Part shown: in pieces, positions 1-64,000 of the stretch
Layout: the number at the start of each line of letters is the position of its first letter
How positions within the stretch are numbered: the first letter of the stretch is position 1
Assembly (NCBI GenBank): GCA_050633305.1
Contig: JBOEGF010000010.1
Location: 320,001 to 384,000 of the forward strand
Direction: 5' to 3'
Length of the DNA stretch: 64,000 nt
Source: Nannocystales bacterium
GTDB taxonomy: Bacteria > Myxococcota_A > Polyangia > Nannocystales > Nannocystaceae
Translations under genes and position numbers: made by a program
The notes under the pieces: generated by a model
The model's input: only the letters and a program-made list of their open reading frames with translations
The model's database searches: none
What the model was told of the DNA's origin: nothing

Positions 1-1113
1 GTCCACGCCGCCCACCACACGGGCGCCACTGTCGACGAGGTACGCCTGTCCGGCTCCGGAGAAAGGCGCCTGCACCCCATCCCGGGCGTCTTGCCAGCGC
101 GCGGCCGCCGATGCACCAGCGCGATCGCAATCGAGTCCTGGCGCGGCGCGACGCATCGACCACCCGCCGACTCCTGCGAAGATGGCCACTCCGACACCTG
201 CCGCCAGTGGCCACCATCGTCGTGGTTGCAGCGTGCGCTCGAGCGCGGACGCGAGTTCGTGGGCAGAAGACCAGCGGTCCTCAGGATCATGGGCCAGTCC
301 GCGCTGCACGATACGACCGACCGCACGCGGAACCCCCGGAATGGGCGCAGCACCGTGGCCCACCGCGTCGTCGAAGTCCTGCGAGTCCCCGTTCGGGAAG
401 GGACGTTCGCCATTGAGCCCCTCATACAACGCCACACTGAGCGAGAAGATATCGGCCGCAGGCGAATCCGCTCGTGCCCGAAGCTTCTCGGGCGCTGCGT
501 ATCCCAGCGTCCCTCCCACTCCAGTCGTGCTGTCACCAGCGGCCACGGGGGCGGCGACGCTGGCCATGGCCTCTTCACGGAGTTGTGCGAGGCCGAAGTC
601 GATCAACTTCACGTCGCGTTGGGCGTCGAGGAGCAGATTGGAGGGCTTGATGTCGCCGTGTACGACGCCTTCATCGTGGGCATAGGCGAGGGCGCGCGCG
701 GCCTGCCCGAACGCGCGGACCACCGCGCGCCAGTGAGGCCGAGTCTCGAACCAGGTGTTGAGTTCACAGCCATCGATTCGCTCCATCGCGACGTAGACCC
801 GGTCGTCTGTCGAACCGATGTCGAAGACGGTCACGATGTGGCGGTGTTTCAAGCGCGCAAGCACATGCGCTTCATGGCGGAGTCGGGCCTGCGACAGACG
901 TCCGTCGAGACGGAGCAGCTTCAGCGCCACCGGCCGTGAGAGGTGGGGGTCCCAGCCCTCGTACACCGTGCCCATGCCCCCCGAGCCGATCCTCGTGCGG
1001 AGCTCGAACCGTCCCAACCGGCGCGGCGGGCGTGCCTCGCCGAGCAGCGTGACCCGAAGCCGCTCATGAAGCATGCCCATTCGCAGCGAGTCCTCGCGGT
1101 CCCCGGGATCCAT
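1..1113 (-). CDS. Membrane-anchored Ser/Thr protein kinase, 3' end runs off the window (start may be TTG 1155)
   Basis: Absent from the ORF track. Manual minus-strand translation gives IGSGGMGTVY, VALK, HGDIKPSN, DFG, GTLGYAAPE and DIFSL, then a hydrophobic helix WWPLAAGVGVAIFAGVGGW. Confidence 0.92.
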   Translation of the reverse strand, partial: MDPGDREDSLRMGMLHERLRVTLLGEARPPRRLGRFELRTRIGSGGMGTVYEGWDPHLSRPVALKLLRLDGRLSQARLRHEAHVLARLKHRHIVTVFDIGSTDDRVYVAMERIDGCELNTWFETRPHWRAVVRAFGQAARALAYAHDEGVVHGDIKPSNLLLDAQRDVKLIDFGLAQLREEAMASVAAPVAAGDSTTGVGGTLGYAAPEKLRARADSPAADIFSLSVALYEGLNGERPFPNGDSQDFDDAVGHGAAPIPGVPRAVGRIVQRGLAHDPEDRWSSAHELASALERTLQPRRWWPLAAGVGVAIFAGVGGWSMRRAAPGLDCDRAGASAAARWQDARDGVQAPFSGAGQAYLVDSGARVVGGVD

Positions 1114-1331
1114 TCGCGGGTCAGACGGGTCTTCGGTGCCGAGGTTGCGCGTCAACGACCGCGATGAGGGGGTGGAGCCCGCGGTATTCCCTCGTTGCCC
1201 GACATCAACAACGCGGCGCGTGATGAGCGAGATACCTCACTCGGTTTTTGAGCCTCCGCGTGATCGATTGACCCCGCTCGGGCTTCTTGTCGCGCGCTCC
1301 CCCGGTGGGAGTCCACCAGCACAGGAAACCG

Positions 1332-3950
1332 ATGACCGACACCGTCCTCTCCGAAGCAGCCGCCAACAGACTCGTCCGCAAGATCCAGCGTGCCAAGAGC
1401 TGGGACAAATGGGACCCGATCGTCGAGGAGACCGAGTACGACAACGTGCGCGGCTGCCAAATCGCGTGGGATTTGCACGGCCGGGGCCTGCTCGATGTCG
1501 GCACGATGCCCGGGCTCTGGCACGCGCTCGCGAACCACCCCGAACTGGCACCGCCAGCCGCGGTCGCCTCGATGCTTTCGACGTTGGAGCGCTTCACTGC
1601 GCGCGAGGACGAGGACGACTGCGAGGAGGACGATGACGACTACGAGGAGGACGACTACGACGAGGAGGACGAGGAGTTCTGCCAGGACAATTACGAGGAG
1701 GACGAGGAGGACGAGGAGGACGAGGACGACGACGACGATGACGACGAGGAAGAAGATGAGAACGAAGACCCCTGGCCCGAGTCGCTCGATGCGCTGGCCT
1801 TCGTGGCGTCGTTGCGAGACCCGGCTGCATTCGACAACGTGGATGCGTTCCCTGAACCGGTACGTCGCGGGCTAGCCTTCACCTTCCTACGCACCGGGAA
1901 GACGTTGACCGATGCACAACGGGACCGCCTTCGCCAAGACCTCGCGAAACAACACCTCGACCAAGGGCTACCCGTCGAGCTGCAGATGGTTGTCGACGGA
2001 GCACCGACCAAGGTGAAGCTGTTCGACGACGACTACGCGCGTCTGCAGCCCAACGCGCACCACCAGCAGATCATCGACAGTTTGGGCGGAAGCACCTCAT
2101 GGGCGGAGGCAATTCTCGCTGCAGCGCGCAAACGGCAGTGGAACCTCAGTGCGGAGCGCAGTCGCCCGGCGGTGAGGATCGCTCCTGTCGACGACCTCGC
2201 CCACTTCTTCGCCACCTACGACGCGGGGGCCAGCAAGTACCGTGCGATCTACGAGATCCTCACGACGTTGCGCAACGACAGCGTCGACGACCTGCTTCGG
2301 GTTGCCGAGCAGCTGGACGAAAAGGACGACGAGCAGGAAGCCGACGCCGTACGTACCGTGGCAATCCTGCGAGCGCGAGACCAGGGACTCGCGATCGATC
2401 GGGCCCTCGACGAGAAGTTCGCAGCGCGCGGCCGATACCTCGACGAGTACGCGCCCCAGGCCCCCTACGTGGGACTCGAACAGACATTGGATGCGCTGCG
2501 CCATCTCGGGCCCGAGCGTGCCCGGGCGATCCTCGAGCGGGAGATCTCCGGGCGGCACTACGACGCCCTCGGTGCTCTGCCCTCCCTCGTCGCCCTCGAT
2601 GACCTCGCACTCACTCAACGATGCCTCGAGGCGATCCTGCCCGAGATGCAGCACGCCGGCGGCGACTGGGTGTTCGGCTGGCGGCCGCACGGGCTGGGAG
2701 TCTTGCCCCTGCTCGCCACGACCCACGACACCGACGAGCGCCCCAAGACCAAAGAAGTCCTGCACCTCGCCATCCTGCACCTGCTCGCCGACGCCTCCGA
2801 TCGTGGCATCGAGTTCGATGCGCAGTGGGACCGATTCCTGCACTTTCGCGACCACGAGGACCTCAACTCGTACGACTTCGTGCACAAGGTCGTCCCGCAG
2901 ATGCGCCGCATTCTCGCCAAGCTTCCCGAAGACCGGGCGAGCACCGCGATGTTGAACGGTCTCGACCCCGAGCAACGAACCTTCGCGAGGCCCTTCTCCT
3001 GTTTCGCCGTACGCCCGATCGACGCCGTCCTCGACCGCGGATTCGATCTTCTCGCCCAACACGCGTCCCGCCTCAATCAGCCCACCCACGACTACGTCAG
3101 CGAGGTCGTCCGCGACCTCGGTGAGCGGGTGCACTCCCGGCTGCAGGCGGCGATGGAGACCAGCCAAAGCCCGCAGCTCGCCAAGCTGTTCAGAGCCGCG
3201 CTGGGTGAGCAGCACTTCGAGACTCTGATGGCGGGCAGCGAAGCGGCTCAGATCAAGGCCGAGACCCACGTCCAAAAGGTGCAGCGCATCGCCGCCGAGC
3301 TGAAGGGGCGCGACGATCTGATCCGCATCTACCTGCTCGAGGTCGATCACGAGGCCCAGGCGGCGCCGGGCGAGATGAACCGCGTCGGCGACACGGCGAT
3401 CGGCTTCACCGCCGAGACCTGGCCCACCCGGAGTGACAGCGAAGAAGAAGACGACCCCGAGGACTCCCGCAAGGAGCACGTCTTCACGCTCGACCTCGCC
3501 TCCGTCCCCGAACTCCAGTCCCAGTTCCCGGACGCCGCTGCCATCGCGCTGTTCATCGACTCGCGTGACGACAACGAGGCCTACGAGCCGCACAACGACG
3601 AAACGACGCTCGTTCCCCTGACCCGCGCCGACCTCGAACACGGGGAACTCGCCACCGACGAGCGCGATGCCAACCCCTTTGCCGTGATCCCCGTCGACAT
3701 CCCGGCTGCTGTCTTCGACATCGACGGCGAGAACGCCGATGACCCTGCTCTGCACGACTTGAGAACCGCGGTCTACCAATCCAGCGGACGCGTCCTCGGA
3801 CACCCGATCTGGCTGCAGGGCGACGACGACGACGGCGACCCCGGAAGCGTCTTCCTGCTCCAGTTCGACGAGGGCTTCGCGTCCATGAACCTGGGCGACT
3901 GCGGCGTGATGTACGTCTATGACGACACCGCCTTCTGGCAGTGCCACTGA
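1332..3950 (+). CDS. Large protein with an N-terminal acidic tract and a C-terminal DUF1963/YwqG-like domain
   Basis: ATG 1332 follows AGGAA. C-terminus GRVLGHPIWLQG...FLLQFD...MNLGDCGVMYVY...FWQCH matches the YwqG-type pattern. Confidence 0.75.
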   Translation: MTDTVLSEAAANRLVRKIQRAKSWDKWDPIVEETEYDNVRGCQIAWDLHGRGLLDVGTMPGLWHALANHPELAPPAAVASMLSTLERFTAREDEDDCEEDDDDYEEDDYDEEDEEFCQDNYEEDEEDEEDEDDDDDDDEEEDENEDPWPESLDALAFVASLRDPAAFDNVDAFPEPVRRGLAFTFLRTGKTLTDAQRDRLRQDLAKQHLDQGLPVELQMVVDGAPTKVKLFDDDYARLQPNAHHQQIIDSLGGSTSWAEAILAAARKRQWNLSAERSRPAVRIAPVDDLAHFFATYDAGASKYRAIYEILTTLRNDSVDDLLRVAEQLDEKDDEQEADAVRTVAILRARDQGLAIDRALDEKFAARGRYLDEYAPQAPYVGLEQTLDALRHLGPERARAILEREISGRHYDALGALPSLVALDDLALTQRCLEAILPEMQHAGGDWVFGWRPHGLGVLPLLATTHDTDERPKTKEVLHLAILHLLADASDRGIEFDAQWDRFLHFRDHEDLNSYDFVHKVVPQMRRILAKLPEDRASTAMLNGLDPEQRTFARPFSCFAVRPIDAVLDRGFDLLAQHASRLNQPTHDYVSEVVRDLGERVHSRLQAAMETSQSPQLAKLFRAALGEQHFETLMAGSEAAQIKAETHVQKVQRIAAELKGRDDLIRIYLLEVDHEAQAAPGEMNRVGDTAIGFTAETWPTRSDSEEEDDPEDSRKEHVFTLDLASVPELQSQFPDAAAIALFIDSRDDNEAYEPHNDETTLVPLTRADLEHGELATDERDANPFAVIPVDIPAAVFDIDGENADDPALHDLRTAVYQSSGRVLGHPIWLQGDDDDGDPGSVFLLQFDEGFASMNLGDCGVMYVYDDTAFWQCH
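1605..1769 (+). repeat. Low-complexity (GAC/GAG)n tract encoding 55 aa, 46 of them Asp/Glu
   Basis: Read directly from the sequence; in frame with the CDS starting at 1332. Confidence 0.9.
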
Positions 3951-4008
3951 AGTGGACTCGCGGGCCTTGCGAAGAGCAGGCCGGTGAGTTTCCAGAGCCG
4001 GTGGTCAC

Positions 4009-4404
4009 TCAGGGCGGCGGCCGCAACACTGACCCGACTTGTTGTTCGGTGGGATGCGGTGTGTTTGCGGCTCGGGTGGCGGTGTTCGAGACGATGGGCG
4101 GGACCGGGACCGTGCGATCCCAACTCGCCATTCGTCTTCGACGGGCTCTCACGGATGGCGATCCATCGTGGCCGAACTTCAGGACCGCGCTGAGGAGTCC
4201 GGACGAGGCGAGCGCCGAGAGGAGATACGCCGCGGCGCTGAGCCAGCCGGCGATCGCCGCGATGCTTGCACCCAAGAACAGGACGGCAGCTGCGGCGCCG
4301 ACAAGGTAGACCCGGTTTGCATGCCGGTCCTCCAGGTTTGAGAGTGAAGACACTGGTCGGGGGAACGGGACCGCAGGCGGTCGGAGGGCGGTCGTCGTGG
4401 TCAT
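4009..4404 (-). CDS. Small membrane protein (about 2 TM helices), unknown function
   Basis: 131 aa ORF with hydrophobic core VYLVGAAAAVLFLGASIAAIAGWLSAAAYLLSALASSGLLSAVL and a strong promoter directly upstream. Confidence 0.7.
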   Translation of the reverse strand: MTTTTALRPPAVPFPRPVSSLSNLEDRHANRVYLVGAAAAVLFLGASIAAIAGWLSAAAYLLSALASSGLLSAVLKFGHDGSPSVRARRRRMASWDRTVPVPPIVSNTATRAANTPHPTEQQVGSVLRPPP

Positions 4405-4410
4405 TTTTTT

Positions 4411-4438
4411 ATTATATGAAAATGATAATCCTTTTCAA
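4411..4438 (-). promoter_or_regulatory. sigma70-type promoter TTGAAA-N16-TATAAT, probably producing a leaderless mRNA
   Basis: Minus strand: TTGAAA (4438-4433), 16 nt, perfect TATAAT (4416-4411), 6 nt, then ATG at 4404. It is an AT-rich island in GC-rich DNA. Confidence 0.8.
4418..4436. promoter_or_regulatory. Fur-box-like operator
   Basis: GAAAATGATAATCCTTTTC matches the classical GATAATGATAATCATTATC at 16/19 positions and overlaps the -35 and spacer. Confidence 0.8.
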
Positions 4439-4508
4439 GTTAAGCGGTCTGAGGATTTTGTGACGTGGCTCATCGGGGCCAGCAGGGAACGATGCTTCCT
4501 TCGAGCCC

Positions 4509-5390
4509 GTGAAGGCCGTCATCGATATCGGGACGAACTCGGTGCTCCTGTTGCTTGGCTCGCGTGACGCGACCGGGGCCGTTCGCATCAGCCGAGACGA
4601 GGCTCGGGTCGCGCGATTGGGGGAGGGGGTCGCCAAGAGGGGTTCACTCCTGCCCGCTGCGATCGAGCGAACCGTTCGCGTCCTCGCCGACTACAGGGCT
4701 CTGGCGGACGAAGCCGGCGCCCCGATCCAGGCGGTCGCGACCGAGGGTCTCAGGTTGGCATGTGACAGGGACGTCTTCCTCGAGCGCGCCTGCGAGGCCC
4801 TCGGGGTCCCGGTGCGCTTGATCTCCGGCGAGGAGGAGGCGGAGCTCTCGTACCTATCCGTGGCTCGCGAACACCCCGAGGTGGGTGAAATGCGGGTGAT
4901 CGACATCGGAGGCGCATCCACCGAGCTCGCCGTGGGCAAGGGGGAGGTGGTCGGCGGCGTGGTCTCTCACAAGATTGGCTCGGTCCGTCTTACGGAGGCG
5001 CACGTCGCCCACGATCCGATTCTGGCGGAAGAAGTGCTCGCGATCGAGGCCACGGCACGAAAGGCGTTCGCGGCTCAGCCGCTCCCGCCATCCGAAGAAC
5101 TCTATGGTCTTGCCGGGACTGTGACCACCACGGCCGCGCTGTTGCTTGGGCTCGACGCATACGACCGTGACCGAATCGATGGGACGCGGTGGAGCATCTC
5201 GGAGATCGTGGGGTTGCGAGATGTCCTGGCTGCCGAACCCTTGGACGTGCGAGTGCAGCGCCCGTGTCTCCCTCCCGGACGCGCAGACGTCGTTGTCGCA
5301 GGCCTGAGTATTCTGCGAGTTGCCATGGAGCACTGCGGCGCGAAGACGCTGGTCGTGCGAGACCGCGGACTTCGCTACGCGCTGCTGTAG
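4509..5390 (+). CDS. ppx: Ppx/GppA family phosphatase (short form)
   Basis: AVIDIGTNS, ATEGLR, ISGEEEAELSY, DIGGASTE, IGSVRLTE, RADVVVAG, RGLRY. Confidence 0.9.
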   Translation: MKAVIDIGTNSVLLLLGSRDATGAVRISRDEARVARLGEGVAKRGSLLPAAIERTVRVLADYRALADEAGAPIQAVATEGLRLACDRDVFLERACEALGVPVRLISGEEEAELSYLSVAREHPEVGEMRVIDIGGASTELAVGKGEVVGGVVSHKIGSVRLTEAHVAHDPILAEEVLAIEATARKAFAAQPLPPSEELYGLAGTVTTTAALLLGLDAYDRDRIDGTRWSISEIVGLRDVLAAEPLDVRVQRPCLPPGRADVVVAGLSILRVAMEHCGAKTLVVRDRGLRYALL

Positions 5391-5432
5391 TCCAACCAAT
5401 CGCGTATCCTCAGCCGGACCCGAAACGCCGCC

Positions 5433-6266
5433 GTGAAGCTCGACCTCCATTGTCATTCCACGTGTTCGGACGGCTCCCTGTCAGCCTACGACGTTGCCCG
5501 CCGCGCCGGGGAGTACGGTGTGGAACTCTTCAGCCTCACCGACCACGATACGTTCGCGGGCTTCGAGGATACGAAAGACGTCCTTGAGGAGAGCGGAGCG
5601 ACCGTGCTTCGGGGGATGGAGCTGAGCTGCAAGGACAACGGGCGGACGGTGCACCTGCTGCTCTACGACCTGCAGGAGGGGCCGGGGCTGGAGGCTGTTC
5701 GAACAAGAACCGAGCGGATCTTCGTGGCTCGTACCGAGCGACTACGGGAAATCTGCGGTCGCTTGGAGGCGCTTGGCCACCACCTCGATCCCGAGGCGAT
5801 CCTCGCCCAGACCCACGGTGTTCCCGGACGTCCCGCGGTCGCGAAGGCGTTGGTCCAGGCGGGCATCTGCACGAGCATGAAGGAATCGTTCTCCCGGTTT
5901 CTACGCGACGGCGGGCCCGCCGACGTCCCAGTTGAACGCGTGTCGTTGCGCGATGGGCTCGACCTCGGTCTGGGTGCAGGCGCGAAGGCGTCGCTTGCCC
6001 ACCCGCATGCCTTCGGGGCGTTTGCACTGGTCGAGTCGATCTGCCGACGCCACCGGGAGCACGGCTTGACCGGACTCGAGGCCCTGTACGGTCGTTATGG
6101 CAAGGCGGAACGCACGGGCTGGCTGCGGCTCGTGGACAAGTTCGACATGGTCGCGACCGGCGGCTCCGATTTTCACGGCGAGGCGATTCCCGAAATCACA
6201 CGGCCGGGTATCGAGCTCGACCCTGCGAGGTCGGAGCTTCTGTCGCAGTGGCTTCTCGCGGGCTGA
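5433..6266 (+). CDS. PHP-domain phosphoesterase (TrpH/YciV-like)
   Basis: DLHCHSTCSDG, LTDHDT, GMELS, AHP and TGGSDFHG motifs. Confidence 0.9.
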   Translation: MKLDLHCHSTCSDGSLSAYDVARRAGEYGVELFSLTDHDTFAGFEDTKDVLEESGATVLRGMELSCKDNGRTVHLLLYDLQEGPGLEAVRTRTERIFVARTERLREICGRLEALGHHLDPEAILAQTHGVPGRPAVAKALVQAGICTSMKESFSRFLRDGGPADVPVERVSLRDGLDLGLGAGAKASLAHPHAFGAFALVESICRRHREHGLTGLEALYGRYGKAERTGWLRLVDKFDMVATGGSDFHGEAIPEITRPGIELDPARSELLSQWLLAG

Positions 6267-6273
6267 AGAAGTC

Positions 6274-7125
6274 TCAAGACCGGGCTGCCCGGCGGTTTCC
6301 CCGGAGCGGGGAGCGGATGACGGCCCACGTTCTGGCGATCGGCGGGGGACTCGATGTGGCGATGACGTCGCGCCCGCACTGGGTGCATCGAGGCACGCTG
6401 ACGTGAGTATCGGGGTGGACAGGCGTGGCGCAGTGTTGGCATGCGTTCGCCCGAGGCGCCGTTGCGGGGGGCAAGTCGCCCACGACTCGGACGATCGTCG
6501 GATCGTGCGCCCCGAGCCAGGCAGGAGCAGGACCGGCGCGGTGGGATAACCCGCACCGCCCACAGTGCACCGAATGCATCGGGCTCTGCGCGCTGAGTGG
6601 AAGCGCGGCGTCACAGTTGTGGCAGCAGCTCTCCCCTTGTTCGCCGTGAACGAGCAACCGCCAGGGTCCGCTGCTCATACGCGTGAAGCCAGCGCCACGC
6701 ACCGCGACTTCGAATGCTCCTGCCCACCACTGTGGGTCGAGGTCAGCGTGAAATCCACAGCGAGTGCACGTGGCATCGATCCAGGGGCCGTTGATGGCAA
6801 CGGTGCCGCCGCACGCCGGACACGAGGCGTGAACACGAAGCCGCAGGACCTGCTCGACCTGCTCGACGGAGGCCGAAGGCGCCGGTTCGTGCCCAATCCA
6901 ACCGAGTTCATCGCCGCGGGTAAGGTCTTCGCCGGGGCCTTTGCTGGTCTTGAGCAAAACGCCGTCCGCCGTCGCGAGGATCTCCACAACCGCCTTGTCC
7001 GCTTCGACCTCGACCAACCGCTGCCCTGAACGAACCTGATCTCCTTCGGACACGAACCACTGCGTGATCGTGCCCGAAGTGTGTTCGTCGCCCAGGTCAA
7101 AGAGGATGACGGTCGGGGCGCTCAC
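6274..7125 (-). CDS. Lipoyl/biotinyl-attachment domain fused to a multi-CxxC zinc-ribbon region
   Basis: N-terminal GTITQWFVSEGDQV...LVEVEADKAVVEI...G is lipoyl-domain-like. Six CxxC motifs follow. Confidence 0.75.
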   Translation of the reverse strand: MSAPTVILFDLGDEHTSGTITQWFVSEGDQVRSGQRLVEVEADKAVVEILATADGVLLKTSKGPGEDLTRGDELGWIGHEPAPSASVEQVEQVLRLRVHASCPACGGTVAINGPWIDATCTRCGFHADLDPQWWAGAFEVAVRGAGFTRMSSGPWRLLVHGEQGESCCHNCDAALPLSAQSPMHSVHCGRCGLSHRAGPAPAWLGAHDPTIVRVVGDLPPATAPRANACQHCATPVHPDTHVSVPRCTQCGRDVIATSSPPPIARTWAVIRSPLRGNRRAARS

Positions 7126-7153
7126 ATCGGCAGTGTAGCCGGTGCGAGCCTCG

Positions 7154-7540
7154 CTAGCCTTCCATCCGCTTCACCGGGCTGGTCGCGTCGAGTTCGACGC
7201 GCTCGTGCTCGGTGAGGACTTTGGAGCGCGTCAGGAACCGCATGCCCTCGGGCGACTCGAGGGAGAAGCCCGCACCGCGGCCGGCCACCGCATCGATGAC
7301 CAACCGGGTGTGCTTCCACAGCTCCCACTGCGCCGCTCCGATGTAGACCGAACAGCCCTCGATCTCACCCAGGAGGATGTCGCTGCGCCCGAGCTTGAAC
7401 TCCCCCGCGGGGTAGCACATGGGCGCGCTGCCATCGCAGCAGCCACCGGACTGATGAAACATCAGCGGCCCGTGCACGTCGCGAAGCCGCTTGATCAGGC
7501 TCGCCGCGACGTCCGTGACGCCCACCCGGGCAACCGCCAC
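7154..7540 (-). CDS. DUF779 family protein
   Basis: HGPLMFHQSGGCCDGSAPMCY and GRGAGFSLESPEGMRFLTRS; its start overlaps the aldehyde dehydrogenase stop, the usual context for this family. Confidence 0.9.
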   Translation of the reverse strand: MAVARVGVTDVAASLIKRLRDVHGPLMFHQSGGCCDGSAPMCYPAGEFKLGRSDILLGEIEGCSVYIGAAQWELWKHTRLVIDAVAGRGAGFSLESPEGMRFLTRSKVLTEHERVELDATSPVKRMEG

Positions 7541-9060
7541 TAGAAGAACCCCATGGGCTTGGGATCGTAGCTCACCAGCAGGTTCTTGGTCTGCTGGTAG
7601 TGGTCCAGCATCATCTTGTGGTTCTCGCGACCGATGCCGGAGTGCTTGTACCCACCGAACGCAGCATGCGCTGGGTAGAGGTGGTAGCAGTTCGTCCAGA
7701 CACGACCGGCCTCAATCGCTCGACCTGCGCGAAACGCAGTCGCACCGCTGCGAGTCCACACGCCGGCACCGAGGCCGTAGAGCGTGTCGTTTGCGATGTT
7801 GATTGCGTCGTCGTAGTCCTCGAAGCTGGTGACGGAGACGACGGGTCCGAAGATCTCTTCCTGGAACACCCGCATCTTGTTGTTCCCTCGGAAGATGGTC
7901 GGCTGGACGTAGTAGCCACCCGCCAGGTCTCCTTCGAGCTCCGCCCGTGCTCCGCCCATCAGGACCTCAGCACCCTCTTGCTTGCCGATGTCGAGGTAGC
8001 TGAGGATCTTCTCGAACTGGTCGTTCGATGCCTGTGCGCCGATCGTCGTGGCGGGGTCGAGGGGGTTGCCCGGTGCGTGCGTCTTGGCTCGTTCGACGGC
8101 GAGCTCGAGGAACGAACCGTAGATCGACTTCTCCACCAGGGCTCGCGATGGGCAGGTGCAGACCTCGCCCTGGTTGAGCGCGAACATGCCGAAGCCTTCG
8201 AGGCATTTCTGCAAGAAGTCGTCGTTCTCCTGCATCACGTCCGCGAAGAAGAGGTTGGGGCTCTTGCCTCCGAGCTCGAGGGTGACGGGGATGATGTTCT
8301 CCGTCGCGTACTGCATGATCAGCCGCCCGGTGGTGGTCTCTCCGGTAAACGCGACCTTCGCGATGCGGTTGCTCTGCGCGAGGGGCTTTCCCGCTTCGAC
8401 ACCGAAGCCGTTGACGATGTTGAGGACGCCCGGCGGAAGCAGGTCTCCGCATAGCTCCGCGAAGAGCATCAGCGACACCGGGGTCTGCTCGGCCGGCTTG
8501 ATCACCACGGCGTTGCCCGCAGCCAGGGCGGGAGCGAGCTTCCATGCCGCCATGAGCAACGGGAAGTTCCAGGGGATGATCTGGCCGACGACACCCAGTG
8601 GCTCTTTCACGTGATAGGCAACCGTGTTGGCGTCCAGCTCGGCCATGGAGCCTTCTTGGGCGCGGATGCAGCCGGCGAAGTACCGGAAGTGATCGATGGC
8701 CAGGGGAAGGTCGGCGGCCAGCGTCTCGCGGACGGGCTTGCCGTTGTCCCAGCTTTCTGCGACCGCGAAGCGCTCCAAGTTCTGCTCGAGGCGCTCGGCG
8801 ATCTTCATCAGCACCGTCGAACGGTCTCCAGCGCTTGTTTTGCCCCACGCCGGAGCGGCTTTGTGTGCCGCATCCAGGGCTGTCTCGATGTCCTCTGCGG
8901 TGGAGCGCGCAACCTCGCAGAACACCTTGCCGGTCACCGGGGTCACATTCTCGAAGTAGTTTCCTTGGGCCGGTTCGACGAACTCGCCGCCGATGTAGTT
9001 GCCGTAGCGGCTCTTGAAAGTGACGAGGGATCCTTCGGTATTGGGGGCTTTGTAGACCAC
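7540..9060 (-). CDS. aldB: Aldehyde dehydrogenase (AldB/AcoD/ExaC acetaldehyde dehydrogenase type), 506 aa
   Basis: [22 protein letters not shown], catalytic [17 protein letters not shown] and [20 protein letters not shown] 9060 has an AGGA RBS. Confidence 0.95.
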
Positions 9061-9123
9061 GGTGTGTTCCTGGGTTCGAGGTGGGTTCGGGCACCCGCTG
9101 TGGGTGTCTCCACCTGGGCCTTG

Positions 9124-9139
9124 AGCAAGCTTGGTGCCA
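9124..9139 (-). promoter_or_regulatory. sigma54 (-24/-12) promoter of aldB
   Basis: Minus strand TGGCACCAAGCTTGCT equals TGGCAC-N5-TTGC, about 65 nt upstream of the aldB start and next to a sigma54 activator gene. Confidence 0.9.
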
Positions 9140-9191
9140 ATCGTGCGGTTGGGCCGCTGCAACGCGTTCCGCGAGCATGTGTCGCGCCCGC

Positions 9192-9234
9192 CTGTCGCGC
9201 TCGCGACAGCGACACCTGTTGCGTTTCGCGACAG
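9192..9234. promoter_or_regulatory. Putative enhancer (UAS) sites: two tandem inverted repeats
   Basis: CTGTCGCG-CT-CGCGACAG (9192-9209, perfect) and CTGTTGCG-TTT-CGCGACAG (9216-9234), about 55-95 bp upstream of the -24 element. Confidence 0.65.
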
Positions 9235-9297
9235 TCGCGAACTATTCTGATCCCACGCGCGTGGAGTCTCGGGGCTCCGCGAGGCGCGTCGTATTGT

Positions 9298-11238
9298 ATG
9301 GAACTCGATCCCGAACGCGCTGCGTTGACGCTCGACATCGCAGGCGACGCTTCCGAGCAGGTCCACCGGGCCTGGAGTCGCGCGCGCGCGATGGGAGTCG
9401 ACCCGTCAGGCATCGGCCACGTCGAGAGTATCGACGTGGGAAGCGGGCTCGCGGTTCGTCAGCTGTCGATGCAGCACCTGGTGCGTTCCGGCCAATCGGT
9501 TCTGGATGACTTGGCTCGGGACTTGGCCCATCGGCATTTCGCATTGTTGCTCGCGGACTGCGACGGTGTGGTTCTGCATCGGATGGGCGGCGGCGAGTTT
9601 GAGGCCACGGCAGATCATGTCCGACTGATCGAAGGGGCTCATTGGGCGGAGTCCGTCCGAGGCACGAACGCGATCGGGACGGCGCTGGCCGAGAACGCGC
9701 CGGTCAGTGTTCTTGGCGGTGCCCACTACGCACAGCCCAACCAGGCCCTCGTTTGTTACGCCAGCCCGATTCGGGATCCTGGAGGCCAGACGGTCGCCGT
9801 GCTCGATGCTACGGGCGCAATGCCCAACGCCGACGCTTCGGTCAGCGCCGCGGTTCGGTCCGCCGCGACGGCGCTGGAGGATCGGCTGCGCTTGGAGCTT
9901 TGGCCGCAGCGGGGCCCCAACTCGCTGAGGGTCCTTCAGCAAACGCTGCAACGCTGCGCTGTTCCTGCATTTGTCGTCGAGCGTCCGGGGACCGTTCGGG
10001 CTTCCAACTCGTCGGCAGTGGCGCTGCTGGGTCGAGCGACCGCGGCGCGTCTCGACGCGTTGCTCGGCCTCTCCTGGTCCGACCTCGAGCGACTGATTCA
10101 GACCGGAGACCTGCCTCAGTGCGCAGCCGGGCGGCTCGCTCACGCGTTTCCCCATCAGCAACTGCACGTCGAGCCAGTTCTCGATCTGCACGGAGATGTC
10201 TGGGCGGCGGTCGTGTTCCTCGAGCCCCTGCCGGTCCTCCGGCGAATCCGGCCCGCCTCATCGACCACGCCGACGCTGCCTTCGGCGTTCGCACGTATCT
10301 GTGGCTCCGACCCCGGGCTGAAGGCGGTGCTGCAGCACGCGGCCTTGGTTGCCGAGACAACGTTGCCCATCCTGATCCGCGCCGAGACCGGCACCGGCAA
10401 GGAGCTGCTCGCCGCTGCTGTGCATCACGCCAGCGACCGCGCGGATGAGCCGATGGTGTCGCTCAACTGCGGTGCTGTGCAGCCAGAGCTCATGGCCAGT
10501 GAGCTGTTTGGCTATGCTCCGGGCGCGTACACAGGCGCGGATCCCAAAGGCCGAGAGGGCACCGTCGCGGCGGCAGCTGGGGGCACGTTGTTCCTCGACG
10601 AGCTCGCGGACATGCCCAAGGCGCTCCAGGTGTTGCTGCTGCGGTTTTTGGAGAGTGGCAGCTACCAACGGGTCGGCGAGTCAAAGCTGCGGCACGTCAA
10701 CGTCCGCCTCGTCTGTGCGACGTGCCGTGACCTCGACGCGCTTGTGGAGTCCGGCGAGTTTCGTCGCGACCTCTACTTCCGCATCAAGGGGGCGTGCCTT
10801 CGCCTTCCGCCGCTGCGGGCTCGTGACGACCTCGCGGAGCTCGCCAACGAGCTCCTCGACGAGCTGGCGGATGCCGAGTCGCTCGATCCCCGACCCCGCT
10901 TGTCCGAGCAGGCTCTGCTTCGGCTCCAGGGTCACGATTGGCCGGGGAACACTCGAGAGCTCAAGATGGTGCTTCATCACGCCCTTGCGCTGACTCGGGG
11001 ACGGACAGACATCGGTGCGGACGACATCCCGCTGCCTCAGGTCTCTTCGAGGCCGTCGGTCGTCCCGGGAGCCGAGCCGGGTTCGATGCACGACCACAAG
11101 CGTGCCGCGTTGGCTCAAGCGCTCTGCGATGCAAACGGAAACGTCTCCGCTGCGGCACGAGCCCTCGGTGTGGCTCGCAGTACCATCTATCGACAGCTAC
11201 AGCGCTACGGCTTGCTGAGCGGTGTCGACGGATCCTGA
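9298..11238 (+). CDS. GAF-domain sigma54-dependent activator, AcoR-like (GAF-AAA+-Fis HTH)
   Basis: [18 protein letters not shown] motif, ETGTGKE Walker [29 protein letters not shown] and [21 protein letters not shown]. Confidence 0.93.
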
Positions 11239-11283
11239 GCGCGTGGCCGAGCTCTGATGCGCCCCGCCCGTCGCCCACGGGGT

Positions 11284-12033
11284 TCAGCTCATCGAGGCGC
11301 CGCCGTCGACGTCGATGGTGCGACCGTTGAAGTAGTCGCATTCGAGCACGAAGCGAACCGCGCACCAGATGTCCTGCGGGGTGCCGATGCGGCCGACCGG
11401 GATTCCTGCAACGAGCGCGTCACGGGCCTTCTGGTTCATGCCCTGTGTCATGGGAGTTTCGACCATGCCTGGGGCCACCGCGCCCACGCGGACCCCCATC
11501 GGCGCAAATTCGCGGGCCCAAGTCACGGTGTTCGCGGCGAGAGCGGCCTTCGTCGCGACGTAGTTGCTCTGACCGCGGCTGCCGTGCCGGGAAATACTGG
11601 AGATATTCACGACCACGCCGCCGGCGACCTCGGTCTGCAAAGCGTTGAGGGCAAAGGCACGTGTCATGAACATGGCGCCGGTGAGGTTCACCGCGAGGAC
11701 CGAGTTCCACGCCTCGGTGCTCATGGTGGATAGCTCGCCGGTTCTTCGACTGCGCTTGGCAAGCAGACCATCACGGATGATGCCCGCGTTGTTGATCAGG
11801 CCGTTGACGCCACTCAGCTCGTCCTGCGCCCATTGAACAAACGCGTCGCAGTCGGCCTCGTCGGTCACGTCCAGCCTTCGCTTCGCGACATTGTCGGGAA
11901 GCGATGCGAGTCCCTCGGTATCGACGTCGCCCGCGGCGACCTGCGCTCCGGCTTCTGCGAGTTGGGTTGCAAAGTGGGCGCCCATGCCTCGGCCGGCTCC
12001 CGTGACGATGATCTTCAGTTGGTCCAGTTGCAT
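11284..12033 (-). CDS. SDR oxidoreductase, FabG-like; probable acetoacetyl/3-oxoacyl-CoA reductase (PhaB role) by context
   Basis: TGAGRGMG, NNAG, NISS, YVATK and VAPG; lies downstream of phaR and the phasin-like gene. Confidence 0.85.
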   Translation of the reverse strand: MQLDQLKIIVTGAGRGMGAHFATQLAEAGAQVAAGDVDTEGLASLPDNVAKRRLDVTDEADCDAFVQWAQDELSGVNGLINNAGIIRDGLLAKRSRRTGELSTMSTEAWNSVLAVNLTGAMFMTRAFALNALQTEVAGGVVVNISSISRHGSRGQSNYVATKAALAANTVTWAREFAPMGVRVGAVAPGMVETPMTQGMNQKARDALVAGIPVGRIGTPQDIWCAVRFVLECDYFNGRTIDVDGGASMS

Positions 12034-12117
12034 CGGTGATCCTTCTTGTGCGTGTCGATGAAACGCGTGCGCCGCTCCGTCGAGCGGCGCACTACGGGGG
12101 CGTCGCTCGTCCGAGCG

Positions 12118-12444
12118 CTAGCTGTTGCTGTTGGCAAACGCGCTCATCGTGCGGCGCGAGGCGGTCATGCCAAGGTTCATCCACTGCTGGCTGAGCTGGA
12201 TGCCGTAGTTCATCGATGCCTTGACGACCTCGGTCATCTCGTCGGCGGCCTCGCGGGTCCGACGAAGGTTGGCTTCCTGCGCCTTGGCGAGGTCGTCGAG
12301 GCCCTGCGTAACCAGGGCGCGTTGATCCTGCAGGGTCTCGGTCATAGGAGACCACATTTGTTGCGCCTGCGAAAAGAAATCCCGCACTGCGTCATTTGCA
12401 GCCGAGGTGGTAGACGCGCCAGAGGACGGCTTCTGAGCTTCCAT
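12118..12444 (-). CDS. Phasin-like (PhaP) small helical protein (alternative start TTG 12480)
   Basis: About 108 aa, Ala/Gln/Met-rich and amphipathic-helical; sits between phaR and the SDR, with a PhaR-type operator upstream. Confidence 0.65.
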   Translation of the reverse strand: MEAQKPSSGASTTSAANDAVRDFFSQAQQMWSPMTETLQDQRALVTQGLDDLAKAQEANLRRTREAADEMTEVVKASMNYGIQLSQQWMNLGMTASRRTMSAFANSNS

Positions 12445-12487
12445 GAGCTGAGAAGTAGTCAGTCTAGGCTGGCCTGTCAATTCAATT

Positions 12488-12502
12488 TTGTGCGGTGCAC
12501 AA
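12488..12502. promoter_or_regulatory. PhaR-type operator upstream of the phasin-like gene
   Basis: Perfect inverted repeat TTGTGC-GGT-GCACAA in an AT-rich patch, with a TGC-N3-GCA core. A TTGACA lies on the minus strand at 12480-12475. Confidence 0.75.
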
Positions 12503-12504
12503 TT

Positions 12505-13065
12505 TTACGTGGCGTCGTCTCCACCCCGGACCGCTCGCTTCAGCTCCTCGAGTTCCGCCCGCAACGCTTGGAGGTCATCACTCACGCTGGGCGACTCCTG
12601 CTCAGTCGGCGGGGGGGGAGGTGCGGTCGGGGGCGAGGGGGTGGATGCTGGCGGAGCCTGTCCCGGCCAAAACGGTGCGCCCGCGAACATGCGGGCGAAA
12701 GGGCCACCTGCTCCCCAGGGCCCAGATCCGAAAGGGAGCATTGAACCGAGAGTTTGCCCCCCACTCTTCACGCTCAGGTAGACGTCTAGAGCCCAAGTGA
12801 CGTAGCTGGAGAAGAATTCGGCGATGGCGTCATCCTGCATCCGCAGCAGGCGGTGAAGAAGACCCACAGGCAAGAGCTTGGCGGTGGGACTCTCGAGAAT
12901 GAGCTGCGTCAGCGTCATCTGGGTAAGGTCATCACCCGATTTTGCGTCCACGACTCGGACCTCTTCCCCGTCGCGGATCTTGGTCGCGAGTTCGTCGAGC
13001 GTGATGTATCGGCTCAGCCCCGTGTCGTAGAGGCGCCGGTTGCTGTACTTCTTAATGATCGTCAC
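12505..13065 (-). CDS. phaR: PHA synthesis repressor PhaR
   Basis: IIKKYSNRRLYDT...YITLDEL...VRVVDAKSGDDLT...LTQLILE is the PhaR N-terminal DNA-binding domain. GTG 13065 has GGAG upstream. Confidence 0.9.
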   Translation of the reverse strand: MTIIKKYSNRRLYDTGLSRYITLDELATKIRDGEEVRVVDAKSGDDLTQMTLTQLILESPTAKLLPVGLLHRLLRMQDDAIAEFFSSYVTWALDVYLSVKSGGQTLGSMLPFGSGPWGAGGPFARMFAGAPFWPGQAPPASTPSPPTAPPPPPTEQESPSVSDDLQALRAELEELKRAVRGGDDAT

Positions 13066-13081
13066 GCCGAGGAACTCCGTG

Positions 13082-13094
13082 CTGTGCGCCGCAA
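13082..13094. promoter_or_regulatory. PhaR-type operator upstream of phaR (autoregulation)
   Basis: CTGTGC-GCC-GCAA, about 20 bp upstream of the phaR start. Confidence 0.6.
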
Positions 13095-13171
13095 TATCCC
13101 ACTGGCGCTTCACAATGGTCAACTCTCGCTGCGTGCCTTGCGAAGTGGACTCAGTGCCATCCCAGTGGCAC

Positions 13172-13228
13172 TTGACGGCGCGGTGAACACCCCGATAGTC
13201 TCCGGCGGGCTAATGGTGCAGCGCAGCA
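13172..13228 (+). promoter_or_regulatory. Putative sigma70 promoter plus PhaR-type operator for the rightward operon
   Basis: TTGACG (13172-77), 18 nt, TAGTCT (13196-201), then TGC-AGC-GCA-GCA at 13217-13228 over the first codons. Confidence 0.55.
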
Positions 13229-14187
13229 TATTCGGTTCGAGGCTGACGCTTCTTCTGGTCCTCTCGGGGTGTGGGGACGACGCGTCGGCGTGTGTCGTGG
13301 GTGCCGACTGCCCTTCGGGCCAGTGCAGCGCTCAGGGCGAGTGCGTGCCCGTCGCTGGCACATCGTCATCCGGCGAGCTGGGCTCATCGGGCGCAGAGAC
13401 TTCGACGGGGTCGAGCACCACCGCCGAGAGCGACGACGCCTCCGGGGGGGTGGACGAGAGCAGCACAACCTCCTCGGGTCCGGCGGATTGCATGCCGCCC
13501 AACGGAGATGGCGTCATCGAGCGGGGCGAGCTGCGGTTCGAGCCAGACCTGCAGGTCAACTACCGTGCGGCCCAGGCGGTCACGTTTGATACGGCTGGCT
13601 CGACGATCGACGGTGAAACCGTCTGGGACATGTCGGTCGAGTTTCCGGGGGACCACACGAGCAGTGGTGAGTTTCTGTCGGTCGAAGGGCAGTGGTTCGA
13701 GCCGTCATTCCCAGGGGCCACGTATGCGACGCGTTTGACGGATGCCGATGACTTGCTCGGGGTGTTTGAGGCCACGGACAGCGCGTTGACCCTACGCGGG
13801 GTGGTCTCGCCGGTCGGCGGCGCTCAGCGGACCGAGCTCGTCTACGACCCTCCGGTGACGGTCCTGAGCTTTCCGCTGGTGCAGGGCAAGGCTTGGGAGT
13901 CGGACGCCAACGTCACGGGGGTCGCGCTGGGCATTCCGACGGGCTACACAGAGAACTACCAGAATCGGATCGACGCGTCGGGCACGTTGCGGACACCCTT
14001 CGGCGACTACGAGGTCTTGCGTGTGGGCGTCGTGCTGACGCGGACCTTTGGCATCGTCCCCACCGTCGTACGGACCTTCGCGTTTGTCAGTGAGTGCGTC
14101 GGAACGGTGGGCAGCGTGCGTTCCAATGACAACGAGGACTCGCCCGAGTTCACACAGGTGGCGGAAGTCCGGAGGATCGACCCTTGA
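13213..14187 (+). CDS. Lipoprotein A of unknown function (paralogue of 16753-17589)
   Basis: Lipobox LVLSG-C, small Cys-rich domain, Ser/Thr linker, then a beta-rich domain from CMPPNGDGVI to ECVGTVG...EFTQVAEVRRI. Confidence 0.8.
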   Translation: MVQRSIFGSRLTLLLVLSGCGDDASACVVGADCPSGQCSAQGECVPVAGTSSSGELGSSGAETSTGSSTTAESDDASGGVDESSTTSSGPADCMPPNGDGVIERGELRFEPDLQVNYRAAQAVTFDTAGSTIDGETVWDMSVEFPGDHTSSGEFLSVEGQWFEPSFPGATYATRLTDADDLLGVFEATDSALTLRGVVSPVGGAQRTELVYDPPVTVLSFPLVQGKAWESDANVTGVALGIPTGYTENYQNRIDASGTLRTPFGDYEVLRVGVVLTRTFGIVPTVVRTFAFVSECVGTVGSVRSNDNEDSPEFTQVAEVRRIDP

Positions 14188-15167
14188 AACGACTCGCAGC
14201 CGCGGCGGCGGGAATGCTGTTGGGTGGCTGCCTCCATTTTCATGATGGTCCGCTGCCGAACGAGCCGGCGGATGCTCGTTTCGCCGATGTGCAGGACGCT
14301 CGTGTACGGTTTGTCGACGAAGGCCAGGGGCCTGCAGTCGTCTTGATCCACGGATTCGCGAGTTCGCTGGAGAACTGGGACCCCGTGCTCGAGGACCTCC
14401 TCGAGGGACACCGGGTCCTCGCGCTGGATCTCAAGGGGTTCGGCTGGACGGACCGGCCCGAGGGGGACTACTCGCCCTCGGCCCAAGCCGCGCTGGTGTT
14501 TGCACTCATGGATCAACGGGGCATCGAGCGAGCCGCCGTCGTGGGCCACTCTTGGGGGTCTTCGGTCGTGTTGGCGATGGCGCTCGATCAACCCGAGCGT
14601 GTCGAGCGTATCGCGCTGTACGACGCGTGGGTGTTCGAGGAGCAGCTGCCTCCGATGTTCGTCTGGGCCCGGGCGAAGGGCCTCGGGGAGCTGCTGTTCC
14701 GGTTGTTCTACTTGGAACGACCCGACGACAAGGTTGAGCTGGCCTATCACGACCGCTCGGTCGTCTCGCAGGATCACGTCGAGGCGATCGAGCAGGCCCA
14801 AGCCCGACCCGGCACCACCGCCGCCGCACTCGCAGCGGTACGCGGTCAGCGGTACGCGGAGGTGCAGCGGCACTACCACGAGATCGAGCAGCCGGTGCTC
14901 CTCCTGTGGGGCCGCGAGGACAGGATCACACTGCTCGAGGACGGCGAACGCTTGGCCGGGACGCTGCCCAACGCCGAGCTCCGAGTGTATCCCAACTGCG
15001 GGCACTTCCCGATGCGTGAGGCCGAGCCGGCGTCCACGCGCGCGCTCGTCGACTTCCTCGCACCGGCTAGAACCAAGATGCCGGAACCAGAGGTGACTGC
15101 GGAGCCGGAATCCACACCACCACAGGCCGAGCTCCAGCCTGCCGAGGTTGCGGGAGTTGTGCCATGA
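14184..15167 (+). CDS. Lipoprotein alpha/beta-fold serine hydrolase (esterase/lipase-like)
   Basis: Lipobox LLGG-C, HGF oxyanion loop, DLKGFG, nucleophile GHSWG, WGREDRIT and CGHFP. TTGA overlap with the upstream gene. Confidence 0.88.
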   Translation: MKRLAAAAAGMLLGGCLHFHDGPLPNEPADARFADVQDARVRFVDEGQGPAVVLIHGFASSLENWDPVLEDLLEGHRVLALDLKGFGWTDRPEGDYSPSAQAALVFALMDQRGIERAAVVGHSWGSSVVLAMALDQPERVERIALYDAWVFEEQLPPMFVWARAKGLGELLFRLFYLERPDDKVELAYHDRSVVSQDHVEAIEQAQARPGTTAAALAAVRGQRYAEVQRHYHEIEQPVLLLWGREDRITLLEDGERLAGTLPNAELRVYPNCGHFPMREAEPASTRALVDFLAPARTKMPEPEVTAEPESTPPQAELQPAEVAGVVP

Positions 15168-16750
15168 CGCCTGTCGTCTCCGCACTCCTCTCGACGTTGG
15201 CGCTGGCGCCCGCGCCCGAGGCGGACGAGCCGACCACCCAGGGGCTTGGGAACTACGGTGTCTCGCTTGGCCAACGCCGAGCCAAGGTGTGGGAGATCGG
15301 CGGCTATGCCCGGATGCGCGGCGAGCTGCAGCACAACTACGACCTCGATCACGGGCCCACGCCCGGCGGCCAGCTGCTCTATCCACTGCCGCTGGGCAAC
15401 CCGAGGCGCCAACTCCTGACCCGGGCGGATATGCGTTTGCGAACGGACCTTTCCGCCCACGCGCCTCGTGGTTGGGTCTCGATGAACGTTCGCTTGGATG
15501 TTCTCGACAACTTCGCGCTGGGCTCTTCTCCCGCGGGCGTGCCTGCGGCCACGGCGACCCAGGTGTCCGGGGCGGAGGTCATCCGGGTGAAACGAGTGTT
15601 CGCGCAGGTGCTCACGCCGCTGGGCGTCATCGCGGTCGGTCGGATGGGGAACCACTGGGGCCTGGGTATGCTGGCCAACAGCGGGGACTGCTCGGGTTGC
15701 GACAGCAGCGATGCATCCGATCGCATCGCGTGGGCACTGCCTGCGTTCAAGCATGTGTTTGCGTTGGCCTACGACATCTCTGCGTCTGGCCCCTTCGTCT
15801 CCGACGCCGCCGGCACCCGTGCCATTGGAGTCGCGCCCCGGGCAGCGGTGCACTCGGTCACAGGAGCGCTCCTGCGGAGTCGCTCTCCCAACTCACTCGC
15901 GCGCCGTCGGGCCGGCGGGCGGTTGACCTTCGAGTACGGCGCCTATGGGTCTTATCGGTGGCAGAACTTGGACGTTCCGAGCACCTACCTTCCGCTGGCC
16001 AGCGCTGCGCCCGAACTCGATCGCGGCCAACTGATGATCCGCGGGTACCAGGCCGCGGCGGCCGACGGATGGCTTCGATTGACAGGCAAGTGGTTTCGGG
16101 TCGAGACCGAAGGTGCGTTCCTGTGGGCAAACGTCGAGCAGCCGTCGCTGATCCCAGGCGTGTCTCTTCCACGCCCCGCGACGTCGAGGCAGGGCGGGGT
16201 TGCGCTGGAGAATGAAGTCGGGGAAGTCAATGGGCGGTGGAGCGTGGGGCTCGATCTCGGGTTCGCCAGCGGCGATCGTGCACCAGGGTTCGGGGCGTAT
16301 CCGGCCGTCAACGGAGCCGCGCCCGTGCCTGGGGATCTCGACGGCGCACAGGCGACGCCTCCGTACGACAACGCGGTGAACAACTTTCGGTTCCACTCCG
16401 ACTACCGTGTCGATCGCATCCTCTTTCGCGAGATCATCGGCACGGTCACAGACGCAACGTACGTGCGTCCACATGCCCGGTACACGGCGTGGCGGGGGCC
16501 AACAGGGCAACTCGACATCAACCTCGCGGGCGTGTTCTCAGCCGCGGTCGAGCCAACATCGACACCGGGCCAACAGCGACCTCTCGGTGTGGAGCTCGAC
16601 CCCTCCATCGTCTTTCGCACCAACTTCGCGCTCGAGGCAGCATTCGAGCCGGCGCTCCTCATACCCCTGTCTGGCCTCGACAACGTCGCGGCTGGCTACG
16701 CCGCCAAGCCTGCGCAGCTGTACCGCGCCCGCTTGCAGTTCAACTTCTAA
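15164..16750 (+). CDS. Outer-membrane beta-barrel protein, resembling myxobacterial TIGR04551-type proteins
   Basis: Signal peptide, alternating amphipathic strands (GYARMRGEL, DMRLRTD, GRMGNHWGLGMLANSG, NFRFHSDYRVDRILFREIIG) and C-terminal LQFNF. ATGA overlap. Confidence 0.78.
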   Translation: MTPVVSALLSTLALAPAPEADEPTTQGLGNYGVSLGQRRAKVWEIGGYARMRGELQHNYDLDHGPTPGGQLLYPLPLGNPRRQLLTRADMRLRTDLSAHAPRGWVSMNVRLDVLDNFALGSSPAGVPAATATQVSGAEVIRVKRVFAQVLTPLGVIAVGRMGNHWGLGMLANSGDCSGCDSSDASDRIAWALPAFKHVFALAYDISASGPFVSDAAGTRAIGVAPRAAVHSVTGALLRSRSPNSLARRRAGGRLTFEYGAYGSYRWQNLDVPSTYLPLASAAPELDRGQLMIRGYQAAAADGWLRLTGKWFRVETEGAFLWANVEQPSLIPGVSLPRPATSRQGGVALENEVGEVNGRWSVGLDLGFASGDRAPGFGAYPAVNGAAPVPGDLDGAQATPPYDNAVNNFRFHSDYRVDRILFREIIGTVTDATYVRPHARYTAWRGPTGQLDINLAGVFSAAVEPTSTPGQQRPLGVELDPSIVFRTNFALEAAFEPALLIPLSGLDNVAAGYAAKPAQLYRARLQFNF

Positions 16751-16752
16751 CG

Positions 16753-17589
16753 ATGTCTGTCTTTCGCTCTGTGTTGCTCGCTGGCCTCGCCCTCGCAGGA
16801 TGTGATGGCAATGGTGCGCTTCCGCCGGACCGTCCGCTCTACGAAGGTGAGGATGAAGTCCCGCTGGACTGCATTCCCAACCTCGATGGTGTGATCGACG
16901 CCCACGAGCTGCCGCTGGTGCTCGGCGCTGAGGTCACGTACCTCGTGTCTCCTCCCGGAGAGCTTCGAACCGTCGATATCGAAGGAGCAGGGGAGAGCAC
17001 GACGCGGGGTTGGGACTGGTCGGTCGACCTGGCCGACGATCAACTCGCGCGCATCTCCGCCTTCTCCACCGAGGAGCGCTGGTACGCCGACCGTTTTCCC
17101 CCCGATGCTTTCGTGGCCCCCTTTGACGACGGCGGAAGTACGGAGACCATCTCGCGTCGGGACGACGACGGACTCTACGTCCTTGGGATTGCCTCGCGTG
17201 AGTCGGACCCACCGACCGGCCGAACACTGCTGATCTACGACGAGCCGATCCCGTTGATCCGGTTTCCCGTCGAGACGGGCACGAAATACTCGTCCTCTGC
17301 GAACGTGCAGGATGCGGTCTTTCACGGGATCCCGTACGCCGCCCGGGACACGTACGAGGTTGAGGTCTCGGCGGTGGGCGAGCTGCGGCTGCCCACCCTT
17401 TCGTTCTCTCAGGCCCACCAAGTTCGGATTCAGCTCACCGTAGAGCCTGCGCTGGGGGAGACCACCTCGGTTCGACAAGTCAGCTACTTCTTCGAATGCT
17501 TCGGAGAGGTCGCACGCGCCACCAGCCAGCTGGACGAGCCTGACCCCAACTTCACCGAGGCCGCCGAAGTGCGACGCCTTGGCTACTGA
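16753..17589 (+). CDS. Lipoprotein B of unknown function (paralogue of 13213-14187)
   Basis: Lipobox LALAG-C; CIPNLDGVI, LIYDEPIPLIRFPV and ECFGEVA...NFTEAAEVRRL mirror lipoprotein A. Confidence 0.82.
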   Translation: MSVFRSVLLAGLALAGCDGNGALPPDRPLYEGEDEVPLDCIPNLDGVIDAHELPLVLGAEVTYLVSPPGELRTVDIEGAGESTTRGWDWSVDLADDQLARISAFSTEERWYADRFPPDAFVAPFDDGGSTETISRRDDDGLYVLGIASRESDPPTGRTLLIYDEPIPLIRFPVETGTKYSSSANVQDAVFHGIPYAARDTYEVEVSAVGELRLPTLSFSQAHQVRIQLTVEPALGETTSVRQVSYFFECFGEVARATSQLDEPDPNFTEAAEVRRLGY

Positions 17590-17610
17590 ACGCCGCCCAC
17601 GGAGCCCACC

Positions 17611-17910
17611 ATGAACCTCTGGAAAACCTGGAAGACCGCCTTCGACGGTTGGGAAAACAACACTGCACAGTTGCTGGACCCCATCGTCCGAAGTGCGCGG
17701 GTGTTGGAGCCCGTCGGCTCTGCGTTGAGCGCCACCATGAAGCTCAAGGCGATGACCGATCGAGTCGCGGCAGCGTGGTGGGGGGCGATCGGTTTGCCCA
17801 CGCGGCGAGATCAGGAGCGTGCGTTGCACAAGCTCAACACGCTGGAGAGCCGTATCCTCGACCTCGAGGAGCAGCTCGAGGACGCGGGTTCCGCTCGGGA
17901 GGGGAAGTGA
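17611..17910 (+). CDS. Small PhaE-like / class IV PhaR-like PHA synthase accessory subunit
   Basis: GGAG RBS; helical protein with GLPTRRDQERALHKLNTLESRILDLEEQL, resembling the PhaE C-terminal motif and coiled coil; upstream of phaC. Confidence 0.7.
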   Translation: MNLWKTWKTAFDGWENNTAQLLDPIVRSARVLEPVGSALSATMKLKAMTDRVAAAWWGAIGLPTRRDQERALHKLNTLESRILDLEEQLEDAGSAREGK

Positions 17911-19640
17911 TGGACGTCGCGGCATACTTGGAACTCAAGCCTGCACCCGCGATCCTGCTCGAGCGGGCGGAGACCCGCGGGGCGCAGCCTCGGTACATGC
18001 TGCCCACCGACGATGGTGGCTGGAAACCGCGGACGTGGGCCGAGCACGCGACGGCGGTTCGCGACGTCGCCGCGGCACTGGTCGAGCGTGGGTTGCATGG
18101 CACGGAGCGTGTGGCGATCTTTGCCGGGAACAGCACCGCATGGATCGAGTCCGCGCTTGGAGCCCAGGCGGCTGGTCTTGTCGTGGTCCCGATCTACCCG
18201 GCATCGACGGCGGAGCAGGCCAGCTACGTGCTCGAACACAGCGACGCGCGCGCCTTGTTCGTCGGAGGGGAGTCGCTCGTTCGCCGTGCGCTGAGAGCTT
18301 GGGAAAGCCTGGATGCTGTCGGTACGGTTGTGGTCCTCGATGACACATCCGTCACCGAGGTGCTCGATGGGATGCGAGATGAGGGAGATCGGGTCCCGTC
18401 GTCGGATTGGGTGCAGCGGAGGTTCGTCCATGTCAGCCAGCTTCGCGAGCAGGGCCGAGCAGCCCGCGTCGCCCATCCCACCCTCGTCGAGGAGCGCTTG
18501 GCGGACATCCGCATGGAAGACCCGGCGCTGATGCTCTACACCAGCGGTACGACGGGTCGCCCCAAGGGCGTGCCGCTCTCGCATCAGAACATCGGGGTCA
18601 ATGCCCGGGACTGGGTCGTCAACAACGGGCCCGCGCTTCCTGAAGATGGAGTGGATGTGCTGTGGCTCCCCATGAGCCACATCTTCGGGTTCGGTGAGGC
18701 GTGTCTGGGGAACAACCTCGGTTTCACGTCCTACCTCTGCAACCCCAAGCAGGTGATGGATGTTCTCCCGACGGTCCGGCCGAATGTCTTCATGAGCGTG
18801 CCCGCCTACTGGGAGAAACTCGCTGGTTCGTCTATCGGGATCGAGGACGACGCGGCGGCCAAACAGGCGTTGAGCGAGGCCACGGGCGGTCGCCTTCGCT
18901 TCTGTCTTTCTGGGGGCGCCGGTCTCAGCATTCCCGTCAAGGAGCACTACAAGCGCTGCGGAGTGCTCATCATCGAGGGCTACGGGCTCACGGAGTGCTC
19001 ACCAACCCTCACGCTCAACCGTCCCGCCGACTATCGTTTCGACTCGGTGGGGAAGCCGCTGCCTTCCGTTGAACTCGAACTCGCCCCCGATGGAGAGATC
19101 TTGGCCCGGGGCCCGAGCGTGTTTGGTGGCTACCACAAGGACCCGGGCGCGACGGCGGCCGCATTCGACGACAACGGCTGGTTCAAGACCGGTGACATTG
19201 GACGTTGGACGGAAGACGGCTTCTTACAGATCGTCGACCGCAAGAAGGAAATCCTGGTCACGGCAGGTGGAAAAAACGTGCCTCCTGCCAACATCGAGCG
19301 CTTGTTCGCGAGCGATCCGCTCTTCGCCCATGTGGTCGTCTATGGCGATGGCCGGAAGTACCTCGTTGCAGGTGTGTGGCTCGACACCGAAGTGCTCGCC
19401 GAACGTCTCGCCGCGATGGCAGCGGCGCCCGACGACGCCGCAGCTCGAGAATCGCTGGTGCAGGCCGCAGTGGACGCGGCCAACGCGAAACTGGCCCGCT
19501 TCGAACAGATCAAGCGCTTCCGAGTCATGGAGCGCCCGCTGAGCGTCGAGGAGGGGCTGCTCACCAGCACCCTCAAGATCCGTCGCAAGCACATCTACAA
19601 GGCGTTCTCCGGCGCCTTTGAGGGGCTCTACGCGTCATGA
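17910..19640 (+). CDS. Long-chain fatty acid-CoA ligase (AMP-binding family)
   Basis: YTSGTTGRPKG, EGYGLTE, GWFKTGDIG, DRKKEILVTAGGKNV and LTSTLKIRR. TGATG coupling to the upstream gene. Confidence 0.93.
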   Translation: MDVAAYLELKPAPAILLERAETRGAQPRYMLPTDDGGWKPRTWAEHATAVRDVAAALVERGLHGTERVAIFAGNSTAWIESALGAQAAGLVVVPIYPASTAEQASYVLEHSDARALFVGGESLVRRALRAWESLDAVGTVVVLDDTSVTEVLDGMRDEGDRVPSSDWVQRRFVHVSQLREQGRAARVAHPTLVEERLADIRMEDPALMLYTSGTTGRPKGVPLSHQNIGVNARDWVVNNGPALPEDGVDVLWLPMSHIFGFGEACLGNNLGFTSYLCNPKQVMDVLPTVRPNVFMSVPAYWEKLAGSSIGIEDDAAAKQALSEATGGRLRFCLSGGAGLSIPVKEHYKRCGVLIIEGYGLTECSPTLTLNRPADYRFDSVGKPLPSVELELAPDGEILARGPSVFGGYHKDPGATAAAFDDNGWFKTGDIGRWTEDGFLQIVDRKKEILVTAGGKNVPPANIERLFASDPLFAHVVVYGDGRKYLVAGVWLDTEVLAERLAAMAAAPDDAAARESLVQAAVDAANAKLARFEQIKRFRVMERPLSVEEGLLTSTLKIRRKHIYKAFSGAFEGLYAS

Positions 19641-20695
19641 TGAAGGGCGTCTTCAACTTGGCGCGGCGGGCCAAACACGGGCTGCCCGACGTCGGTCAAA
19701 CTCCAGCGGATGTCGTGCACGCGGAGAACAAGTGGTCGTTGCTTCGCTACCGCCCTGGGCCCGACGGGCTCGCGCCCGGCCGCCCCATCGTGTTGGTACC
19801 CTCGCTCATCAATCGGCACTACGTGCTCGACTTGATGCCCTCGAAGAGCTTTGTCGAGTTCCTCGTCGATCAAGGCCGGGACGTCTACATCATCGACTGG
19901 GGGACGCCGACCGCCGAGGACCGGTTCGTCACCTTCGACGACATCGCAGACCGAATCCTGCACCGCGCGTTTCGTGTTGCGGCGAAACTCTCCGGGAGCC
20001 CCGATGTCCACGTGTTGGGGTACTGCCTCGGGGGCACCCTCACTGCGATTCACGCTGCGGTCCGGCCGGCGCGCGTCGCCACCCTCACCGTGTTGGCTGC
20101 CCCCGTCGATTTCCACGACGACGGCCCGTTGTCGCAGTGGACCAACACGAAGAGCTTCGATCTCGATGCGCTGGTGTCCGCGACCGGGCTCGTGCCGTGG
20201 CCGCTCATGCAGGCAGCCTTCTACTTGCTTCGGCCGACGATGATCCTGTCCAAGGGAGTCACGCTTGCTGATCGGGCATGGAACGACGAATTTCTCGACG
20301 GGTTCCTGGCGATTGAGCGATGGGGGAACGACAACGTTTCGTTTCCAGGCGAGTGCTACAAGCGCTACATCGGTCGGCTCTACCGGGACAACGCGCTGAT
20401 CCGTGATGCGTTCTCACTCAGCGGCGAGCGTGTTTCGTTGTCCAACATCATGTGCCCCGTCCATGCCGTCACGTTCGGCCACGACAACATCGTCCCCTGG
20501 CGGAGCGCTGCCAAACTCGTGGACGTTGTGGGGACGCAGGACAAGAAGCACTTGCACCTTCCCGGGGGCCATGTGGGGGCCGTGGTATCCAAGAAGGCCC
20601 GGCACAAGCTGTGGCCCGAGCTACTGGGGTGGTGGGAGGAGAGAGACGGTGGCCCCGCAGTGCGCTCGGTCTCGGTTGACGCCGCTGGGAGCTGA
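19637..20695 (+). CDS. phaC: PHA synthase catalytic subunit, class III/IV size (352 aa)
   Basis: GQTPADVV, VPSLINRHYVLDL, IDWG, Cys lipase box GYCLGG, PVDF, Asp in HDNIVP and His in GGHVG. Confidence 0.88.
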   Translation: MMKGVFNLARRAKHGLPDVGQTPADVVHAENKWSLLRYRPGPDGLAPGRPIVLVPSLINRHYVLDLMPSKSFVEFLVDQGRDVYIIDWGTPTAEDRFVTFDDIADRILHRAFRVAAKLSGSPDVHVLGYCLGGTLTAIHAAVRPARVATLTVLAAPVDFHDDGPLSQWTNTKSFDLDALVSATGLVPWPLMQAAFYLLRPTMILSKGVTLADRAWNDEFLDGFLAIERWGNDNVSFPGECYKRYIGRLYRDNALIRDAFSLSGERVSLSNIMCPVHAVTFGHDNIVPWRSAAKLVDVVGTQDKKHLHLPGGHVGAVVSKKARHKLWPELLGWWEERDGGPAVRSVSVDAAGS

Positions 20696-20720
20696 GATCG
20701 AGGCAGGGTAGTCTCCGCTG

Positions 20721-21755
20721 ATGCGGCACAGTGCGTTCGGCATCTCGGTAGCGTTGGGCATGCTCCTCGCGTGCGACGGCGGAGACAAGCAGGCTCCAGC
20801 GAAGCCGACGGTGAAACCCGCCAAGGCTGTGGAGTCCAAAGCGGGGAGCCACGAGGAGCCCACGGCCGCAGCCGAGCCGGTGGTCAAGGTCATCCGGCCA
20901 CAGGACGAGCAGCCGAACGCCGCGGATGCACCCCCTTCAGAAAAACTCGCGGACTTGGTCGCAGCGGAACCCGGTCAAGCCTACGGCCAGGTCCTCGTGC
21001 AAGCCCGCTCCGAAGAAAACCACATCGCGGAGCTGACGGTCGTCCGGGCCGAAGGTGTCAAAGCCCGGAGCGGCTCGGTGCGCTATACGGCCGAGCCACG
21101 TGTGGTCGTGGCGAAGGCCAAGACGATCGTGCACGAGGCGAACCTTCTGGGCACCGGGATCTCGATCGACATCGATGGTGACGGAAAGACGAACGCCAAG
21201 ATCCCGACGAAATGCGACGGTGGTGCGGCCGTCCTCGAAACCCAACCTCCACTTCGCCTCGAACCTGTGACGGAGCTATCGGATGCGGTCGCACGCTTTG
21301 ACTATGGCAAAGCCGATGCCCATGTTCTTGCAAACGAGGGGGCCGGCGCACTGCTGTACGCCCCGTGCGACAAGCAGACCCTCATCCTCGGCCTCGATCC
21401 GTCAGGCCCGCTGAAGATGCATGAGGTCCCCAGTCCCGCGGCATTCGTCGTGTACCGGGTGGCGGTTGAGTCTGCCGAGACCGAGGACCCCTTCACGTTG
21501 CAGAAGGTCAACAGCGGCGAAACGGAGGTTGAACACGACCTGTACTCGTTCCGAGAGGTCTCGGTCGAAGCGGACGAGGTCAAGGTCTACGCAGCCCATC
21601 TCGTCGTGTTCGCGCTCGACCCCGAACCCGCGCTGCAGCATGTGACGCTGGAGATCGCCGGGGAGAAGCCAGAGTTCATCACCGCTTCGGTCAACGAAGT
21701 CGACGGCGATGGCCAGCGTATTCGGTACGCCGACGGCTTCAAGCCGTTCCGCTGA
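20721..21755 (+). CDS. Hypothetical lipoprotein
   Basis: Lipobox MLLA-C, Lys/Pro/Ala linker and a beta-rich body. Confidence 0.75.
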   Translation: MRHSAFGISVALGMLLACDGGDKQAPAKPTVKPAKAVESKAGSHEEPTAAAEPVVKVIRPQDEQPNAADAPPSEKLADLVAAEPGQAYGQVLVQARSEENHIAELTVVRAEGVKARSGSVRYTAEPRVVVAKAKTIVHEANLLGTGISIDIDGDGKTNAKIPTKCDGGAAVLETQPPLRLEPVTELSDAVARFDYGKADAHVLANEGAGALLYAPCDKQTLILGLDPSGPLKMHEVPSPAAFVVYRVAVESAETEDPFTLQKVNSGETEVEHDLYSFREVSVEADEVKVYAAHLVVFALDPEPALQHVTLEIAGEKPEFITASVNEVDGDGQRIRYADGFKPFR

Positions 21756-21834
21756 GAGACCGGCCTTCGGGTCCCCGCGCAGCTCCAGCCCGCGCAGACG
21801 TGACAACGAAGGCGCAGTAGCCTACCTACAGAGG

Positions 21835-22344
21835 GTGAAGGTTCTCGGACGGTTGCTGGTCGCCCTTGCTCTCGTTGTCGCGTGTTCCGCGGGAGGGCCC
21901 CGTCTGGCGGAGGGCGCCCAAGCTCCTGCGCTGAAGGCACAGGCTCACGACGGTACCGCGGTCGACCTCTCGAAGCTCGATGGCAACCCCACCCTCGTTT
22001 TCTTCTATCCGAAAGACGGAACGCCGGGGTGCACGAAGGAAGCCTGCGCGTTTCGAGACGTGTGGGACGACTACCAGGCCGCGGGCGTGACCATTGTCGG
22101 GGTCTCCGCGGACTCTGCGGAGTCCCACAAGTCCTTCGCCGCCGAACATGGGCTGCCGTTTCCGCTGGTCGCCGATGAGGAAGGGACTTGGGCGAAGGCG
22201 TTCGGTGTTGACACCACGTTGGGTATGACGAGCCGCGAGAGCTTCTTGATCGGTCCGGGAGGAACCGTCGCAAAGGTCTATCCAGGCGTGGATCCCGGGG
22301 TGCACGCCGCCGAAGTCCTCAACGATGCGCGCTCTCTGCAATGA
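21835..22344 (+). CDS. bcp: Peroxiredoxin BCP/PrxQ with a lipoprotein signal
   Basis: FYPKDGTPGCTKEAC, GVSAD and LPFPL; N-terminus MKVLGRLLVALALVVA-C. Confidence 0.88.
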   Translation: MKVLGRLLVALALVVACSAGGPRLAEGAQAPALKAQAHDGTAVDLSKLDGNPTLVFFYPKDGTPGCTKEACAFRDVWDDYQAAGVTIVGVSADSAESHKSFAAEHGLPFPLVADEEGTWAKAFGVDTTLGMTSRESFLIGPGGTVAKVYPGVDPGVHAAEVLNDARSLQ

Positions 22345-22747
22345 GCGATCGCTTGCTCGTGACTTTGAGCGGAGGTCATTCTCACTGTGCAATCCGGGGT
22401 CCAGGGCCACCTCGCGGGGCCTGGTGCGTCCCAGCGGAAAGAGAACGAGCCGCACACCAAGGGGCATAGGCGCGAGGGCAACGTCTGTGGGCCTCGCCGG
22501 GAGTTACTGGACGGATCTTCAATCGGCTACCCGATGGATCCGGGGGAGACGGACCACGACCTGGGGGGAAGCCGACCACGGTCTGTGCCCCTAAGGGACG
22601 GGCCGATGCGTGGGGCGATTCGCTACGCCGCCCGGTCTCGACTGTTCCAATGTGAGTCGCCTTTGGAGTGGTCCGTTCGCGCTCGCGGCCGCCGCAATCG
22701 CGCGATTGTGGGCTGCGCCCGATTGGTCCAAAATCTCGACGTCTCTA

Positions 22748-23770
22748 ATGACCGACCGCTCGACGAAGCACCCATCGGAGGTTGACGACCTTCTGGCGCC
22801 GCCGCCGTTCGGAGTTGCTGAAACCACCGGGGACCAGCTGCTTCCGATCGCGACCTCGATGGAGCAAGTGCTCGATGAGGATCAGGGTTCTCTCGCCGAG
22901 CCCGAACCACAACGCGAGCCGATCACCACGGCGGCTCCGGAGCCGAAAGCGCCGCCGAGTCAGCCGACTCCGCTCGCGCCGGCGGCCGCGATCGCAGCCG
23001 CATCCACCGAACCGCCGGCTGGTTCGGGCCGCACTTTGATGGTCGCCGCCGTCGCCGTTCTCTTGCTCGGAGCGGCCGTGTTCGCCTGGATGCGCGGCGG
23101 TGGCGACGTCGTTCAGCCGCACTCCGATGCACCCAGGGCGGGCGCCGTGGCTTCGGCCGCAGATGGCACCCCAGACACCATTCCAGCGCACCCTGTGGGG
23201 GATTCGGCGGGCGACGCTGGTGCCGCTGACCCTCCTCCTTCTGCGCCGGCGGTAGCCCCTTTGCCGACCGAGCTCGACGAGCTCCGGAAGCTCTCCTTCG
23301 AGGCTCGTCATGCGGGGTTGGCAAGTGCGCCGGGGGACGTTCCGGTCGAACTGCATGTCGGCCTCGATCTGGTTCAGGCGCAACAGAGTGAAGAACCGTG
23401 TCGAACCTTTTCGGACGCGCTGTCGATCATTGAGTCGAGTGAGGATCCCGAGGCGTTCAAGTGGGCGCTCGACGAAGCGAGCATTCCGACGGACGACGTT
23501 GCTCCGAGCTGCGGGGGTCTGGCGAAACGGCTGGCTGCGGCACGAGGTGCGAGCGGCGAAGTCGACAAGCCTCGGCCCCGTTCTCGTCCCAGTCGAAGTA
23601 AACCGCGCTCGAAGCCTCGGCCCTCGCGCCCCACTCGCGTGGCGGACTCGACTCCGCCCGCGAAGTCCGCAGACAAGGCTGAGCCTGCGAAGCCAAGTCC
23701 TCCGCCCGCGCGGGAACCACCCAGTGTTGCTACCAAGCTCGACGACGACCTCCGAGGTCTTGGAGAATGA
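22748..23770 (+). CDS. Single-pass membrane protein, kinase-less paralogue of the pseudokinase at 24703-26364
   Basis: Acidic/Pro-rich N-terminus, one TM helix, and an extracytoplasmic domain and C-terminal SVATKLDDDLR shared with 24703-26364. Confidence 0.78.
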   Translation: MTDRSTKHPSEVDDLLAPPPFGVAETTGDQLLPIATSMEQVLDEDQGSLAEPEPQREPITTAAPEPKAPPSQPTPLAPAAAIAAASTEPPAGSGRTLMVAAVAVLLLGAAVFAWMRGGGDVVQPHSDAPRAGAVASAADGTPDTIPAHPVGDSAGDAGAADPPPSAPAVAPLPTELDELRKLSFEARHAGLASAPGDVPVELHVGLDLVQAQQSEEPCRTFSDALSIIESSEDPEAFKWALDEASIPTDDVAPSCGGLAKRLAAARGASGEVDKPRPRSRPSRSKPRSKPRPSRPTRVADSTPPAKSADKAEPAKPSPPPAREPPSVATKLDDDLRGLGE

Positions 23771-24636
23771 TCATGTACGGCCAGTTCAAACAATTCTTGC
23801 TCGGTCTCACCACGGCAGCTTCGGTTGCCGGGGCGCCCCTCGTGGCCTACGCCGAGCCTCCGCCCGATCCCCCAACGAACGCTTCGGAAGGGGAACTCGA
23901 GCGCGCGAAGGAACTGTTCGAGAACGGGAAGGGCCTGTACGCAGAAGGAAGTTACAGCGCCGCGATCGCAGCGTTCCGTCAGGCCTACGCCCTCTCTGGC
24001 GACCCGGTGTTGCTCTACAACATCGCCTTGGCCCACGACCGCGGGGGTGAGTTTGACGAAGCCCTCGAGTATCTGGGCTACTACCGGGCGTACGCGCCTC
24101 AGAGCGAGCGAGATGCACTCTCCGAGAAGGAAGACAGCCTGCGGAAGCGGAAACTTCGCGCTCAGACCGAGGAGGAAACTGCAACAGCACCGGCGAACGA
24201 ACCGGCGGAGGACGACGTGGCTGAGGTGCCGCCGCCACCGAGTGCTTCGGTTTCGGATACCGGTCCCACCGATGACGTGGCGAAGCCACGGCAGAAAATC
24301 TTCACGGCTCCCGTGTGGGTCATGACCGGTGTGACGGTCGCCGCGCTCGGTGTCGGGACGGGTCTCGGGGTGACAGCACTGAGTCGCAAGGACGACGCGG
24401 ATGCGCTCTGCACCGGAGACGGAATGGGCGGAACCGTCTGCCCGGAAACATCTGAGTCCGATGCCGACTCCGGTCGCCGGATGGCTCTGGGCGCCGACGT
24501 GGCGTTCGGGATCGGAGCTGTTGCAGGGGTGGTCGCGATTGCTCTCATCGCTCGCAACGCCTCGCGTCGCAAGAAGAGTCGGACCGCGACGTTGGTGCCT
24601 CGCTCCCGTGGAGCGGGGATTCAACTCCGCTTCTAA
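23767..24636 (+). CDS. Exported TPR protein with C-terminal hydrophobic helices
   Basis: Signal peptide, TPR AKELFENGKGLY...YSAAIAAFRQAY...LLYNIALAH, two hydrophobic segments and terminal GAGIQLRF. ATGA overlap. Confidence 0.85.
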   Translation: MIMYGQFKQFLLGLTTAASVAGAPLVAYAEPPPDPPTNASEGELERAKELFENGKGLYAEGSYSAAIAAFRQAYALSGDPVLLYNIALAHDRGGEFDEALEYLGYYRAYAPQSERDALSEKEDSLRKRKLRAQTEEETATAPANEPAEDDVAEVPPPPSASVSDTGPTDDVAKPRQKIFTAPVWVMTGVTVAALGVGTGLGVTALSRKDDADALCTGDGMGGTVCPETSESDADSGRRMALGADVAFGIGAVAGVVAIALIARNASRRKKSRTATLVPRSRGAGIQLRF

Positions 24637-24654
24637 GCGACAGACCCAACGTGA

Positions 24655-24687
24655 GAGAAGCCCGGGCCGTACCGCCCGGGCTTTTTC
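24655..24687. terminator. Intrinsic terminator, probably bidirectional
   Basis: AAGCCCGGGC-CGTACC-GCCCGGGCTT followed by further T residues, between convergent genes. Confidence 0.85.
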
Positions 24688-24702
24688 GTTGCCGCCGTTT
24701 CT

Positions 24703-26364
24703 CTAGAGATCGCGCAAGTCTTCGTCGAGCTTGGTTGCAACGCTCGAAGGCTTCGAAGGCGAGGTTTTGCTTTTCTTCCTCTGTGGGCTCGCGGGAGCCG
24801 TGGTCGAGGGCGACGCCTTCGCCGCAGACGACGATGCGCGGCTGCGTCTCGAGGAACGCTTACGGTTGCTACGTCGTGTCTTCACGCCATCGGGGACAGC
24901 CTTGAACTCTTCGAATCCGTCGGAGAGGCCGATGCACGAATCGTCCGGATCGACGCCCGCTCTGGAACCAGGCGCAGAAGTCGGCACGACGACGCGGTCG
25001 ATGAGGTCCCGTTCCGCTTCGTTGTTTGGGGACCCCTCAAGTGACGCGAGCGCGGCTGCAAACGTGGCGCATGGACGGTCGGCATCGTTGGCTTGCCAGA
25101 GATCGAGCATCGAGTTCCAGCGCTCGTTGACTCGCTCGTTCACACCCTCGCGTTCGGCGAGTGCAGCGAGGAGCTTTCTCCGTTGTCGAAGCGGGAGCAC
25201 TGCACCGAGGTCGGTGCGGTTGACTTGGGAAAGCCAGACAATTGGGTTGCCCTCCGGCTTTGCGGCGGACACCGGCGTTTTCGTGGGCAGCGGCTCCGCT
25301 CCAGGGGGGGCCGGAGGGGCGCCCGCAACGGATGCTGCTGAGGGGGGGCGTACTCCATCCTGTGGGGTCGAGTTGTCGGCTCCGCCGTTGGTTGCGACGA
25401 ACACGAGGCCAGCGGCAGCAACACCGGCGAGCAGCAGCCCAAGTCCCAAGCCGCGTCGCGACTTGGGCGGTTCTTCGAAGACGGGGTCCACACCCGCCGG
25501 GCCCGTCTGGGGTCCGGGTATGCTCGCCGTAGGCTCCGGGTAGTCGCCTTCGTCCGCGGTAGGAATCTCGAACAGTCCGCTCGAGATCGCGGTGATCTCG
25601 GGGCTGGGCAGCCACTCGAGGTCAAACGGCCGCGATGCATCCTCCACGAACTCCGCAAGTCGGAAGCAGGCTTCGCTGGCGAGGGGGCGGAGCCCGGGGT
25701 CTTCAGCGAGCAGGCTCTCGATCACGTCCAGGAGCACGGGCGCGGTGTGTGGAGGAGCAAGAGCCTCCAGGACTCGCCCGGCTGAGAAAATGTCGGAGGC
25801 CTCGGTCGCGACTCCGCTGCGACGGAACTCGGGCGCGAACCAGTGGGGGTCAACGCCACTGACTGGCCCTCGCACTTGTCCAACGACACGCGCGAACGAG
25901 AAGTCCACGATCTGCAGCCGGGGGTAGCCACCTTGTTCGCCGAGCACCACGCCTTTCGGGGTGACATGACCGAGCACGATGCCTTGGTTGTGCAGGTGTT
26001 CCAGACCCCGAAGGAGCTGGAGTCCAACCTCAGCGAGTTCGCGGTCGGGAAGGGACTGACCGATCATCCCCGTAAGCGGTCCGGCGACTGCCATCTCGGT
26101 GACGGTGTAGAGGCTTTGGTCGACGAGTTGTCCGGCACCCAAGGCACTCAAGCAGTTGAGGTGGTCGACGCGTCCGAGGAGCGCGGCGACTGTGCTGAAC
26201 TGTTTGCGAGCAGCCCCCGATGCCGATGGCCCAACGATTCGAACGTCGACCTTGCTCGCATCGGAGATACGGAGACCGACGAACCGGGTCTCGTTGCCGA
26301 GATCCTCGCCGTCGTCCGTGAGCTCGTACAGCCCCTCGATGATCGTGCCCTTGCTTGCTGCCAT
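24703..26364 (-). CDS. Membrane-anchored Ser/Thr pseudokinase
   Basis: The kinase fold is recognisable (HLNCL, QLLRGLEHLHNQGIV, WFAPE, SDIFSAG), but the Gly loop, VAIK Lys, catalytic Asp and DFG are all altered. A TM helix and extracytoplasmic domain follow. Confidence 0.82.
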   Translation of the reverse strand: MAASKGTIIEGLYELTDDGEDLGNETRFVGLRISDASKVDVRIVGPSASGAARKQFSTVAALLGRVDHLNCLSALGAGQLVDQSLYTVTEMAVAGPLTGMIGQSLPDRELAEVGLQLLRGLEHLHNQGIVLGHVTPKGVVLGEQGGYPRLQIVDFSFARVVGQVRGPVSGVDPHWFAPEFRRSGVATEASDIFSAGRVLEALAPPHTAPVLLDVIESLLAEDPGLRPLASEACFRLAEFVEDASRPFDLEWLPSPEITAISSGLFEIPTADEGDYPEPTASIPGPQTGPAGVDPVFEEPPKSRRGLGLGLLLAGVAAAGLVFVATNGGADNSTPQDGVRPPSAASVAGAPPAPPGAEPLPTKTPVSAAKPEGNPIVWLSQVNRTDLGAVLPLRQRRKLLAALAEREGVNERVNERWNSMLDLWQANDADRPCATFAAALASLEGSPNNEAERDLIDRVVVPTSAPGSRAGVDPDDSCIGLSDGFEEFKAVPDGVKTRRSNRKRSSRRSRASSSAAKASPSTTAPASPQRKKSKTSPSKPSSVATKLDEDLRDL

Positions 26365-27266
26365 GTCGTTCCCTACTTTCGACTACTCGTGTGTGCGCCG
26401 GTTCTTCTCGAGAGCTTCGTGCCAGAATGCCGGGCTCTCATCGGGTGAGCGGTCCGAGCATGAGGGTCCGTCCAAGCGTACCAGAACACCATTCGAACGC
26501 TGTATTCTGGCCTTGAGTCCAACCTGGTGGGGCGTGCCAAGTGTCACTACCCCCCGCAAATCTCGCGGGTCTCCGTGCTGAGGCGAGTCGCGATCGTGCC
26601 GGAACGAGACAGCCTTCGAGGACGTCCGTTCGTACTCCGGTGACCGCAAGTGGGGCGAGATGGGGCAGTGTTTTCGTGTGCCAGGTCGCGCGCTCGGAGT
26701 TTTTCAGTCGTCCCCGGTTACAGACAATGCACGCGTTCGGGCCGCGATCACCATCGCGGTGGAGTCGGGGCCTCCCGGACACGTCCGCGCTTCGCCGAGG
26801 TGAAACCGTGGACACCACGACCCGACGCTCCCCGGGACCGACAGAGTCGCGAACTTTCGACCGATTGGAGTGTTCGCTGATGGCTCTTGGGGCAGAGCGC
26901 CGGGGTCGGCAGCACCCGAGGTTCGGGGGCACGCTGCACCGCGGATCGGACCCGGTCGGAGTCCGACGAGCGGTCACGCGATCGCTCATCATTCGTCGGG
27001 GGTGGAGGTGCGCTCTGAACATCGAGACCGTCCTCGCCATGCTCGCGAGACCGACCCGTTTTGAGGCACTCCGCCGAGTCGTCGGGGGTCTCACACACGT
27101 CCTCGAATCACTCTGCCCGACACGTATCTGTTACCATCCCGCGGGCCGCGGACGTTGTTCTGGGGCACATCTCATCGCGCTGGACCGCTCGCGCCAACCC
27201 GCCGCTCACCCCCTTTTTGGGAGGGTGCCGGCCTCAGCGTCCGACCTCAAAGGAGTTCGTCCCCCT

Positions 27267-28766
27267 ATGTCTTCTCGGCTTCCCTTCACGGTTTCCATCC
27301 GCATCGCGGCGCTCTTGCTCGCACCCGTCGCCGGTTGCACGCTCGCAGTGGGCGAGCCCGAGGTCTGCGATGCCGACCTCGAGTGCGTCACCGGATTCGG
27401 CTTTGGCTCTGTTTGCCAGTCCGACGGCTTCTGTTCGGCGCCACCCGAGATCCCGGCACGGTGCGGCCGGACGTATCCCGACGACCTCCTCGACCAGCCA
27501 GCGGAATTCGCCGAGCACATCATCATCGGCTCGCTGTTTTCCTACGAAGCCCACAATGACACGCTTCAAGCAGCCGAGCTTGCGGTGCGTCAGGTAAACC
27601 AGAACGGGGGGCTGGAGGGACGTCGTTTTGGCATCGTGCACTGCGACTACGAGGCCGAGGCGGGCGACAACCTCGATGACATCGAGGCGGTTGAAATGCT
27701 GGCTCCGTACCTCGCCGATACCCTTGGCACGCCTGTGATCGTCGGACCGCGAGGGTCCTCGCGTACGGAGGCCACGTTCAACGCGGTCCGCGACCTCGAT
27801 ACCGTGGTCATCTCCCCGTCGGCGACCTCGCCGGCATTGACGGCGCTCGATGGCGGCAACGGTAGCGACGCGTCGCCGGGGCTGCTTTGGCGAACGGCGC
27901 CGCCTGATTCGCTGCAAAGCCGCGTCATCGCGTCCACGATGCTCGACAGTGGGGTCGCGAACGTTGCGGTCATCTTCCAGCAAGGCGCCTACGGCGAGGC
28001 CTTGGCCGCTTTGTTCCAAGCTGACTTCCTCGCGAATGGCGGCAACAACGTCGAGTCCTTTCCGTTCGAGGCGGGCAACGACTTCTCGACCAGCGTGGCG
28101 ACGGTCTCCACCGGAATCACGGCTGGGGAGATCGACGAAGTTCTCTTCATCTCATCCGACCGCGCCGACTACGTGTCGTTCTTGTTGTCCGTCACGGCAA
28201 CTGATGCTCTGCGGACCGCGTTCACGGAGACGTTGGGCGCCGACGACCGTGGACTCTTCTTCGCGGACACAGCCTACTCGGCGGACATGCTCACCGATAC
28301 CGTGGGCAACGCCGAGGCGTTGTTTGGCAAGATCCGTGGAACACGCCCCGCACCCGCGGAAGGGGCGTTGTTCGACGCATTCGCAGCGGCCTACGTCTCG
28401 ACATACGTCGAAGACTCCACAGGCTCAGCTTACACGCCGCACGCCTACGACGCGGCATGGATGAGCATCTACGGCATCGCCTGGGCGACGTTCAACGAGT
28501 CGGAGGTCAACGGAACAACCGTTGCACGCGGTCTTCGCAAGATGTCCGGTGGGACCGACTACGACATCACGCCCACCACGTGGACGAGTGTCGTCAACGA
28601 GTTCCGCTCTGGGTCTTCCGTCAATGTGACGGGTGCATCGGGAACCCTCGACTACGATTCAACCACTGAGGAGACCACCGCGCCGATCGAAACCTGGGTC
28701 GTGGTGGTGAACGAGGATGAGCAGAGCGGGTACGGGTTCGAGCGCGCGGCGCTGACTCAACCGTAG
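27267..28766 (+). CDS. Lipoprotein with a Cys-rich N-domain and a type I periplasmic-binding (LivJ/LivK-like) domain
   Basis: AAGGAG RBS, lipobox PVAG-C, AAELAVRQVNQNGG, ISPSATSPALT, WRTAPPDSLQ, HAYDA and GASGTLDYD. Confidence 0.85.
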   Translation: MSSRLPFTVSIRIAALLLAPVAGCTLAVGEPEVCDADLECVTGFGFGSVCQSDGFCSAPPEIPARCGRTYPDDLLDQPAEFAEHIIIGSLFSYEAHNDTLQAAELAVRQVNQNGGLEGRRFGIVHCDYEAEAGDNLDDIEAVEMLAPYLADTLGTPVIVGPRGSSRTEATFNAVRDLDTVVISPSATSPALTALDGGNGSDASPGLLWRTAPPDSLQSRVIASTMLDSGVANVAVIFQQGAYGEALAALFQADFLANGGNNVESFPFEAGNDFSTSVATVSTGITAGEIDEVLFISSDRADYVSFLLSVTATDALRTAFTETLGADDRGLFFADTAYSADMLTDTVGNAEALFGKIRGTRPAPAEGALFDAFAAAYVSTYVEDSTGSAYTPHAYDAAWMSIYGIAWATFNESEVNGTTVARGLRKMSGGTDYDITPTTWTSVVNEFRSGSSVNVTGASGTLDYDSTTEETTAPIETWVVVVNEDEQSGYGFERAALTQP

Positions 28767-28780
28767 TGAGCCCATCGGAG

Positions 28781-28807
28781 CCCCGCCCGCCGACGAAGCG
28801 GGTGGGG
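28781..28807. terminator. GC-rich hairpin between convergent genes
   Basis: CCCCGCCCGC-N7-GCGGGTGGGG, with no U-tract. Confidence 0.4.
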
Positions 28808-28855
28808 GGGGCGGACCGCGCGATGCCGGCTCCACCGCACCTTCACGGCGCCCTC

Positions 28856-29743
28856 TTAGAGTTCCATCAGGAGCTGCTGCGCAGGGACGTCACCATACTG
28901 GACGGCCTTCTGCAGATGGGTTCGTGCCTTGGCTCTTCGGCCCAGGGCCATGTACGCCTGTGCGAGGAGACGGCGGTTGTCGGCCTTGCGAGGCTCGATC
29001 TCTACGGCAGATCGCAAGTGGTTGAGAGCTCTGCGGGGTTGATTCCGGCGCAGCGCGATCTTGCCGAGCCCAGCGTGTGCCATTCGGTTCTTCGGTTGCG
29101 CGGCGAGGGCTCGTTCGAACATTTTTTGCGCCGTAGCGTTGTTGCCGTCCTTGAGTTGACGGTTGCCGATCGTCGCCCACTTTCGAGCCGAAGCACGGTT
29201 GTCGGGTGCTTCCTCGACCGGAGCGACGACGGCCACCGGCTCGGGCTCATCCACCTCGGCTCGAAGCACGACGGCTGCGGCCGGTTGGGGTACAGCCGCG
29301 GGTTCGGCACTGGCACTGGTGGGAGCGAGGCTCCAACCGAGCAATATGACAGCGACACTTGCGGCCGCTGCCGTTCCCATGATCCAGCCGAACGAGCGAC
29401 GCCGCGGCTGCCAGGTCACGAGCGAGTCAGAGGGGGTGGGAGCGCTCGTTGACAACGCTGCAACCGCGGCCGCGGCTGGACTCGGGTTCGTAGCGCGAGG
29501 CTCCAGACATGGAACGGGCTCTGCGACTCGGGTTGCGACCGCCGAGTGGGTTGGGTCGAGCGGCTGCGTCGGTCGCGGTTGGGCCTGGAGCACGGGGTGA
29601 GGCTCGGGCTGCGGCTCGTGTTCAACCTCCATGATCGCCGACAGCTCCAACAGCGGAATCGAGTCAGCGGGTCCCCATTCGTCTTCGATTGGAAGCACGT
29701 CCGACTCCGACAACTCGATCGCGGTTGGCTTGAGCGCTGTCAT
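28856..29743 (-). CDS. Single-pass membrane protein with C-terminal TPRs
   Basis: Pro-rich N-terminus, TM FGWIMGTAAAASVAVILLGW, and TPR motifs (AQKMFERALAAQPKN, ALNHLRSAVEIEP). Confidence 0.8.
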   Translation of the reverse strand: MTALKPTAIELSESDVLPIEDEWGPADSIPLLELSAIMEVEHEPQPEPHPVLQAQPRPTQPLDPTHSAVATRVAEPVPCLEPRATNPSPAAAAVAALSTSAPTPSDSLVTWQPRRRSFGWIMGTAAAASVAVILLGWSLAPTSASAEPAAVPQPAAAVVLRAEVDEPEPVAVVAPVEEAPDNRASARKWATIGNRQLKDGNNATAQKMFERALAAQPKNRMAHAGLGKIALRRNQPRRALNHLRSAVEIEPRKADNRRLLAQAYMALGRRAKARTHLQKAVQYGDVPAQQLLMEL

Positions 29744-29875
29744 CCCCAATGCTTTAGCATTGGATCTGCGCGTGCTGCAAATTACAAAAATGCTACGGTG
29801 TGAAAGGGTGATATCGCGCATGGGCGGAGTGTCGTGTCGCCCGCGTCGACCGGCCGGATCTGCTTCGAAGCCCCG

Positions 29876-30331
29876 CTAGCCAAGCTGAGGGGGAGCATCA
29901 GCGGGAGTGGGTGGTCCGCGCAACGCCGTGATGAGGACGCCCACGAGATCGGACTCGGTGACGATCCCAACGAGAGCATCACCATCGATCACCGGAAGGC
30001 ATCCGATCTTGCGACCGTGCATCAAGTTCGCGGCTTCGAGCAAGGGGGTCGTGGGCGTGACGACGCGGATGTCACAACTCATGATCTCACCGATCGCGAT
30101 CTGACGCCGATACACCCTTGCGTCGTTCTCGTCGAGGCCGGCCAAGCAACTCGCCGCAGCCGAGAGCAGGTCGCGGTCCGAAACAATGCCGACAAGCTCG
30201 CCGTTGTCACCGAGCACGGGAAGGTGGCGGACCTCGATGGTCTTCATCAGTTGGTCGGCCAAGCTCACCGTCTCCTTCGCGATGAGGGTGACCAGCTCCG
30301 TCGACATCACATCACGAACGAGTATCGCCAC
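29876..30331 (-). CDS. CBS-domain pair protein
   Basis: VRDVMS, RHLPV...LVGIVSDRDL and KIGCLPV...LVGIVTESDL. Confidence 0.9.
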   Translation of the reverse strand: MAILVRDVMSTELVTLIAKETVSLADQLMKTIEVRHLPVLGDNGELVGIVSDRDLLSAAASCLAGLDENDARVYRRQIAIGEIMSCDIRVVTPTTPLLEAANLMHGRKIGCLPVIDGDALVGIVTESDLVGVLITALRGPPTPADAPPQLG

Positions 30332-30427
30332 GTCGATCAGCCTCCCCGCGACCGCGACCCGCTGCAAGCGCCGTTCTTGCCGGCTGCTCGCCGACGAGCG
30401 AGCAAACCGTGCTGCCGACCTTGCCGA

Positions 30428-31354
30428 CTAGGGGACGAGTCGGCAGACGCCGACGTGTTCGTAGCCGGCTGGGGCTTGGTCCTCTTCGTAGAACGGCTGG
30501 CAGACCTGCCCTTCGTCCGGACAGACGTCGGCGATATCGAGGGTGTGGTCGCACAGTTGTGCACAGCAACCTCCGCCTTCACCGCCATCGCATCCGGAGA
30601 CCCCAAGCCCCTCGGCGGGGAGACACGTCGTCAGACCCGCGCAAGCGGCGAGCGGCGCGCCCTCGAGCGAGCACTCGTCACCGTATGTCGGACTAGTGCC
30701 GTCGTCTTGGGGGAAACAGCTCCATGGGTCTCCTGCGACTACGGGTTCACACTCCTGCGCGGAGCCCAGCGAGTTCGGACACGCCGGACCGAACGGATCG
30801 CATTCCTGCGACCCGATGCCGCCCAGACCTTGGCACAGGCACTCGCACGGGCCGGGGTCCGAGTCGTCGTAGTGGCACTCGAAGTAGTCCTGGAAGCCAT
30901 CGCCGCAGGGCGTTGGGCCCGAGAACCACTCGTACGTGCCGTCCTCCAGCTCGCGCGTGAAGACGGAAGTGTCCTCAACGCAAGAAGACGTCGTGGCACA
31001 GCCGTCGCCGATGTATTCGGATGCGACGCACCGTCCGACTGGCGCGCCTTCGAGATCGCAGGTGGCGTCGGTGGTGTGCATGTCCACCCACAGACAGCTT
31101 GATTCGAAGTCGCCGGGCACCGCCGCACATGCAGCAGCGTCGGTCGCGGCTGCACAGACGGCCGGCTCGCCCCCCGAGGAGGACGCTTCGCCTGTCGGCT
31201 CAAATCCGCCGCTGGATGTGCCGGCTACGCCTCCGGAGGTCTCCTCTCCCACGGTCGAGCCGAGCTCCGTCGACTCGGGATCGCAGCCGAAGAGAGGGAC
31301 GGCGAAAAGCAGGGACGCAGCCGATACAAGCCAGTTGGTCATCAACGTCTTCAT
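30428..31354 (-). CDS. Cys-rich lipoprotein
   Basis: Lipobox PLFG-C, Ser/Thr/Gly linker, many Cys residues, ending GCCAQLCD...CQPFY...VGVC. Confidence 0.8.
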   Translation of the reverse strand: MKTLMTNWLVSAASLLFAVPLFGCDPESTELGSTVGEETSGGVAGTSSGGFEPTGEASSSGGEPAVCAAATDAAACAAVPGDFESSCLWVDMHTTDATCDLEGAPVGRCVASEYIGDGCATTSSCVEDTSVFTRELEDGTYEWFSGPTPCGDGFQDYFECHYDDSDPGPCECLCQGLGGIGSQECDPFGPACPNSLGSAQECEPVVAGDPWSCFPQDDGTSPTYGDECSLEGAPLAACAGLTTCLPAEGLGVSGCDGGEGGGCCAQLCDHTLDIADVCPDEGQVCQPFYEEDQAPAGYEHVGVCRLVP

Positions 31355-31386
31355 GCCCGCTTCGTCTCCACAACGGTGCTCGTCTG

Positions 31387-32631
31387 TCATTCTCGACCAG
31401 GAGTTTCTTCGAGGTCGCACGCGAGGCGGACCTGGCCGGCCAGCGTTGCGTTGGGGTGCGCCTTCACGAAGATTCGCCCACGACCCCGGCCCTGGGTGTT
31501 CTTACCAAGCCGGCACAACGCGATCGCCCGATACGCGCGGCGCTCGACCGCGAGTTCGCCGTGGGGGAAGCGTGAAGCGTGCCGATCCAGGGTCGCGAGT
31601 ACGTCCGAAGGCTGGCCTGCCTCGAGACCTCGACGAACGGCGCCGATGAGGGTGACCTCCTCGCGAAGGGAGTCCGTGGGCGGGATTTCGAAGCTGCGCT
31701 TGGACCGTCGGTTCACGGACTCGATGGACGCAGGCGCGGGGGGATCTTCGGGCTGCGGCGGCACTTCGGGCAATGCAACCTGCGGCGAAGGAGCTGTGGG
31801 TGGAACGGGGGGGGCATCCGAAGTTGGACTTTCGGGCACCGTGACCTGGGCGAGCGGTGGTTCGTCCGGCGTCAGCGCACGGGCTCCGAGGACCCCAACG
31901 AAACCCAACGCAGTGATGGCCGCGGCGCCCTTCCAGAGGCTGGCGAGGATCACTGGCGTGGCGTTCATTCGAAGCGCCAACAGAGCCGCAACCCGTCGGG
32001 TTGTTCGGTCGGAGGGCTGCGTCTGACGCCGCGCAGCCTCGTAGACTCGGGCATCGTCGTCGACCCCCAGCGCCTTCAGCCGGCTCCGAAGGACTCGCCG
32101 CCCCGCCTTGATCCGCGAGTAGGCGGTGTCGACCGGGAGCTCCAGCATCTCCGCGATCTGCGGGCCGCTCATACCCTCGAGCACGTACAACACCACGGCG
32201 GTACGTTTGTCGTCATCGAGTTCGCTGAGTGCGTGCAGAACCACGGTTGCGGCACGCTTGTGCTCGAACAACTCCTCGAGGTTTTCGACTCGTGGTGGTT
32301 CAAGGGCGAGCGCGTTGGCCTTGCGTTGGGCTCGTTGCGCATCTCGGCGGTGTCGAAAGGCGACCCGGCGCGCGATCGAGAACAGCCACGTCCGTAGCTG
32401 GCTACGGCCCTCGAAGGAATCGAGGCGCCGGAACACGACCAAGAAGACGTCCTGGCATGCATCGTCCAGGCTGGCCGAGGGGACGCCCAGCCGAGCGAGA
32501 CTGGACCAGACGAAGCCATGGTGTTCCCGGTAGATCGCCTCCAGCCGGGGTTCGAGCGCAGCGGGGACCGCAGCCTCTGCCATTGTCATCGCCACGCTGG
32601 GTTGGTCTCCAGCAGGCCCTACTTCCGTCAC
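31387..32631 (-). CDS. ECF sigma factor fused to a TM helix, Pro-rich linker and TPR-like domain
   Basis: sigma2 DDACQDVFLVV...FEGRSQLRTWLFSIARR and sigma4 EGMSGPQIAEMLELPVDTAYSRI, then TM, then LREEVTLI...RFPHGELAVER...ALCRLG. Confidence 0.88.
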   Translation of the reverse strand: MTEVGPAGDQPSVAMTMAEAAVPAALEPRLEAIYREHHGFVWSSLARLGVPSASLDDACQDVFLVVFRRLDSFEGRSQLRTWLFSIARRVAFRHRRDAQRAQRKANALALEPPRVENLEELFEHKRAATVVLHALSELDDDKRTAVVLYVLEGMSGPQIAEMLELPVDTAYSRIKAGRRVLRSRLKALGVDDDARVYEAARRQTQPSDRTTRRVAALLALRMNATPVILASLWKGAAAITALGFVGVLGARALTPDEPPLAQVTVPESPTSDAPPVPPTAPSPQVALPEVPPQPEDPPAPASIESVNRRSKRSFEIPPTDSLREEVTLIGAVRRGLEAGQPSDVLATLDRHASRFPHGELAVERRAYRAIALCRLGKNTQGRGRGRIFVKAHPNATLAGQVRLACDLEETPGRE

Positions 32632-32637
32632 GGCCCG

Positions 32638-33645
32638 CTAGAAAAAGCGTACCTCGACGCCCAAAGCGACGCGTAGCGCCCCTGGGCCGGCCTCGAACAG
32701 GGTCGTGAGGCCACGGACATGGAACAGCGGCCGGCGCAGGGAGATGGCACCTCCAGCACCTGCGCGAAGTGCGAGGCGGGGAATCGGCGCGAAGACGACC
32801 GAAGCGTCGGCGGTCGCGGCAGCGAAGAGTGAGCGGCCGGAGCCGGGACTCTCCACGCCATCGGCGCGGCCGCGGAGGCTGCCGAGCTCGGCCCCCGCAC
32901 AAAGTGGGAACGACAGCCGCCGCTGCCTCGGGACCCAGCATCCGACCGCCCCGGCGGTCCACAGGTCGAACGTGCCACCCACCGAGCCGTCGTCGGGGTA
33001 GCGGCGCGGCTGAGGGGCAACGTAGGTTCCGCGGAGCTCGGTCCGCCACCCGTCGGCCGAGATCGCGAGCGCGCCGGACGGTCCCCCGCCGACGATCTCC
33101 GGCAACAACCGCAGCATCTGTACAACGCCGTCCGCACGGACGACGAGTTGGACCGGCCGTTGTCGCTGCGTCTCGGGCCTGGCGTCTGTCACAGGTTCGA
33201 CCCGGGCCGGTGGTCCATGCGAGGTCCGCGGTTCGGGCTCGGGCAACGCCTCGGGTTCAGGTTCGAGTTCGGGCGCAGGTTCCGGTTCCGGCTCCGGCTC
33301 GGGAATCAGGGGCTCGGTTGCCTGAGCAGGATCTGCTGCGACTGCGAGCAGCAACCCGGCGGTCTCTCCAAGTGACGCGCACGAGTTGCTTTCGATGGTC
33401 CGAGACTCTCGCCCTCCCGCGCCGCTGACGTGTAGCTCCAGGCGGTAGCCGCCGGGGCTGTGCGTCACCGTTCCTTGTGCCTCGACCGGCGAGCGCTCGT
33501 CTTCGGCCTGCCGTTGGAACGCGTCGGACACGTCGTCTGCGTTGGGGCAGCCCTCGGGCGCATCCCATCTCAGGCTGAGCCCTTCGGGAGAAGGCGCCAC
33601 GATCGCGAGCAGCGACGAGACCAGCGTCTGAAAGCCGACGAACAC
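32638..33645 (-). CDS. Exported protein with a probable C-terminal outer-membrane beta-barrel
   Basis: Signal-like N-terminus, WDAPEGCP domain, (PE)n linker and Gly-rich amphipathic strands ending LGVEVRFF. Confidence 0.72.
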   Translation of the reverse strand: MFVGFQTLVSSLLAIVAPSPEGLSLRWDAPEGCPNADDVSDAFQRQAEDERSPVEAQGTVTHSPGGYRLELHVSGAGGRESRTIESNSCASLGETAGLLLAVAADPAQATEPLIPEPEPEPEPAPELEPEPEALPEPEPRTSHGPPARVEPVTDARPETQRQRPVQLVVRADGVVQMLRLLPEIVGGGPSGALAISADGWRTELRGTYVAPQPRRYPDDGSVGGTFDLWTAGAVGCWVPRQRRLSFPLCAGAELGSLRGRADGVESPGSGRSLFAAATADASVVFAPIPRLALRAGAGGAISLRRPLFHVRGLTTLFEAGPGALRVALGVEVRFF

Positions 33646-33694
33646 TTCGCGCAGCGTAGTAGCACGAGCGCGGCGTCTTTCTCCTCCGCGACTC

Positions 33695-34546
33695 TCAGGC
33701 CCAGATCTGCAGCTGCCGAACGTAGGTGTCGCTCAGCTCGTGCTCCCGGCCGAGCAGGTCGAAGATGGTGAGCATGGCTTTACGGGCCGCGGCGTCGGCG
33801 TGGCGATTGTCCTGCTTCACGACTTCGAGCAAGACCTCGAGTGCACGTTCCCATTCTCTGTCGAGGGCCAGGTTGCAACCCAAGGCGTATCGTAGGTCGA
33901 GATCATCGGGGGCTTGGCTCACCTTGGCTTCGACCGCGACCGTGTCGCCGTGTTCGTTCCGCGTGTCCCAGAACACGAGGGCCCGGACGAGCGCGGCCGC
34001 TTTCGAGAAAAGCGGATCGTCTTGCGCAATTGCATCCGCGTGGTGCTCGACAAACGCACGCTCTGCGTTTGTGAATGCGATGTTGGCGAGTAGCCAGTGG
34101 GCGCGTGGGTGCTCGGGCCGTTCGTCGAGTGCCTGCCGCAGAAGACCCCGGGCACTCGTGTTGTCGGTTCCGAGCTTTGCCTGCGCCTCCTCGACGAGGT
34201 CGTCGGCCGCGCTCGGCAAGTGGGTGTCGAGGAACTTGCGGACTTCGGAGTGCCGTAGCGCGCCGGTGAACTCCCCAACCGCCGCTCCGCCAACAAACAG
34301 CTTGACGGCGGGGATGCTGCGAACCGCGTAGCGCTGTCCAAGCGAGGGGTGGGCCTCGGTGTTGGCCTTGGCGAGGACGAACGCGCCGTCCATCTGCTGC
34401 GTGAGTTCTTCGAGGACCGGGGTCAGTGTGCGGCATGGGCCACACCAGGGGGCCCAGAAGTCCACGAGCACTGGCGTTTCGTGGCTTCGCTCGAGGACGT
34501 CGGCGTCGAACGAATCGGCGGTGAGCTCGATGATCTCGGCGGGCAT
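33695..34546 (-). CDS. Thioredoxin-TPR chaperedoxin (CnoX/YbbN-like)
   Basis: VLVDFWAPWCGPC, VRSIP and a TPR C-terminus with ARKAMLTIFDLLG. Confidence 0.9.
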   Translation of the reverse strand: MPAEIIELTADSFDADVLERSHETPVLVDFWAPWCGPCRTLTPVLEELTQQMDGAFVLAKANTEAHPSLGQRYAVRSIPAVKLFVGGAAVGEFTGALRHSEVRKFLDTHLPSAADDLVEEAQAKLGTDNTSARGLLRQALDERPEHPRAHWLLANIAFTNAERAFVEHHADAIAQDDPLFSKAAALVRALVFWDTRNEHGDTVAVEAKVSQAPDDLDLRYALGCNLALDREWERALEVLLEVVKQDNRHADAAARKAMLTIFDLLGREHELSDTYVRQLQIWA

Positions 34547-34593
34547 GGGCGGCAGCCTACGATCGTGGGCACGACCTGCTAAGGTCCGCCGAC

Positions 34594-35652
34594 GTGATCA
34601 CCTCCGACCTAAGAGCGCTGGGCTGGGACGACGAGTGGGCGAAGTGGCTCGCGGAGTCCGCGCTTGCCGGCTCCCCGGTGGGCCGCGTCGCACGCATGGA
34701 GACGCAGGTGGTGACGCTGTGGGGCGCAGGCGAGCCGGTCATCGCTCAGCTTCCGACCCGGCTCAAAGCGCCTGACGATCGTCCGGCCGTGGGTGACTGG
34801 ATCGCATTCTCCCCGGGGCCGCCAACCGCGAAGGTGAAGGATATCTTGCCGCGTCGGACGCTCTTCGAGCGACGAGCCGCAGGCCGAAAGACACAGCGTC
34901 AGGTCGTCGCTGCCAACGTCGACGTCGTGTTTGTCGTCAGCGGACTCGATGGCGACTTCAACCCGCGCCGCATCGAGCGGTACCTCGCCGCCGTCGCTCA
35001 CAGTGGCGCCCGCCCGGTCGTGTTGCTGACCAAGGCTGCCGCGCTCAGCGAAGCGGAACGCGAGAAGGTCACCGCCGAGGCCGACGCCGTCGCTGGCGGA
35101 GCGGTCGTGCACCTGATCGATGTGGTCGATGGTCTCGATGCGGACGCGGCCGCCCAGTATCTGGGCGTCGGGACCTCGGCCGCGTTGGTCGGCTCGTCGG
35201 GTGTAGGCAAGTCGACGTTGCTCAACCACTGGGCGGGCGAGGCCCGGCAAGAGACTCGCGAAGTTCGAGCGCGCGACGGTCGAGGCCAACACACGACGAC
35301 GCACCGGGAGCTGTTCGTTCTCGGCGGCGGTGCGCTCGTTATCGATACTCCCGGCATGCGAGAGCTTGCGTTGTGGGCAGACACCAACGCACTCGACGGT
35401 GCATTTCCCGACATCGTCTCGCTGGCGGAATCGTGTAGGTTCAGGGATTGCCGACATGGGTCGGAACCGGGTTGTGCGGTCGCAGAAGCGCTGGCTACGG
35501 GCTCTTTGGATGCGGCGAGGTTCGCCAGCTTCGTGTCACTTCGTGCCGAGGTTGAGGCGACCTCGGATGAGGTCCATGCCCAACGCCGTCGCGCGACCGC
35601 GCGAAAGCAAAAGGCTCCGCGTCGCTCCGGGTCCTGGTCTGGGCGTCGGTAG
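34594..35652 (+). CDS. rsgA: Ribosome small subunit-dependent GTPase A
   Basis: PAVGDW, AANVD, GSSGVGKST, GQHTTT, DTPGMRE and the Zn site CRFRDCRH...EPGCAV. Confidence 0.95.
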   Translation: MITSDLRALGWDDEWAKWLAESALAGSPVGRVARMETQVVTLWGAGEPVIAQLPTRLKAPDDRPAVGDWIAFSPGPPTAKVKDILPRRTLFERRAAGRKTQRQVVAANVDVVFVVSGLDGDFNPRRIERYLAAVAHSGARPVVLLTKAAALSEAEREKVTAEADAVAGGAVVHLIDVVDGLDADAAAQYLGVGTSAALVGSSGVGKSTLLNHWAGEARQETREVRARDGRGQHTTTHRELFVLGGGALVIDTPGMRELALWADTNALDGAFPDIVSLAESCRFRDCRHGSEPGCAVAEALATGSLDAARFASFVSLRAEVEATSDEVHAQRRRATARKQKAPRRSGSWSGRR

Positions 35653-35762
35653 CGCGAGTAATTCTCGGCGGTTGCAAAGAGTCGCTCTCGAGAAGCGAAG
35701 GATCCGGACGGATTCGCCATGCATACTTGCGCATGGTGGATGGCAGCGAGGGACGGGGAGGA

Positions 35763-37508
35763 ATGAGGGGCCGGTCGGTCTGGTGGCAGCTCGCGTGTGG
35801 GACCGCGCTGAGCCTTGCCCTCGTCGGTTGCAACGATTCGAGTGGGGGAGGCGACGACGATAGTGGGGGAACGGACACCGACGGAGGCACCGGCGTAGAC
35901 CCGACGATGTCCACTGGGTCCTCCTCCGGGGGATCGAGCTCGGGCGGCAGTGACGAGTCCTCGGGTTCGACCGGCGACCCTCCACCCGCCGACCCGATAC
36001 CGCCTCCGGGCGGCGTGCGACGACTGCTCGCGCCTCAATACGTCGGGAGTGTCCAGCTCCTGCTCGGCGATGCGGCGGCTCAGGCTGCTTCGCCTCCCGA
36101 AGACCCGGTCATCGGCAACTACGACGCGATGGGCACGTTGGTCTCCGCACCAGCGCCCGCAGACGTGGAGTTTTACGAAGGGTCGTCGACCGACATCGCG
36201 GCGGCCGTCGTCCTCGATCCCAGCACGCTCGCCCAGACGGTCCCCTGTGTAGTCGATGGTCCGTTCGACCTCGACTGCTACGATGACGTCGCGCGCAACT
36301 TCGGTCGCCTCGCGTGGCGACGCCCGCTGAACAACGCGGAACTCAACCGCCTCACCAACATCGCCGAGATGGCGCGAGAGTGGGACGACGGGGAGTTCAT
36401 GACCGGTGTGCAGTACATGCTGACGGCGATTCTCCAGTCGCCGAACTTCTTGTACATCGTCGAGGTCGGCGAGGAGGGGGGCGGCGACTTCCGAGAACTC
36501 GACGGCTACGAGATCGCAACTCGACTCTCGTTCTTTCTCACCGGTCGCACCCCCGATGCAGAGACTCTCGAGCTGGCCGCGAGCGGTGAGCTCGACTCGG
36601 ACGAAGGCGTGAGAGCCCTGGCCGAGTCGCTGCTCGATCAGCCTGCCGCGCGCGGTGCGGTCCGGGCGTTCTACGGCGAGTACCTCACCGTTCGGAACCT
36701 CCCCAGCAAGAGCAAGGACCAGGACCTGTTCCCCGAGTTCGGCGACGCGATCAAGGACGCCATGCTCGAGGAGACGATGCGTCTGATCGACGACGTCGTG
36801 TTCGACGCAGACGAGAGCGTGCTGACGCTCTTCGACAGTGACACCACGTTCGTCAACGACGACCTGGCCGCACTGTATGGGGTGGACGCGCCAGGTGGAG
36901 GTTGGGAGCGCGTGACGCTGCCGGCTTCGGAGGGTCGTTTGGGCGTGCTGACCCACGCTGGCTGGCTGGCGATGATGAGTCACCCCAACGTCAACTCGCC
37001 GACGCGTCGCGGCCTGTTCGTGATGGAGAAGTTGCTCTGCAACGAAATCCCGTTGCCGCCACCGCGCGTCAACCCCGAGCCTATTTTGCCGCAAGAGGGA
37101 CAGACGCTTCGCGAGACGCTGAGTCAGCACATGACCGACCCCGGATGCGCCTCCTGCCACGCCTTGATGGACCCGATCGGGTTCGCCTTCGAAAACTACG
37201 ACGCGACAGGGGCCTACCGGACGCTGGACAATGGCCAGCCTATCGATGCCTCAGGGGAGGTGGCCGGGATCGGAAGCTTCGAGGGGGCGGCCGAGCTGGC
37301 CACCATCATCGCAGCGGACGAGCGGCTTCCCGGTTGCATCGTCGACAACCTCTACACGCAAACCTTGGGATTCGTGCCCGGAGAAGGGCAGGAACCCGGA
37401 CTGGACGCGGTCACCACCACCTTCACCGCCGAGGGGCACCGCATGAAGCGGATGCTCATCGAGCTCACCACCAGCCCCATCTTCCGTCAGGTCGATCAAG
37501 CCAAGTAG
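35763..37508 (+). CDS. DUF1592/DUF1588-family lipoprotein with a CxxCH motif
   Basis: Lipobox LVG-C, VRRL, AWRRPL, ILQSPNFLY, EIATRLSFFL, SPTRRG and CASCHALMDPIGFAFENYD. Confidence 0.9.
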   Translation: MRGRSVWWQLACGTALSLALVGCNDSSGGGDDDSGGTDTDGGTGVDPTMSTGSSSGGSSSGGSDESSGSTGDPPPADPIPPPGGVRRLLAPQYVGSVQLLLGDAAAQAASPPEDPVIGNYDAMGTLVSAPAPADVEFYEGSSTDIAAAVVLDPSTLAQTVPCVVDGPFDLDCYDDVARNFGRLAWRRPLNNAELNRLTNIAEMAREWDDGEFMTGVQYMLTAILQSPNFLYIVEVGEEGGGDFRELDGYEIATRLSFFLTGRTPDAETLELAASGELDSDEGVRALAESLLDQPAARGAVRAFYGEYLTVRNLPSKSKDQDLFPEFGDAIKDAMLEETMRLIDDVVFDADESVLTLFDSDTTFVNDDLAALYGVDAPGGGWERVTLPASEGRLGVLTHAGWLAMMSHPNVNSPTRRGLFVMEKLLCNEIPLPPPRVNPEPILPQEGQTLRETLSQHMTDPGCASCHALMDPIGFAFENYDATGAYRTLDNGQPIDASGEVAGIGSFEGAAELATIIAADERLPGCIVDNLYTQTLGFVPGEGQEPGLDAVTTTFTAEGHRMKRMLIELTTSPIFRQVDQAK

Positions 37509-37517
37509 GAGGTCGCG

Positions 37518-38906
37518 ATGCACGTACTCGACAAGTTCAAGCTCAGCCGCCGTCATATGCTTCGTGGACTCCTCGGGGGGAGCGCGGTGGCCATCGGTCT
37601 TCCACCTCTCGAGGCCATGATGGGCCGCGGCCGGGTTGCGTCCGCCGGCGGCGAGTTGCCCAAGCGCTTCATCTCGTTCTTTTTCGGCAACGGGGTGCAA
37701 CTGCGCAACTTTGAGCCGGCCAATGCAGGTGCCGGATGGACACCCAGCGTTCAGCTGCAACCATTTGCGGACGCGGGCGTCAAAGACTTCGTCACGATCT
37801 GCAGCGGGATGCGCAACCACACGGAGTCCCAGCCGATCACACACCACGAAGGCATCACGGTGATGTCGGGGCACGATTACATCCCCTCGGATGCGGGTGG
37901 GTTTGCTTCGGACTGGGGCGGTCCGACGATCGATCAGGTGATCGCGGACATCATCGCCGAGCAGTCGCCCACTCCCGTGCGCTCGATGCAAGTGGGCGTG
38001 ACCAAGTTCGACAGTCCGGTCGACAACGGGACCGCGGCCAAGTCGTTGTCCGCACGAGGCACGAAGGGGGCTGTCACGGCCCTGTTCCCCCAGCAGAACC
38101 CCCGTACCGTCTGGTCCAGCCTGTTCGGAGAGTTCGAGGCGCCCAAGGACGACCGTGAGCTGCGCCTGTCTGTGCTCGATGCCGCGAAAGACGACATCTC
38201 CGCGCTCAACAAGCGGTTGGGCGCGCAAGACCGGCAGCGCTTCGAAGCGCACTTGGACAGCATCAACGAGCTGCAGAACAAGATCAGCGCGTTGCCGCCG
38301 ACGTGCGAACTTCCCAGCGACCCGCTGTTCGACAACGCCGAGGACAACGGACTGGAGCAGCTGTTCCAGACCAACCAGATCATGTCCGAGCTGATGGCGT
38401 ACGCGTTCGTCTGCGATGTGACACGCGTGGCTTCGAACCTCTTCTGCAGCGTTGCCAGTGAGGCGGTGTTCGGCGACGTCGACATCTCGTCGAGCACCCA
38501 TCACGGCCACAGTCACGCCAACGACGAGGGCTACAACCAGAACATCCAGTTCATCATGAGCTGCCTGGCACAGCTCTTGGTCACGCTGCGCGATACCGAG
38601 GACGCGGCCGGCGAGAGCTTGCTCGAGTCCACCTTGGTCTTCGCCAGCAGCGAGCTGTCCCAAGGGTACTCGCACAGCTGGCAGCGCCCCCCGATGATCA
38701 TCGGCGGCCACGGACGAAACCACATCCAATATCCGGGCGTGCACTACCAGGCCACGCCGCAGATGAACCAAAACGACGACCAGTCGGCCGCGGGTAACAC
38801 GACCGATGTCTTGCTGACCCTGGCGCGGGCGTTTGATCCGGAGATCCCGAGCATCGGTTCGGGCGCGATGATGTCGAACTCGGTGTTGTCCGAGATCATG
38901 GTGTAG
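37518..38906 (+). CDS. DUF1552 (HxxSH) family Tat-exported protein
   Basis: LSRRHMLRG Tat motif, LPPLEAM, PKRF, TIDQ, CDVTRV and HHGHSH; canonical partner of the upstream gene. Confidence 0.9.
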   Translation: MHVLDKFKLSRRHMLRGLLGGSAVAIGLPPLEAMMGRGRVASAGGELPKRFISFFFGNGVQLRNFEPANAGAGWTPSVQLQPFADAGVKDFVTICSGMRNHTESQPITHHEGITVMSGHDYIPSDAGGFASDWGGPTIDQVIADIIAEQSPTPVRSMQVGVTKFDSPVDNGTAAKSLSARGTKGAVTALFPQQNPRTVWSSLFGEFEAPKDDRELRLSVLDAAKDDISALNKRLGAQDRQRFEAHLDSINELQNKISALPPTCELPSDPLFDNAEDNGLEQLFQTNQIMSELMAYAFVCDVTRVASNLFCSVASEAVFGDVDISSSTHHGHSHANDEGYNQNIQFIMSCLAQLLVTLRDTEDAAGESLLESTLVFASSELSQGYSHSWQRPPMIIGGHGRNHIQYPGVHYQATPQMNQNDDQSAAGNTTDVLLTLARAFDPEIPSIGSGAMMSNSVLSEIMV

Positions 38907-39137
38907 CGCGGTCGGGGGTCGTTTCGAACTCAAGCTTCGGCGACCCATCGCGGGAACCGTTGCGTCCGTTCTTCGGTTGTGGATAGGCGATCCTTGGCAA
39001 CGGTGACGGGCGCGTGTCTGCGGCGCTCGTCGCTGTCGTCGTAGGTCCATCGGTCGGCGCCGTCGCAGCGACCGGCGAACGGGGCGGCCGACCGTCGAGG
39101 AGGCCTCGGTCGACCACTTGTCCCGATGTAACGGACT

Positions 39138-40733
39138 GTGGCGGTTGCGAAACAGCCACTGAAGCCCACGGAGGTGAACCCTAGGCTCCGTGAGATGATT
39201 CGGTCGAAGGAGAAGACGGGGCGTACCGCACCTGGGCCGGCCGGGCTGGTCACGCGCTGGTGTGGGGCTGGTCTTCCGACGCTCTGCGTTTGTACCGCTG
39301 TCGCTTGTGCCGGCCCCCCTACGGAGGTGGAGCCTTCGACCGGGGGCGCGGTGCCAGTGGTGGTGGACGAGGCGTGCCCGGGGACCGTTCCAGGCGTCTC
39401 GTTGCGCTGTGGCCGTCTCGAGGTCCCACAGGACTGGGATGATGCGGAGAGCCTACGGCTAGAGCTGCCGTTCATTGTGCTCGAGGCGGAGAGTCTCGGT
39501 GCGGCGATGTCTGACCCGATTCTGTACCTCGGCGGAGGTCCGGGGCCGTCCGGGCTCGAAGGACTCGCCGAGCTTTCCACGCTCACGGAACTTCGTGCGT
39601 CGCGGGACATCGTCATCCTCGAGTATCGCGGGAGTGGGGTGTCCAACCCCGCGCTTCCCTGCGCTCGGGTATCGAGCCTGGACTCTGAGACGTTGGGGGA
39701 CTGCTGGGACCGTGCATTCGAGGCTGGCCTCGACCCCACGTACTTCACCACCAAGAACGCCGCGATGGACCGGCGCGCGCTGAGGATCGGCTTGGGGATC
39801 CAGCAGTGGAACCTATGGGGTGCATCCTACGGAACTACGGTCGCGCAGCTCCTGTCGAAGATCGATGAAGACGGGACACGGAGCGTTACGCTCGATTCGC
39901 CGACCTCCCCCGCCGTAGAGATCGCCCGCGCGGACCTCGAGAGCAGGCTCGACGCGCTCACACGCGTCTTCTCGGCCTGCTACGCCGACAGTGCATGCGC
40001 AGACGGGATCGGTGACCTGCAGAGCTTGTTGACGGAAACCTTTCGGGCGCTGAACACGGAGCCTTGGCGGCATGAATCGCTCGCACTCACCGAGGCCGCG
40101 GGTCCGGTGATCGACGGACATGAGTTTCTCCGTCTGGTGACGAGCATCCACCACACGCTGGTCCCGGCTGTCGTTCACCGAGTCGGGTCGAAAGACCCCG
40201 AGGGGCTTGGCGCCGTGCTCGACGCAACGCCTCCTCCTCCACGGTCTCCCCCCTACCTCCGTGGATTCCCAGCCTACGAGGAACTCAGCAACCTCTCGTT
40301 CTCCGCCTCGGTCTATTGCGCGGAAGAAGCACCGTCGTACGACCTCGACCGGCGACCGCCGCGGACGCTCGCAGCGTGGCCAGACGACATCATCGCGAGC
40401 CCTTCAATCCACACAACGTGGGAGTTCTGCCGGAACTGGCCGGTCCCCGCCGTGCCGTCGGAGGACGTTGCCCTTGTCCGAAACGAGCTGCCGACACTCA
40501 TCCTCGCGGGCGAGTTCGACAGCCTCACGCCTGCGCAGCAGGGCCGTGTCGTTGCGGAAGGGCTTCCCAACTCGACGCTCGTCGAGGTTCCGAACACTGG
40601 ACACGGTGTCGTTGCCACCCAGCGATGTGGCGAGGAGTTGATGGCGCAGTTCTTGGAGGACCCCCGCGCGAGCCTCGACCGCACCTGTATCGACGAGATC
40701 CCTCCAACCAGGTTTGTCCGGACCAGACCCTGA
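39138..40733 (+). CDS. Exported alpha/beta hydrolase (S33/TAP-like); start uncertain, possibly 39195 or later
   Basis: CGRLEVP, GGGPG, RGSG, GASYG, GEFDSLTP and TGHG. Confidence 0.85.
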   Translation: MAVAKQPLKPTEVNPRLREMIRSKEKTGRTAPGPAGLVTRWCGAGLPTLCVCTAVACAGPPTEVEPSTGGAVPVVVDEACPGTVPGVSLRCGRLEVPQDWDDAESLRLELPFIVLEAESLGAAMSDPILYLGGGPGPSGLEGLAELSTLTELRASRDIVILEYRGSGVSNPALPCARVSSLDSETLGDCWDRAFEAGLDPTYFTTKNAAMDRRALRIGLGIQQWNLWGASYGTTVAQLLSKIDEDGTRSVTLDSPTSPAVEIARADLESRLDALTRVFSACYADSACADGIGDLQSLLTETFRALNTEPWRHESLALTEAAGPVIDGHEFLRLVTSIHHTLVPAVVHRVGSKDPEGLGAVLDATPPPPRSPPYLRGFPAYEELSNLSFSASVYCAEEAPSYDLDRRPPRTLAAWPDDIIASPSIHTTWEFCRNWPVPAVPSEDVALVRNELPTLILAGEFDSLTPAQQGRVVAEGLPNSTLVEVPNTGHGVVATQRCGEELMAQFLEDPRASLDRTCIDEIPPTRFVRTRP

Positions 40734-40745
40734 ACCAAGGAAAGA

Positions 40746-42290
40746 ATGAGAAACCAGAACCGTAGTTACCCCTGGAGTTGTTCCCGCTATTGCGCCGCCT
40801 TCGCGGCGGTGCTGCCCTGGTTGGGCGCATGCGACGATTCTCCCCCTGGGCCACCAGTGGACGTCTTCGAGACCTACTCGTCGATTGAATCGGCCCCATG
40901 CTTGGCGAATATCACAGGTGCGGAGCAGGAGTGCTTCACGCTCACCGTCCCGGCAGACTGGGACAACCCGAGCCTCGAGGCTACGGTCGAAATCCACGCG
41001 ACGGTTGTCCGGACCAGCCAGACGCCTCAAGACACGACGCCAGTGGTCTATCTCCCAGGCGGGCCAGGCGGAGACCTACCCACGGACTTGACCGATGGGG
41101 CGGAGTTCATCAACCTGCTCGTCAGCGAGCGGCCTTTCGTGTTCTTCACACCGCGCGGTACGGTGGGCTCTCTGCCGAGCTTGGAATGCCCCGACATCGA
41201 AGCGGACAGTGAACTCCTCGGCGGCGCCGCTTGCATCGCAGAGCTTCGGGCAGCCGGTCAGGACCTTTCCGTCTTTACTTCGATGCAGAGTCGGCATGAC
41301 GTCGAGGCGCTCCGGCGGAACCTCGAGTACGAGCGCTGGCATGTCCTTGGCGAGTCCTACGGGACGGTGCTCGCCCAGTTGGTGATGGACTCCTACCCCG
41401 AGGGGATCGAATCCGTGGTGTTGGCATCGGTCGCGAAGTTGGACCCCGCGTCGTTCTTTTCGTTCGCGAAGAACATTCGAAGTCAGGTCGAAGCCTACTT
41501 CGAGGCCTGCGAGGCGGATGCGATGTGCACTGCGGCGTACCCGGAATTTCGGACTCGCTTCCTTGCGCTGCTGTCGACGCTCGACGAGGACCCGCTCCAG
41601 CTGCCGCTCCCGCAGGGGCAGTTTGTCCCCGGGCCGGATGGAGAGCTGGTGAACTACGTGACGCTGGATGCTTCGTGGCTTGTCTACACGGCGGCCGGGG
41701 AGTTGGCGCTCTCCGCGGAGACCATCGGGTTCATGCCTCGGCTTGTGGACGAGCTCGAACGAGGGGACACGACAACAGCGGCGGAGGTTCCGGCCGCGGA
41801 TATCTACCCCGAGCCACAACCGGGGGAGCCGAGCATCGCCGGGGCCGTCCGCGGCACCCTGGACGCCGGAGGATTCATCCTTCAGTGCAACGACACGTTC
41901 TCAGCGCTGTCCGCCTCGGGCGTCGTCCCGAACTTGGATGACCCGGTCGAGGCCGCACTCGCGGACCTGCCGGGGACGAGCTACGAGGAGTGGGCGGCGG
42001 TGTGTGATGAACTCGCGGATGGAGGTGGCCTCTCGATTCCGGCAGCCCCGGTCGAGTCATCACTCCCCACACTGCTACTCGGCGGCGCGTTTGACGATGC
42101 GACCCCGGCCCACTTCGCTGACGTGGTTGCGAGTCGGCTCTCGCGTGAGACGATCGTTGTCTCCCCAACCAGCGCTCATGGTGTGCTCTTCACGGAGTGT
42201 GGGCTCACGGCTGCGCTCACACACTTCCGAGAGCCCGGTGCTGTGGCGGCGGAGGCGTGTGACTCGGACGGTCCGATCACCTGGCACTGA
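40746..42290 (+). CDS. Lipoprotein alpha/beta hydrolase (S33/TAP-like), tandem paralogue
   Basis: Lipobox WLGA-C, GGPG, GESYG, GAFDDATP and SAHG. Confidence 0.87.
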   Translation: MRNQNRSYPWSCSRYCAAFAAVLPWLGACDDSPPGPPVDVFETYSSIESAPCLANITGAEQECFTLTVPADWDNPSLEATVEIHATVVRTSQTPQDTTPVVYLPGGPGGDLPTDLTDGAEFINLLVSERPFVFFTPRGTVGSLPSLECPDIEADSELLGGAACIAELRAAGQDLSVFTSMQSRHDVEALRRNLEYERWHVLGESYGTVLAQLVMDSYPEGIESVVLASVAKLDPASFFSFAKNIRSQVEAYFEACEADAMCTAAYPEFRTRFLALLSTLDEDPLQLPLPQGQFVPGPDGELVNYVTLDASWLVYTAAGELALSAETIGFMPRLVDELERGDTTTAAEVPAADIYPEPQPGEPSIAGAVRGTLDAGGFILQCNDTFSALSASGVVPNLDDPVEAALADLPGTSYEEWAAVCDELADGGGLSIPAAPVESSLPTLLLGGAFDDATPAHFADVVASRLSRETIVVSPTSAHGVLFTECGLTAALTHFREPGAVAAEACDSDGPITWH

Positions 42291-43638
42291 CGCGTCCCTG
42301 ACGGACGCCCGCGAAAGCGAGTCCAAACAGAGCGAAAAAACCGGCCCCGGTGTTGCGCGACCCCCCGACCGAACAACCTTCAGACCCGTTTGGGGGGCTG
42401 TTTTGGCCCGGGTCCGTGGCGGTATCGTCGGTCTCGGAGACCGGCGGCGGCTCTCCACTGGAGCTTCCGTCGGTGTCGGCTGTGACCTCGGTCGGTGTCA
42501 GCTCGGCCTCAATGCTGAAGGCGAAGGGTTCGGGGGAGATCGTTTCGGGGGACAGCGCGACCATCACATCGTGGCTTCCATCGAAGTCCGACAAGACCAG
42601 CTCGACCACTCCGTCGTCGCCGGATTGCGCGCCGACGTAGTCCTCGACCGATGCGCCCGGCACCGCGTTCTCAACCCGGGCGAGCGCCCCCTGCCATCGG
42701 ATGCTCTCGTCACCGAGAATACGAACCACCAAGTCGGAGTCCGGCTGCCCCAGTCCTTTGGGGACCCGGAAGAAAGTGATGCCGAGGCCCTCTGGGAAGT
42801 AGACGTCGGGAGGCGTCGCTGCGCCGGGAAGCGTGTCGAAGTCGAGGTGGGCGGGGAGCTGCGAGACCTCGGCGCCGATACTCAGATCGACGGTGCTGAC
42901 GTGCGCCATGTAGTCCGGCCAGAAAGTGTCGAAGCTGATGCCGATACCTTCGATCGCATCTCGAAAGAAGATCGGGTCTTCACCCTGCATCGAGCCCCAT
43001 TCCCACGTCTCACGCACGGTGTCCGGACCGCCGTAGTACTCGTCGATGAACATCGCGAGCACGGCGGTGCCGTACAGGTGCCCGGTTCGGTCTCCTGCGA
43101 TGAACTCGGAAAACTTGTGGTGCAACTGCCACTGCGGGTTGCCCAGGTAGGTCTCGACGACGGAGACGGTGCCCTGGACAGGCTGCAGCCGGTAAGACAT
43201 GTACTCGGCGGTGCCCTCCATCCACCAAGCCCACGCCGAAAGGCTCACACCAAAGGGCCCGGTGATGCCGTACTGAAACGCGTGCCCGAGCTCGTGTGCC
43301 GTGGTGTTGAGGTGGTTGCCGGAGGTGAAGGCCGGCTCGTAGACCGAACACCGTGGAAGGTCTATGCCGTCGCATTCGACGGTGATGCATCGCCCGAACG
43401 CGGAGTCGTCCGTGAAATCTGCGATGACGGAGAATGGTCCCGGAGGCGCGGGCCAGTTGAAGGTCTCCACATAGTCGTTCCAAGCCGCATCGGCCTCATC
43501 CACAACGGCCTGCGCGGTGGCCTGCGAGATGTTCTCGTCGTACTCCACCCATACGTGCTCGCCTTCGATCTGTTCGGGTTGAGAAAACCCGTAGCAGGGC
43601 TCGGCGGCGAAGAGTGCAGTTGTGAGCAGCAGGAACAC
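42277..43638 (-). CDS. Secreted zincin-like metallopeptidase with a MYXO-CTERM-type tail
   Basis: TAHELGHAFQY (HExxH) plus WWMEGTAEY; C-terminus GCSVGG...FFALFGLAFAGVRQGR. Confidence 0.8.
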   Translation of the reverse strand: MFLLLTTALFAAEPCYGFSQPEQIEGEHVWVEYDENISQATAQAVVDEADAAWNDYVETFNWPAPPGPFSVIADFTDDSAFGRCITVECDGIDLPRCSVYEPAFTSGNHLNTTAHELGHAFQYGITGPFGVSLSAWAWWMEGTAEYMSYRLQPVQGTVSVVETYLGNPQWQLHHKFSEFIAGDRTGHLYGTAVLAMFIDEYYGGPDTVRETWEWGSMQGEDPIFFRDAIEGIGISFDTFWPDYMAHVSTVDLSIGAEVSQLPAHLDFDTLPGAATPPDVYFPEGLGITFFRVPKGLGQPDSDLVVRILGDESIRWQGALARVENAVPGASVEDYVGAQSGDDGVVELVLSDFDGSHDVMVALSPETISPEPFAFSIEAELTPTEVTADTDGSSSGEPPPVSETDDTATDPGQNSPPNGSEGCSVGGSRNTGAGFFALFGLAFAGVRQGRVSAR

Positions 43639-43705
43639 TGCGGGTAGTGCAGCCTAGATTGGCGAATCACTCAAGCTGCGACTTCAACGCCGGGGTTGGC
43701 CCGCT

Positions 43706-44647
43706 CTAACCCCCGGTGGCCACAGCGGCTTGTTGTTGTTTCTGTTTGCGGGCTACGACGACCGAGACGATGCTCATCAGCACGAAGATGAACCCGACCA
43801 GGCCGATGCCGAGGTAAAGATCCAGCGAGGTGTCGGCCTGGTACTCGATCTCGACGGAGTCCTCTGCGAGGTCGATGCCGTTGTTGTTGCGCAGATAGTC
43901 GGCCTCATCGGTGGGGAGCCCTTCCCACATCACGGTTCGAAGGACCCCATCGACTCCAGTCGCGGGGTCGAGCCCCGCGGCTTCGGCTGCGCTCAGCTCG
44001 TGGGTCTTGAGCACGACATGGACCGGGTCGCCGGTCTCCCAGTCTTCGGGGACCAAGGGGATGGCCCACTCAATTGTGGTGCTGCCTTCGGACGTCGTCT
44101 CGATCTGCAGCGCCGCATCGATCAGGAACTGTCCCTCCTTCACCGTGACGTTCCGGCTCTCGGGAGAAAACTCGGCGTCGCCAAGCTGGGCGACGGTGAC
44201 TTCGGCGTGGCCGCTGTCGATTCCGTGGATGATCCACGGGAGGACCATCACCAGTGTGCCCAATGTAAAGAGGGCGGTCATGACGACGGGGATGATCGCC
44301 GAGATGTTGGTGGCCCCCATCATCCGGTGGGCGGTCTGGGAATCGTATCGGCGTAGGTCGGTCTCCGGACGGTAGTGCGCGATCGTGTCGACGAACCGGC
44401 GGAACTCCGGGTCGCCCATGTTGGCGTTGGCCCGATAGATCTTCGTCTTCCCCGGGGCGGTCTCGTGGCAGATGAGGACCTCTTCGGCTTGATCGCCGTG
44501 GCGGACGACGTACACGTGTTTGATCGCAGCCAACGTCGTGTTCAGCTTCCGCAGGCCCATGGTCACCTGCACCCCGCCGTTGCCGTCGATGACGGCGGAG
44601 ACGCCGATGACCATGTACTTGAAGTTGAACTGCTGCGGCTGCACCAC
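43706..44647 (-). CDS. Hypothetical membrane protein (2 TM helices)
   Basis: Only the 3' part of ORF 43706..45817 looks coding, with two hydrophobic helices flanking an acidic loop. The GTG start is approximate. Confidence 0.72.
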   Translation of the reverse strand: MVQPQQFNFKYMVIGVSAVIDGNGGVQVTMGLRKLNTTLAAIKHVYVVRHGDQAEEVLICHETAPGKTKIYRANANMGDPEFRRFVDTIAHYRPETDLRRYDSQTAHRMMGATNISAIIPVVMTALFTLGTLVMVLPWIIHGIDSGHAEVTVAQLGDAEFSPESRNVTVKEGQFLIDAALQIETTSEGSTTIEWAIPLVPEDWETGDPVHVVLKTHELSAAEAAGLDPATGVDGVLRTVMWEGLPTDEADYLRNNNGIDLAEDSVEIEYQADTSLDLYLGIGLVGFIFVLMSIVSVVVARKQKQQQAAVATGG

Positions 44648-44771
44648 GCTCGACGGTACCGAACACCGAGGGCGATGAGGAGGCCCGATTCCGCTCACTC
44701 GGCGGTCGAAGTGGCCCCGGTGTTGTCGCGGTCGTCCACGCGAACCGGACTCGACGCGGTACGATCTCCGC

Positions 44772-46532
44772 ATGATGCGGACTTGGGGATGGATGCTCGG
44801 GCTTGCCGTGGTGGGGTGTGGGGGCTCCGTTGCCGCGGACACAGATACCGATACTGAAGGGGGGATGGGCACGGACGACTCGACCGCCGGGACAAACCCG
44901 ACCGGGATGGTGACCGTGACCAGCGGTTCAACCGGGACCCCCGAGGGGTCGACGACAAACGCAGAGACCGGGGCGACGACGGCGGTCGACGGGTCCAGCT
45001 CCGGCGGCGTGTTGTCGGTCACGGTGAGCGGGGTCGTGTCGGGACTCAACGGATCGATCACGCTCCAGAACAACGAGGGCGACGAGCTCACCCTGGAGGC
45101 GGACGGACCGTTCACATTCGAGACTCCACTCGAGGTCGGGGAGTCGTACTCGGTGACCGCATCCGAGATCCCCGGCGTGCAGTTGTGCGTTGTTGACCGC
45201 GCGGAGGGGAATGCCGACGAGGATGTCGCGGACGTGGCCGTCCGGTGCGGAAACAAAGCGATCTTCGACGGTCGCACGCAGGCAGACGGCTCCGAGCCCT
45301 GGATCACGGACGGCACGGACGCGGGCACATTCATGCTGGCTGACGTGAACGTTGGCGGTGGGAGCTCCGACCCGTTGTTTGTCGCCGGGGTTGGCGGCCG
45401 ACTCCTGTTTAGCGCCCGTACGAGCGCGACCGGAACCGAGCTGTGGAGTACGGACGGAACGCCTGAGGGCACGGTGATGCTGGAGGAGATCGAGTCCGGC
45501 CCGGTAAGCTCGGGGGCGGTGACGGCTGGGGTGCTCGACGGCTTGTTATACCTGCAGGTTCGAGGAGCGCTTTGGGTCACGGACGGACAGCCCGGAGGGG
45601 TCATGGAGCAGTTCTTCGACCCCGAGCCGTCGACGCAAAACAACATCTCCGGTGCGGCGGTGCTGGGCGACCTCATCATCTTCCAGGCCCAGCTGGCGGG
45701 TGATCGGGAACCATGGGTGACCGATGGAACCGAGGGGGGGACGATGCTGCTGGCGGATCTCAACACAGAAGGCAGCTCGGAGCCGGCCTTCTTCCGAAAA
45801 GCACTCGGTGGCCTCATCTACTTCACGGCGCTCACCGAGGACGGCCGTGAGGTCTGGGCGACCGATGGTACGGCCGCAGGAACGCTACAGGTCCTGGATG
45901 CGCAGCCGGGGCCGGCGGGGTCCAGCCCGGTGATCTCCGGGTCGCTCGGTGACCAGGTCCTGTTTAGTGCTTCGGTGCCCGGGCAGCTTTCCGAGCCCTT
46001 CATCTCCGACGGGACGCCGAGGGGGACCGTGTCCCTCGGAGACCTCAACCCCAACGGAAACTCGGAGGCGTTTGGCTTCACAACGGTCGGTTCGGCTGCG
46101 GTCTTTCGGGCCACCGACGGCATGCTCGGCCGGGAACTCTGGGTTACGGACGGAACTCCGGAGGGGACCGAACTCCTTGTGGATATCGACGAAGGCGGGG
46201 TGACCGGGTTTGATAGCGGCGCTTTGTACGTCCCTGCGAACCCCAGCCTCGATGGCGACCCGTGGGTGGTGTTTGCGGCGAACAACGGGGAGGATGGGCT
46301 CGAGTTGTGGGCCACGGATGGCACCGCCGAAGGGACGCAGATGTTGCTCGACGTTTCCCCGGGTCCCAGCTGGAGCTCCCCGGAACAGCTTCAGCCCGTG
46401 GGTCCGGACCTCCTGTTCTTCTTCGCAAGCTCGCTTGAGGAGGGCTGCGAACCCTTCGTGACCGATGGGACGCCCGGCGGCACCGTCGCCCTGCCACCGG
46501 TATTTCCCGGTCCCGGCGATGGTTGCGGCTGA
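44772..46532 (+). CDS. ELWxxDGT-repeat lipoprotein (beta-propeller-like)
   Basis: Lipobox AVVG-C, Thr/Ser linker, an Ig-like segment, and about 9 repeats of E[LP]WxTDGTxxGT. Confidence 0.92.
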   Translation: MMRTWGWMLGLAVVGCGGSVAADTDTDTEGGMGTDDSTAGTNPTGMVTVTSGSTGTPEGSTTNAETGATTAVDGSSSGGVLSVTVSGVVSGLNGSITLQNNEGDELTLEADGPFTFETPLEVGESYSVTASEIPGVQLCVVDRAEGNADEDVADVAVRCGNKAIFDGRTQADGSEPWITDGTDAGTFMLADVNVGGGSSDPLFVAGVGGRLLFSARTSATGTELWSTDGTPEGTVMLEEIESGPVSSGAVTAGVLDGLLYLQVRGALWVTDGQPGGVMEQFFDPEPSTQNNISGAAVLGDLIIFQAQLAGDREPWVTDGTEGGTMLLADLNTEGSSEPAFFRKALGGLIYFTALTEDGREVWATDGTAAGTLQVLDAQPGPAGSSPVISGSLGDQVLFSASVPGQLSEPFISDGTPRGTVSLGDLNPNGNSEAFGFTTVGSAAVFRATDGMLGRELWVTDGTPEGTELLVDIDEGGVTGFDSGALYVPANPSLDGDPWVVFAANNGEDGLELWATDGTAEGTQMLLDVSPGPSWSSPEQLQPVGPDLLFFFASSLEEGCEPFVTDGTPGGTVALPPVFPGPGDGCG

Positions 46533-46831
46533 GTGCTGCGCCGGGGGGTGGTCCGTGCGCCATCGCCCGGGTCCTCGTGCCTGGGCACGATCTCGATCCG
46601 CGGGCTTGGCATCCCGCTTCATCGCAGAATGGGCGTTCGCCGAGCGCCGCGGTCCGGCGGCCATGGTCGAGAACCGGTTGCCCGACCCGGTGCAGACGCT
46701 GTTCACGGACGTCTGAGGGCGACGCTCGAGGTTCGCGCGCCATGTGGGTTCGGCTGCCACCGCTCGGCGCGGTCCTGTCCCCTGGCACCACCGAGCGTCG
46801 CAGGCTGGACAGCCGCCGCTATAGTTGAAGG

Positions 46832-49800
46832 GTGCTTCGACGTCTCGCACCCGTTGCAGCGCTCGCCGCCGTTTTGGGTTGCTCCGAGCGCCCCCGGGCC
46901 GCTGAATCGACCTCGGCGTCGAGTCTGTTGATCCTACCGACCGCCGCTGACCCCGCGATGGAGCGGCTGTCGGTGGAGGCGAGCGCATACTTGGAACGCA
47001 TCACCGGGGATGTCCCCCGCATCGAGCAGACCGACGACTGGAATCGCGCCCGGACCCTGGCGCGAGACGCCCGGACTCCGCTGGTGGTCGTTTTGGACGC
47101 GTCGAACCTCCTGCCCGAGCGCTACGACGGCCCGCGCCTCGAGGCGCTCGGAGAATCGGGGTTTGTGCTCGACGCCTTCGAAGAGGGTTCTTGGCGCTCC
47201 ACCGACGGTGGATTCGGCTCGGCCTTTGTCATGCTCGATGGCAACACCGTGCTCGCGCAGCAGTACGCACTGTACGAGTCGTTGCGCCGGCTGGGTGTTC
47301 GGTTCTTCCATCCGGAGCACGAGTTCGTTCCGGAGCACGCCCTCGCCGACCTGCGACCGCTCGCGTTGCGCCCCACCGCGCTGCATCGTGAAGGGCTCGA
47401 CTACATCCCCGACTACGCGTGGCGGTCCTGGTCGTTTCATGGCTCGCACCCGCTCGAGCACCTCGAGTCCTTCTCCGACGGCGACGTGCCCATCGACGAG
47501 GCCCGCAACGTCAACGCGTGGATCGTGAAGAACCGCGGCAATCGCTTTCGTGGAGCCGGGCGAGGTGTGGCCTCCGACGAGTCGCGCGCGCGTAGGGTCG
47601 ATGAACTCGAGGCGCTGCGCACGGACATGGGGTTTGCGCGGGGCACGGGCATCACGCTGCACAACGAACAACAAGGTGCCAGCGCCGAGATCGATCCCAC
47701 CCGTCCCGAGCCCGTTCAAGAGCAGATCGAAACACTGGTCGCGCGCAAACTCGCGGAGGTTCCCGACGCGCGGTGGTTCGGGATTCACTTCGGCCCCACC
47801 GAGTTCACGACGACACCCGACCAGCAAACCGTGCAGTGGATGGAGTGGGCAGGGGCCAAGGCGTTGGAGCTTCGCCCCGACATCGATGTGTTGATCAACG
47901 TGCACATCACCGGGAGCCAGCCCACGCCGAACTTCGGCGACCAGGGGTGCGCGCCCGGGACCAACACCGACGGTCTTGGCGACTACTACGACCTCGCGTT
48001 TCAGACCGACCCGGGGCTGGGCGTTTCGGTGCACACGGTGATGTTCTACCCGCTCGAGGGGGAGGCTCGTGTCTACAACCAGCAGACCTTCAGCCACAAA
48101 CTGTGCTTGATGGAGCGGGCCTCGGCACAGGGACGGCCGATGCAGTGGTTTCCGGAGGGATCGTGGTGGCTCAGCTTCGACAACAGCGTCCCCGTCTACC
48201 TTCCGCTGTACCTGTGGACTCGGCATCGAGACGTCGAGCTCACCAAACACCTGCTCGCCGCGCGTGGTCGGGGCACGCTGTACTCGCACCGTATGTTCAA
48301 CTCCGGGCACGAGTGGGGCTACTGGCAGCAGGACTACGCTGTCGGACTGTGGGCGTGGAACGTGGACGTCTCGCTGCGCGCTGCGCTCGGGGAGATGTTC
48401 GACCCGCTTTGCGCACCGTCGCAGTGGGAAGGGTGCGAGGCTCGGGCCGAAGCGATCGAGGTGCTCGAGGCGGTGATGGATCACCAGCGCGAGTTTTTTC
48501 TCGAGCGGACGGATTGGCAGGGGCGACCCGGTGGCCTCTACAGCTACTTCGCAGGGGAGGACCAAGCCGACGAGATCGCGGCGGCCAGTGGCTTCGAGTT
48601 CCGGCCGGTCCGGGTGCCGTTCTCCACGGTGCACGGCTGGGATGGCGAACAGCTGGATGTGTTCGAAACTACCGACCTGACGGCGCTCGCCGAAGCGGCC
48701 ACCCTCGGCCACGGCTGGGCGGACAGGCTCGAAGCACTGCAGGTGCCCGAAGCTGGCCAGCCCTGGTTGGACGAGCTCATCGATGGGGTCCGCATCAACG
48801 CTTTGAGAGCCGAGCACACCGAGGCGCTGTATCGGGCGATCGTGGCAGATCGCCGAGGGGAGCTCGCCGGGGCCCAGCCGCCACACACGGATGCCGATGC
48901 CCAGTTCGCCGTGGCCGAGGCTGCGTTCGAGGCGAGCGAAGCGGTCATCCGAAGGCGTGAGGCCGCGTATCGCTATCCCGCCGAGCAGGTTCTCGGCGGA
49001 GGGCTTTCACCGGACACGGCCGTGGCCAACGGCACCACCTACGGATACCGCGTCCACACCAAGACGCACCTGCTCACCTACTGGCAGAACCGGCACGACG
49101 AGGTCGCCGTGATCCTAGGGGGCGGCTCGGTCGACGCGGCGATGTCGGTCCGCTTCGAGGATTCGATGACCGCGGTGGGTGCAGCGCTGGATCTGTCGTG
49201 GCCCGATATCCTCGACCTCGCCGGGACGGTCTCGGTCGGTGCGGAGCAAGTGGGACCCGACGACGCCGAGCTCAACCTGGGGGACGAGCCCGGGTACTGG
49301 GCGGTCGATGGCGAGCTCACCACGAACGGGGCACCGCTTCCTGTCTCGGGCGCCGTGGTGCGGTCGGCCATCCTGGGCGAGACCCCCGTGGGCGGTCTGC
49401 AACTCGAGCAGCCTGTCGCCCCGTTGGCTCAGACTGCGCTCGCATTCGTGATGCCCCCGCTGCGCTGGGGGTGGATCCCCGATGGTCCGGCGTTGGCTCT
49501 GGGCTACGACCCGGACGAGAATGGCTCCATCCTGCACGAGCACGTGCAACGCGCGGACGTGGCGAGTGGGGGCGAGGCCGGCTTCATCACCGAGCCGTTC
49601 TCGCTGACCATCCCGGTACAACGTAGCGGGGGAACAGTGCTGTACATCCGTGTCCAGCAGGCAGTGATCGCCGGGGCCGTCGAGACAGACGCGTTCTCCG
49701 ATGTCCTGGCTGTCACAGGCGAGATCCGGGTGGACGACCTGGTCACGGTTCTTGTGGAAATTGGCGGTTTCGACGGCGTTGGAGCCCTCGCGACGCTCTC

Positions 49801-49885
49801 GGAGATCCTGGACTTCGACCCCGTGCGTCCGCCTGTCACTGTCCCTTTGGCGGGGCAGTTCGAGGTGCAACGTTCGGCGCCGTAG
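46832..49885 (+). CDS. Large lipoprotein, possibly glycoside-hydrolase-like
   Basis: Lipobox AVLG-C. N-domain ESGFVL...DGN...QYALYESLRRLGVRFFHP...PDYAWRS resembles GH20/GH67/DUF4838-type N-termini. Confidence 0.7.
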   Translation: MLRRLAPVAALAAVLGCSERPRAAESTSASSLLILPTAADPAMERLSVEASAYLERITGDVPRIEQTDDWNRARTLARDARTPLVVVLDASNLLPERYDGPRLEALGESGFVLDAFEEGSWRSTDGGFGSAFVMLDGNTVLAQQYALYESLRRLGVRFFHPEHEFVPEHALADLRPLALRPTALHREGLDYIPDYAWRSWSFHGSHPLEHLESFSDGDVPIDEARNVNAWIVKNRGNRFRGAGRGVASDESRARRVDELEALRTDMGFARGTGITLHNEQQGASAEIDPTRPEPVQEQIETLVARKLAEVPDARWFGIHFGPTEFTTTPDQQTVQWMEWAGAKALELRPDIDVLINVHITGSQPTPNFGDQGCAPGTNTDGLGDYYDLAFQTDPGLGVSVHTVMFYPLEGEARVYNQQTFSHKLCLMERASAQGRPMQWFPEGSWWLSFDNSVPVYLPLYLWTRHRDVELTKHLLAARGRGTLYSHRMFNSGHEWGYWQQDYAVGLWAWNVDVSLRAALGEMFDPLCAPSQWEGCEARAEAIEVLEAVMDHQREFFLERTDWQGRPGGLYSYFAGEDQADEIAAASGFEFRPVRVPFSTVHGWDGEQLDVFETTDLTALAEAATLGHGWADRLEALQVPEAGQPWLDELIDGVRINALRAEHTEALYRAIVADRRGELAGAQPPHTDADAQFAVAEAAFEASEAVIRRREAAYRYPAEQVLGGGLSPDTAVANGTTYGYRVHTKTHLLTYWQNRHDEVAVILGGGSVDAAMSVRFEDSMTAVGAALDLSWPDILDLAGTVSVGAEQVGPDDAELNLGDEPGYWAVDGELTTNGAPLPVSGAVVRSAILGETPVGGLQLEQPVAPLAQTALAFVMPPLRWGWIPDGPALALGYDPDENGSILHEHVQRADVASGGEAGFITEPFSLTIPVQRSGGTVLYIRVQQAVIAGAVETDAFSDVLAVTGEIRVDDLVTVLVEIGGFDGVGALATLSEILDFDPVRPPVTVPLAGQFEVQRSAP

Positions 49886-49903
49886 GGGTGTAGACTCCAC
49901 CTG

Positions 49904-50881
49904 ATGAACGCCGTGGCTTGGTGGCTTCAGGATCCAACGGGAACGCGACGCGAGATCGGCGCGCGCGGCCTGTTGATCGGACGCGCGTCCGACTGCGACA
50001 TCGTTGTCGCCGAGCCCGAGGTCAGCCGTCATCAGATGCTGGTCCACCTCGAGTCCGGCGAGCCTCGGATGGTTCCGCTCGGAGCCGCGCCGTGCCTGGT
50101 CGATGGGAAAGCGGTCGACGCGCCGGTGAGTGTCGCCGAGGGGGTCACCCTTCGCATCGGTGAGCTCGAGCTTTCCGTGATCGCCGAGCCGAAGGAAGAC
50201 GATGGCCCGCGATGGCTGGTGCAGATGGTCGGGGGTGGCCTGTACTCCGTCGCGAAAGAACGCTTCACCATCGGGGGCGGAACCGGCGACGACCTCCGGA
50301 CGGATGCTCTCGCCCAAGGCGCGGTCACGCTCAGTCCTCGCGACGGGTTCGTTGCCGTCGAGGCCAACGTCGCCAACGTGAAGGTCGCGGGAAAGCTTCT
50401 CGAGGAAGGGGACGTGGGAACAGCGCGGGTCGGCGACCTGGTCAAAGCTGGGGGCCTCGCGCTTCGGGTCCTGGCAGGCGACTCCTCCTCCGCGGAGACC
50501 ACCCGGCATCATCTGCGCCCTGAGCCCGGGGCGACTTCGGTCACGCTCACGTTCTTGCCCCGTGGGGGTCGCGTCGAGATGCGCGTCGAAAAGCGCACCG
50601 TCACCGTCTACTTGGCCGAGCGCCGCTGCAACCTCATCGCAGCCCTGCTTCAGCCGCCGTCTGACTTCGCTCCGGGGGACTTCGTGGACGACGAAGTCGT
50701 CATTCCGCGGGTGTGGCCCAACCAGAGCAAGAGCCGAACCGACCTCAACACCTTGCTCCATAGGGTCCGGAAAGACCTGATCGGCGCCGGGGTCGATGGG
50801 GCTGGCTTGGTGGAGCGGGCCGAAGGTGGCGGTGCCACCCGATTCCGTCTCGGCAAAGATGCCGTCGTGAGCGTCGAGTAA
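49904..50881 (+). CDS. FHA-domain protein with a C-terminal winged-helix-like domain
   Basis: LLIGRASDCDIV...VSRHQ is an FHA domain. C-terminal LIAALL...IPRVWP...LNTLLHRVRKDL resembles an OmpR-type wHTH. Confidence 0.82.
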   Translation: MNAVAWWLQDPTGTRREIGARGLLIGRASDCDIVVAEPEVSRHQMLVHLESGEPRMVPLGAAPCLVDGKAVDAPVSVAEGVTLRIGELELSVIAEPKEDDGPRWLVQMVGGGLYSVAKERFTIGGGTGDDLRTDALAQGAVTLSPRDGFVAVEANVANVKVAGKLLEEGDVGTARVGDLVKAGGLALRVLAGDSSSAETTRHHLRPEPGATSVTLTFLPRGGRVEMRVEKRTVTVYLAERRCNLIAALLQPPSDFAPGDFVDDEVVIPRVWPNQSKSRTDLNTLLHRVRKDLIGAGVDGAGLVERAEGGGATRFRLGKDAVVSVE

Positions 50882-51003
50882 CCTCCCCGGCGCTCCGCTT
50901 CGCGCAAGCCACCAACATCCGGGAACCCCTTGTCTGCGGAGTGAAAGGCCCGTGCCAGGCACTGGGGCTGAGCCCAAGCCTGGTCCGTCGCGAGATATCG
51001 CGG

Positions 51004-52008
51004 CTACGCTTCTTCGCTCGCCTTCGCCAGGCTGTCTCGCAGCTCGGCTTTTCGTGTGCCGCCTACGAAGCTGGCTTCGATCGCGTTGTCGGCCAGGAGC
51101 TTCAGCTGCTCGTTCGACAGGCCGAGTGCCTGCTGACACTGGACGAAGTTGTCGTTCATGTAGCCTCCGAAGTACGCCGGGTCATCGGAGTTGATCGTCG
51201 CGCACAGACCCGCATCCAGCAGCTTGGGGAGGTTGTGCTGGGAGAGGTCGTCGAAGACACGCAGCTTGGTGTTCGACAGCGGGCATACCGTCAGGGGGAC
51301 GCGTTCGCTCGCCAATCGTTCGACGAGCTTGGCATCCTCGAGGCATCGCACGCCGTGGTCGATCCGCTCGACGTGAAGGGTGTCGAGCGCCCCCCAGATG
51401 TACTCCGGCGGGCCCTCTTCTCCGGCGTGTGCGACTCGGTGCAAGCCCTCCGCTCCCGCCAAGTCGAACGCGTCTGAAAAACGCTCGGGCGGGTTCCCAA
51501 CCTCGGCGCTGTCGAGGCCGACACCAATGAAATGCTCTCGGTACGGGAGAGCGTCCCGGAGTGTTTGCACCGCGGCTTCTCCGGAGAGATGTCGGAGGAA
51601 GCAAAGGATCAGCGAGGAGCTGATGCTCAACTCGTCTCGAGCCTTCTTGCAGGCCGCGGTCAGCCCCTCGATGACGGTGCCCATCGCGACGCCGCGATCG
51701 GTGTGGGTCTGCGGGTCGAAGAAGAGTTCCGCGTGTTCGACGTTGTCTCGATGGACACGTGTGAAGTAGGCCCAGGCGAGGTCGAAGAAGTCCTCCTGCT
51801 TCTGAAGGACGTTGGCGCCTTGGTAGTACAGGTCGAGGAAGTCCTGCAGGTTGCCGAAGTCGTAGGCTGCGCGGAGCTCGTCCACGGACGCATACGGCAA
51901 CGTGACTCCGTTGCGGTCTGCGAGCGCAAACATCAACTCCGGCTCGAGCGTGCCCTCGATGTGGAGATGCAGCTCGACTTTCGGCAGGCGTTCGGCGAAG
52001 GACGTCAT
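51004..52008 (-). CDS. add: Adenosine/adenine deaminase
   Basis: [30 protein letters not shown] and [10 protein letters not shown]. Confidence 0.95.
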
Positions 52009-52027
52009 CGCGGGAGGATACTTGCGC

Positions 52028-52894
52028 TCAGTCCTTCGTGTCGCCGAAGAAGTAGGCGAATCCGATGCCCATGAACAGGCCCCCGTGGTCCCCGAGGTCG
52101 AAGCCGAACCCGGGGCCATTCGTCGTGCCCCGTTTCGCGCCGATCCCCCGGCCGGGGTTGGCGTCGAACTCACCGTTTTGGTCCGGCTCCCGGTTGCCTG
52201 GAATGATGCGAAACGCGACCCCGAACTCGGGCACGATCGCGACGCGTTTGCCGATGAACAGCTGGACGCTTGCGGGGATCTCCACGTCGATCTCGAGCGG
52301 CGTGTCGAGTGTGTCGGTTTCTTCCTCTTCGAGCTGGCCTAAGAATCCGAAGTATGCCGACACGCGGGCGCCGACGCCGAAGTCGGCGTGCACCTGTTGG
52401 CTGCGGTCACCCTGGAAAGGCCAGTAGAAGAACTCGGGACCCACACCCATGGCACCGACGGTTCGCGTGCGTTCGAACTCGCCGTTTTCGTCGGTGTCGC
52501 CGTGGGAGAATGTCGCGGCGCCGAGGTTGAGTCCGGCGGTAAATCGGTCCGCGGCGTACCAACGGACGAACAACCCGTTGAGGCCTGCGAGGGTTCGCAT
52601 CGCGCCGAATCCCACGCGGTTCTTCATCGGGGCCGCAGGGCTGCGGGCTTTCTTGGCCTTCTTCTTCTTCTTCTTTTTCTTCTTCGGCTTTGCGCTCGCG
52701 CTCACCGAGGCTTCGGCGTCGGACTCGGACGCATCAGCTTCGGTGTCTTCGGCCTCGTCCTCGGCTGCATCCTCCGCCTTGCCTTCGTCTTTTTCAGGCG
52801 CGGCCGCGGCGGGCGAGGCGAATGCGAGCGCTGCTCCGAGTGCAGCGGTGAGGGTGGTACGACGTGCGAGGGGTCCCCGAGCAAGCGAAGGCAC
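52028..52894 (-). CDS. Exported, probable outer-membrane beta-barrel protein with an acidic then poly-Lys linker
   Basis: Signal peptide ending ASPAAA, acidic stretch, [12 protein letters not shown], Gly/Phe-rich strands ending GIGFAYFF. Confidence 0.72.
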
Positions 52895-53052
52895 GCGCCG
52901 AGTATATCCATGCTCGCGAAGTTGCTCGCGAACACGATGCAGTACATGTGTGACGAGGGACGTACCTTGTCGTGCATGCGGGGGGCGGCGGCACCGTTGT
53001 TGGGGGGCACGGACCCTTTCGCGTCCACTGCATCTCGCTACACTTGGTTGGG

Positions 53053-54867
53053 ATGTTGGGGAGGGTGCTAGCGATCGGACTCGGCGCGGTCGCGTGCGTT
53101 GGGTGTGGAGACGTCATCGGGCTCGACGCGAGCGACCCGGCACGCGGACCGGGACAGCTCGTCGGAAACGGAGCACCGATCACCGACGGGGTTTTCCGAG
53201 GTGGGGCGGATGCCATGCCCGAACCCCGGGACGTCGAGGCGCCGGCCGAGGGCTTGATCGTCGACTGTGATGGCGACTGCGCCAGCTACTGCGATGGCCT
53301 CCCGCTGGACAACCCGGTCAACGTTGGCATGTGCCCGGTGACCTGGGGCGCGGGGCTCTCGACGAGGCCGCTCGATCGCGGGGAAGCATGCCGTCGGCTC
53401 TACGCCGACTTGCTCGGACGTTTCCCGAGTGCCGATGAAAGCGCGACGGTCTGCCAGGCCGAGACCTGGGGCCAGACGGTCTCGCAGCTCTTGGCGACAG
53501 ACGAGTTCGTGCGCGTGCAACAGCTTCGCTGGGCCGACCGCCTCCTGTACAACAACCGCGCCGTCAACTTCGAGCGCGCCTACGACATGGACGAACTGGT
53601 CGGCAAGGCGTTCGAGGGGCGCGTGGCTTGGGACGAGTTCGCCGCAGTGACCAGCGCGCACCCGGTCATCATGCGGCGGCTGGACACTCCCGCCGACCGG
53701 GCCGAGTTCATGTTCGAGCTGTTCCTGGGCCGCCCGCCGTACGAGGGCGAGCGCAGCGACATCGCGCGGCTGTATCGGCTGTGGAACAACGGCTACTTCG
53801 ACCATCCGCACGTTGGGCGGTTGCCTGACTCCTACATCGAGTTCGCGTGTGTCGACGACGAGGGGAACGCCGACCCGGCGACCATCGGCGAGTGCACGAG
53901 CGTTCTATGGGGTCACCAGGAACTCACCCTGAGGCCCGATGCGAAGCGTGTCACCAAGTCGGGGGAACTCGAGGGCTTGCTGTGGACAGGAAAGCTGCTC
54001 CCCGAGGAGTGGCAGAAGCTTCAGCTTCCGGGGCGGATCATCGCGAGCGACCCTGCATTCTGGGAGTTCATCGTCGAAGAAACACTCACCCGTTATCTCG
54101 GGTATGACCTCGCGGTCGACGCTCCGGCGGTGCGCCACGAACTCGTGAAGTATCTGCTGGAGTACCAGGGCGACATCCGAGCCCTGCACTACGCGATCGC
54201 CACATCGTTTGCGTACCTCCAGTCGTCTCGGGGTGGGGCGGAGACCGAGCGCCGCTGGACCTACGGGCCCTACAAACAGATTCAGGTCGAAGGCTGGATC
54301 GACTCCATCAAGGCCACGACAGGCGCCAACTTGGCGCGTTGCGATCATCGCTTGCCGCACCCCGAGGACTACCTCGAGCCGGACGAAGAAGACGACGGAT
54401 ACGGAGGGGGACTCAGTGGTTGGGCCCTGGCGCTGATTCGCAACTCGGGGTGGCAGATGACGGGCGACCTCGAGGTCGAGGACAACTACCGCAACCTGGC
54501 TCGCACACTCGGTGGGTGTCCGTCCAACGAAGTCGGTGGACGGTTCACCACGATCAGCGTGCTTAACACGGCTGTCCAGGAATCGTTCGTCGCGGAGGTC
54601 TGCGGCATTGGTGATGCAGGCGGTGTCGATCTAGGGCGGCTGATACCTGGCGGTATGAGCGGAGACACGGTGCTGGACGACGCCACTGCGGATTCGATTC
54701 TCGCCTACCAGCAGGCCGTGTTCTTGGGGCGTAGCCCCGACGAGGAAGAAATCGAAGAAGCCCGCGCTGCAGCGTCGCAGTGCAATCCAGCCCCATGCAC
54801 GGCCGAGACGTTCGCGCGGCCGCTGTGTTTTGCCCTGCTCTCCAGCTCGGAGATGCTCTTCTACTAG
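53053..54867 (+). CDS. DUF1549/DUF1800-like lipoprotein
   Basis: Lipobox ACVG-C, CRRLYADLLGRFPS, LFLGRPP, FLGRSP and C-terminal CFALLSSSEMLFY; upstream of a DUF1501 gene. Confidence 0.72.
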   Translation: MLGRVLAIGLGAVACVGCGDVIGLDASDPARGPGQLVGNGAPITDGVFRGGADAMPEPRDVEAPAEGLIVDCDGDCASYCDGLPLDNPVNVGMCPVTWGAGLSTRPLDRGEACRRLYADLLGRFPSADESATVCQAETWGQTVSQLLATDEFVRVQQLRWADRLLYNNRAVNFERAYDMDELVGKAFEGRVAWDEFAAVTSAHPVIMRRLDTPADRAEFMFELFLGRPPYEGERSDIARLYRLWNNGYFDHPHVGRLPDSYIEFACVDDEGNADPATIGECTSVLWGHQELTLRPDAKRVTKSGELEGLLWTGKLLPEEWQKLQLPGRIIASDPAFWEFIVEETLTRYLGYDLAVDAPAVRHELVKYLLEYQGDIRALHYAIATSFAYLQSSRGGAETERRWTYGPYKQIQVEGWIDSIKATTGANLARCDHRLPHPEDYLEPDEEDDGYGGGLSGWALALIRNSGWQMTGDLEVEDNYRNLARTLGGCPSNEVGGRFTTISVLNTAVQESFVAEVCGIGDAGGVDLGRLIPGGMSGDTVLDDATADSILAYQQAVFLGRSPDEEEIEEARAAASQCNPAPCTAETFARPLCFALLSSSEMLFY

Positions 54868-54881
54868 GAGGCTCGCGACCC

Positions 54882-56252
54882 ATGGCACGTTCCAAGTTTT
54901 CGCGACGACGACTTCTGCAGGGCGCAGGTATGACTGCGGCCGGCCTGGCCTTCCCCCATCTGTGGATCCCGCGGGAGGTCAAGGCGACCGAGGCGTTCGG
55001 CACCGCCAAGCACCTCATCTACATCCGCCTCTCCGGTGGTTTTCGGTTCCCCGTCGCGTTCAACGGCGCGGTCGGTGAGCAGTTCAACCCCTTCGGGCTC
55101 GCCAGCGGTGTCGCCGGGGGGACCGAGTGGGGGGTGGGCCGGATGCTCGACCAGAACGAGTGGCGCACCGACGAACTCGCTGGGCTGGGCATGAAGCGGG
55201 TGCCGGAGTTCGCCAACGAGATGACCGTGCTCCCCTGTGTGGATCACGAGCCGCTCTCCGGTTCCGCGGATGGCAACCACGCCACGGGGCTCGAACGCTT
55301 TCTCACCGGTGAGGTGGGCGGGGCGACCGGGCTGTTCACGATGTTGGGGTATGGACTGCGCGAGCGCACCGAAGCCGACACGGCTGCGGGGGTCGTGAAT
55401 CTTCCGCCGGTCATCATGGGAGAGTCCGGGATGGGGCGGGGCTCGGGTGCTTACGCTGCGTATCGACCGGCGGTGTTGCGCGGGGATGACCTGGACCGCT
55501 TCGCCGCGGGTTCGACCGAGCAGCTCCCCGACTGGGCGCGTTCGATGGCCGAGGGCTACGACGTGCGCAACAAGGAGCGCCACAACCCCTCACACAGTCC
55601 CACCGTCGACGCGTACATCCGTTCTCGCGAAGCGACGCGGGCCTACGCCGACATCTTCTCCAGCGACATCCTCAAGGTCAGCGAGGGAAGCGGCGAGGTG
55701 TTCGACGGGCTGAGCAACGGGGAGTTGGCGACCGTCTTTGGAGACTCGGGGGGGGGCCGGGCGGTCCATCTCGCCTTGCGGCTGTTCCACTTCGGATGCC
55801 CCGCGGTCTACATCGACCAGGGGGGCTATGACATGCACTCCGACGAAGAGCAGGACTTGCCCGGCCGCATGGAGGAGTTCGTACAGATCCTCTCCGCGTT
55901 GGAGTGGTCGCTCAAGCGACTCGAGCACCCCAGCGGCGGCACCTACTGGGACCACACGATCGTTGCGGCAGGGAGCGAGTTCTCGCGCAGTGCCCGTGGA
56001 GCCCGCTTCAACTCGGCGCGTGGCAGCGACCACGGTGGCGACTTTGCAACGCGCTGGATGTCGATGCCGTTCATGGGAGGGCCGATCGGGGCCAAGGGGC
56101 AGAGCATCGGCAGCACCGATCCTGGCGACCTCAGTCCCACCGGCGATGTCTTCTCGTATCGCTCGACCTGGAAAACGATGATGGATTTCCTGGGTGCCGA
56201 GAGCTCTGAGTTCTTTCCCGCGGATGACCCGTATGATGCGCTCTGCCCCTAA
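54882..56252 (+). CDS. DUF1501-family Tat-exported protein
   Basis: AGGAG RBS, FSRRRLLQ Tat motif, IRLSGG, GGYDMHSDE, SEFSRS and GSDHG. Confidence 0.87.
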   Translation: MARSKFSRRRLLQGAGMTAAGLAFPHLWIPREVKATEAFGTAKHLIYIRLSGGFRFPVAFNGAVGEQFNPFGLASGVAGGTEWGVGRMLDQNEWRTDELAGLGMKRVPEFANEMTVLPCVDHEPLSGSADGNHATGLERFLTGEVGGATGLFTMLGYGLRERTEADTAAGVVNLPPVIMGESGMGRGSGAYAAYRPAVLRGDDLDRFAAGSTEQLPDWARSMAEGYDVRNKERHNPSHSPTVDAYIRSREATRAYADIFSSDILKVSEGSGEVFDGLSNGELATVFGDSGGGRAVHLALRLFHFGCPAVYIDQGGYDMHSDEEQDLPGRMEEFVQILSALEWSLKRLEHPSGGTYWDHTIVAAGSEFSRSARGARFNSARGSDHGGDFATRWMSMPFMGGPIGAKGQSIGSTDPGDLSPTGDVFSYRSTWKTMMDFLGAESSEFFPADDPYDALCP

Positions 56253-57597
56253 CGCCTCACTCGTCGCCTTCGCGCTCCTGGCCTTGGCTGGGTGCAGAGA
56301 CACCGTCGACTACAACAGCGGCCGGATCGATTTCGACCCGGAGCGGCCCGAGGTTCCGGAGGCCGAAGACATCGCGCCCTACGATGGGGATGACGAGACG
56401 GTGCTCGATGCCCAGATGCGGTTTCCGACCGGACTCGACCTCCACCAAAAGGTGATCTGGCGGACGTGCACCCCCAACGGTGGTGTTTGTCACAACGCCA
56501 AGGAGTACCCGGACCTGCGCACCCCGGCCAACCTCGCCTCGGCATTCGAAGCACCGTGCAACGTGCAGCCCGGCGAGCCCACATCGGTCTTTGACGGCTG
56601 CGAGCCCAGCGGTGACCGGATTCGGTTCACCGGGAGCCTCGACACCGACCCAGTCGAGATCGCCTACGTGGAGCAGATCGCGGGGGACGAGGTCGACAAC
56701 TTCGATCCGTCAAACCTTTCGCCCGACACTCCGGGACTTCACATTCACTTGGTCACGCCCGTGCAGACCGACCGTGACGGCGGCTGGTCGACGGCGCGCT
56801 TCGTGCGGACGTTCGTCGAGGGCGGCGAGGTCGACGAGATCACCTACGCATCGTACGAAACCCAGTGGGCGGTTCTCGACGGTGGGACCCACCTGATCGG
56901 CAACGTTCGCGAGTACCAGTCTGAAGAGGTCGAGGAGCTGATCAACGTCGGCATCGAGGAAGCAGACGCCAACCGCAACGGTGTCGCCGGGGCCACGGCG
57001 GACATGGGGGTCTCCATGCTCGTCCCTGGTCGCCCCGAAGACAGCTACTTGATCGCCCGCATCCGCGGAGAGATGCACGACGCGCCGATCCCCGGCTCAC
57101 GCATGCCGCTGGCCAACGCGCCACTGAGCATCGCGGAGATGCTTGGCTTGTACTGCTTGGTCGAGGGCTGGCCCGAAGGCGCAGACCAGGCGTACTTGTC
57201 TGGGCCGATCGACTACCGCAACTGCTCGTACTCCGAGGACCCCGAGGCCTTGAACCTGCTTGGCAACGGGGTCACGTGGCAGGCCCGAGTCCGCCCGATC
57301 TTGGAGGCCAACTGCGGTGGATGCCACTCCGAGGCGGAGCAGCAAGGCGACCTGGTGTTGGTCGGGGACGGTGTCTACGAGCGCTTGCTCGAGAAATCCG
57401 CGCAACTGCCCGACCTGGCGCTCATTGAGCCTGAGGACGCCGAGAACAGCTACCTCTACCAGAAGCTCATCGGAGCCGACGGCATCATCGGGAACACGAT
57501 GCCGTTCAACCCGCTGACCGGGGAGGGACGCCTGACCGAGGCCGAGCTCGGCGACATTCTCACCTGGATCAGCAACGGCGCGGTCGAAGACCAGTAG
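56233..57597 (+). CDS. Lipoprotein with two planctomycete-type cytochrome c-like domains
   Basis: Lipobox ALAG-C. CTPNGGVCH...VPGRPEDSYL...RMP, and ILEANCGGCH...EPEDAENSYLYQKL...TMP...ILTWISNGA. Confidence 0.82.
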   Translation: MMRSAPNASLVAFALLALAGCRDTVDYNSGRIDFDPERPEVPEAEDIAPYDGDDETVLDAQMRFPTGLDLHQKVIWRTCTPNGGVCHNAKEYPDLRTPANLASAFEAPCNVQPGEPTSVFDGCEPSGDRIRFTGSLDTDPVEIAYVEQIAGDEVDNFDPSNLSPDTPGLHIHLVTPVQTDRDGGWSTARFVRTFVEGGEVDEITYASYETQWAVLDGGTHLIGNVREYQSEEVEELINVGIEEADANRNGVAGATADMGVSMLVPGRPEDSYLIARIRGEMHDAPIPGSRMPLANAPLSIAEMLGLYCLVEGWPEGADQAYLSGPIDYRNCSYSEDPEALNLLGNGVTWQARVRPILEANCGGCHSEAEQQGDLVLVGDGVYERLLEKSAQLPDLALIEPEDAENSYLYQKLIGADGIIGNTMPFNPLTGEGRLTEAELGDILTWISNGAVEDQ

Positions 57598-57612
57598 GCC
57601 GCGCGGCGCGAC

Positions 57613-58701
57613 TCAGCCGCTGCAGTACGGGGGCGTCCACTCTGGCAGTCCGCCCGCGTACGGGTGGGGGTCGACGCCGAAGGGGTGGTCGAGAAGGAAG
57701 TTGTACGCGTCACGGCGACGCCAGATCCCGGTCTCGTTGTCGGGGTAGCCGTGGCCGGTCCCATGGTCGCAGATGACCGCTTCCCCACCGCGTTCTGTAA
57801 TCACATTGAAGTAGAGCTGCGCGGCGGCGCTAAACGAGAGGCCGCTGACAACATCGGACGCGCCTCCGTGAAAGATGAGGGATGAGGGGGTGGCGTCGGG
57901 GTTCTCGGAGGCTGCCTCGCTGTAGATGCCTCCGGAGTAGGCCACGGTCGAGGCCATGTACGAACTTCGGAGGATGCTCGCAATGCCGATGTGCAGCGCG
58001 CCCGCGCTGAAGCCCACGCCGTGGATGCGGTACGGGTCGATGCCGCCATCGTTGACGGCACAGGAAACCATCGAGTCCATCATGACGAGATCGTTCTGCG
58101 CGCTCCCCGTGACGAGGAACCACTCGGTGGCCGCGCTGGGCTCTGCGAACGGTGCGATCACCATGCCTCCGTTCGCGAGGATGTCTTCGATCGCGTCGTT
58201 GCTCACGGTGGCGATCGCGTTGGTGGGGTCACCACCGCTGCCGTGGAAGGAAAACACAAGCGGTCCTCCGCCGCCCTGGCTCGGGTCGTACCAGACCAGC
58301 GCGCGGCGGCTGCCGAGGCCAACGGGAAACGACAGCTCGGCAGGGTTGTCCCCCTCACCCAACACAAACTCCGGGCATTCCCCCTGCAGCTCGGGGACTC
58401 GTGGGGCTCCGGGGTCGTCGCCAGTCTCCGAGTCGGTGGGTGCGGTCGGGTCTGTCGGGTCTGTGCCTTGAGTCGGGTCGGTGGCGTCCGAGCCGCTGCT
58501 GCCGCTTGGGTCGACGGATGTGTCGTCGCTCGTTACGCCTTCGGAGTCGGCCGTGGTCGTCGTCGCGGAAGACTCGCCGCCAGTACCGGAGACGGACGCT
58601 TCGGTCTCGGGTCCCCCATCCGTGTCCACTCCATCCGAGTCCGAATCACAGGCGCCGAGAAGCGCAACGCAAGACAGTGCAAGGAGTCGCGTGGCGATCA
58701 T
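57613..58701 (-). CDS. Lipoprotein esterase (PHB-depolymerase/LpqC-like alpha/beta hydrolase)
   Basis: Lipobox LLGA-C, Thr/Ser/Asp linker, PLVFSFHG, GFSAG, HGGASD and HGTGH. Confidence 0.82.
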   Translation of the reverse strand: MIATRLLALSCVALLGACDSDSDGVDTDGGPETEASVSGTGGESSATTTTADSEGVTSDDTSVDPSGSSGSDATDPTQGTDPTDPTAPTDSETGDDPGAPRVPELQGECPEFVLGEGDNPAELSFPVGLGSRRALVWYDPSQGGGGPLVFSFHGSGGDPTNAIATVSNDAIEDILANGGMVIAPFAEPSAATEWFLVTGSAQNDLVMMDSMVSCAVNDGGIDPYRIHGVGFSAGALHIGIASILRSSYMASTVAYSGGIYSEAASENPDATPSSLIFHGGASDVVSGLSFSAAAQLYFNVITERGGEAVICDHGTGHGYPDNETGIWRRRDAYNFLLDHPFGVDPHPYAGGLPEWTPPYCSG

Positions 58702-58822
58702 CGTAGGGGATGGACGGGACACGGCGCGGAGGGTTGCACGCAACCAGCGAGGCGCCAAGCTGCACGCGTGCCTGTCGGCCCTGGATCGGTGCCGGGCGGT
58801 CGGCTGTGTTGGAACAAGAGGG

Positions 58823-59809
58823 CTACTCGACGCAGTAGTCCGGGACCCAGGCGGGGATGTCTCCCTGGTATGGAAATGGAGCAATATCGAACGGGTGGTC
58901 CAGGAGGAACTGCCAGGAGTACACCCGAGCATCCGGAATCGTGTGGGCGCCCCCGTGGTCGCAAATCAGCGAAAAACCGCCCAGGCTGTCGATATGGGTC
59001 CGGTAGCGCTCGCTTGCCTGCTGGAACGAGACCACCACGATGTCCTCTGGACCGCCGTGATAGATGAGAGCGGGGAACGGCCTCTCCGGGGAATCGCTGA
59101 CGATCTCAGGGTTGAGAATGCCGCCGGAGTACGCGACGACCGATGCGATGTAGGAGCTGCGTCGGACGCTGACTTGGCTTGTCTGCAAGCCGCCCGCGCT
59201 CATGCCCAAAGCGTGGATTCGGCTCGGGTCGATCCCGGGTCCGTTTGCCGCGCAGCCGACGATCTCGTCCATCAGATGGATGTCGTCCTCCCGTTGACCT
59301 AGTACCAGGTGCCACGGGAACTGGCCCGCTTCGGGGTCCGAGACCGGTGCGACAACCATCCCGCCGCGCGCCAAAATGTCGTCGATGCCAGCTTCGCCGA
59401 TCCCGTACTCAGCCTCGAGGGGGTTACTGCCGGTGCCGTGCCAGTAAAAGACCAGTGGACCACCGCCCCCGGCTGCGGGGTCGACCCAGACGCGGGCCGA
59501 ACGAGGGCCAGTCTCGCCAGGCGCGAACTCCAGCGTTCCAGACTCGAAGGTCGGGCACGTGCCATCGGGGGTTGGAAGTGACTCAGGCTCGCCAAACGTC
59601 GGGGTAGGGCCACCACTGCTGCTGCCCTCGTTGTCGCTGCTGCTCGATTCGAGGCTCGCGCCGCTCGAAGACGATGAGGTGTCGTCGCCAGACGTTGAAC
59701 TCCCTTCCTCGGTCGAGGTCGTGCCGGACTCCGGTTCTTCGACTGCATCCGTCGTGTTTCCGCAGCCAAGCAGGGTGGTGACGAGCAATGCAACGGTCCC
59801 CGAGCGCAT
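58823..59809 (-). CDS. Lipoprotein esterase, tandem paralogue
   Basis: Lipobox LLG-C, Ser linker, PLVFYWHG, GMSAG, HGGPED and HGGAH. Confidence 0.83.
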   Translation of the reverse strand: MRSGTVALLVTTLLGCGNTTDAVEEPESGTTSTEEGSSTSGDDTSSSSSGASLESSSSDNEGSSSGGPTPTFGEPESLPTPDGTCPTFESGTLEFAPGETGPRSARVWVDPAAGGGGPLVFYWHGTGSNPLEAEYGIGEAGIDDILARGGMVVAPVSDPEAGQFPWHLVLGQREDDIHLMDEIVGCAANGPGIDPSRIHALGMSAGGLQTSQVSVRRSSYIASVVAYSGGILNPEIVSDSPERPFPALIYHGGPEDIVVVSFQQASERYRTHIDSLGGFSLICDHGGAHTIPDARVYSWQFLLDHPFDIAPFPYQGDIPAWVPDYCVE

Positions 59810-59891
59810 TGCGGGAGCATCGCATGCCGGGGCGCCCAAGGGAGGCAAGCCGCCGTGTCATTCGCGGTGGACTCGTTGCCTATGGAGGTCC

Positions 59892-60473
59892 GTGAACCCC
59901 TTCAAGCGTTCCAGGTCCATCTCCAAGTCTCTCTCCGTAGCCGTTGCGGGCGCTGTTTTGTTGGCGGCGGGTTCGGCCGCTGCCGCGTCCTACTGCTACA
60001 CGTTCTCCGGACCGAACGTGGGCACAAGCCACACGGTCGGGGACACGCTGACGCCCAACGGGTCGACCGTCGAGTTCCTTCAGTTCCAGTGGTCCAGCGG
60101 GATCTGGACCCCCGCTGGGGTTGCAACGGTGGTGATGAGCAACCACGCAACCGGCGTCGCCAACGAACTCAATCTCAACAACATCAACCTCCGGGTCATC
60201 CCCGACACGCCCGCGCTCACCGCTTCGTACAAGTACGCCGACTTCGGCGGAAACGTGAACATGGGGGTCAACGGCGACTTCCGGAACACGAGCGACATGA
60301 TGGACCTGGACGGAACGGTCGTTGGAGGCTGCGACGTTGAGGTGACGGAGACCGTCGCTGTGGGTCACATGTTCGGAGAAGTCGACATCATTTGCCCCGA
60401 CCCGGTCGTGATCGACAGGTTTGGGATGGGAGGACAGGAGTTCTTCGTCGACGACATCTGCTTCGAAGACTGA
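59892..60473 (+). CDS. Exported hypothetical beta-rich protein
   Basis: GGAGG RBS with GTG start, signal peptide ending SAAAA, and C-terminus GGQEFFVDDICF. Confidence 0.78.
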   Translation: MNPFKRSRSISKSLSVAVAGAVLLAAGSAAAASYCYTFSGPNVGTSHTVGDTLTPNGSTVEFLQFQWSSGIWTPAGVATVVMSNHATGVANELNLNNINLRVIPDTPALTASYKYADFGGNVNMGVNGDFRNTSDMMDLDGTVVGGCDVEVTETVAVGHMFGEVDIICPDPVVIDRFGMGGQEFFVDDICFED

Positions 60474-60501
60474 CCTCCGATCTGGGAGCCTGGGGACGCG
60501 G

Positions 60502-60750
60502 TCAGCTCGTGGGATCTGGAAGCCGGATCGCGAGAAATGCGCCCCACGCGAAGTGGCCGATGACCCACGTGATCAGCGTGGCGAGACCCGGCGACCCGCC
60601 GGGGGCGAGCCCAAACGCAACCGCCATCGCCGTCAGCGTGAGCGCGACGGCGATGGCGTTGGGCCGCCTCAGCGGCGGGGGAATGGTCTCGCGGTACAAG
60701 AGCCACAGCGCGGGCGCGTGGCCGAAGAACGCGATGACCCTTCGGAGCAT
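60502..60750 (-). CDS. Small 2-TM membrane protein downstream of pntB
   Basis: 82 aa hydrophobic ORF, co-oriented, about 20 nt after pntB. Confidence 0.6.
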   Translation of the reverse strand: MLRRVIAFFGHAPALWLLYRETIPPPLRRPNAIAVALTLTAMAVAFGLAPGGSPGLATLITWVIGHFAWGAFLAIRLPDPTS

Positions 60751-60771
60751 GGGCGGGGTCCTTGCGAAGGC

Positions 60772-62190
60772 CTACTTGCGCAGCTCGGCCAGCATGGCGT
60801 CGACGTTCTTCTTGGCGTCGCCGAACAGCATCTGGGTGTTGTCCTTGAAGAACAGCGGGTTTTGAACGCCGGCGTACCCGGTGCCCATCGAGCGCTTCAT
60901 GACGACCGTCTTGCCCGACTTCCAGCACTTGAGGACCGGCATCCCAGCGATCGGGCTGTTGGGGTCGTCGAGAGCGCTGGGGTTGACGATGTCGTTGGCA
61001 CCGATCACCAGGGAGATGTCGGTGCGGGGGAAGTCGTCGTTGAGCTCGTCCATCTCCAGCACGATGTCGTACGGGACGTTGGCCTCGGCCAGCAACACGT
61101 TCATGTGGCCCGGCAGGCGCCCGGCGACCGGGTGGATGCCGAAGCGGACCTTCTTCTTCTCCTTGCGCAGGATCTTCACGATCTCGCTCAAGGAGTGCTG
61201 AGCCTGGGCGACGGCCATCCCGTAGCCCGGGATGATGATGATCGAGTTGGCCTCCTTGAGGTCCTTGACGACCGACTCGACGTCGGTGGGGACTGCCTCG
61301 CCTTCGACCACCTGGGCCGGGCCTTTGGCAGCGCCGCCGTCGGAGCCGAACCCGCCGAGGATGACGCTGATGAACGAGCGGTTCATCGCCGCACACATGA
61401 TGTACGAGAGGATTGCGCCCGAGCTTCCGACAAGCGCTCCTGTGATGATGAGCAGGTCGTTGCTCAGCATGAAGCCGGCGGCAGCAGCAGCCCAGCCCGA
61501 GTAGCTGTTGAGCATCGACACGACCACGGGCATATCGGCGCCACCGATGGCCATGACCATGTGCACACCGATCACGCAGGCGATGCCCGTCATGATCAGC
61601 AGGGGCATGAGGCCAGCCGGGCTTCCATTGTCGGTGACCGTGTGGCCGGCGTCGATGAACATGTAGCCAAGCACGAGCGAGCCCGCGACCATGCCCAGGT
61701 TGAGCATGTGGCGCGCGGGGAGCATCAACGGCTTGCCACTGATGCTGCCACGCAGCTTGGCAAACGCGATGATCGAGCCGGTGAAGGTGATCGCGCCAAC
61801 GAAGATGCCGACGAAGATCTCGACCTCGTGAATGGTCATCTCCACCGCGGTGAGCTGTGGCTGGGGACCGAGGTAGCTGGCGAATCCGACCAGGACGGCG
61901 GCCAAGCCCACGAAGCTGTGCAGGACTGCGACCAGCTCGGGCATGGAGGTCATGGCGACACGTTGGGCCAAGAACCCACCGATGAGCACGCCTGGGATGA
62001 TGGCGCCGGCGAGCATCGCGTAGCCCTCGACGCCTGGCGTGGCGGCGGTGGCGATGAGTGCGATGGCCATGCCGAGGATCCCGTAGAAGTTGCCGCGACG
62101 GGCGGTCTCCTGGGACGACAGTCCTCCAAGGCTGAGGATGAAGAGGATCGCTGCGGCGATGTACGAGACGGTGATCAGAGATGCGGTCAC
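60772..62190 (-). CDS. pntB: NAD(P) transhydrogenase beta subunit
   Basis: [43 protein letters not shown] and [12 protein letters not shown]. Confidence 0.97.
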
Positions 62191-62203
62191 GACTGTCTCC
62201 CTC

Positions 62204-63772
<1,569 letters not shown>

Positions 63773-63855
63773 AGGCCTACGCCGCTCGGGGGCGAGCGAC
63801 ATTTAGCAGGTTATTCGCCCGATTCCGAGCGTTTGCCCCTGCTATCGTCGCGACC

Positions 63856-64000
63856 GTGAGCGACGAACCTCTCACACACTTCGACGAGGCTGGAGCGGCT
63901 CGCATCGTCGCCATCGACGAGAAGCCGGAGACCCCGCGCGCTGCGACAGCGCAGGCGCGCGTGCGCATGCAACCTGCAACGCTTGCGCGCATCGAGTCCG
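63856..64000 (+). CDS. moaC: Cyclic pyranopterin monophosphate synthase MoaC, 5' part
   Basis: Manual translation [43 protein letters not shown] matches the MoaC N-terminal pattern; runs off the window. Confidence 0.82.

Follow-up and report, generated by a model that had tools for sequence, protein, structure and literature searches.

The locus lies in a window of 64,000 nucleotides, the whole stretch of DNA that was analysed, from a genome of the Nannocystales. Seven genes read rightward and encode two lipoproteins, a lipid-anchored serine hydrolase, an outer-membrane beta-barrel, a short PhaE-like protein, an acyl-CoA ligase and a polyhydroxyalkanoate (PHA) synthase. They diverge from phaR, a phasin-like gene and an SDR gene. 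The features are as follows.

11284..12033, minus strand: SDR, FabG/PRK08217-like 3-oxoacyl reductase (PF13561, 152 bits)
12118..12444, minus strand: small amphipathic protein of 108 aa, ATG start at 12444, PhaR box 5' of it
12491..12499, no strand: predicted PhaR box, 5' of the phasin-like gene (fourth of 1246 genome-wide core matches)
12505..13065, minus strand: PhaR regulator (PF07879, 92.5 bits, over cut-off), GTG start at 13065
13085..13093, no strand: predicted PhaR box just 3' of the leftward sigma70-like promoter (rank 114 of 1246)
13122-13093, minus strand: predicted sigma70-like promoter, leftward (promoter search)
13172..13199, plus strand: predicted sigma70-like promoter of the rightward operon (promoter search)
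13213..14187, plus strand: lipoprotein A (lipA), with lipobox Cys20, four-Cys module, Ser/Thr linker and a beta-sheet domain paralogous to lipB
13217..13225, no strand: predicted PhaR box over the first lipA codons (rank 2 of 1246 core matches)
14184, plus strand: lipA/hydrolase junction, TTGA overlap
14184..15167, plus strand: lipoprotein alpha/beta serine hydrolase (PF00561; Cys16; Ser123-Asp246-His274)
15164, plus strand: hydrolase/barrel junction, ATGA overlap
15164..16750, plus strand: outer-membrane beta-barrel, a PHA-linked TIGR04551 paralogue with about 18 strands
16751-52, plus strand: barrel/lipB junction, 2-nt gap
16753..17589, plus strand: lipoprotein B (lipB), Cys17, with Cys40/Cys249 conserved and a modelled open beta-sheet fold resembling BDI_3050/YmcC
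17590-17610, plus strand: lipB/mini-PhaE junction, 21-nt gap
17611..17910, plus strand: mini-PhaE, 99 aa (PF09712, E 1e-5; TIGR01834, E 1e-6)
17910, plus strand: mini-PhaE/ligase junction, TGATG
17910..19640, plus strand: acyl-CoA ligase, FadD11-like long-chain type (PF00501 and PF23562)
19637, plus strand: ligase/phaC junction, ATGA overlap
19637..20695, plus strand: class III-like PHA synthase PhaC (Cys130-Asp283-His312)

All seven rightward genes and the six junctions given in a preliminary description of this DNA were found again in the sequence. Third-position GC is 0.73-0.83 in every gene of the locus. The identities proposed there for PhaR, the ligase, the class III-like PhaC, the PhaE-like protein, the hydrolase and the barrel are matched by protein families, some of them below cut-off. 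Among the divergent genes phaR, which is single copy in the genome, stands; the SDR matches the FabG-like PRK08217 best, not PhaB, and no phasin family was hit by the phasin-like ORF. The promoter search gave two candidate sites in 11.6 kb where shuffled sequence gave 0.9 +/- 0.9, a difference that is weak on its own; both fall inside the phaR-lipA intergenic region. There was no sign of a separate transcript start at 17590-17611: neither a promoter nor a PhaR box was found upstream of phaE in the window, and the lipB-phaE region holds a PhaR core box in just 3 of 85 loci.

The PHA genes are recognizable but divergent. The SDR falls below the cut-off of every family compared (254 bits against NF006072, cut-off 298), has a match in 32 of the 44 full-flank loci (those with at least 8 kb on each side), and is a candidate source of the (R)-3-hydroxyacyl monomer. 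The 108-aa protein is a probable phasin, judged from its size, position and PhaR box; a similar small ORF occupies the same position in 58 of 100 loci. The idea that it is a second mini-PhaE was rejected, as no pairwise similarity was detected at the sensitivity used. Mini-PhaE itself, found in 40/44 full-flank loci, scores 25.4 bits against PF09712 (cut-off 25.7) and aligns to profile positions 230-304 of 311 alone, the C-terminal part of PhaE and not a full-length subunit. The top matches of the ligase are long-chain ligases (NF038343 first), all of them under cut-off. In distant loci its place is taken by a PRK06187-type long-chain ligase, which passes PRK06187. PhaC is below the cut-off of TIGR01836 (258.7 bits, cut-off 365.3) and is the sole phaC found in the genome. 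The triad of the operon-type enzyme, with its G-x-C-x-G box, is invariant (C130, D283 and H312 each 56/56). Most relatives hold two divergent PhaC copies; that the second is catalytically dead was rejected, the triad being kept (C 64/64, D 63/64, H 62/64). An apparent ligase-phaC fusion in locus L055 was discarded as a frameshifted assembly. No 3-hydroxybutyrate dehydrogenase over cut-off was found in the genome, which elsewhere carries two MaoC-type genes and four PF10503 genes.

A TGCRNYGCA-type box is predicted at the promoter of the locus, which by this feature would belong to the PhaR regulon, and the lipA box at 13217..13225 agrees with the published PhaR consensus (PMC6201568). The core occurs in 53 of 54 phaR-lipoprotein intergenic regions, at a density of 6.5 per kb there and of 0.08 per kb within the operon itself. 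In several loci phaR is distant, yet a box precedes the cassette (L145, L110, L087, L127, L129, L131); in other distant loci no core box lies directly 5' of it (for example L094, L126, L128, L146, L148-L151). Predicted PhaR boxes often travel with the cassette, which apparently shares its regulator with the pha genes. In the established logic of this regulator, PHA granules titrate PhaR off its boxes.

The four envelope genes, lipoprotein-hydrolase-barrel-lipoprotein, are referred to here as the cassette. The catalytic and anchoring residues of the hydrolase are nearly invariant (Cys 85/86, Ser 86/86, Asp 86/86, His 85/86). The Pfam search gave no PF10503 or PF06850 depolymerase domain, and identity with a known PHA depolymerase was rejected since the matches are generic alpha/beta ones (NF050089, 78.6 bits, cut-off 300; TIGR02240, 46.8 bits, cut-off 250.6). 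In 5 of 122 loci the hydrolase reads in frame with the barrel, and these natural fusions suggest a periplasmic enzyme, placed beneath the channel rather than on the surface.

The barrel is only marginally a member of TIGR04551 (301.4 bits, cut-off 300). A second copy in the genome scores 390 bits, and the two are 27% identical. In a quick tree a single branch (SH-aLRT 100) splits the PHA-linked from the canonical barrels, so the locus barrel, in its separate clade, is not the orthologue of the near-universal TIGR04551 member. It has no Pfam match at all, including PF03349 (the FadL family), and its profile found nothing among PDB sequences. The predicted model (pLDDT 87.7) resembles AlgE (Z 24.0, rmsd 4.7, 364 aligned), MOMP (Z 23.2) and the BenF/Occ porins (Z about 22); AlgE comes first in both fold searches, tied with the general porin MOMP. 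By a strand-parity estimate, twelve conserved Arg point into the lumen.

The lipobox Cys is kept in 74/76 copies of lipA and 80/81 of lipB. The two lipoproteins are paralogues (31% identity); lipoprotein A has no Pfam or NCBIfam match, and the lipoprotein profile found just weak EF-hand proteins (E about 0.1) among PDB sequences. The lipB model (pLDDT 94.3) aligns with 4fvs (Z 10.2, rmsd 3.8, 173 aligned) and, modestly, with YmcC/GfcB (2in5; Z 6.9, rmsd 4.5, 157 aligned); Foldseek returned nothing at E <= 0.001 (best E 2e-3).

Among 301 sampled genomes the lipoproteins and the hydrolase are confined to the same 81, all 81 of which have a phaC match. Neighbourhood analysis across Myxococcota, set beforehand as a refuting test, found the synteny of the envelope genes with phaC conserved. 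The full-flank loci have lipA, hydrolase and lipB in 44/44, phaR in 43/44 and phaC in 42/44; of 20 loci that are more distant and rearranged, 18 have a phaC-like gene, and the cassette stays beside pha genes despite the shuffled gene order. As a control, none of 21 canonical TIGR04551 loci has pha, lipoprotein or hydrolase neighbours. There are exceptions. Eighty-five genomes are phaC-positive and lack the cassette, among them three with a close PhaC orthologue (G015, G301, G246), and three others (G266, G330, G279) have the cassette, no phaC in the fetched stretch and just weak phaC-like matches genome-wide. Because synteny with phaC is kept and there is no sign of a separate transcript, a functional link between the envelope cassette and the pha genes is well supported. 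Among the top 80 of 484 confirmed stretches and the top 120 proteins of each search, all host-named cassette records are metagenome assemblies.

An unlinked operon of KAS III, a hydrolase and a Na+/solute symporter (SSS) bears the top-ranked predicted PhaR box of the genome. The symporter has an orthologue in 59/301 genomes, of which 58 also have phaC and 41 the cassette; 40 of the 81 cassette genomes have no symporter match. In one locus (L149) an SSS symporter is co-oriented and directly 5' of lipA. In the sister genome G002 (92% complete), searches for phaC, phaR, the barrel paralogue, the KAS III orthologue and the symporter all came back empty. Proteins of the SSS family work as uptake carriers, and this operon could supply an inner-membrane step. 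New relative to the preliminary description are the PhaR boxes at the cassette, the hydrolase-barrel fusions and this PhaR-boxed symporter operon.

The best explanation, to which we give an even chance of being right, is that acyl esters enter the cell, are cleaved in the periplasm, activated with CoA and polymerised under PhaR control. The barrel would let in an acyl ester, or a short oligoester, that ends in a carboxylate, for instance from prey or detrital lipid or PHA fragments. The two lipoproteins, with their LolA/YmcC-type open beta-sheets, may hold or pass hydrophobic cargo at the outer membrane, and the hydrolase tethered beneath the barrel would cut the ester to (hydroxy) fatty acids. 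These might cross the inner membrane by the symporter, an MFS carrier or simple diffusion. The long-chain-type ligase would then form acyl-CoA, KAS III and the SDR could turn this into (R)-3-hydroxyacyl-CoA, and mini-PhaE/PhaC would polymerise it. Uptake would rise during storage because granules titrate PhaR off the predicted boxes. The earlier proposal of import followed by re-polymerisation is therefore retained as the best reading of the functional link, except for direct attack by the hydrolase on extracellular polymer, which the periplasmic position suggested by the fusions argues against.

Two different long-chain-type ligases occur beside the cassette, and a ligase is needed for incoming acids rather than outgoing polymer, which favours import; the recurrent symporter, an uptake carrier, is counted in the same direction. 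A Bradymonas strain, not known to carry the cassette, builds PHA-like granules while preying (PMC7460792). Counted against import are the rank of AlgE, a polymer exporter about 2 Z above the Occ uptake porins, the likeness of the lipoproteins to GfcB/YmcC of a capsule export system, and the symporter-less cassette genomes, cassette-less phaC genomes, the three cassette genomes with just weak phaC-like matches and the box-less distant loci. Three FadL-family genes (PF03349) are already present on other contigs, and plain fatty-acid entry therefore needs no new barrel. Class III synthases usually prefer short monomers and so fit poorly with long-chain ligases.

We consider more tentatively that the locus is dedicated to polyester translocation, with PHA oligomers crossing the outer membrane outward, to a surface coat, or inward, from prey that has lysed. 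If true, the outward version would do for polyester what alginate or PNAG secretion does for polysaccharide, and in the inward version a predator would seize the storage polymer of its prey and re-polymerise it.

Polyester export as such appears doubtful. The PhaEC product would be chaperoned by the lipoproteins, trimmed or released by the periplasmic hydrolase and passed out through the AlgE-like barrel, on the model of synthase-dependent polysaccharide secretion (Pga, Alg, Bcs). A periplasmic lipoprotein hydrolase beneath a barrel is the PgaB/PgaA topology, which the locus would match, and its synthase and barrel are encoded in a single operon. The first place of AlgE and the Arg-lined lumen fit as well, as does an MFS gene directly 5' of lipA in six loci. 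The lipoproteins resemble GfcB, which binds its partner barrel GfcD (PMC8592465). Fold matches give no transport direction, and export is retained for this reason. However, the families common to 100 loci lack ABC systems, transmembrane synthases and any conserved exporter of the inner membrane. No transmembrane segment able to export polymer was seen in the ten proteins, and PhaC, PhaE and the ligase have no hydrophobic 19-residue window above 1.6 past the signal region. PhaR and the phasin-like gene speak for granules in the cytoplasm, the transporter that recurs is of the importing SSS type, and export would leave the ligase without a role.

Envelope recycling is unlikely. Here lipids of the cell's own outer membrane or vesicles, or of kin, would become PHA, or PHA hydroxy acids would return to the envelope in starvation, with the barrel as scaffold or lipid gate. 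The LolA/YmcC-like folds would suit this, as would the coupling of expression to granule status by PhaR boxes and the generic esterase signature of the hydrolase, whose matches include 6i8w (E 4e-21), presumably the membrane phospholipase PlaF. Lipids already facing the periplasm would nonetheless have no need of a porin-like barrel with a conserved charged lumen, and the patchy spread (81/301) suits an ecological trait.

Less probable still is that the PhaC-like enzymes make another acyl ester (an oligoester, a wax-like compound or a surface lipid) in a lipid-modifying pathway reusing pha genes. PhaC under its class III cut-off and resembling PRK07868 acyl-CoA synthetases in their N-terminal part (E 3e-20), a PhaE of just 99 aa, a long-chain-type ligase adjacent in every case and the two PhaC copies of most relatives point this way, but PhaR, its boxes, the phasin-like gene and the intact triad are the standard granule kit. 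Hitch-hiking of an unrelated cassette is highly improbable: a few loci have no nearby phaC (L077, L107, L110, L141, L146, L148) and related genomes are non-independent samples, but the linkage outlasts many rearrangements and a ligase replacement, every cassette genome has a phaC match and displaced cassettes bear their own PhaR boxes.

PHA is generally viewed as a reserve that cells build in the cytoplasm out of central metabolites. The shared operon, kept by many uncultured myxobacteria, points to an undescribed route that probably brings outside fatty ester food into polyester storage. Roughly one in four of the genomes sampled has the cassette, in a phylum that is rich in predators and common in both soil and sludge. 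The locus gives a first functional context for one branch of TIGR04551 barrels and for a family of lipoproteins that lacks a Pfam model. PMC13101487 ascribes uptake of mcl-PHA breakdown products to passive diffusion and identifies no gene, and PMC7147478 describes natural PHA release by a mechanism it calls unknown; the locus offers named candidate parts for either gap. If the locus imports, it would show by what means predators reuse the lipid or PHA of their prey; if it exports polyester, it would be relevant to bioplastic recovery. A literature search found no published description of such an envelope-PHA module, in agreement with the preliminary description.

The locus shares parts with several known systems. 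Like class III PHA loci (phaEC, phaR and phasin) it combines the PhaC triad and a PhaE-like partner with PhaR and its predicted boxes, a reductase and a small phasin-like gene; unlike them its PhaE is cut to 99 aa, its PhaC is below TIGR01836, a long-chain-type ligase lies between phaE and phaC, and four envelope genes join the operon. The canonical TIGR04551 barrel of Myxococcota belongs to the same HMM family, but is near-universal whereas the PHA-linked barrel is patchy, and its neighbours are entirely different. The OccD/OccK (OprD/OpdK) carboxylate porins have the 18-stranded fold and an Arg-rich lumen, but the locus barrel has no sequence similarity to solved structures; we know of no dedicated lipoprotein-hydrolase partners of Occ porins. 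AlgE/AlgK/AlgL, PgaA/PgaB and BcsC/BcsZ likewise group the gene of a polymer synthase with genes for an AlgE-like barrel, a periplasmic hydrolase and accessory lipoproteins, whereas the locus has no glycosyltransferase, transmembrane synthase-translocase or TPR match and its polymer would be a polyester. In FadL/FadD uptake (vectorial acylation) an outer-membrane channel is also coupled to a cytoplasmic acyl-CoA ligase, but the locus barrel is not of the FadL family, and the locus adds two lipoproteins and a hydrolase, is tied to PhaR and ends in a polymerase. Group 4 capsule GfcB/GfcC/GfcD (PMC8592465) also places a lipoprotein, with a fold that lipB may share, beside an outer-membrane barrel, whereas the locus has no GfcC, OPX or Wzc-like gene and a barrel of another type.

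Seven genes read rightward in the locus, with the content and junctions that the preliminary description gave them. Four envelope genes (lipA, the hydrolase, the barrel and lipB, together the cassette) lie beside pha genes.

Genes of the locus (window coordinates)
13213-14187, + strand: lipA, lipoprotein without family match
14184-15167, + strand: hydrolase, lipoprotein with Ser-Asp-His triad
15164-16750, + strand: barrel, TIGR04551
16753-17589, + strand: lipB, lipoprotein without family match
17611-17910, + strand: mini-PhaE (matches only the C-terminal part of PhaE), below curated PhaE cut-off
17910-19640, + strand: acyl-CoA ligase, long-chain-type
19637-20695, + strand: PhaC, below curated cut-off
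13065-12505, - strand: phaR, label backed by family scan
12444-12118, - strand: phasin-like gene, on the divergent side of the locus
12033-11284, - strand: SDR, below curated cut-off

The pha labels are backed by family scans, though PhaC, PhaE and the SDR each score below the curated cut-off. Family scans returned no match for lipA and lipB, which are paralogues with 31% identity. PhaC, PhaE and PhaR are each single-copy in the 11.0-Mb genome. In most relatives the phasin-like gene and the SDR are separated by a second PhaC (about 40% identical, with an intact triad), which is absent from the corresponding interval of the window (12033-12118) and from the same-genus loci L049, L050 and L037. 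A lipoprotein without family match begins 25 nt past phaC and is followed by a peroxiredoxin (20721-22344); neither is among the families common to related loci. The stretch 7154-11238 encodes a predicted aldehyde dehydrogenase-like protein with a small ORF as partner, both pointing away from a putative sigma54 activator gene that runs with its 3' end towards that of the SDR. A lone paralogue of this SDR, 66% identical, is found elsewhere in the genome (G000:C21:15306-16049).

The envelope genes are also found beside phaC in relatives, which bears out the association on which the preliminary description was built. The relatives named are Myxococcota, and the closest carry the Nannocystaceae label. 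Of 484 barrel stretches confirmed in GTDB genomes, the best 80 were taken, a set biased to close relatives; 44 of these loci have at least 8 kb on either side. All 44 contain matches to lipA, the hydrolase, lipB and the ligase, and phaR is present in 43, phaC in 42 and phaE in 40. Hosts of barrel stretches include Polyangiaceae, Myxococcaceae, Kofleriaceae, Sandaracinaceae and Bradymonadales records. In a distant set of 20 loci, chosen from weaker lipoprotein matches, the pha genes are upstream, downstream, divergent or convergent and the ligase is often a different one; a phaC-like gene is still present in 18. The lipoproteins and the hydrolase orthologue (the latter at E <= 1e-35) occur in the same 81 of 301 phylum genomes, matched by eye. 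Every one of the 81 has a phaC match at E <= 1e-15, and in 78 the match reaches E <= 1e-40; these counts span related genomes and are not independent samples. A close PhaC orthologue is found in 56 genomes, 53 of them with the cassette; G015, G301 and G246 keep it and lack the cassette. A phaC match without the cassette occurs in 85 of the 301 genomes, and six cassette loci (L077, L107, L110, L141, L146, L148) have no phaC within the fetched stretch. In the distant loci L133 (3352-4515), L134, L136, L137, L083 and L088, a gene beside phaR encodes a protein resembling PhaC/PhaZ, with matches to DUF3141 and PHB_depo_C; in L083 and L088 this gene directly precedes lipA.

Two sigma70-like promoters pointing in opposite directions lie between phaR and lipA; the number expected was 0.9 +/- 0.9. 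Downstream of each is a TGCRNYGCA site, at 13085 and at 13217, and a further site at 12491 lies ahead of the phasin-like gene. TGCRNYGCA forms the core of the PhaR consensus defined by footprinting in Bradyrhizobium (PMC6201568), and PMC12542648 gives a similar motif. Sixty-seven loci have phaR, lipA and the hydrolase, and 54 were retained after exclusion of 13 with inserted genes or no lipobox found. The core is present in 53 of the 54 intergenic regions (90 sites in 13.9 kb, versus 0.08 per kb within the operon body) and lies 30-120 nt ahead of the lipA Cys codon in 36. Because a box between divergent genes might serve phaR alone, rearranged loci were examined. In L145 a 6-kb insertion splits the cassette and a predicted box precedes the hydrolase. 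A predicted box precedes lipA in L110, L087, L127, L129 and L131, where the divergent neighbour is not phaR. No core box was found at the cassette start in L094, L126, L128, L146 and L148-L151, among others. When 1246 core matches were ranked genome-wide, the lipA box came second and the phasin box fourth, with a matrix trained on 108 sites of other genera from the same kind of region, so that the result is favoured.

The first- and seventh-ranked boxes precede an operon on contig C7, unlinked to the cassette:

G000:C7:49262-52800 (L169:5263-8800): KAS III, cytoplasmic alpha/beta hydrolase and sodium/solute symporter

Its KAS III exceeds the PRK09352 cut-off. Three genomes of the same genus share the box at -36; G018 lacks it. 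Members of the symporter family were found in 14 of 100 cassette loci, and in 6 loci the gene immediately before lipA encodes an MFS protein. Of the 301 genomes, 59 encode a symporter orthologue; phaC is present in 58 of these and the cassette in 41. Five genes that G003, G004, G006 and G018 all have, namely those for the barrel paralogue, PhaC, PhaR, the KAS III orthologue and the symporter, gave no match in the sister genome G002 (92% complete, 40 contigs). This joint absence, in one incomplete genome, is suggestive of a link between the C7 operon and the locus. Directly upstream of the operon, on the same strand, is a Rieske oxygenase-like gene (weak GbcA match). Where the cassette is absent, lineages often keep tandem phaC genes beside an acyl-CoA ligase and a symporter of the C7 operon's family (L165; G225, G274, G215), so PHA synthesis coupled to uptake may extend beyond the cassette.

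The barrel passes TIGR04551 narrowly (301.4 bits, cut-off 300), and a second copy on contig C18 scores higher. A search of 40 genomes gave matches in 39, and strong ones (E < 1e-80) in only 12. In a quick maximum-likelihood tree built from the last 500 residues of each of 41 barrels, 20 cassette barrels split from 21 canonical barrels, the near-universal paralogue of Myxococcota, with support of 100. None of the 21 canonical loci has pha, lipoprotein or hydrolase homologues. TIGR04551 has reportedly been proposed as a MYXO-CTERM sorting candidate. The AlphaFold model (pLDDT 87.7, about 18 strands as read from the DSSP list) matches AlgE best (Z 24.0, rmsd 4.7, 364 aligned), then Campylobacter MOMP (Z 23.2, rmsd 3.8, 341 aligned) and BenF/Occ porins (Z about 22). 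Because exporter and importers are nearly tied, the fold is silent on transport direction. By a strand-parity estimate, not from coordinates, 12 Arg and 11 Asp/Glu face the lumen, each of them shared by at least 80% of 117 sequences; this would fit a carboxylate-bearing substrate. Other 18-stranded myxobacterial barrels are treated as polysaccharide porins in PMC9603273.

In 74 of 76 lipA, 80 of 81 lipB and 85 of 86 hydrolase sequences the lipobox retains its Cys, and 85-86 of 86 hydrolases retain the triad. The residue that follows this Cys is not conserved and so is no guide to sorting. For the lipB model (pLDDT 94.3) the closest structure is that of the Parabacteroides lipoprotein BDI_3050 (Z 10.2, rmsd 3.8, 173 aligned), and YmcC is a weak match (Z 6.9). 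According to PMC8592465, YmcC is GfcB, which has a LolA-like fold and binds the barrel GfcD. The lipoprotein family has 771 representatives at 50% identity. The domain occurs three times in tandem, as separate genes or one protein of 790-890 aa, in the proteins P0251 and P0258 and the loci L077, L126, L127, L129 and L131; this arrangement suggests a repeating binding unit. A conserved Asp/Gly-rich loop in lipB (residues 40-52; 16870-16915) has weak EF-hand matches (lanmodulin, E 0.1), is also present in lipA, and in lipB may bind calcium.

A search for fusions started from a Myxococcota hydrolase cluster of 861 aa in the ESM Atlas. Among 122 loci, counted without removing genome duplicates, 5 encode hydrolase and barrel in a single reading frame. 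In L120 and L201, which look related, and in L135, the fused protein contains a Pro/Ala-rich linker and lacks a second signal peptide. L139 and L140 retain a signal-like stretch and may represent read-through. Because even-stranded outer-membrane barrels begin in the periplasm, the hydrolase most likely acts on that side of the membrane, on whatever crosses the channel; autotransporter-like display at the surface is a less probable placement.

The preliminary description proposed that the cassette imports material that is then re-polymerised. Gene content, linkage, motifs, fusions and predicted folds are the observed part of this case; binding among the cassette proteins, their location, the substrate and the direction we infer. 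Import stands as the favoured reading, about as likely to be right as wrong, with both substrate and direction provisional. It is favoured on these grounds: the inner-membrane partner that recurs is an uptake carrier; ligases of the long-chain type were recruited on two occasions; neither a transmembrane synthase nor an exporter is conserved; and PhaR and the phasin-like gene indicate cytoplasmic granules. Three FadL-family genes elsewhere in the genome argue that the cargo is not free fatty acid. Export of polyester would suit the modelled resemblances of the barrel to AlgE and the lipoprotein to GfcB and, by analogy, a PgaA/PgaB-like topology; with no exporter conserved, we consider it unlikely. 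Recycling of the cell's own envelope lipid is more doubtful still, a non-PHA product is improbable, and hitch-hiking of the cassette is very improbable.

Published work reports PHA genes in most Myxococcota bins (PMC11821767), PHA-like granules in Bradymonas during predation (PMC7460792) and Nannocystis sorted among PHA- and polyP-positive cells (preprint 10.1101/2025.03.24.644850). Gaps in PHA uptake and secretion are stated in PMC13101487 and PMC7147478, respectively. Neither a description of the architecture nor the name 'TIGR04551' was found in full-text literature covering few subscription journals. The locus is a real, conserved system whose architecture is new and apparently undescribed. 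Its working logic may be a variant of porin-plus-periplasmic-hydrolase uptake.
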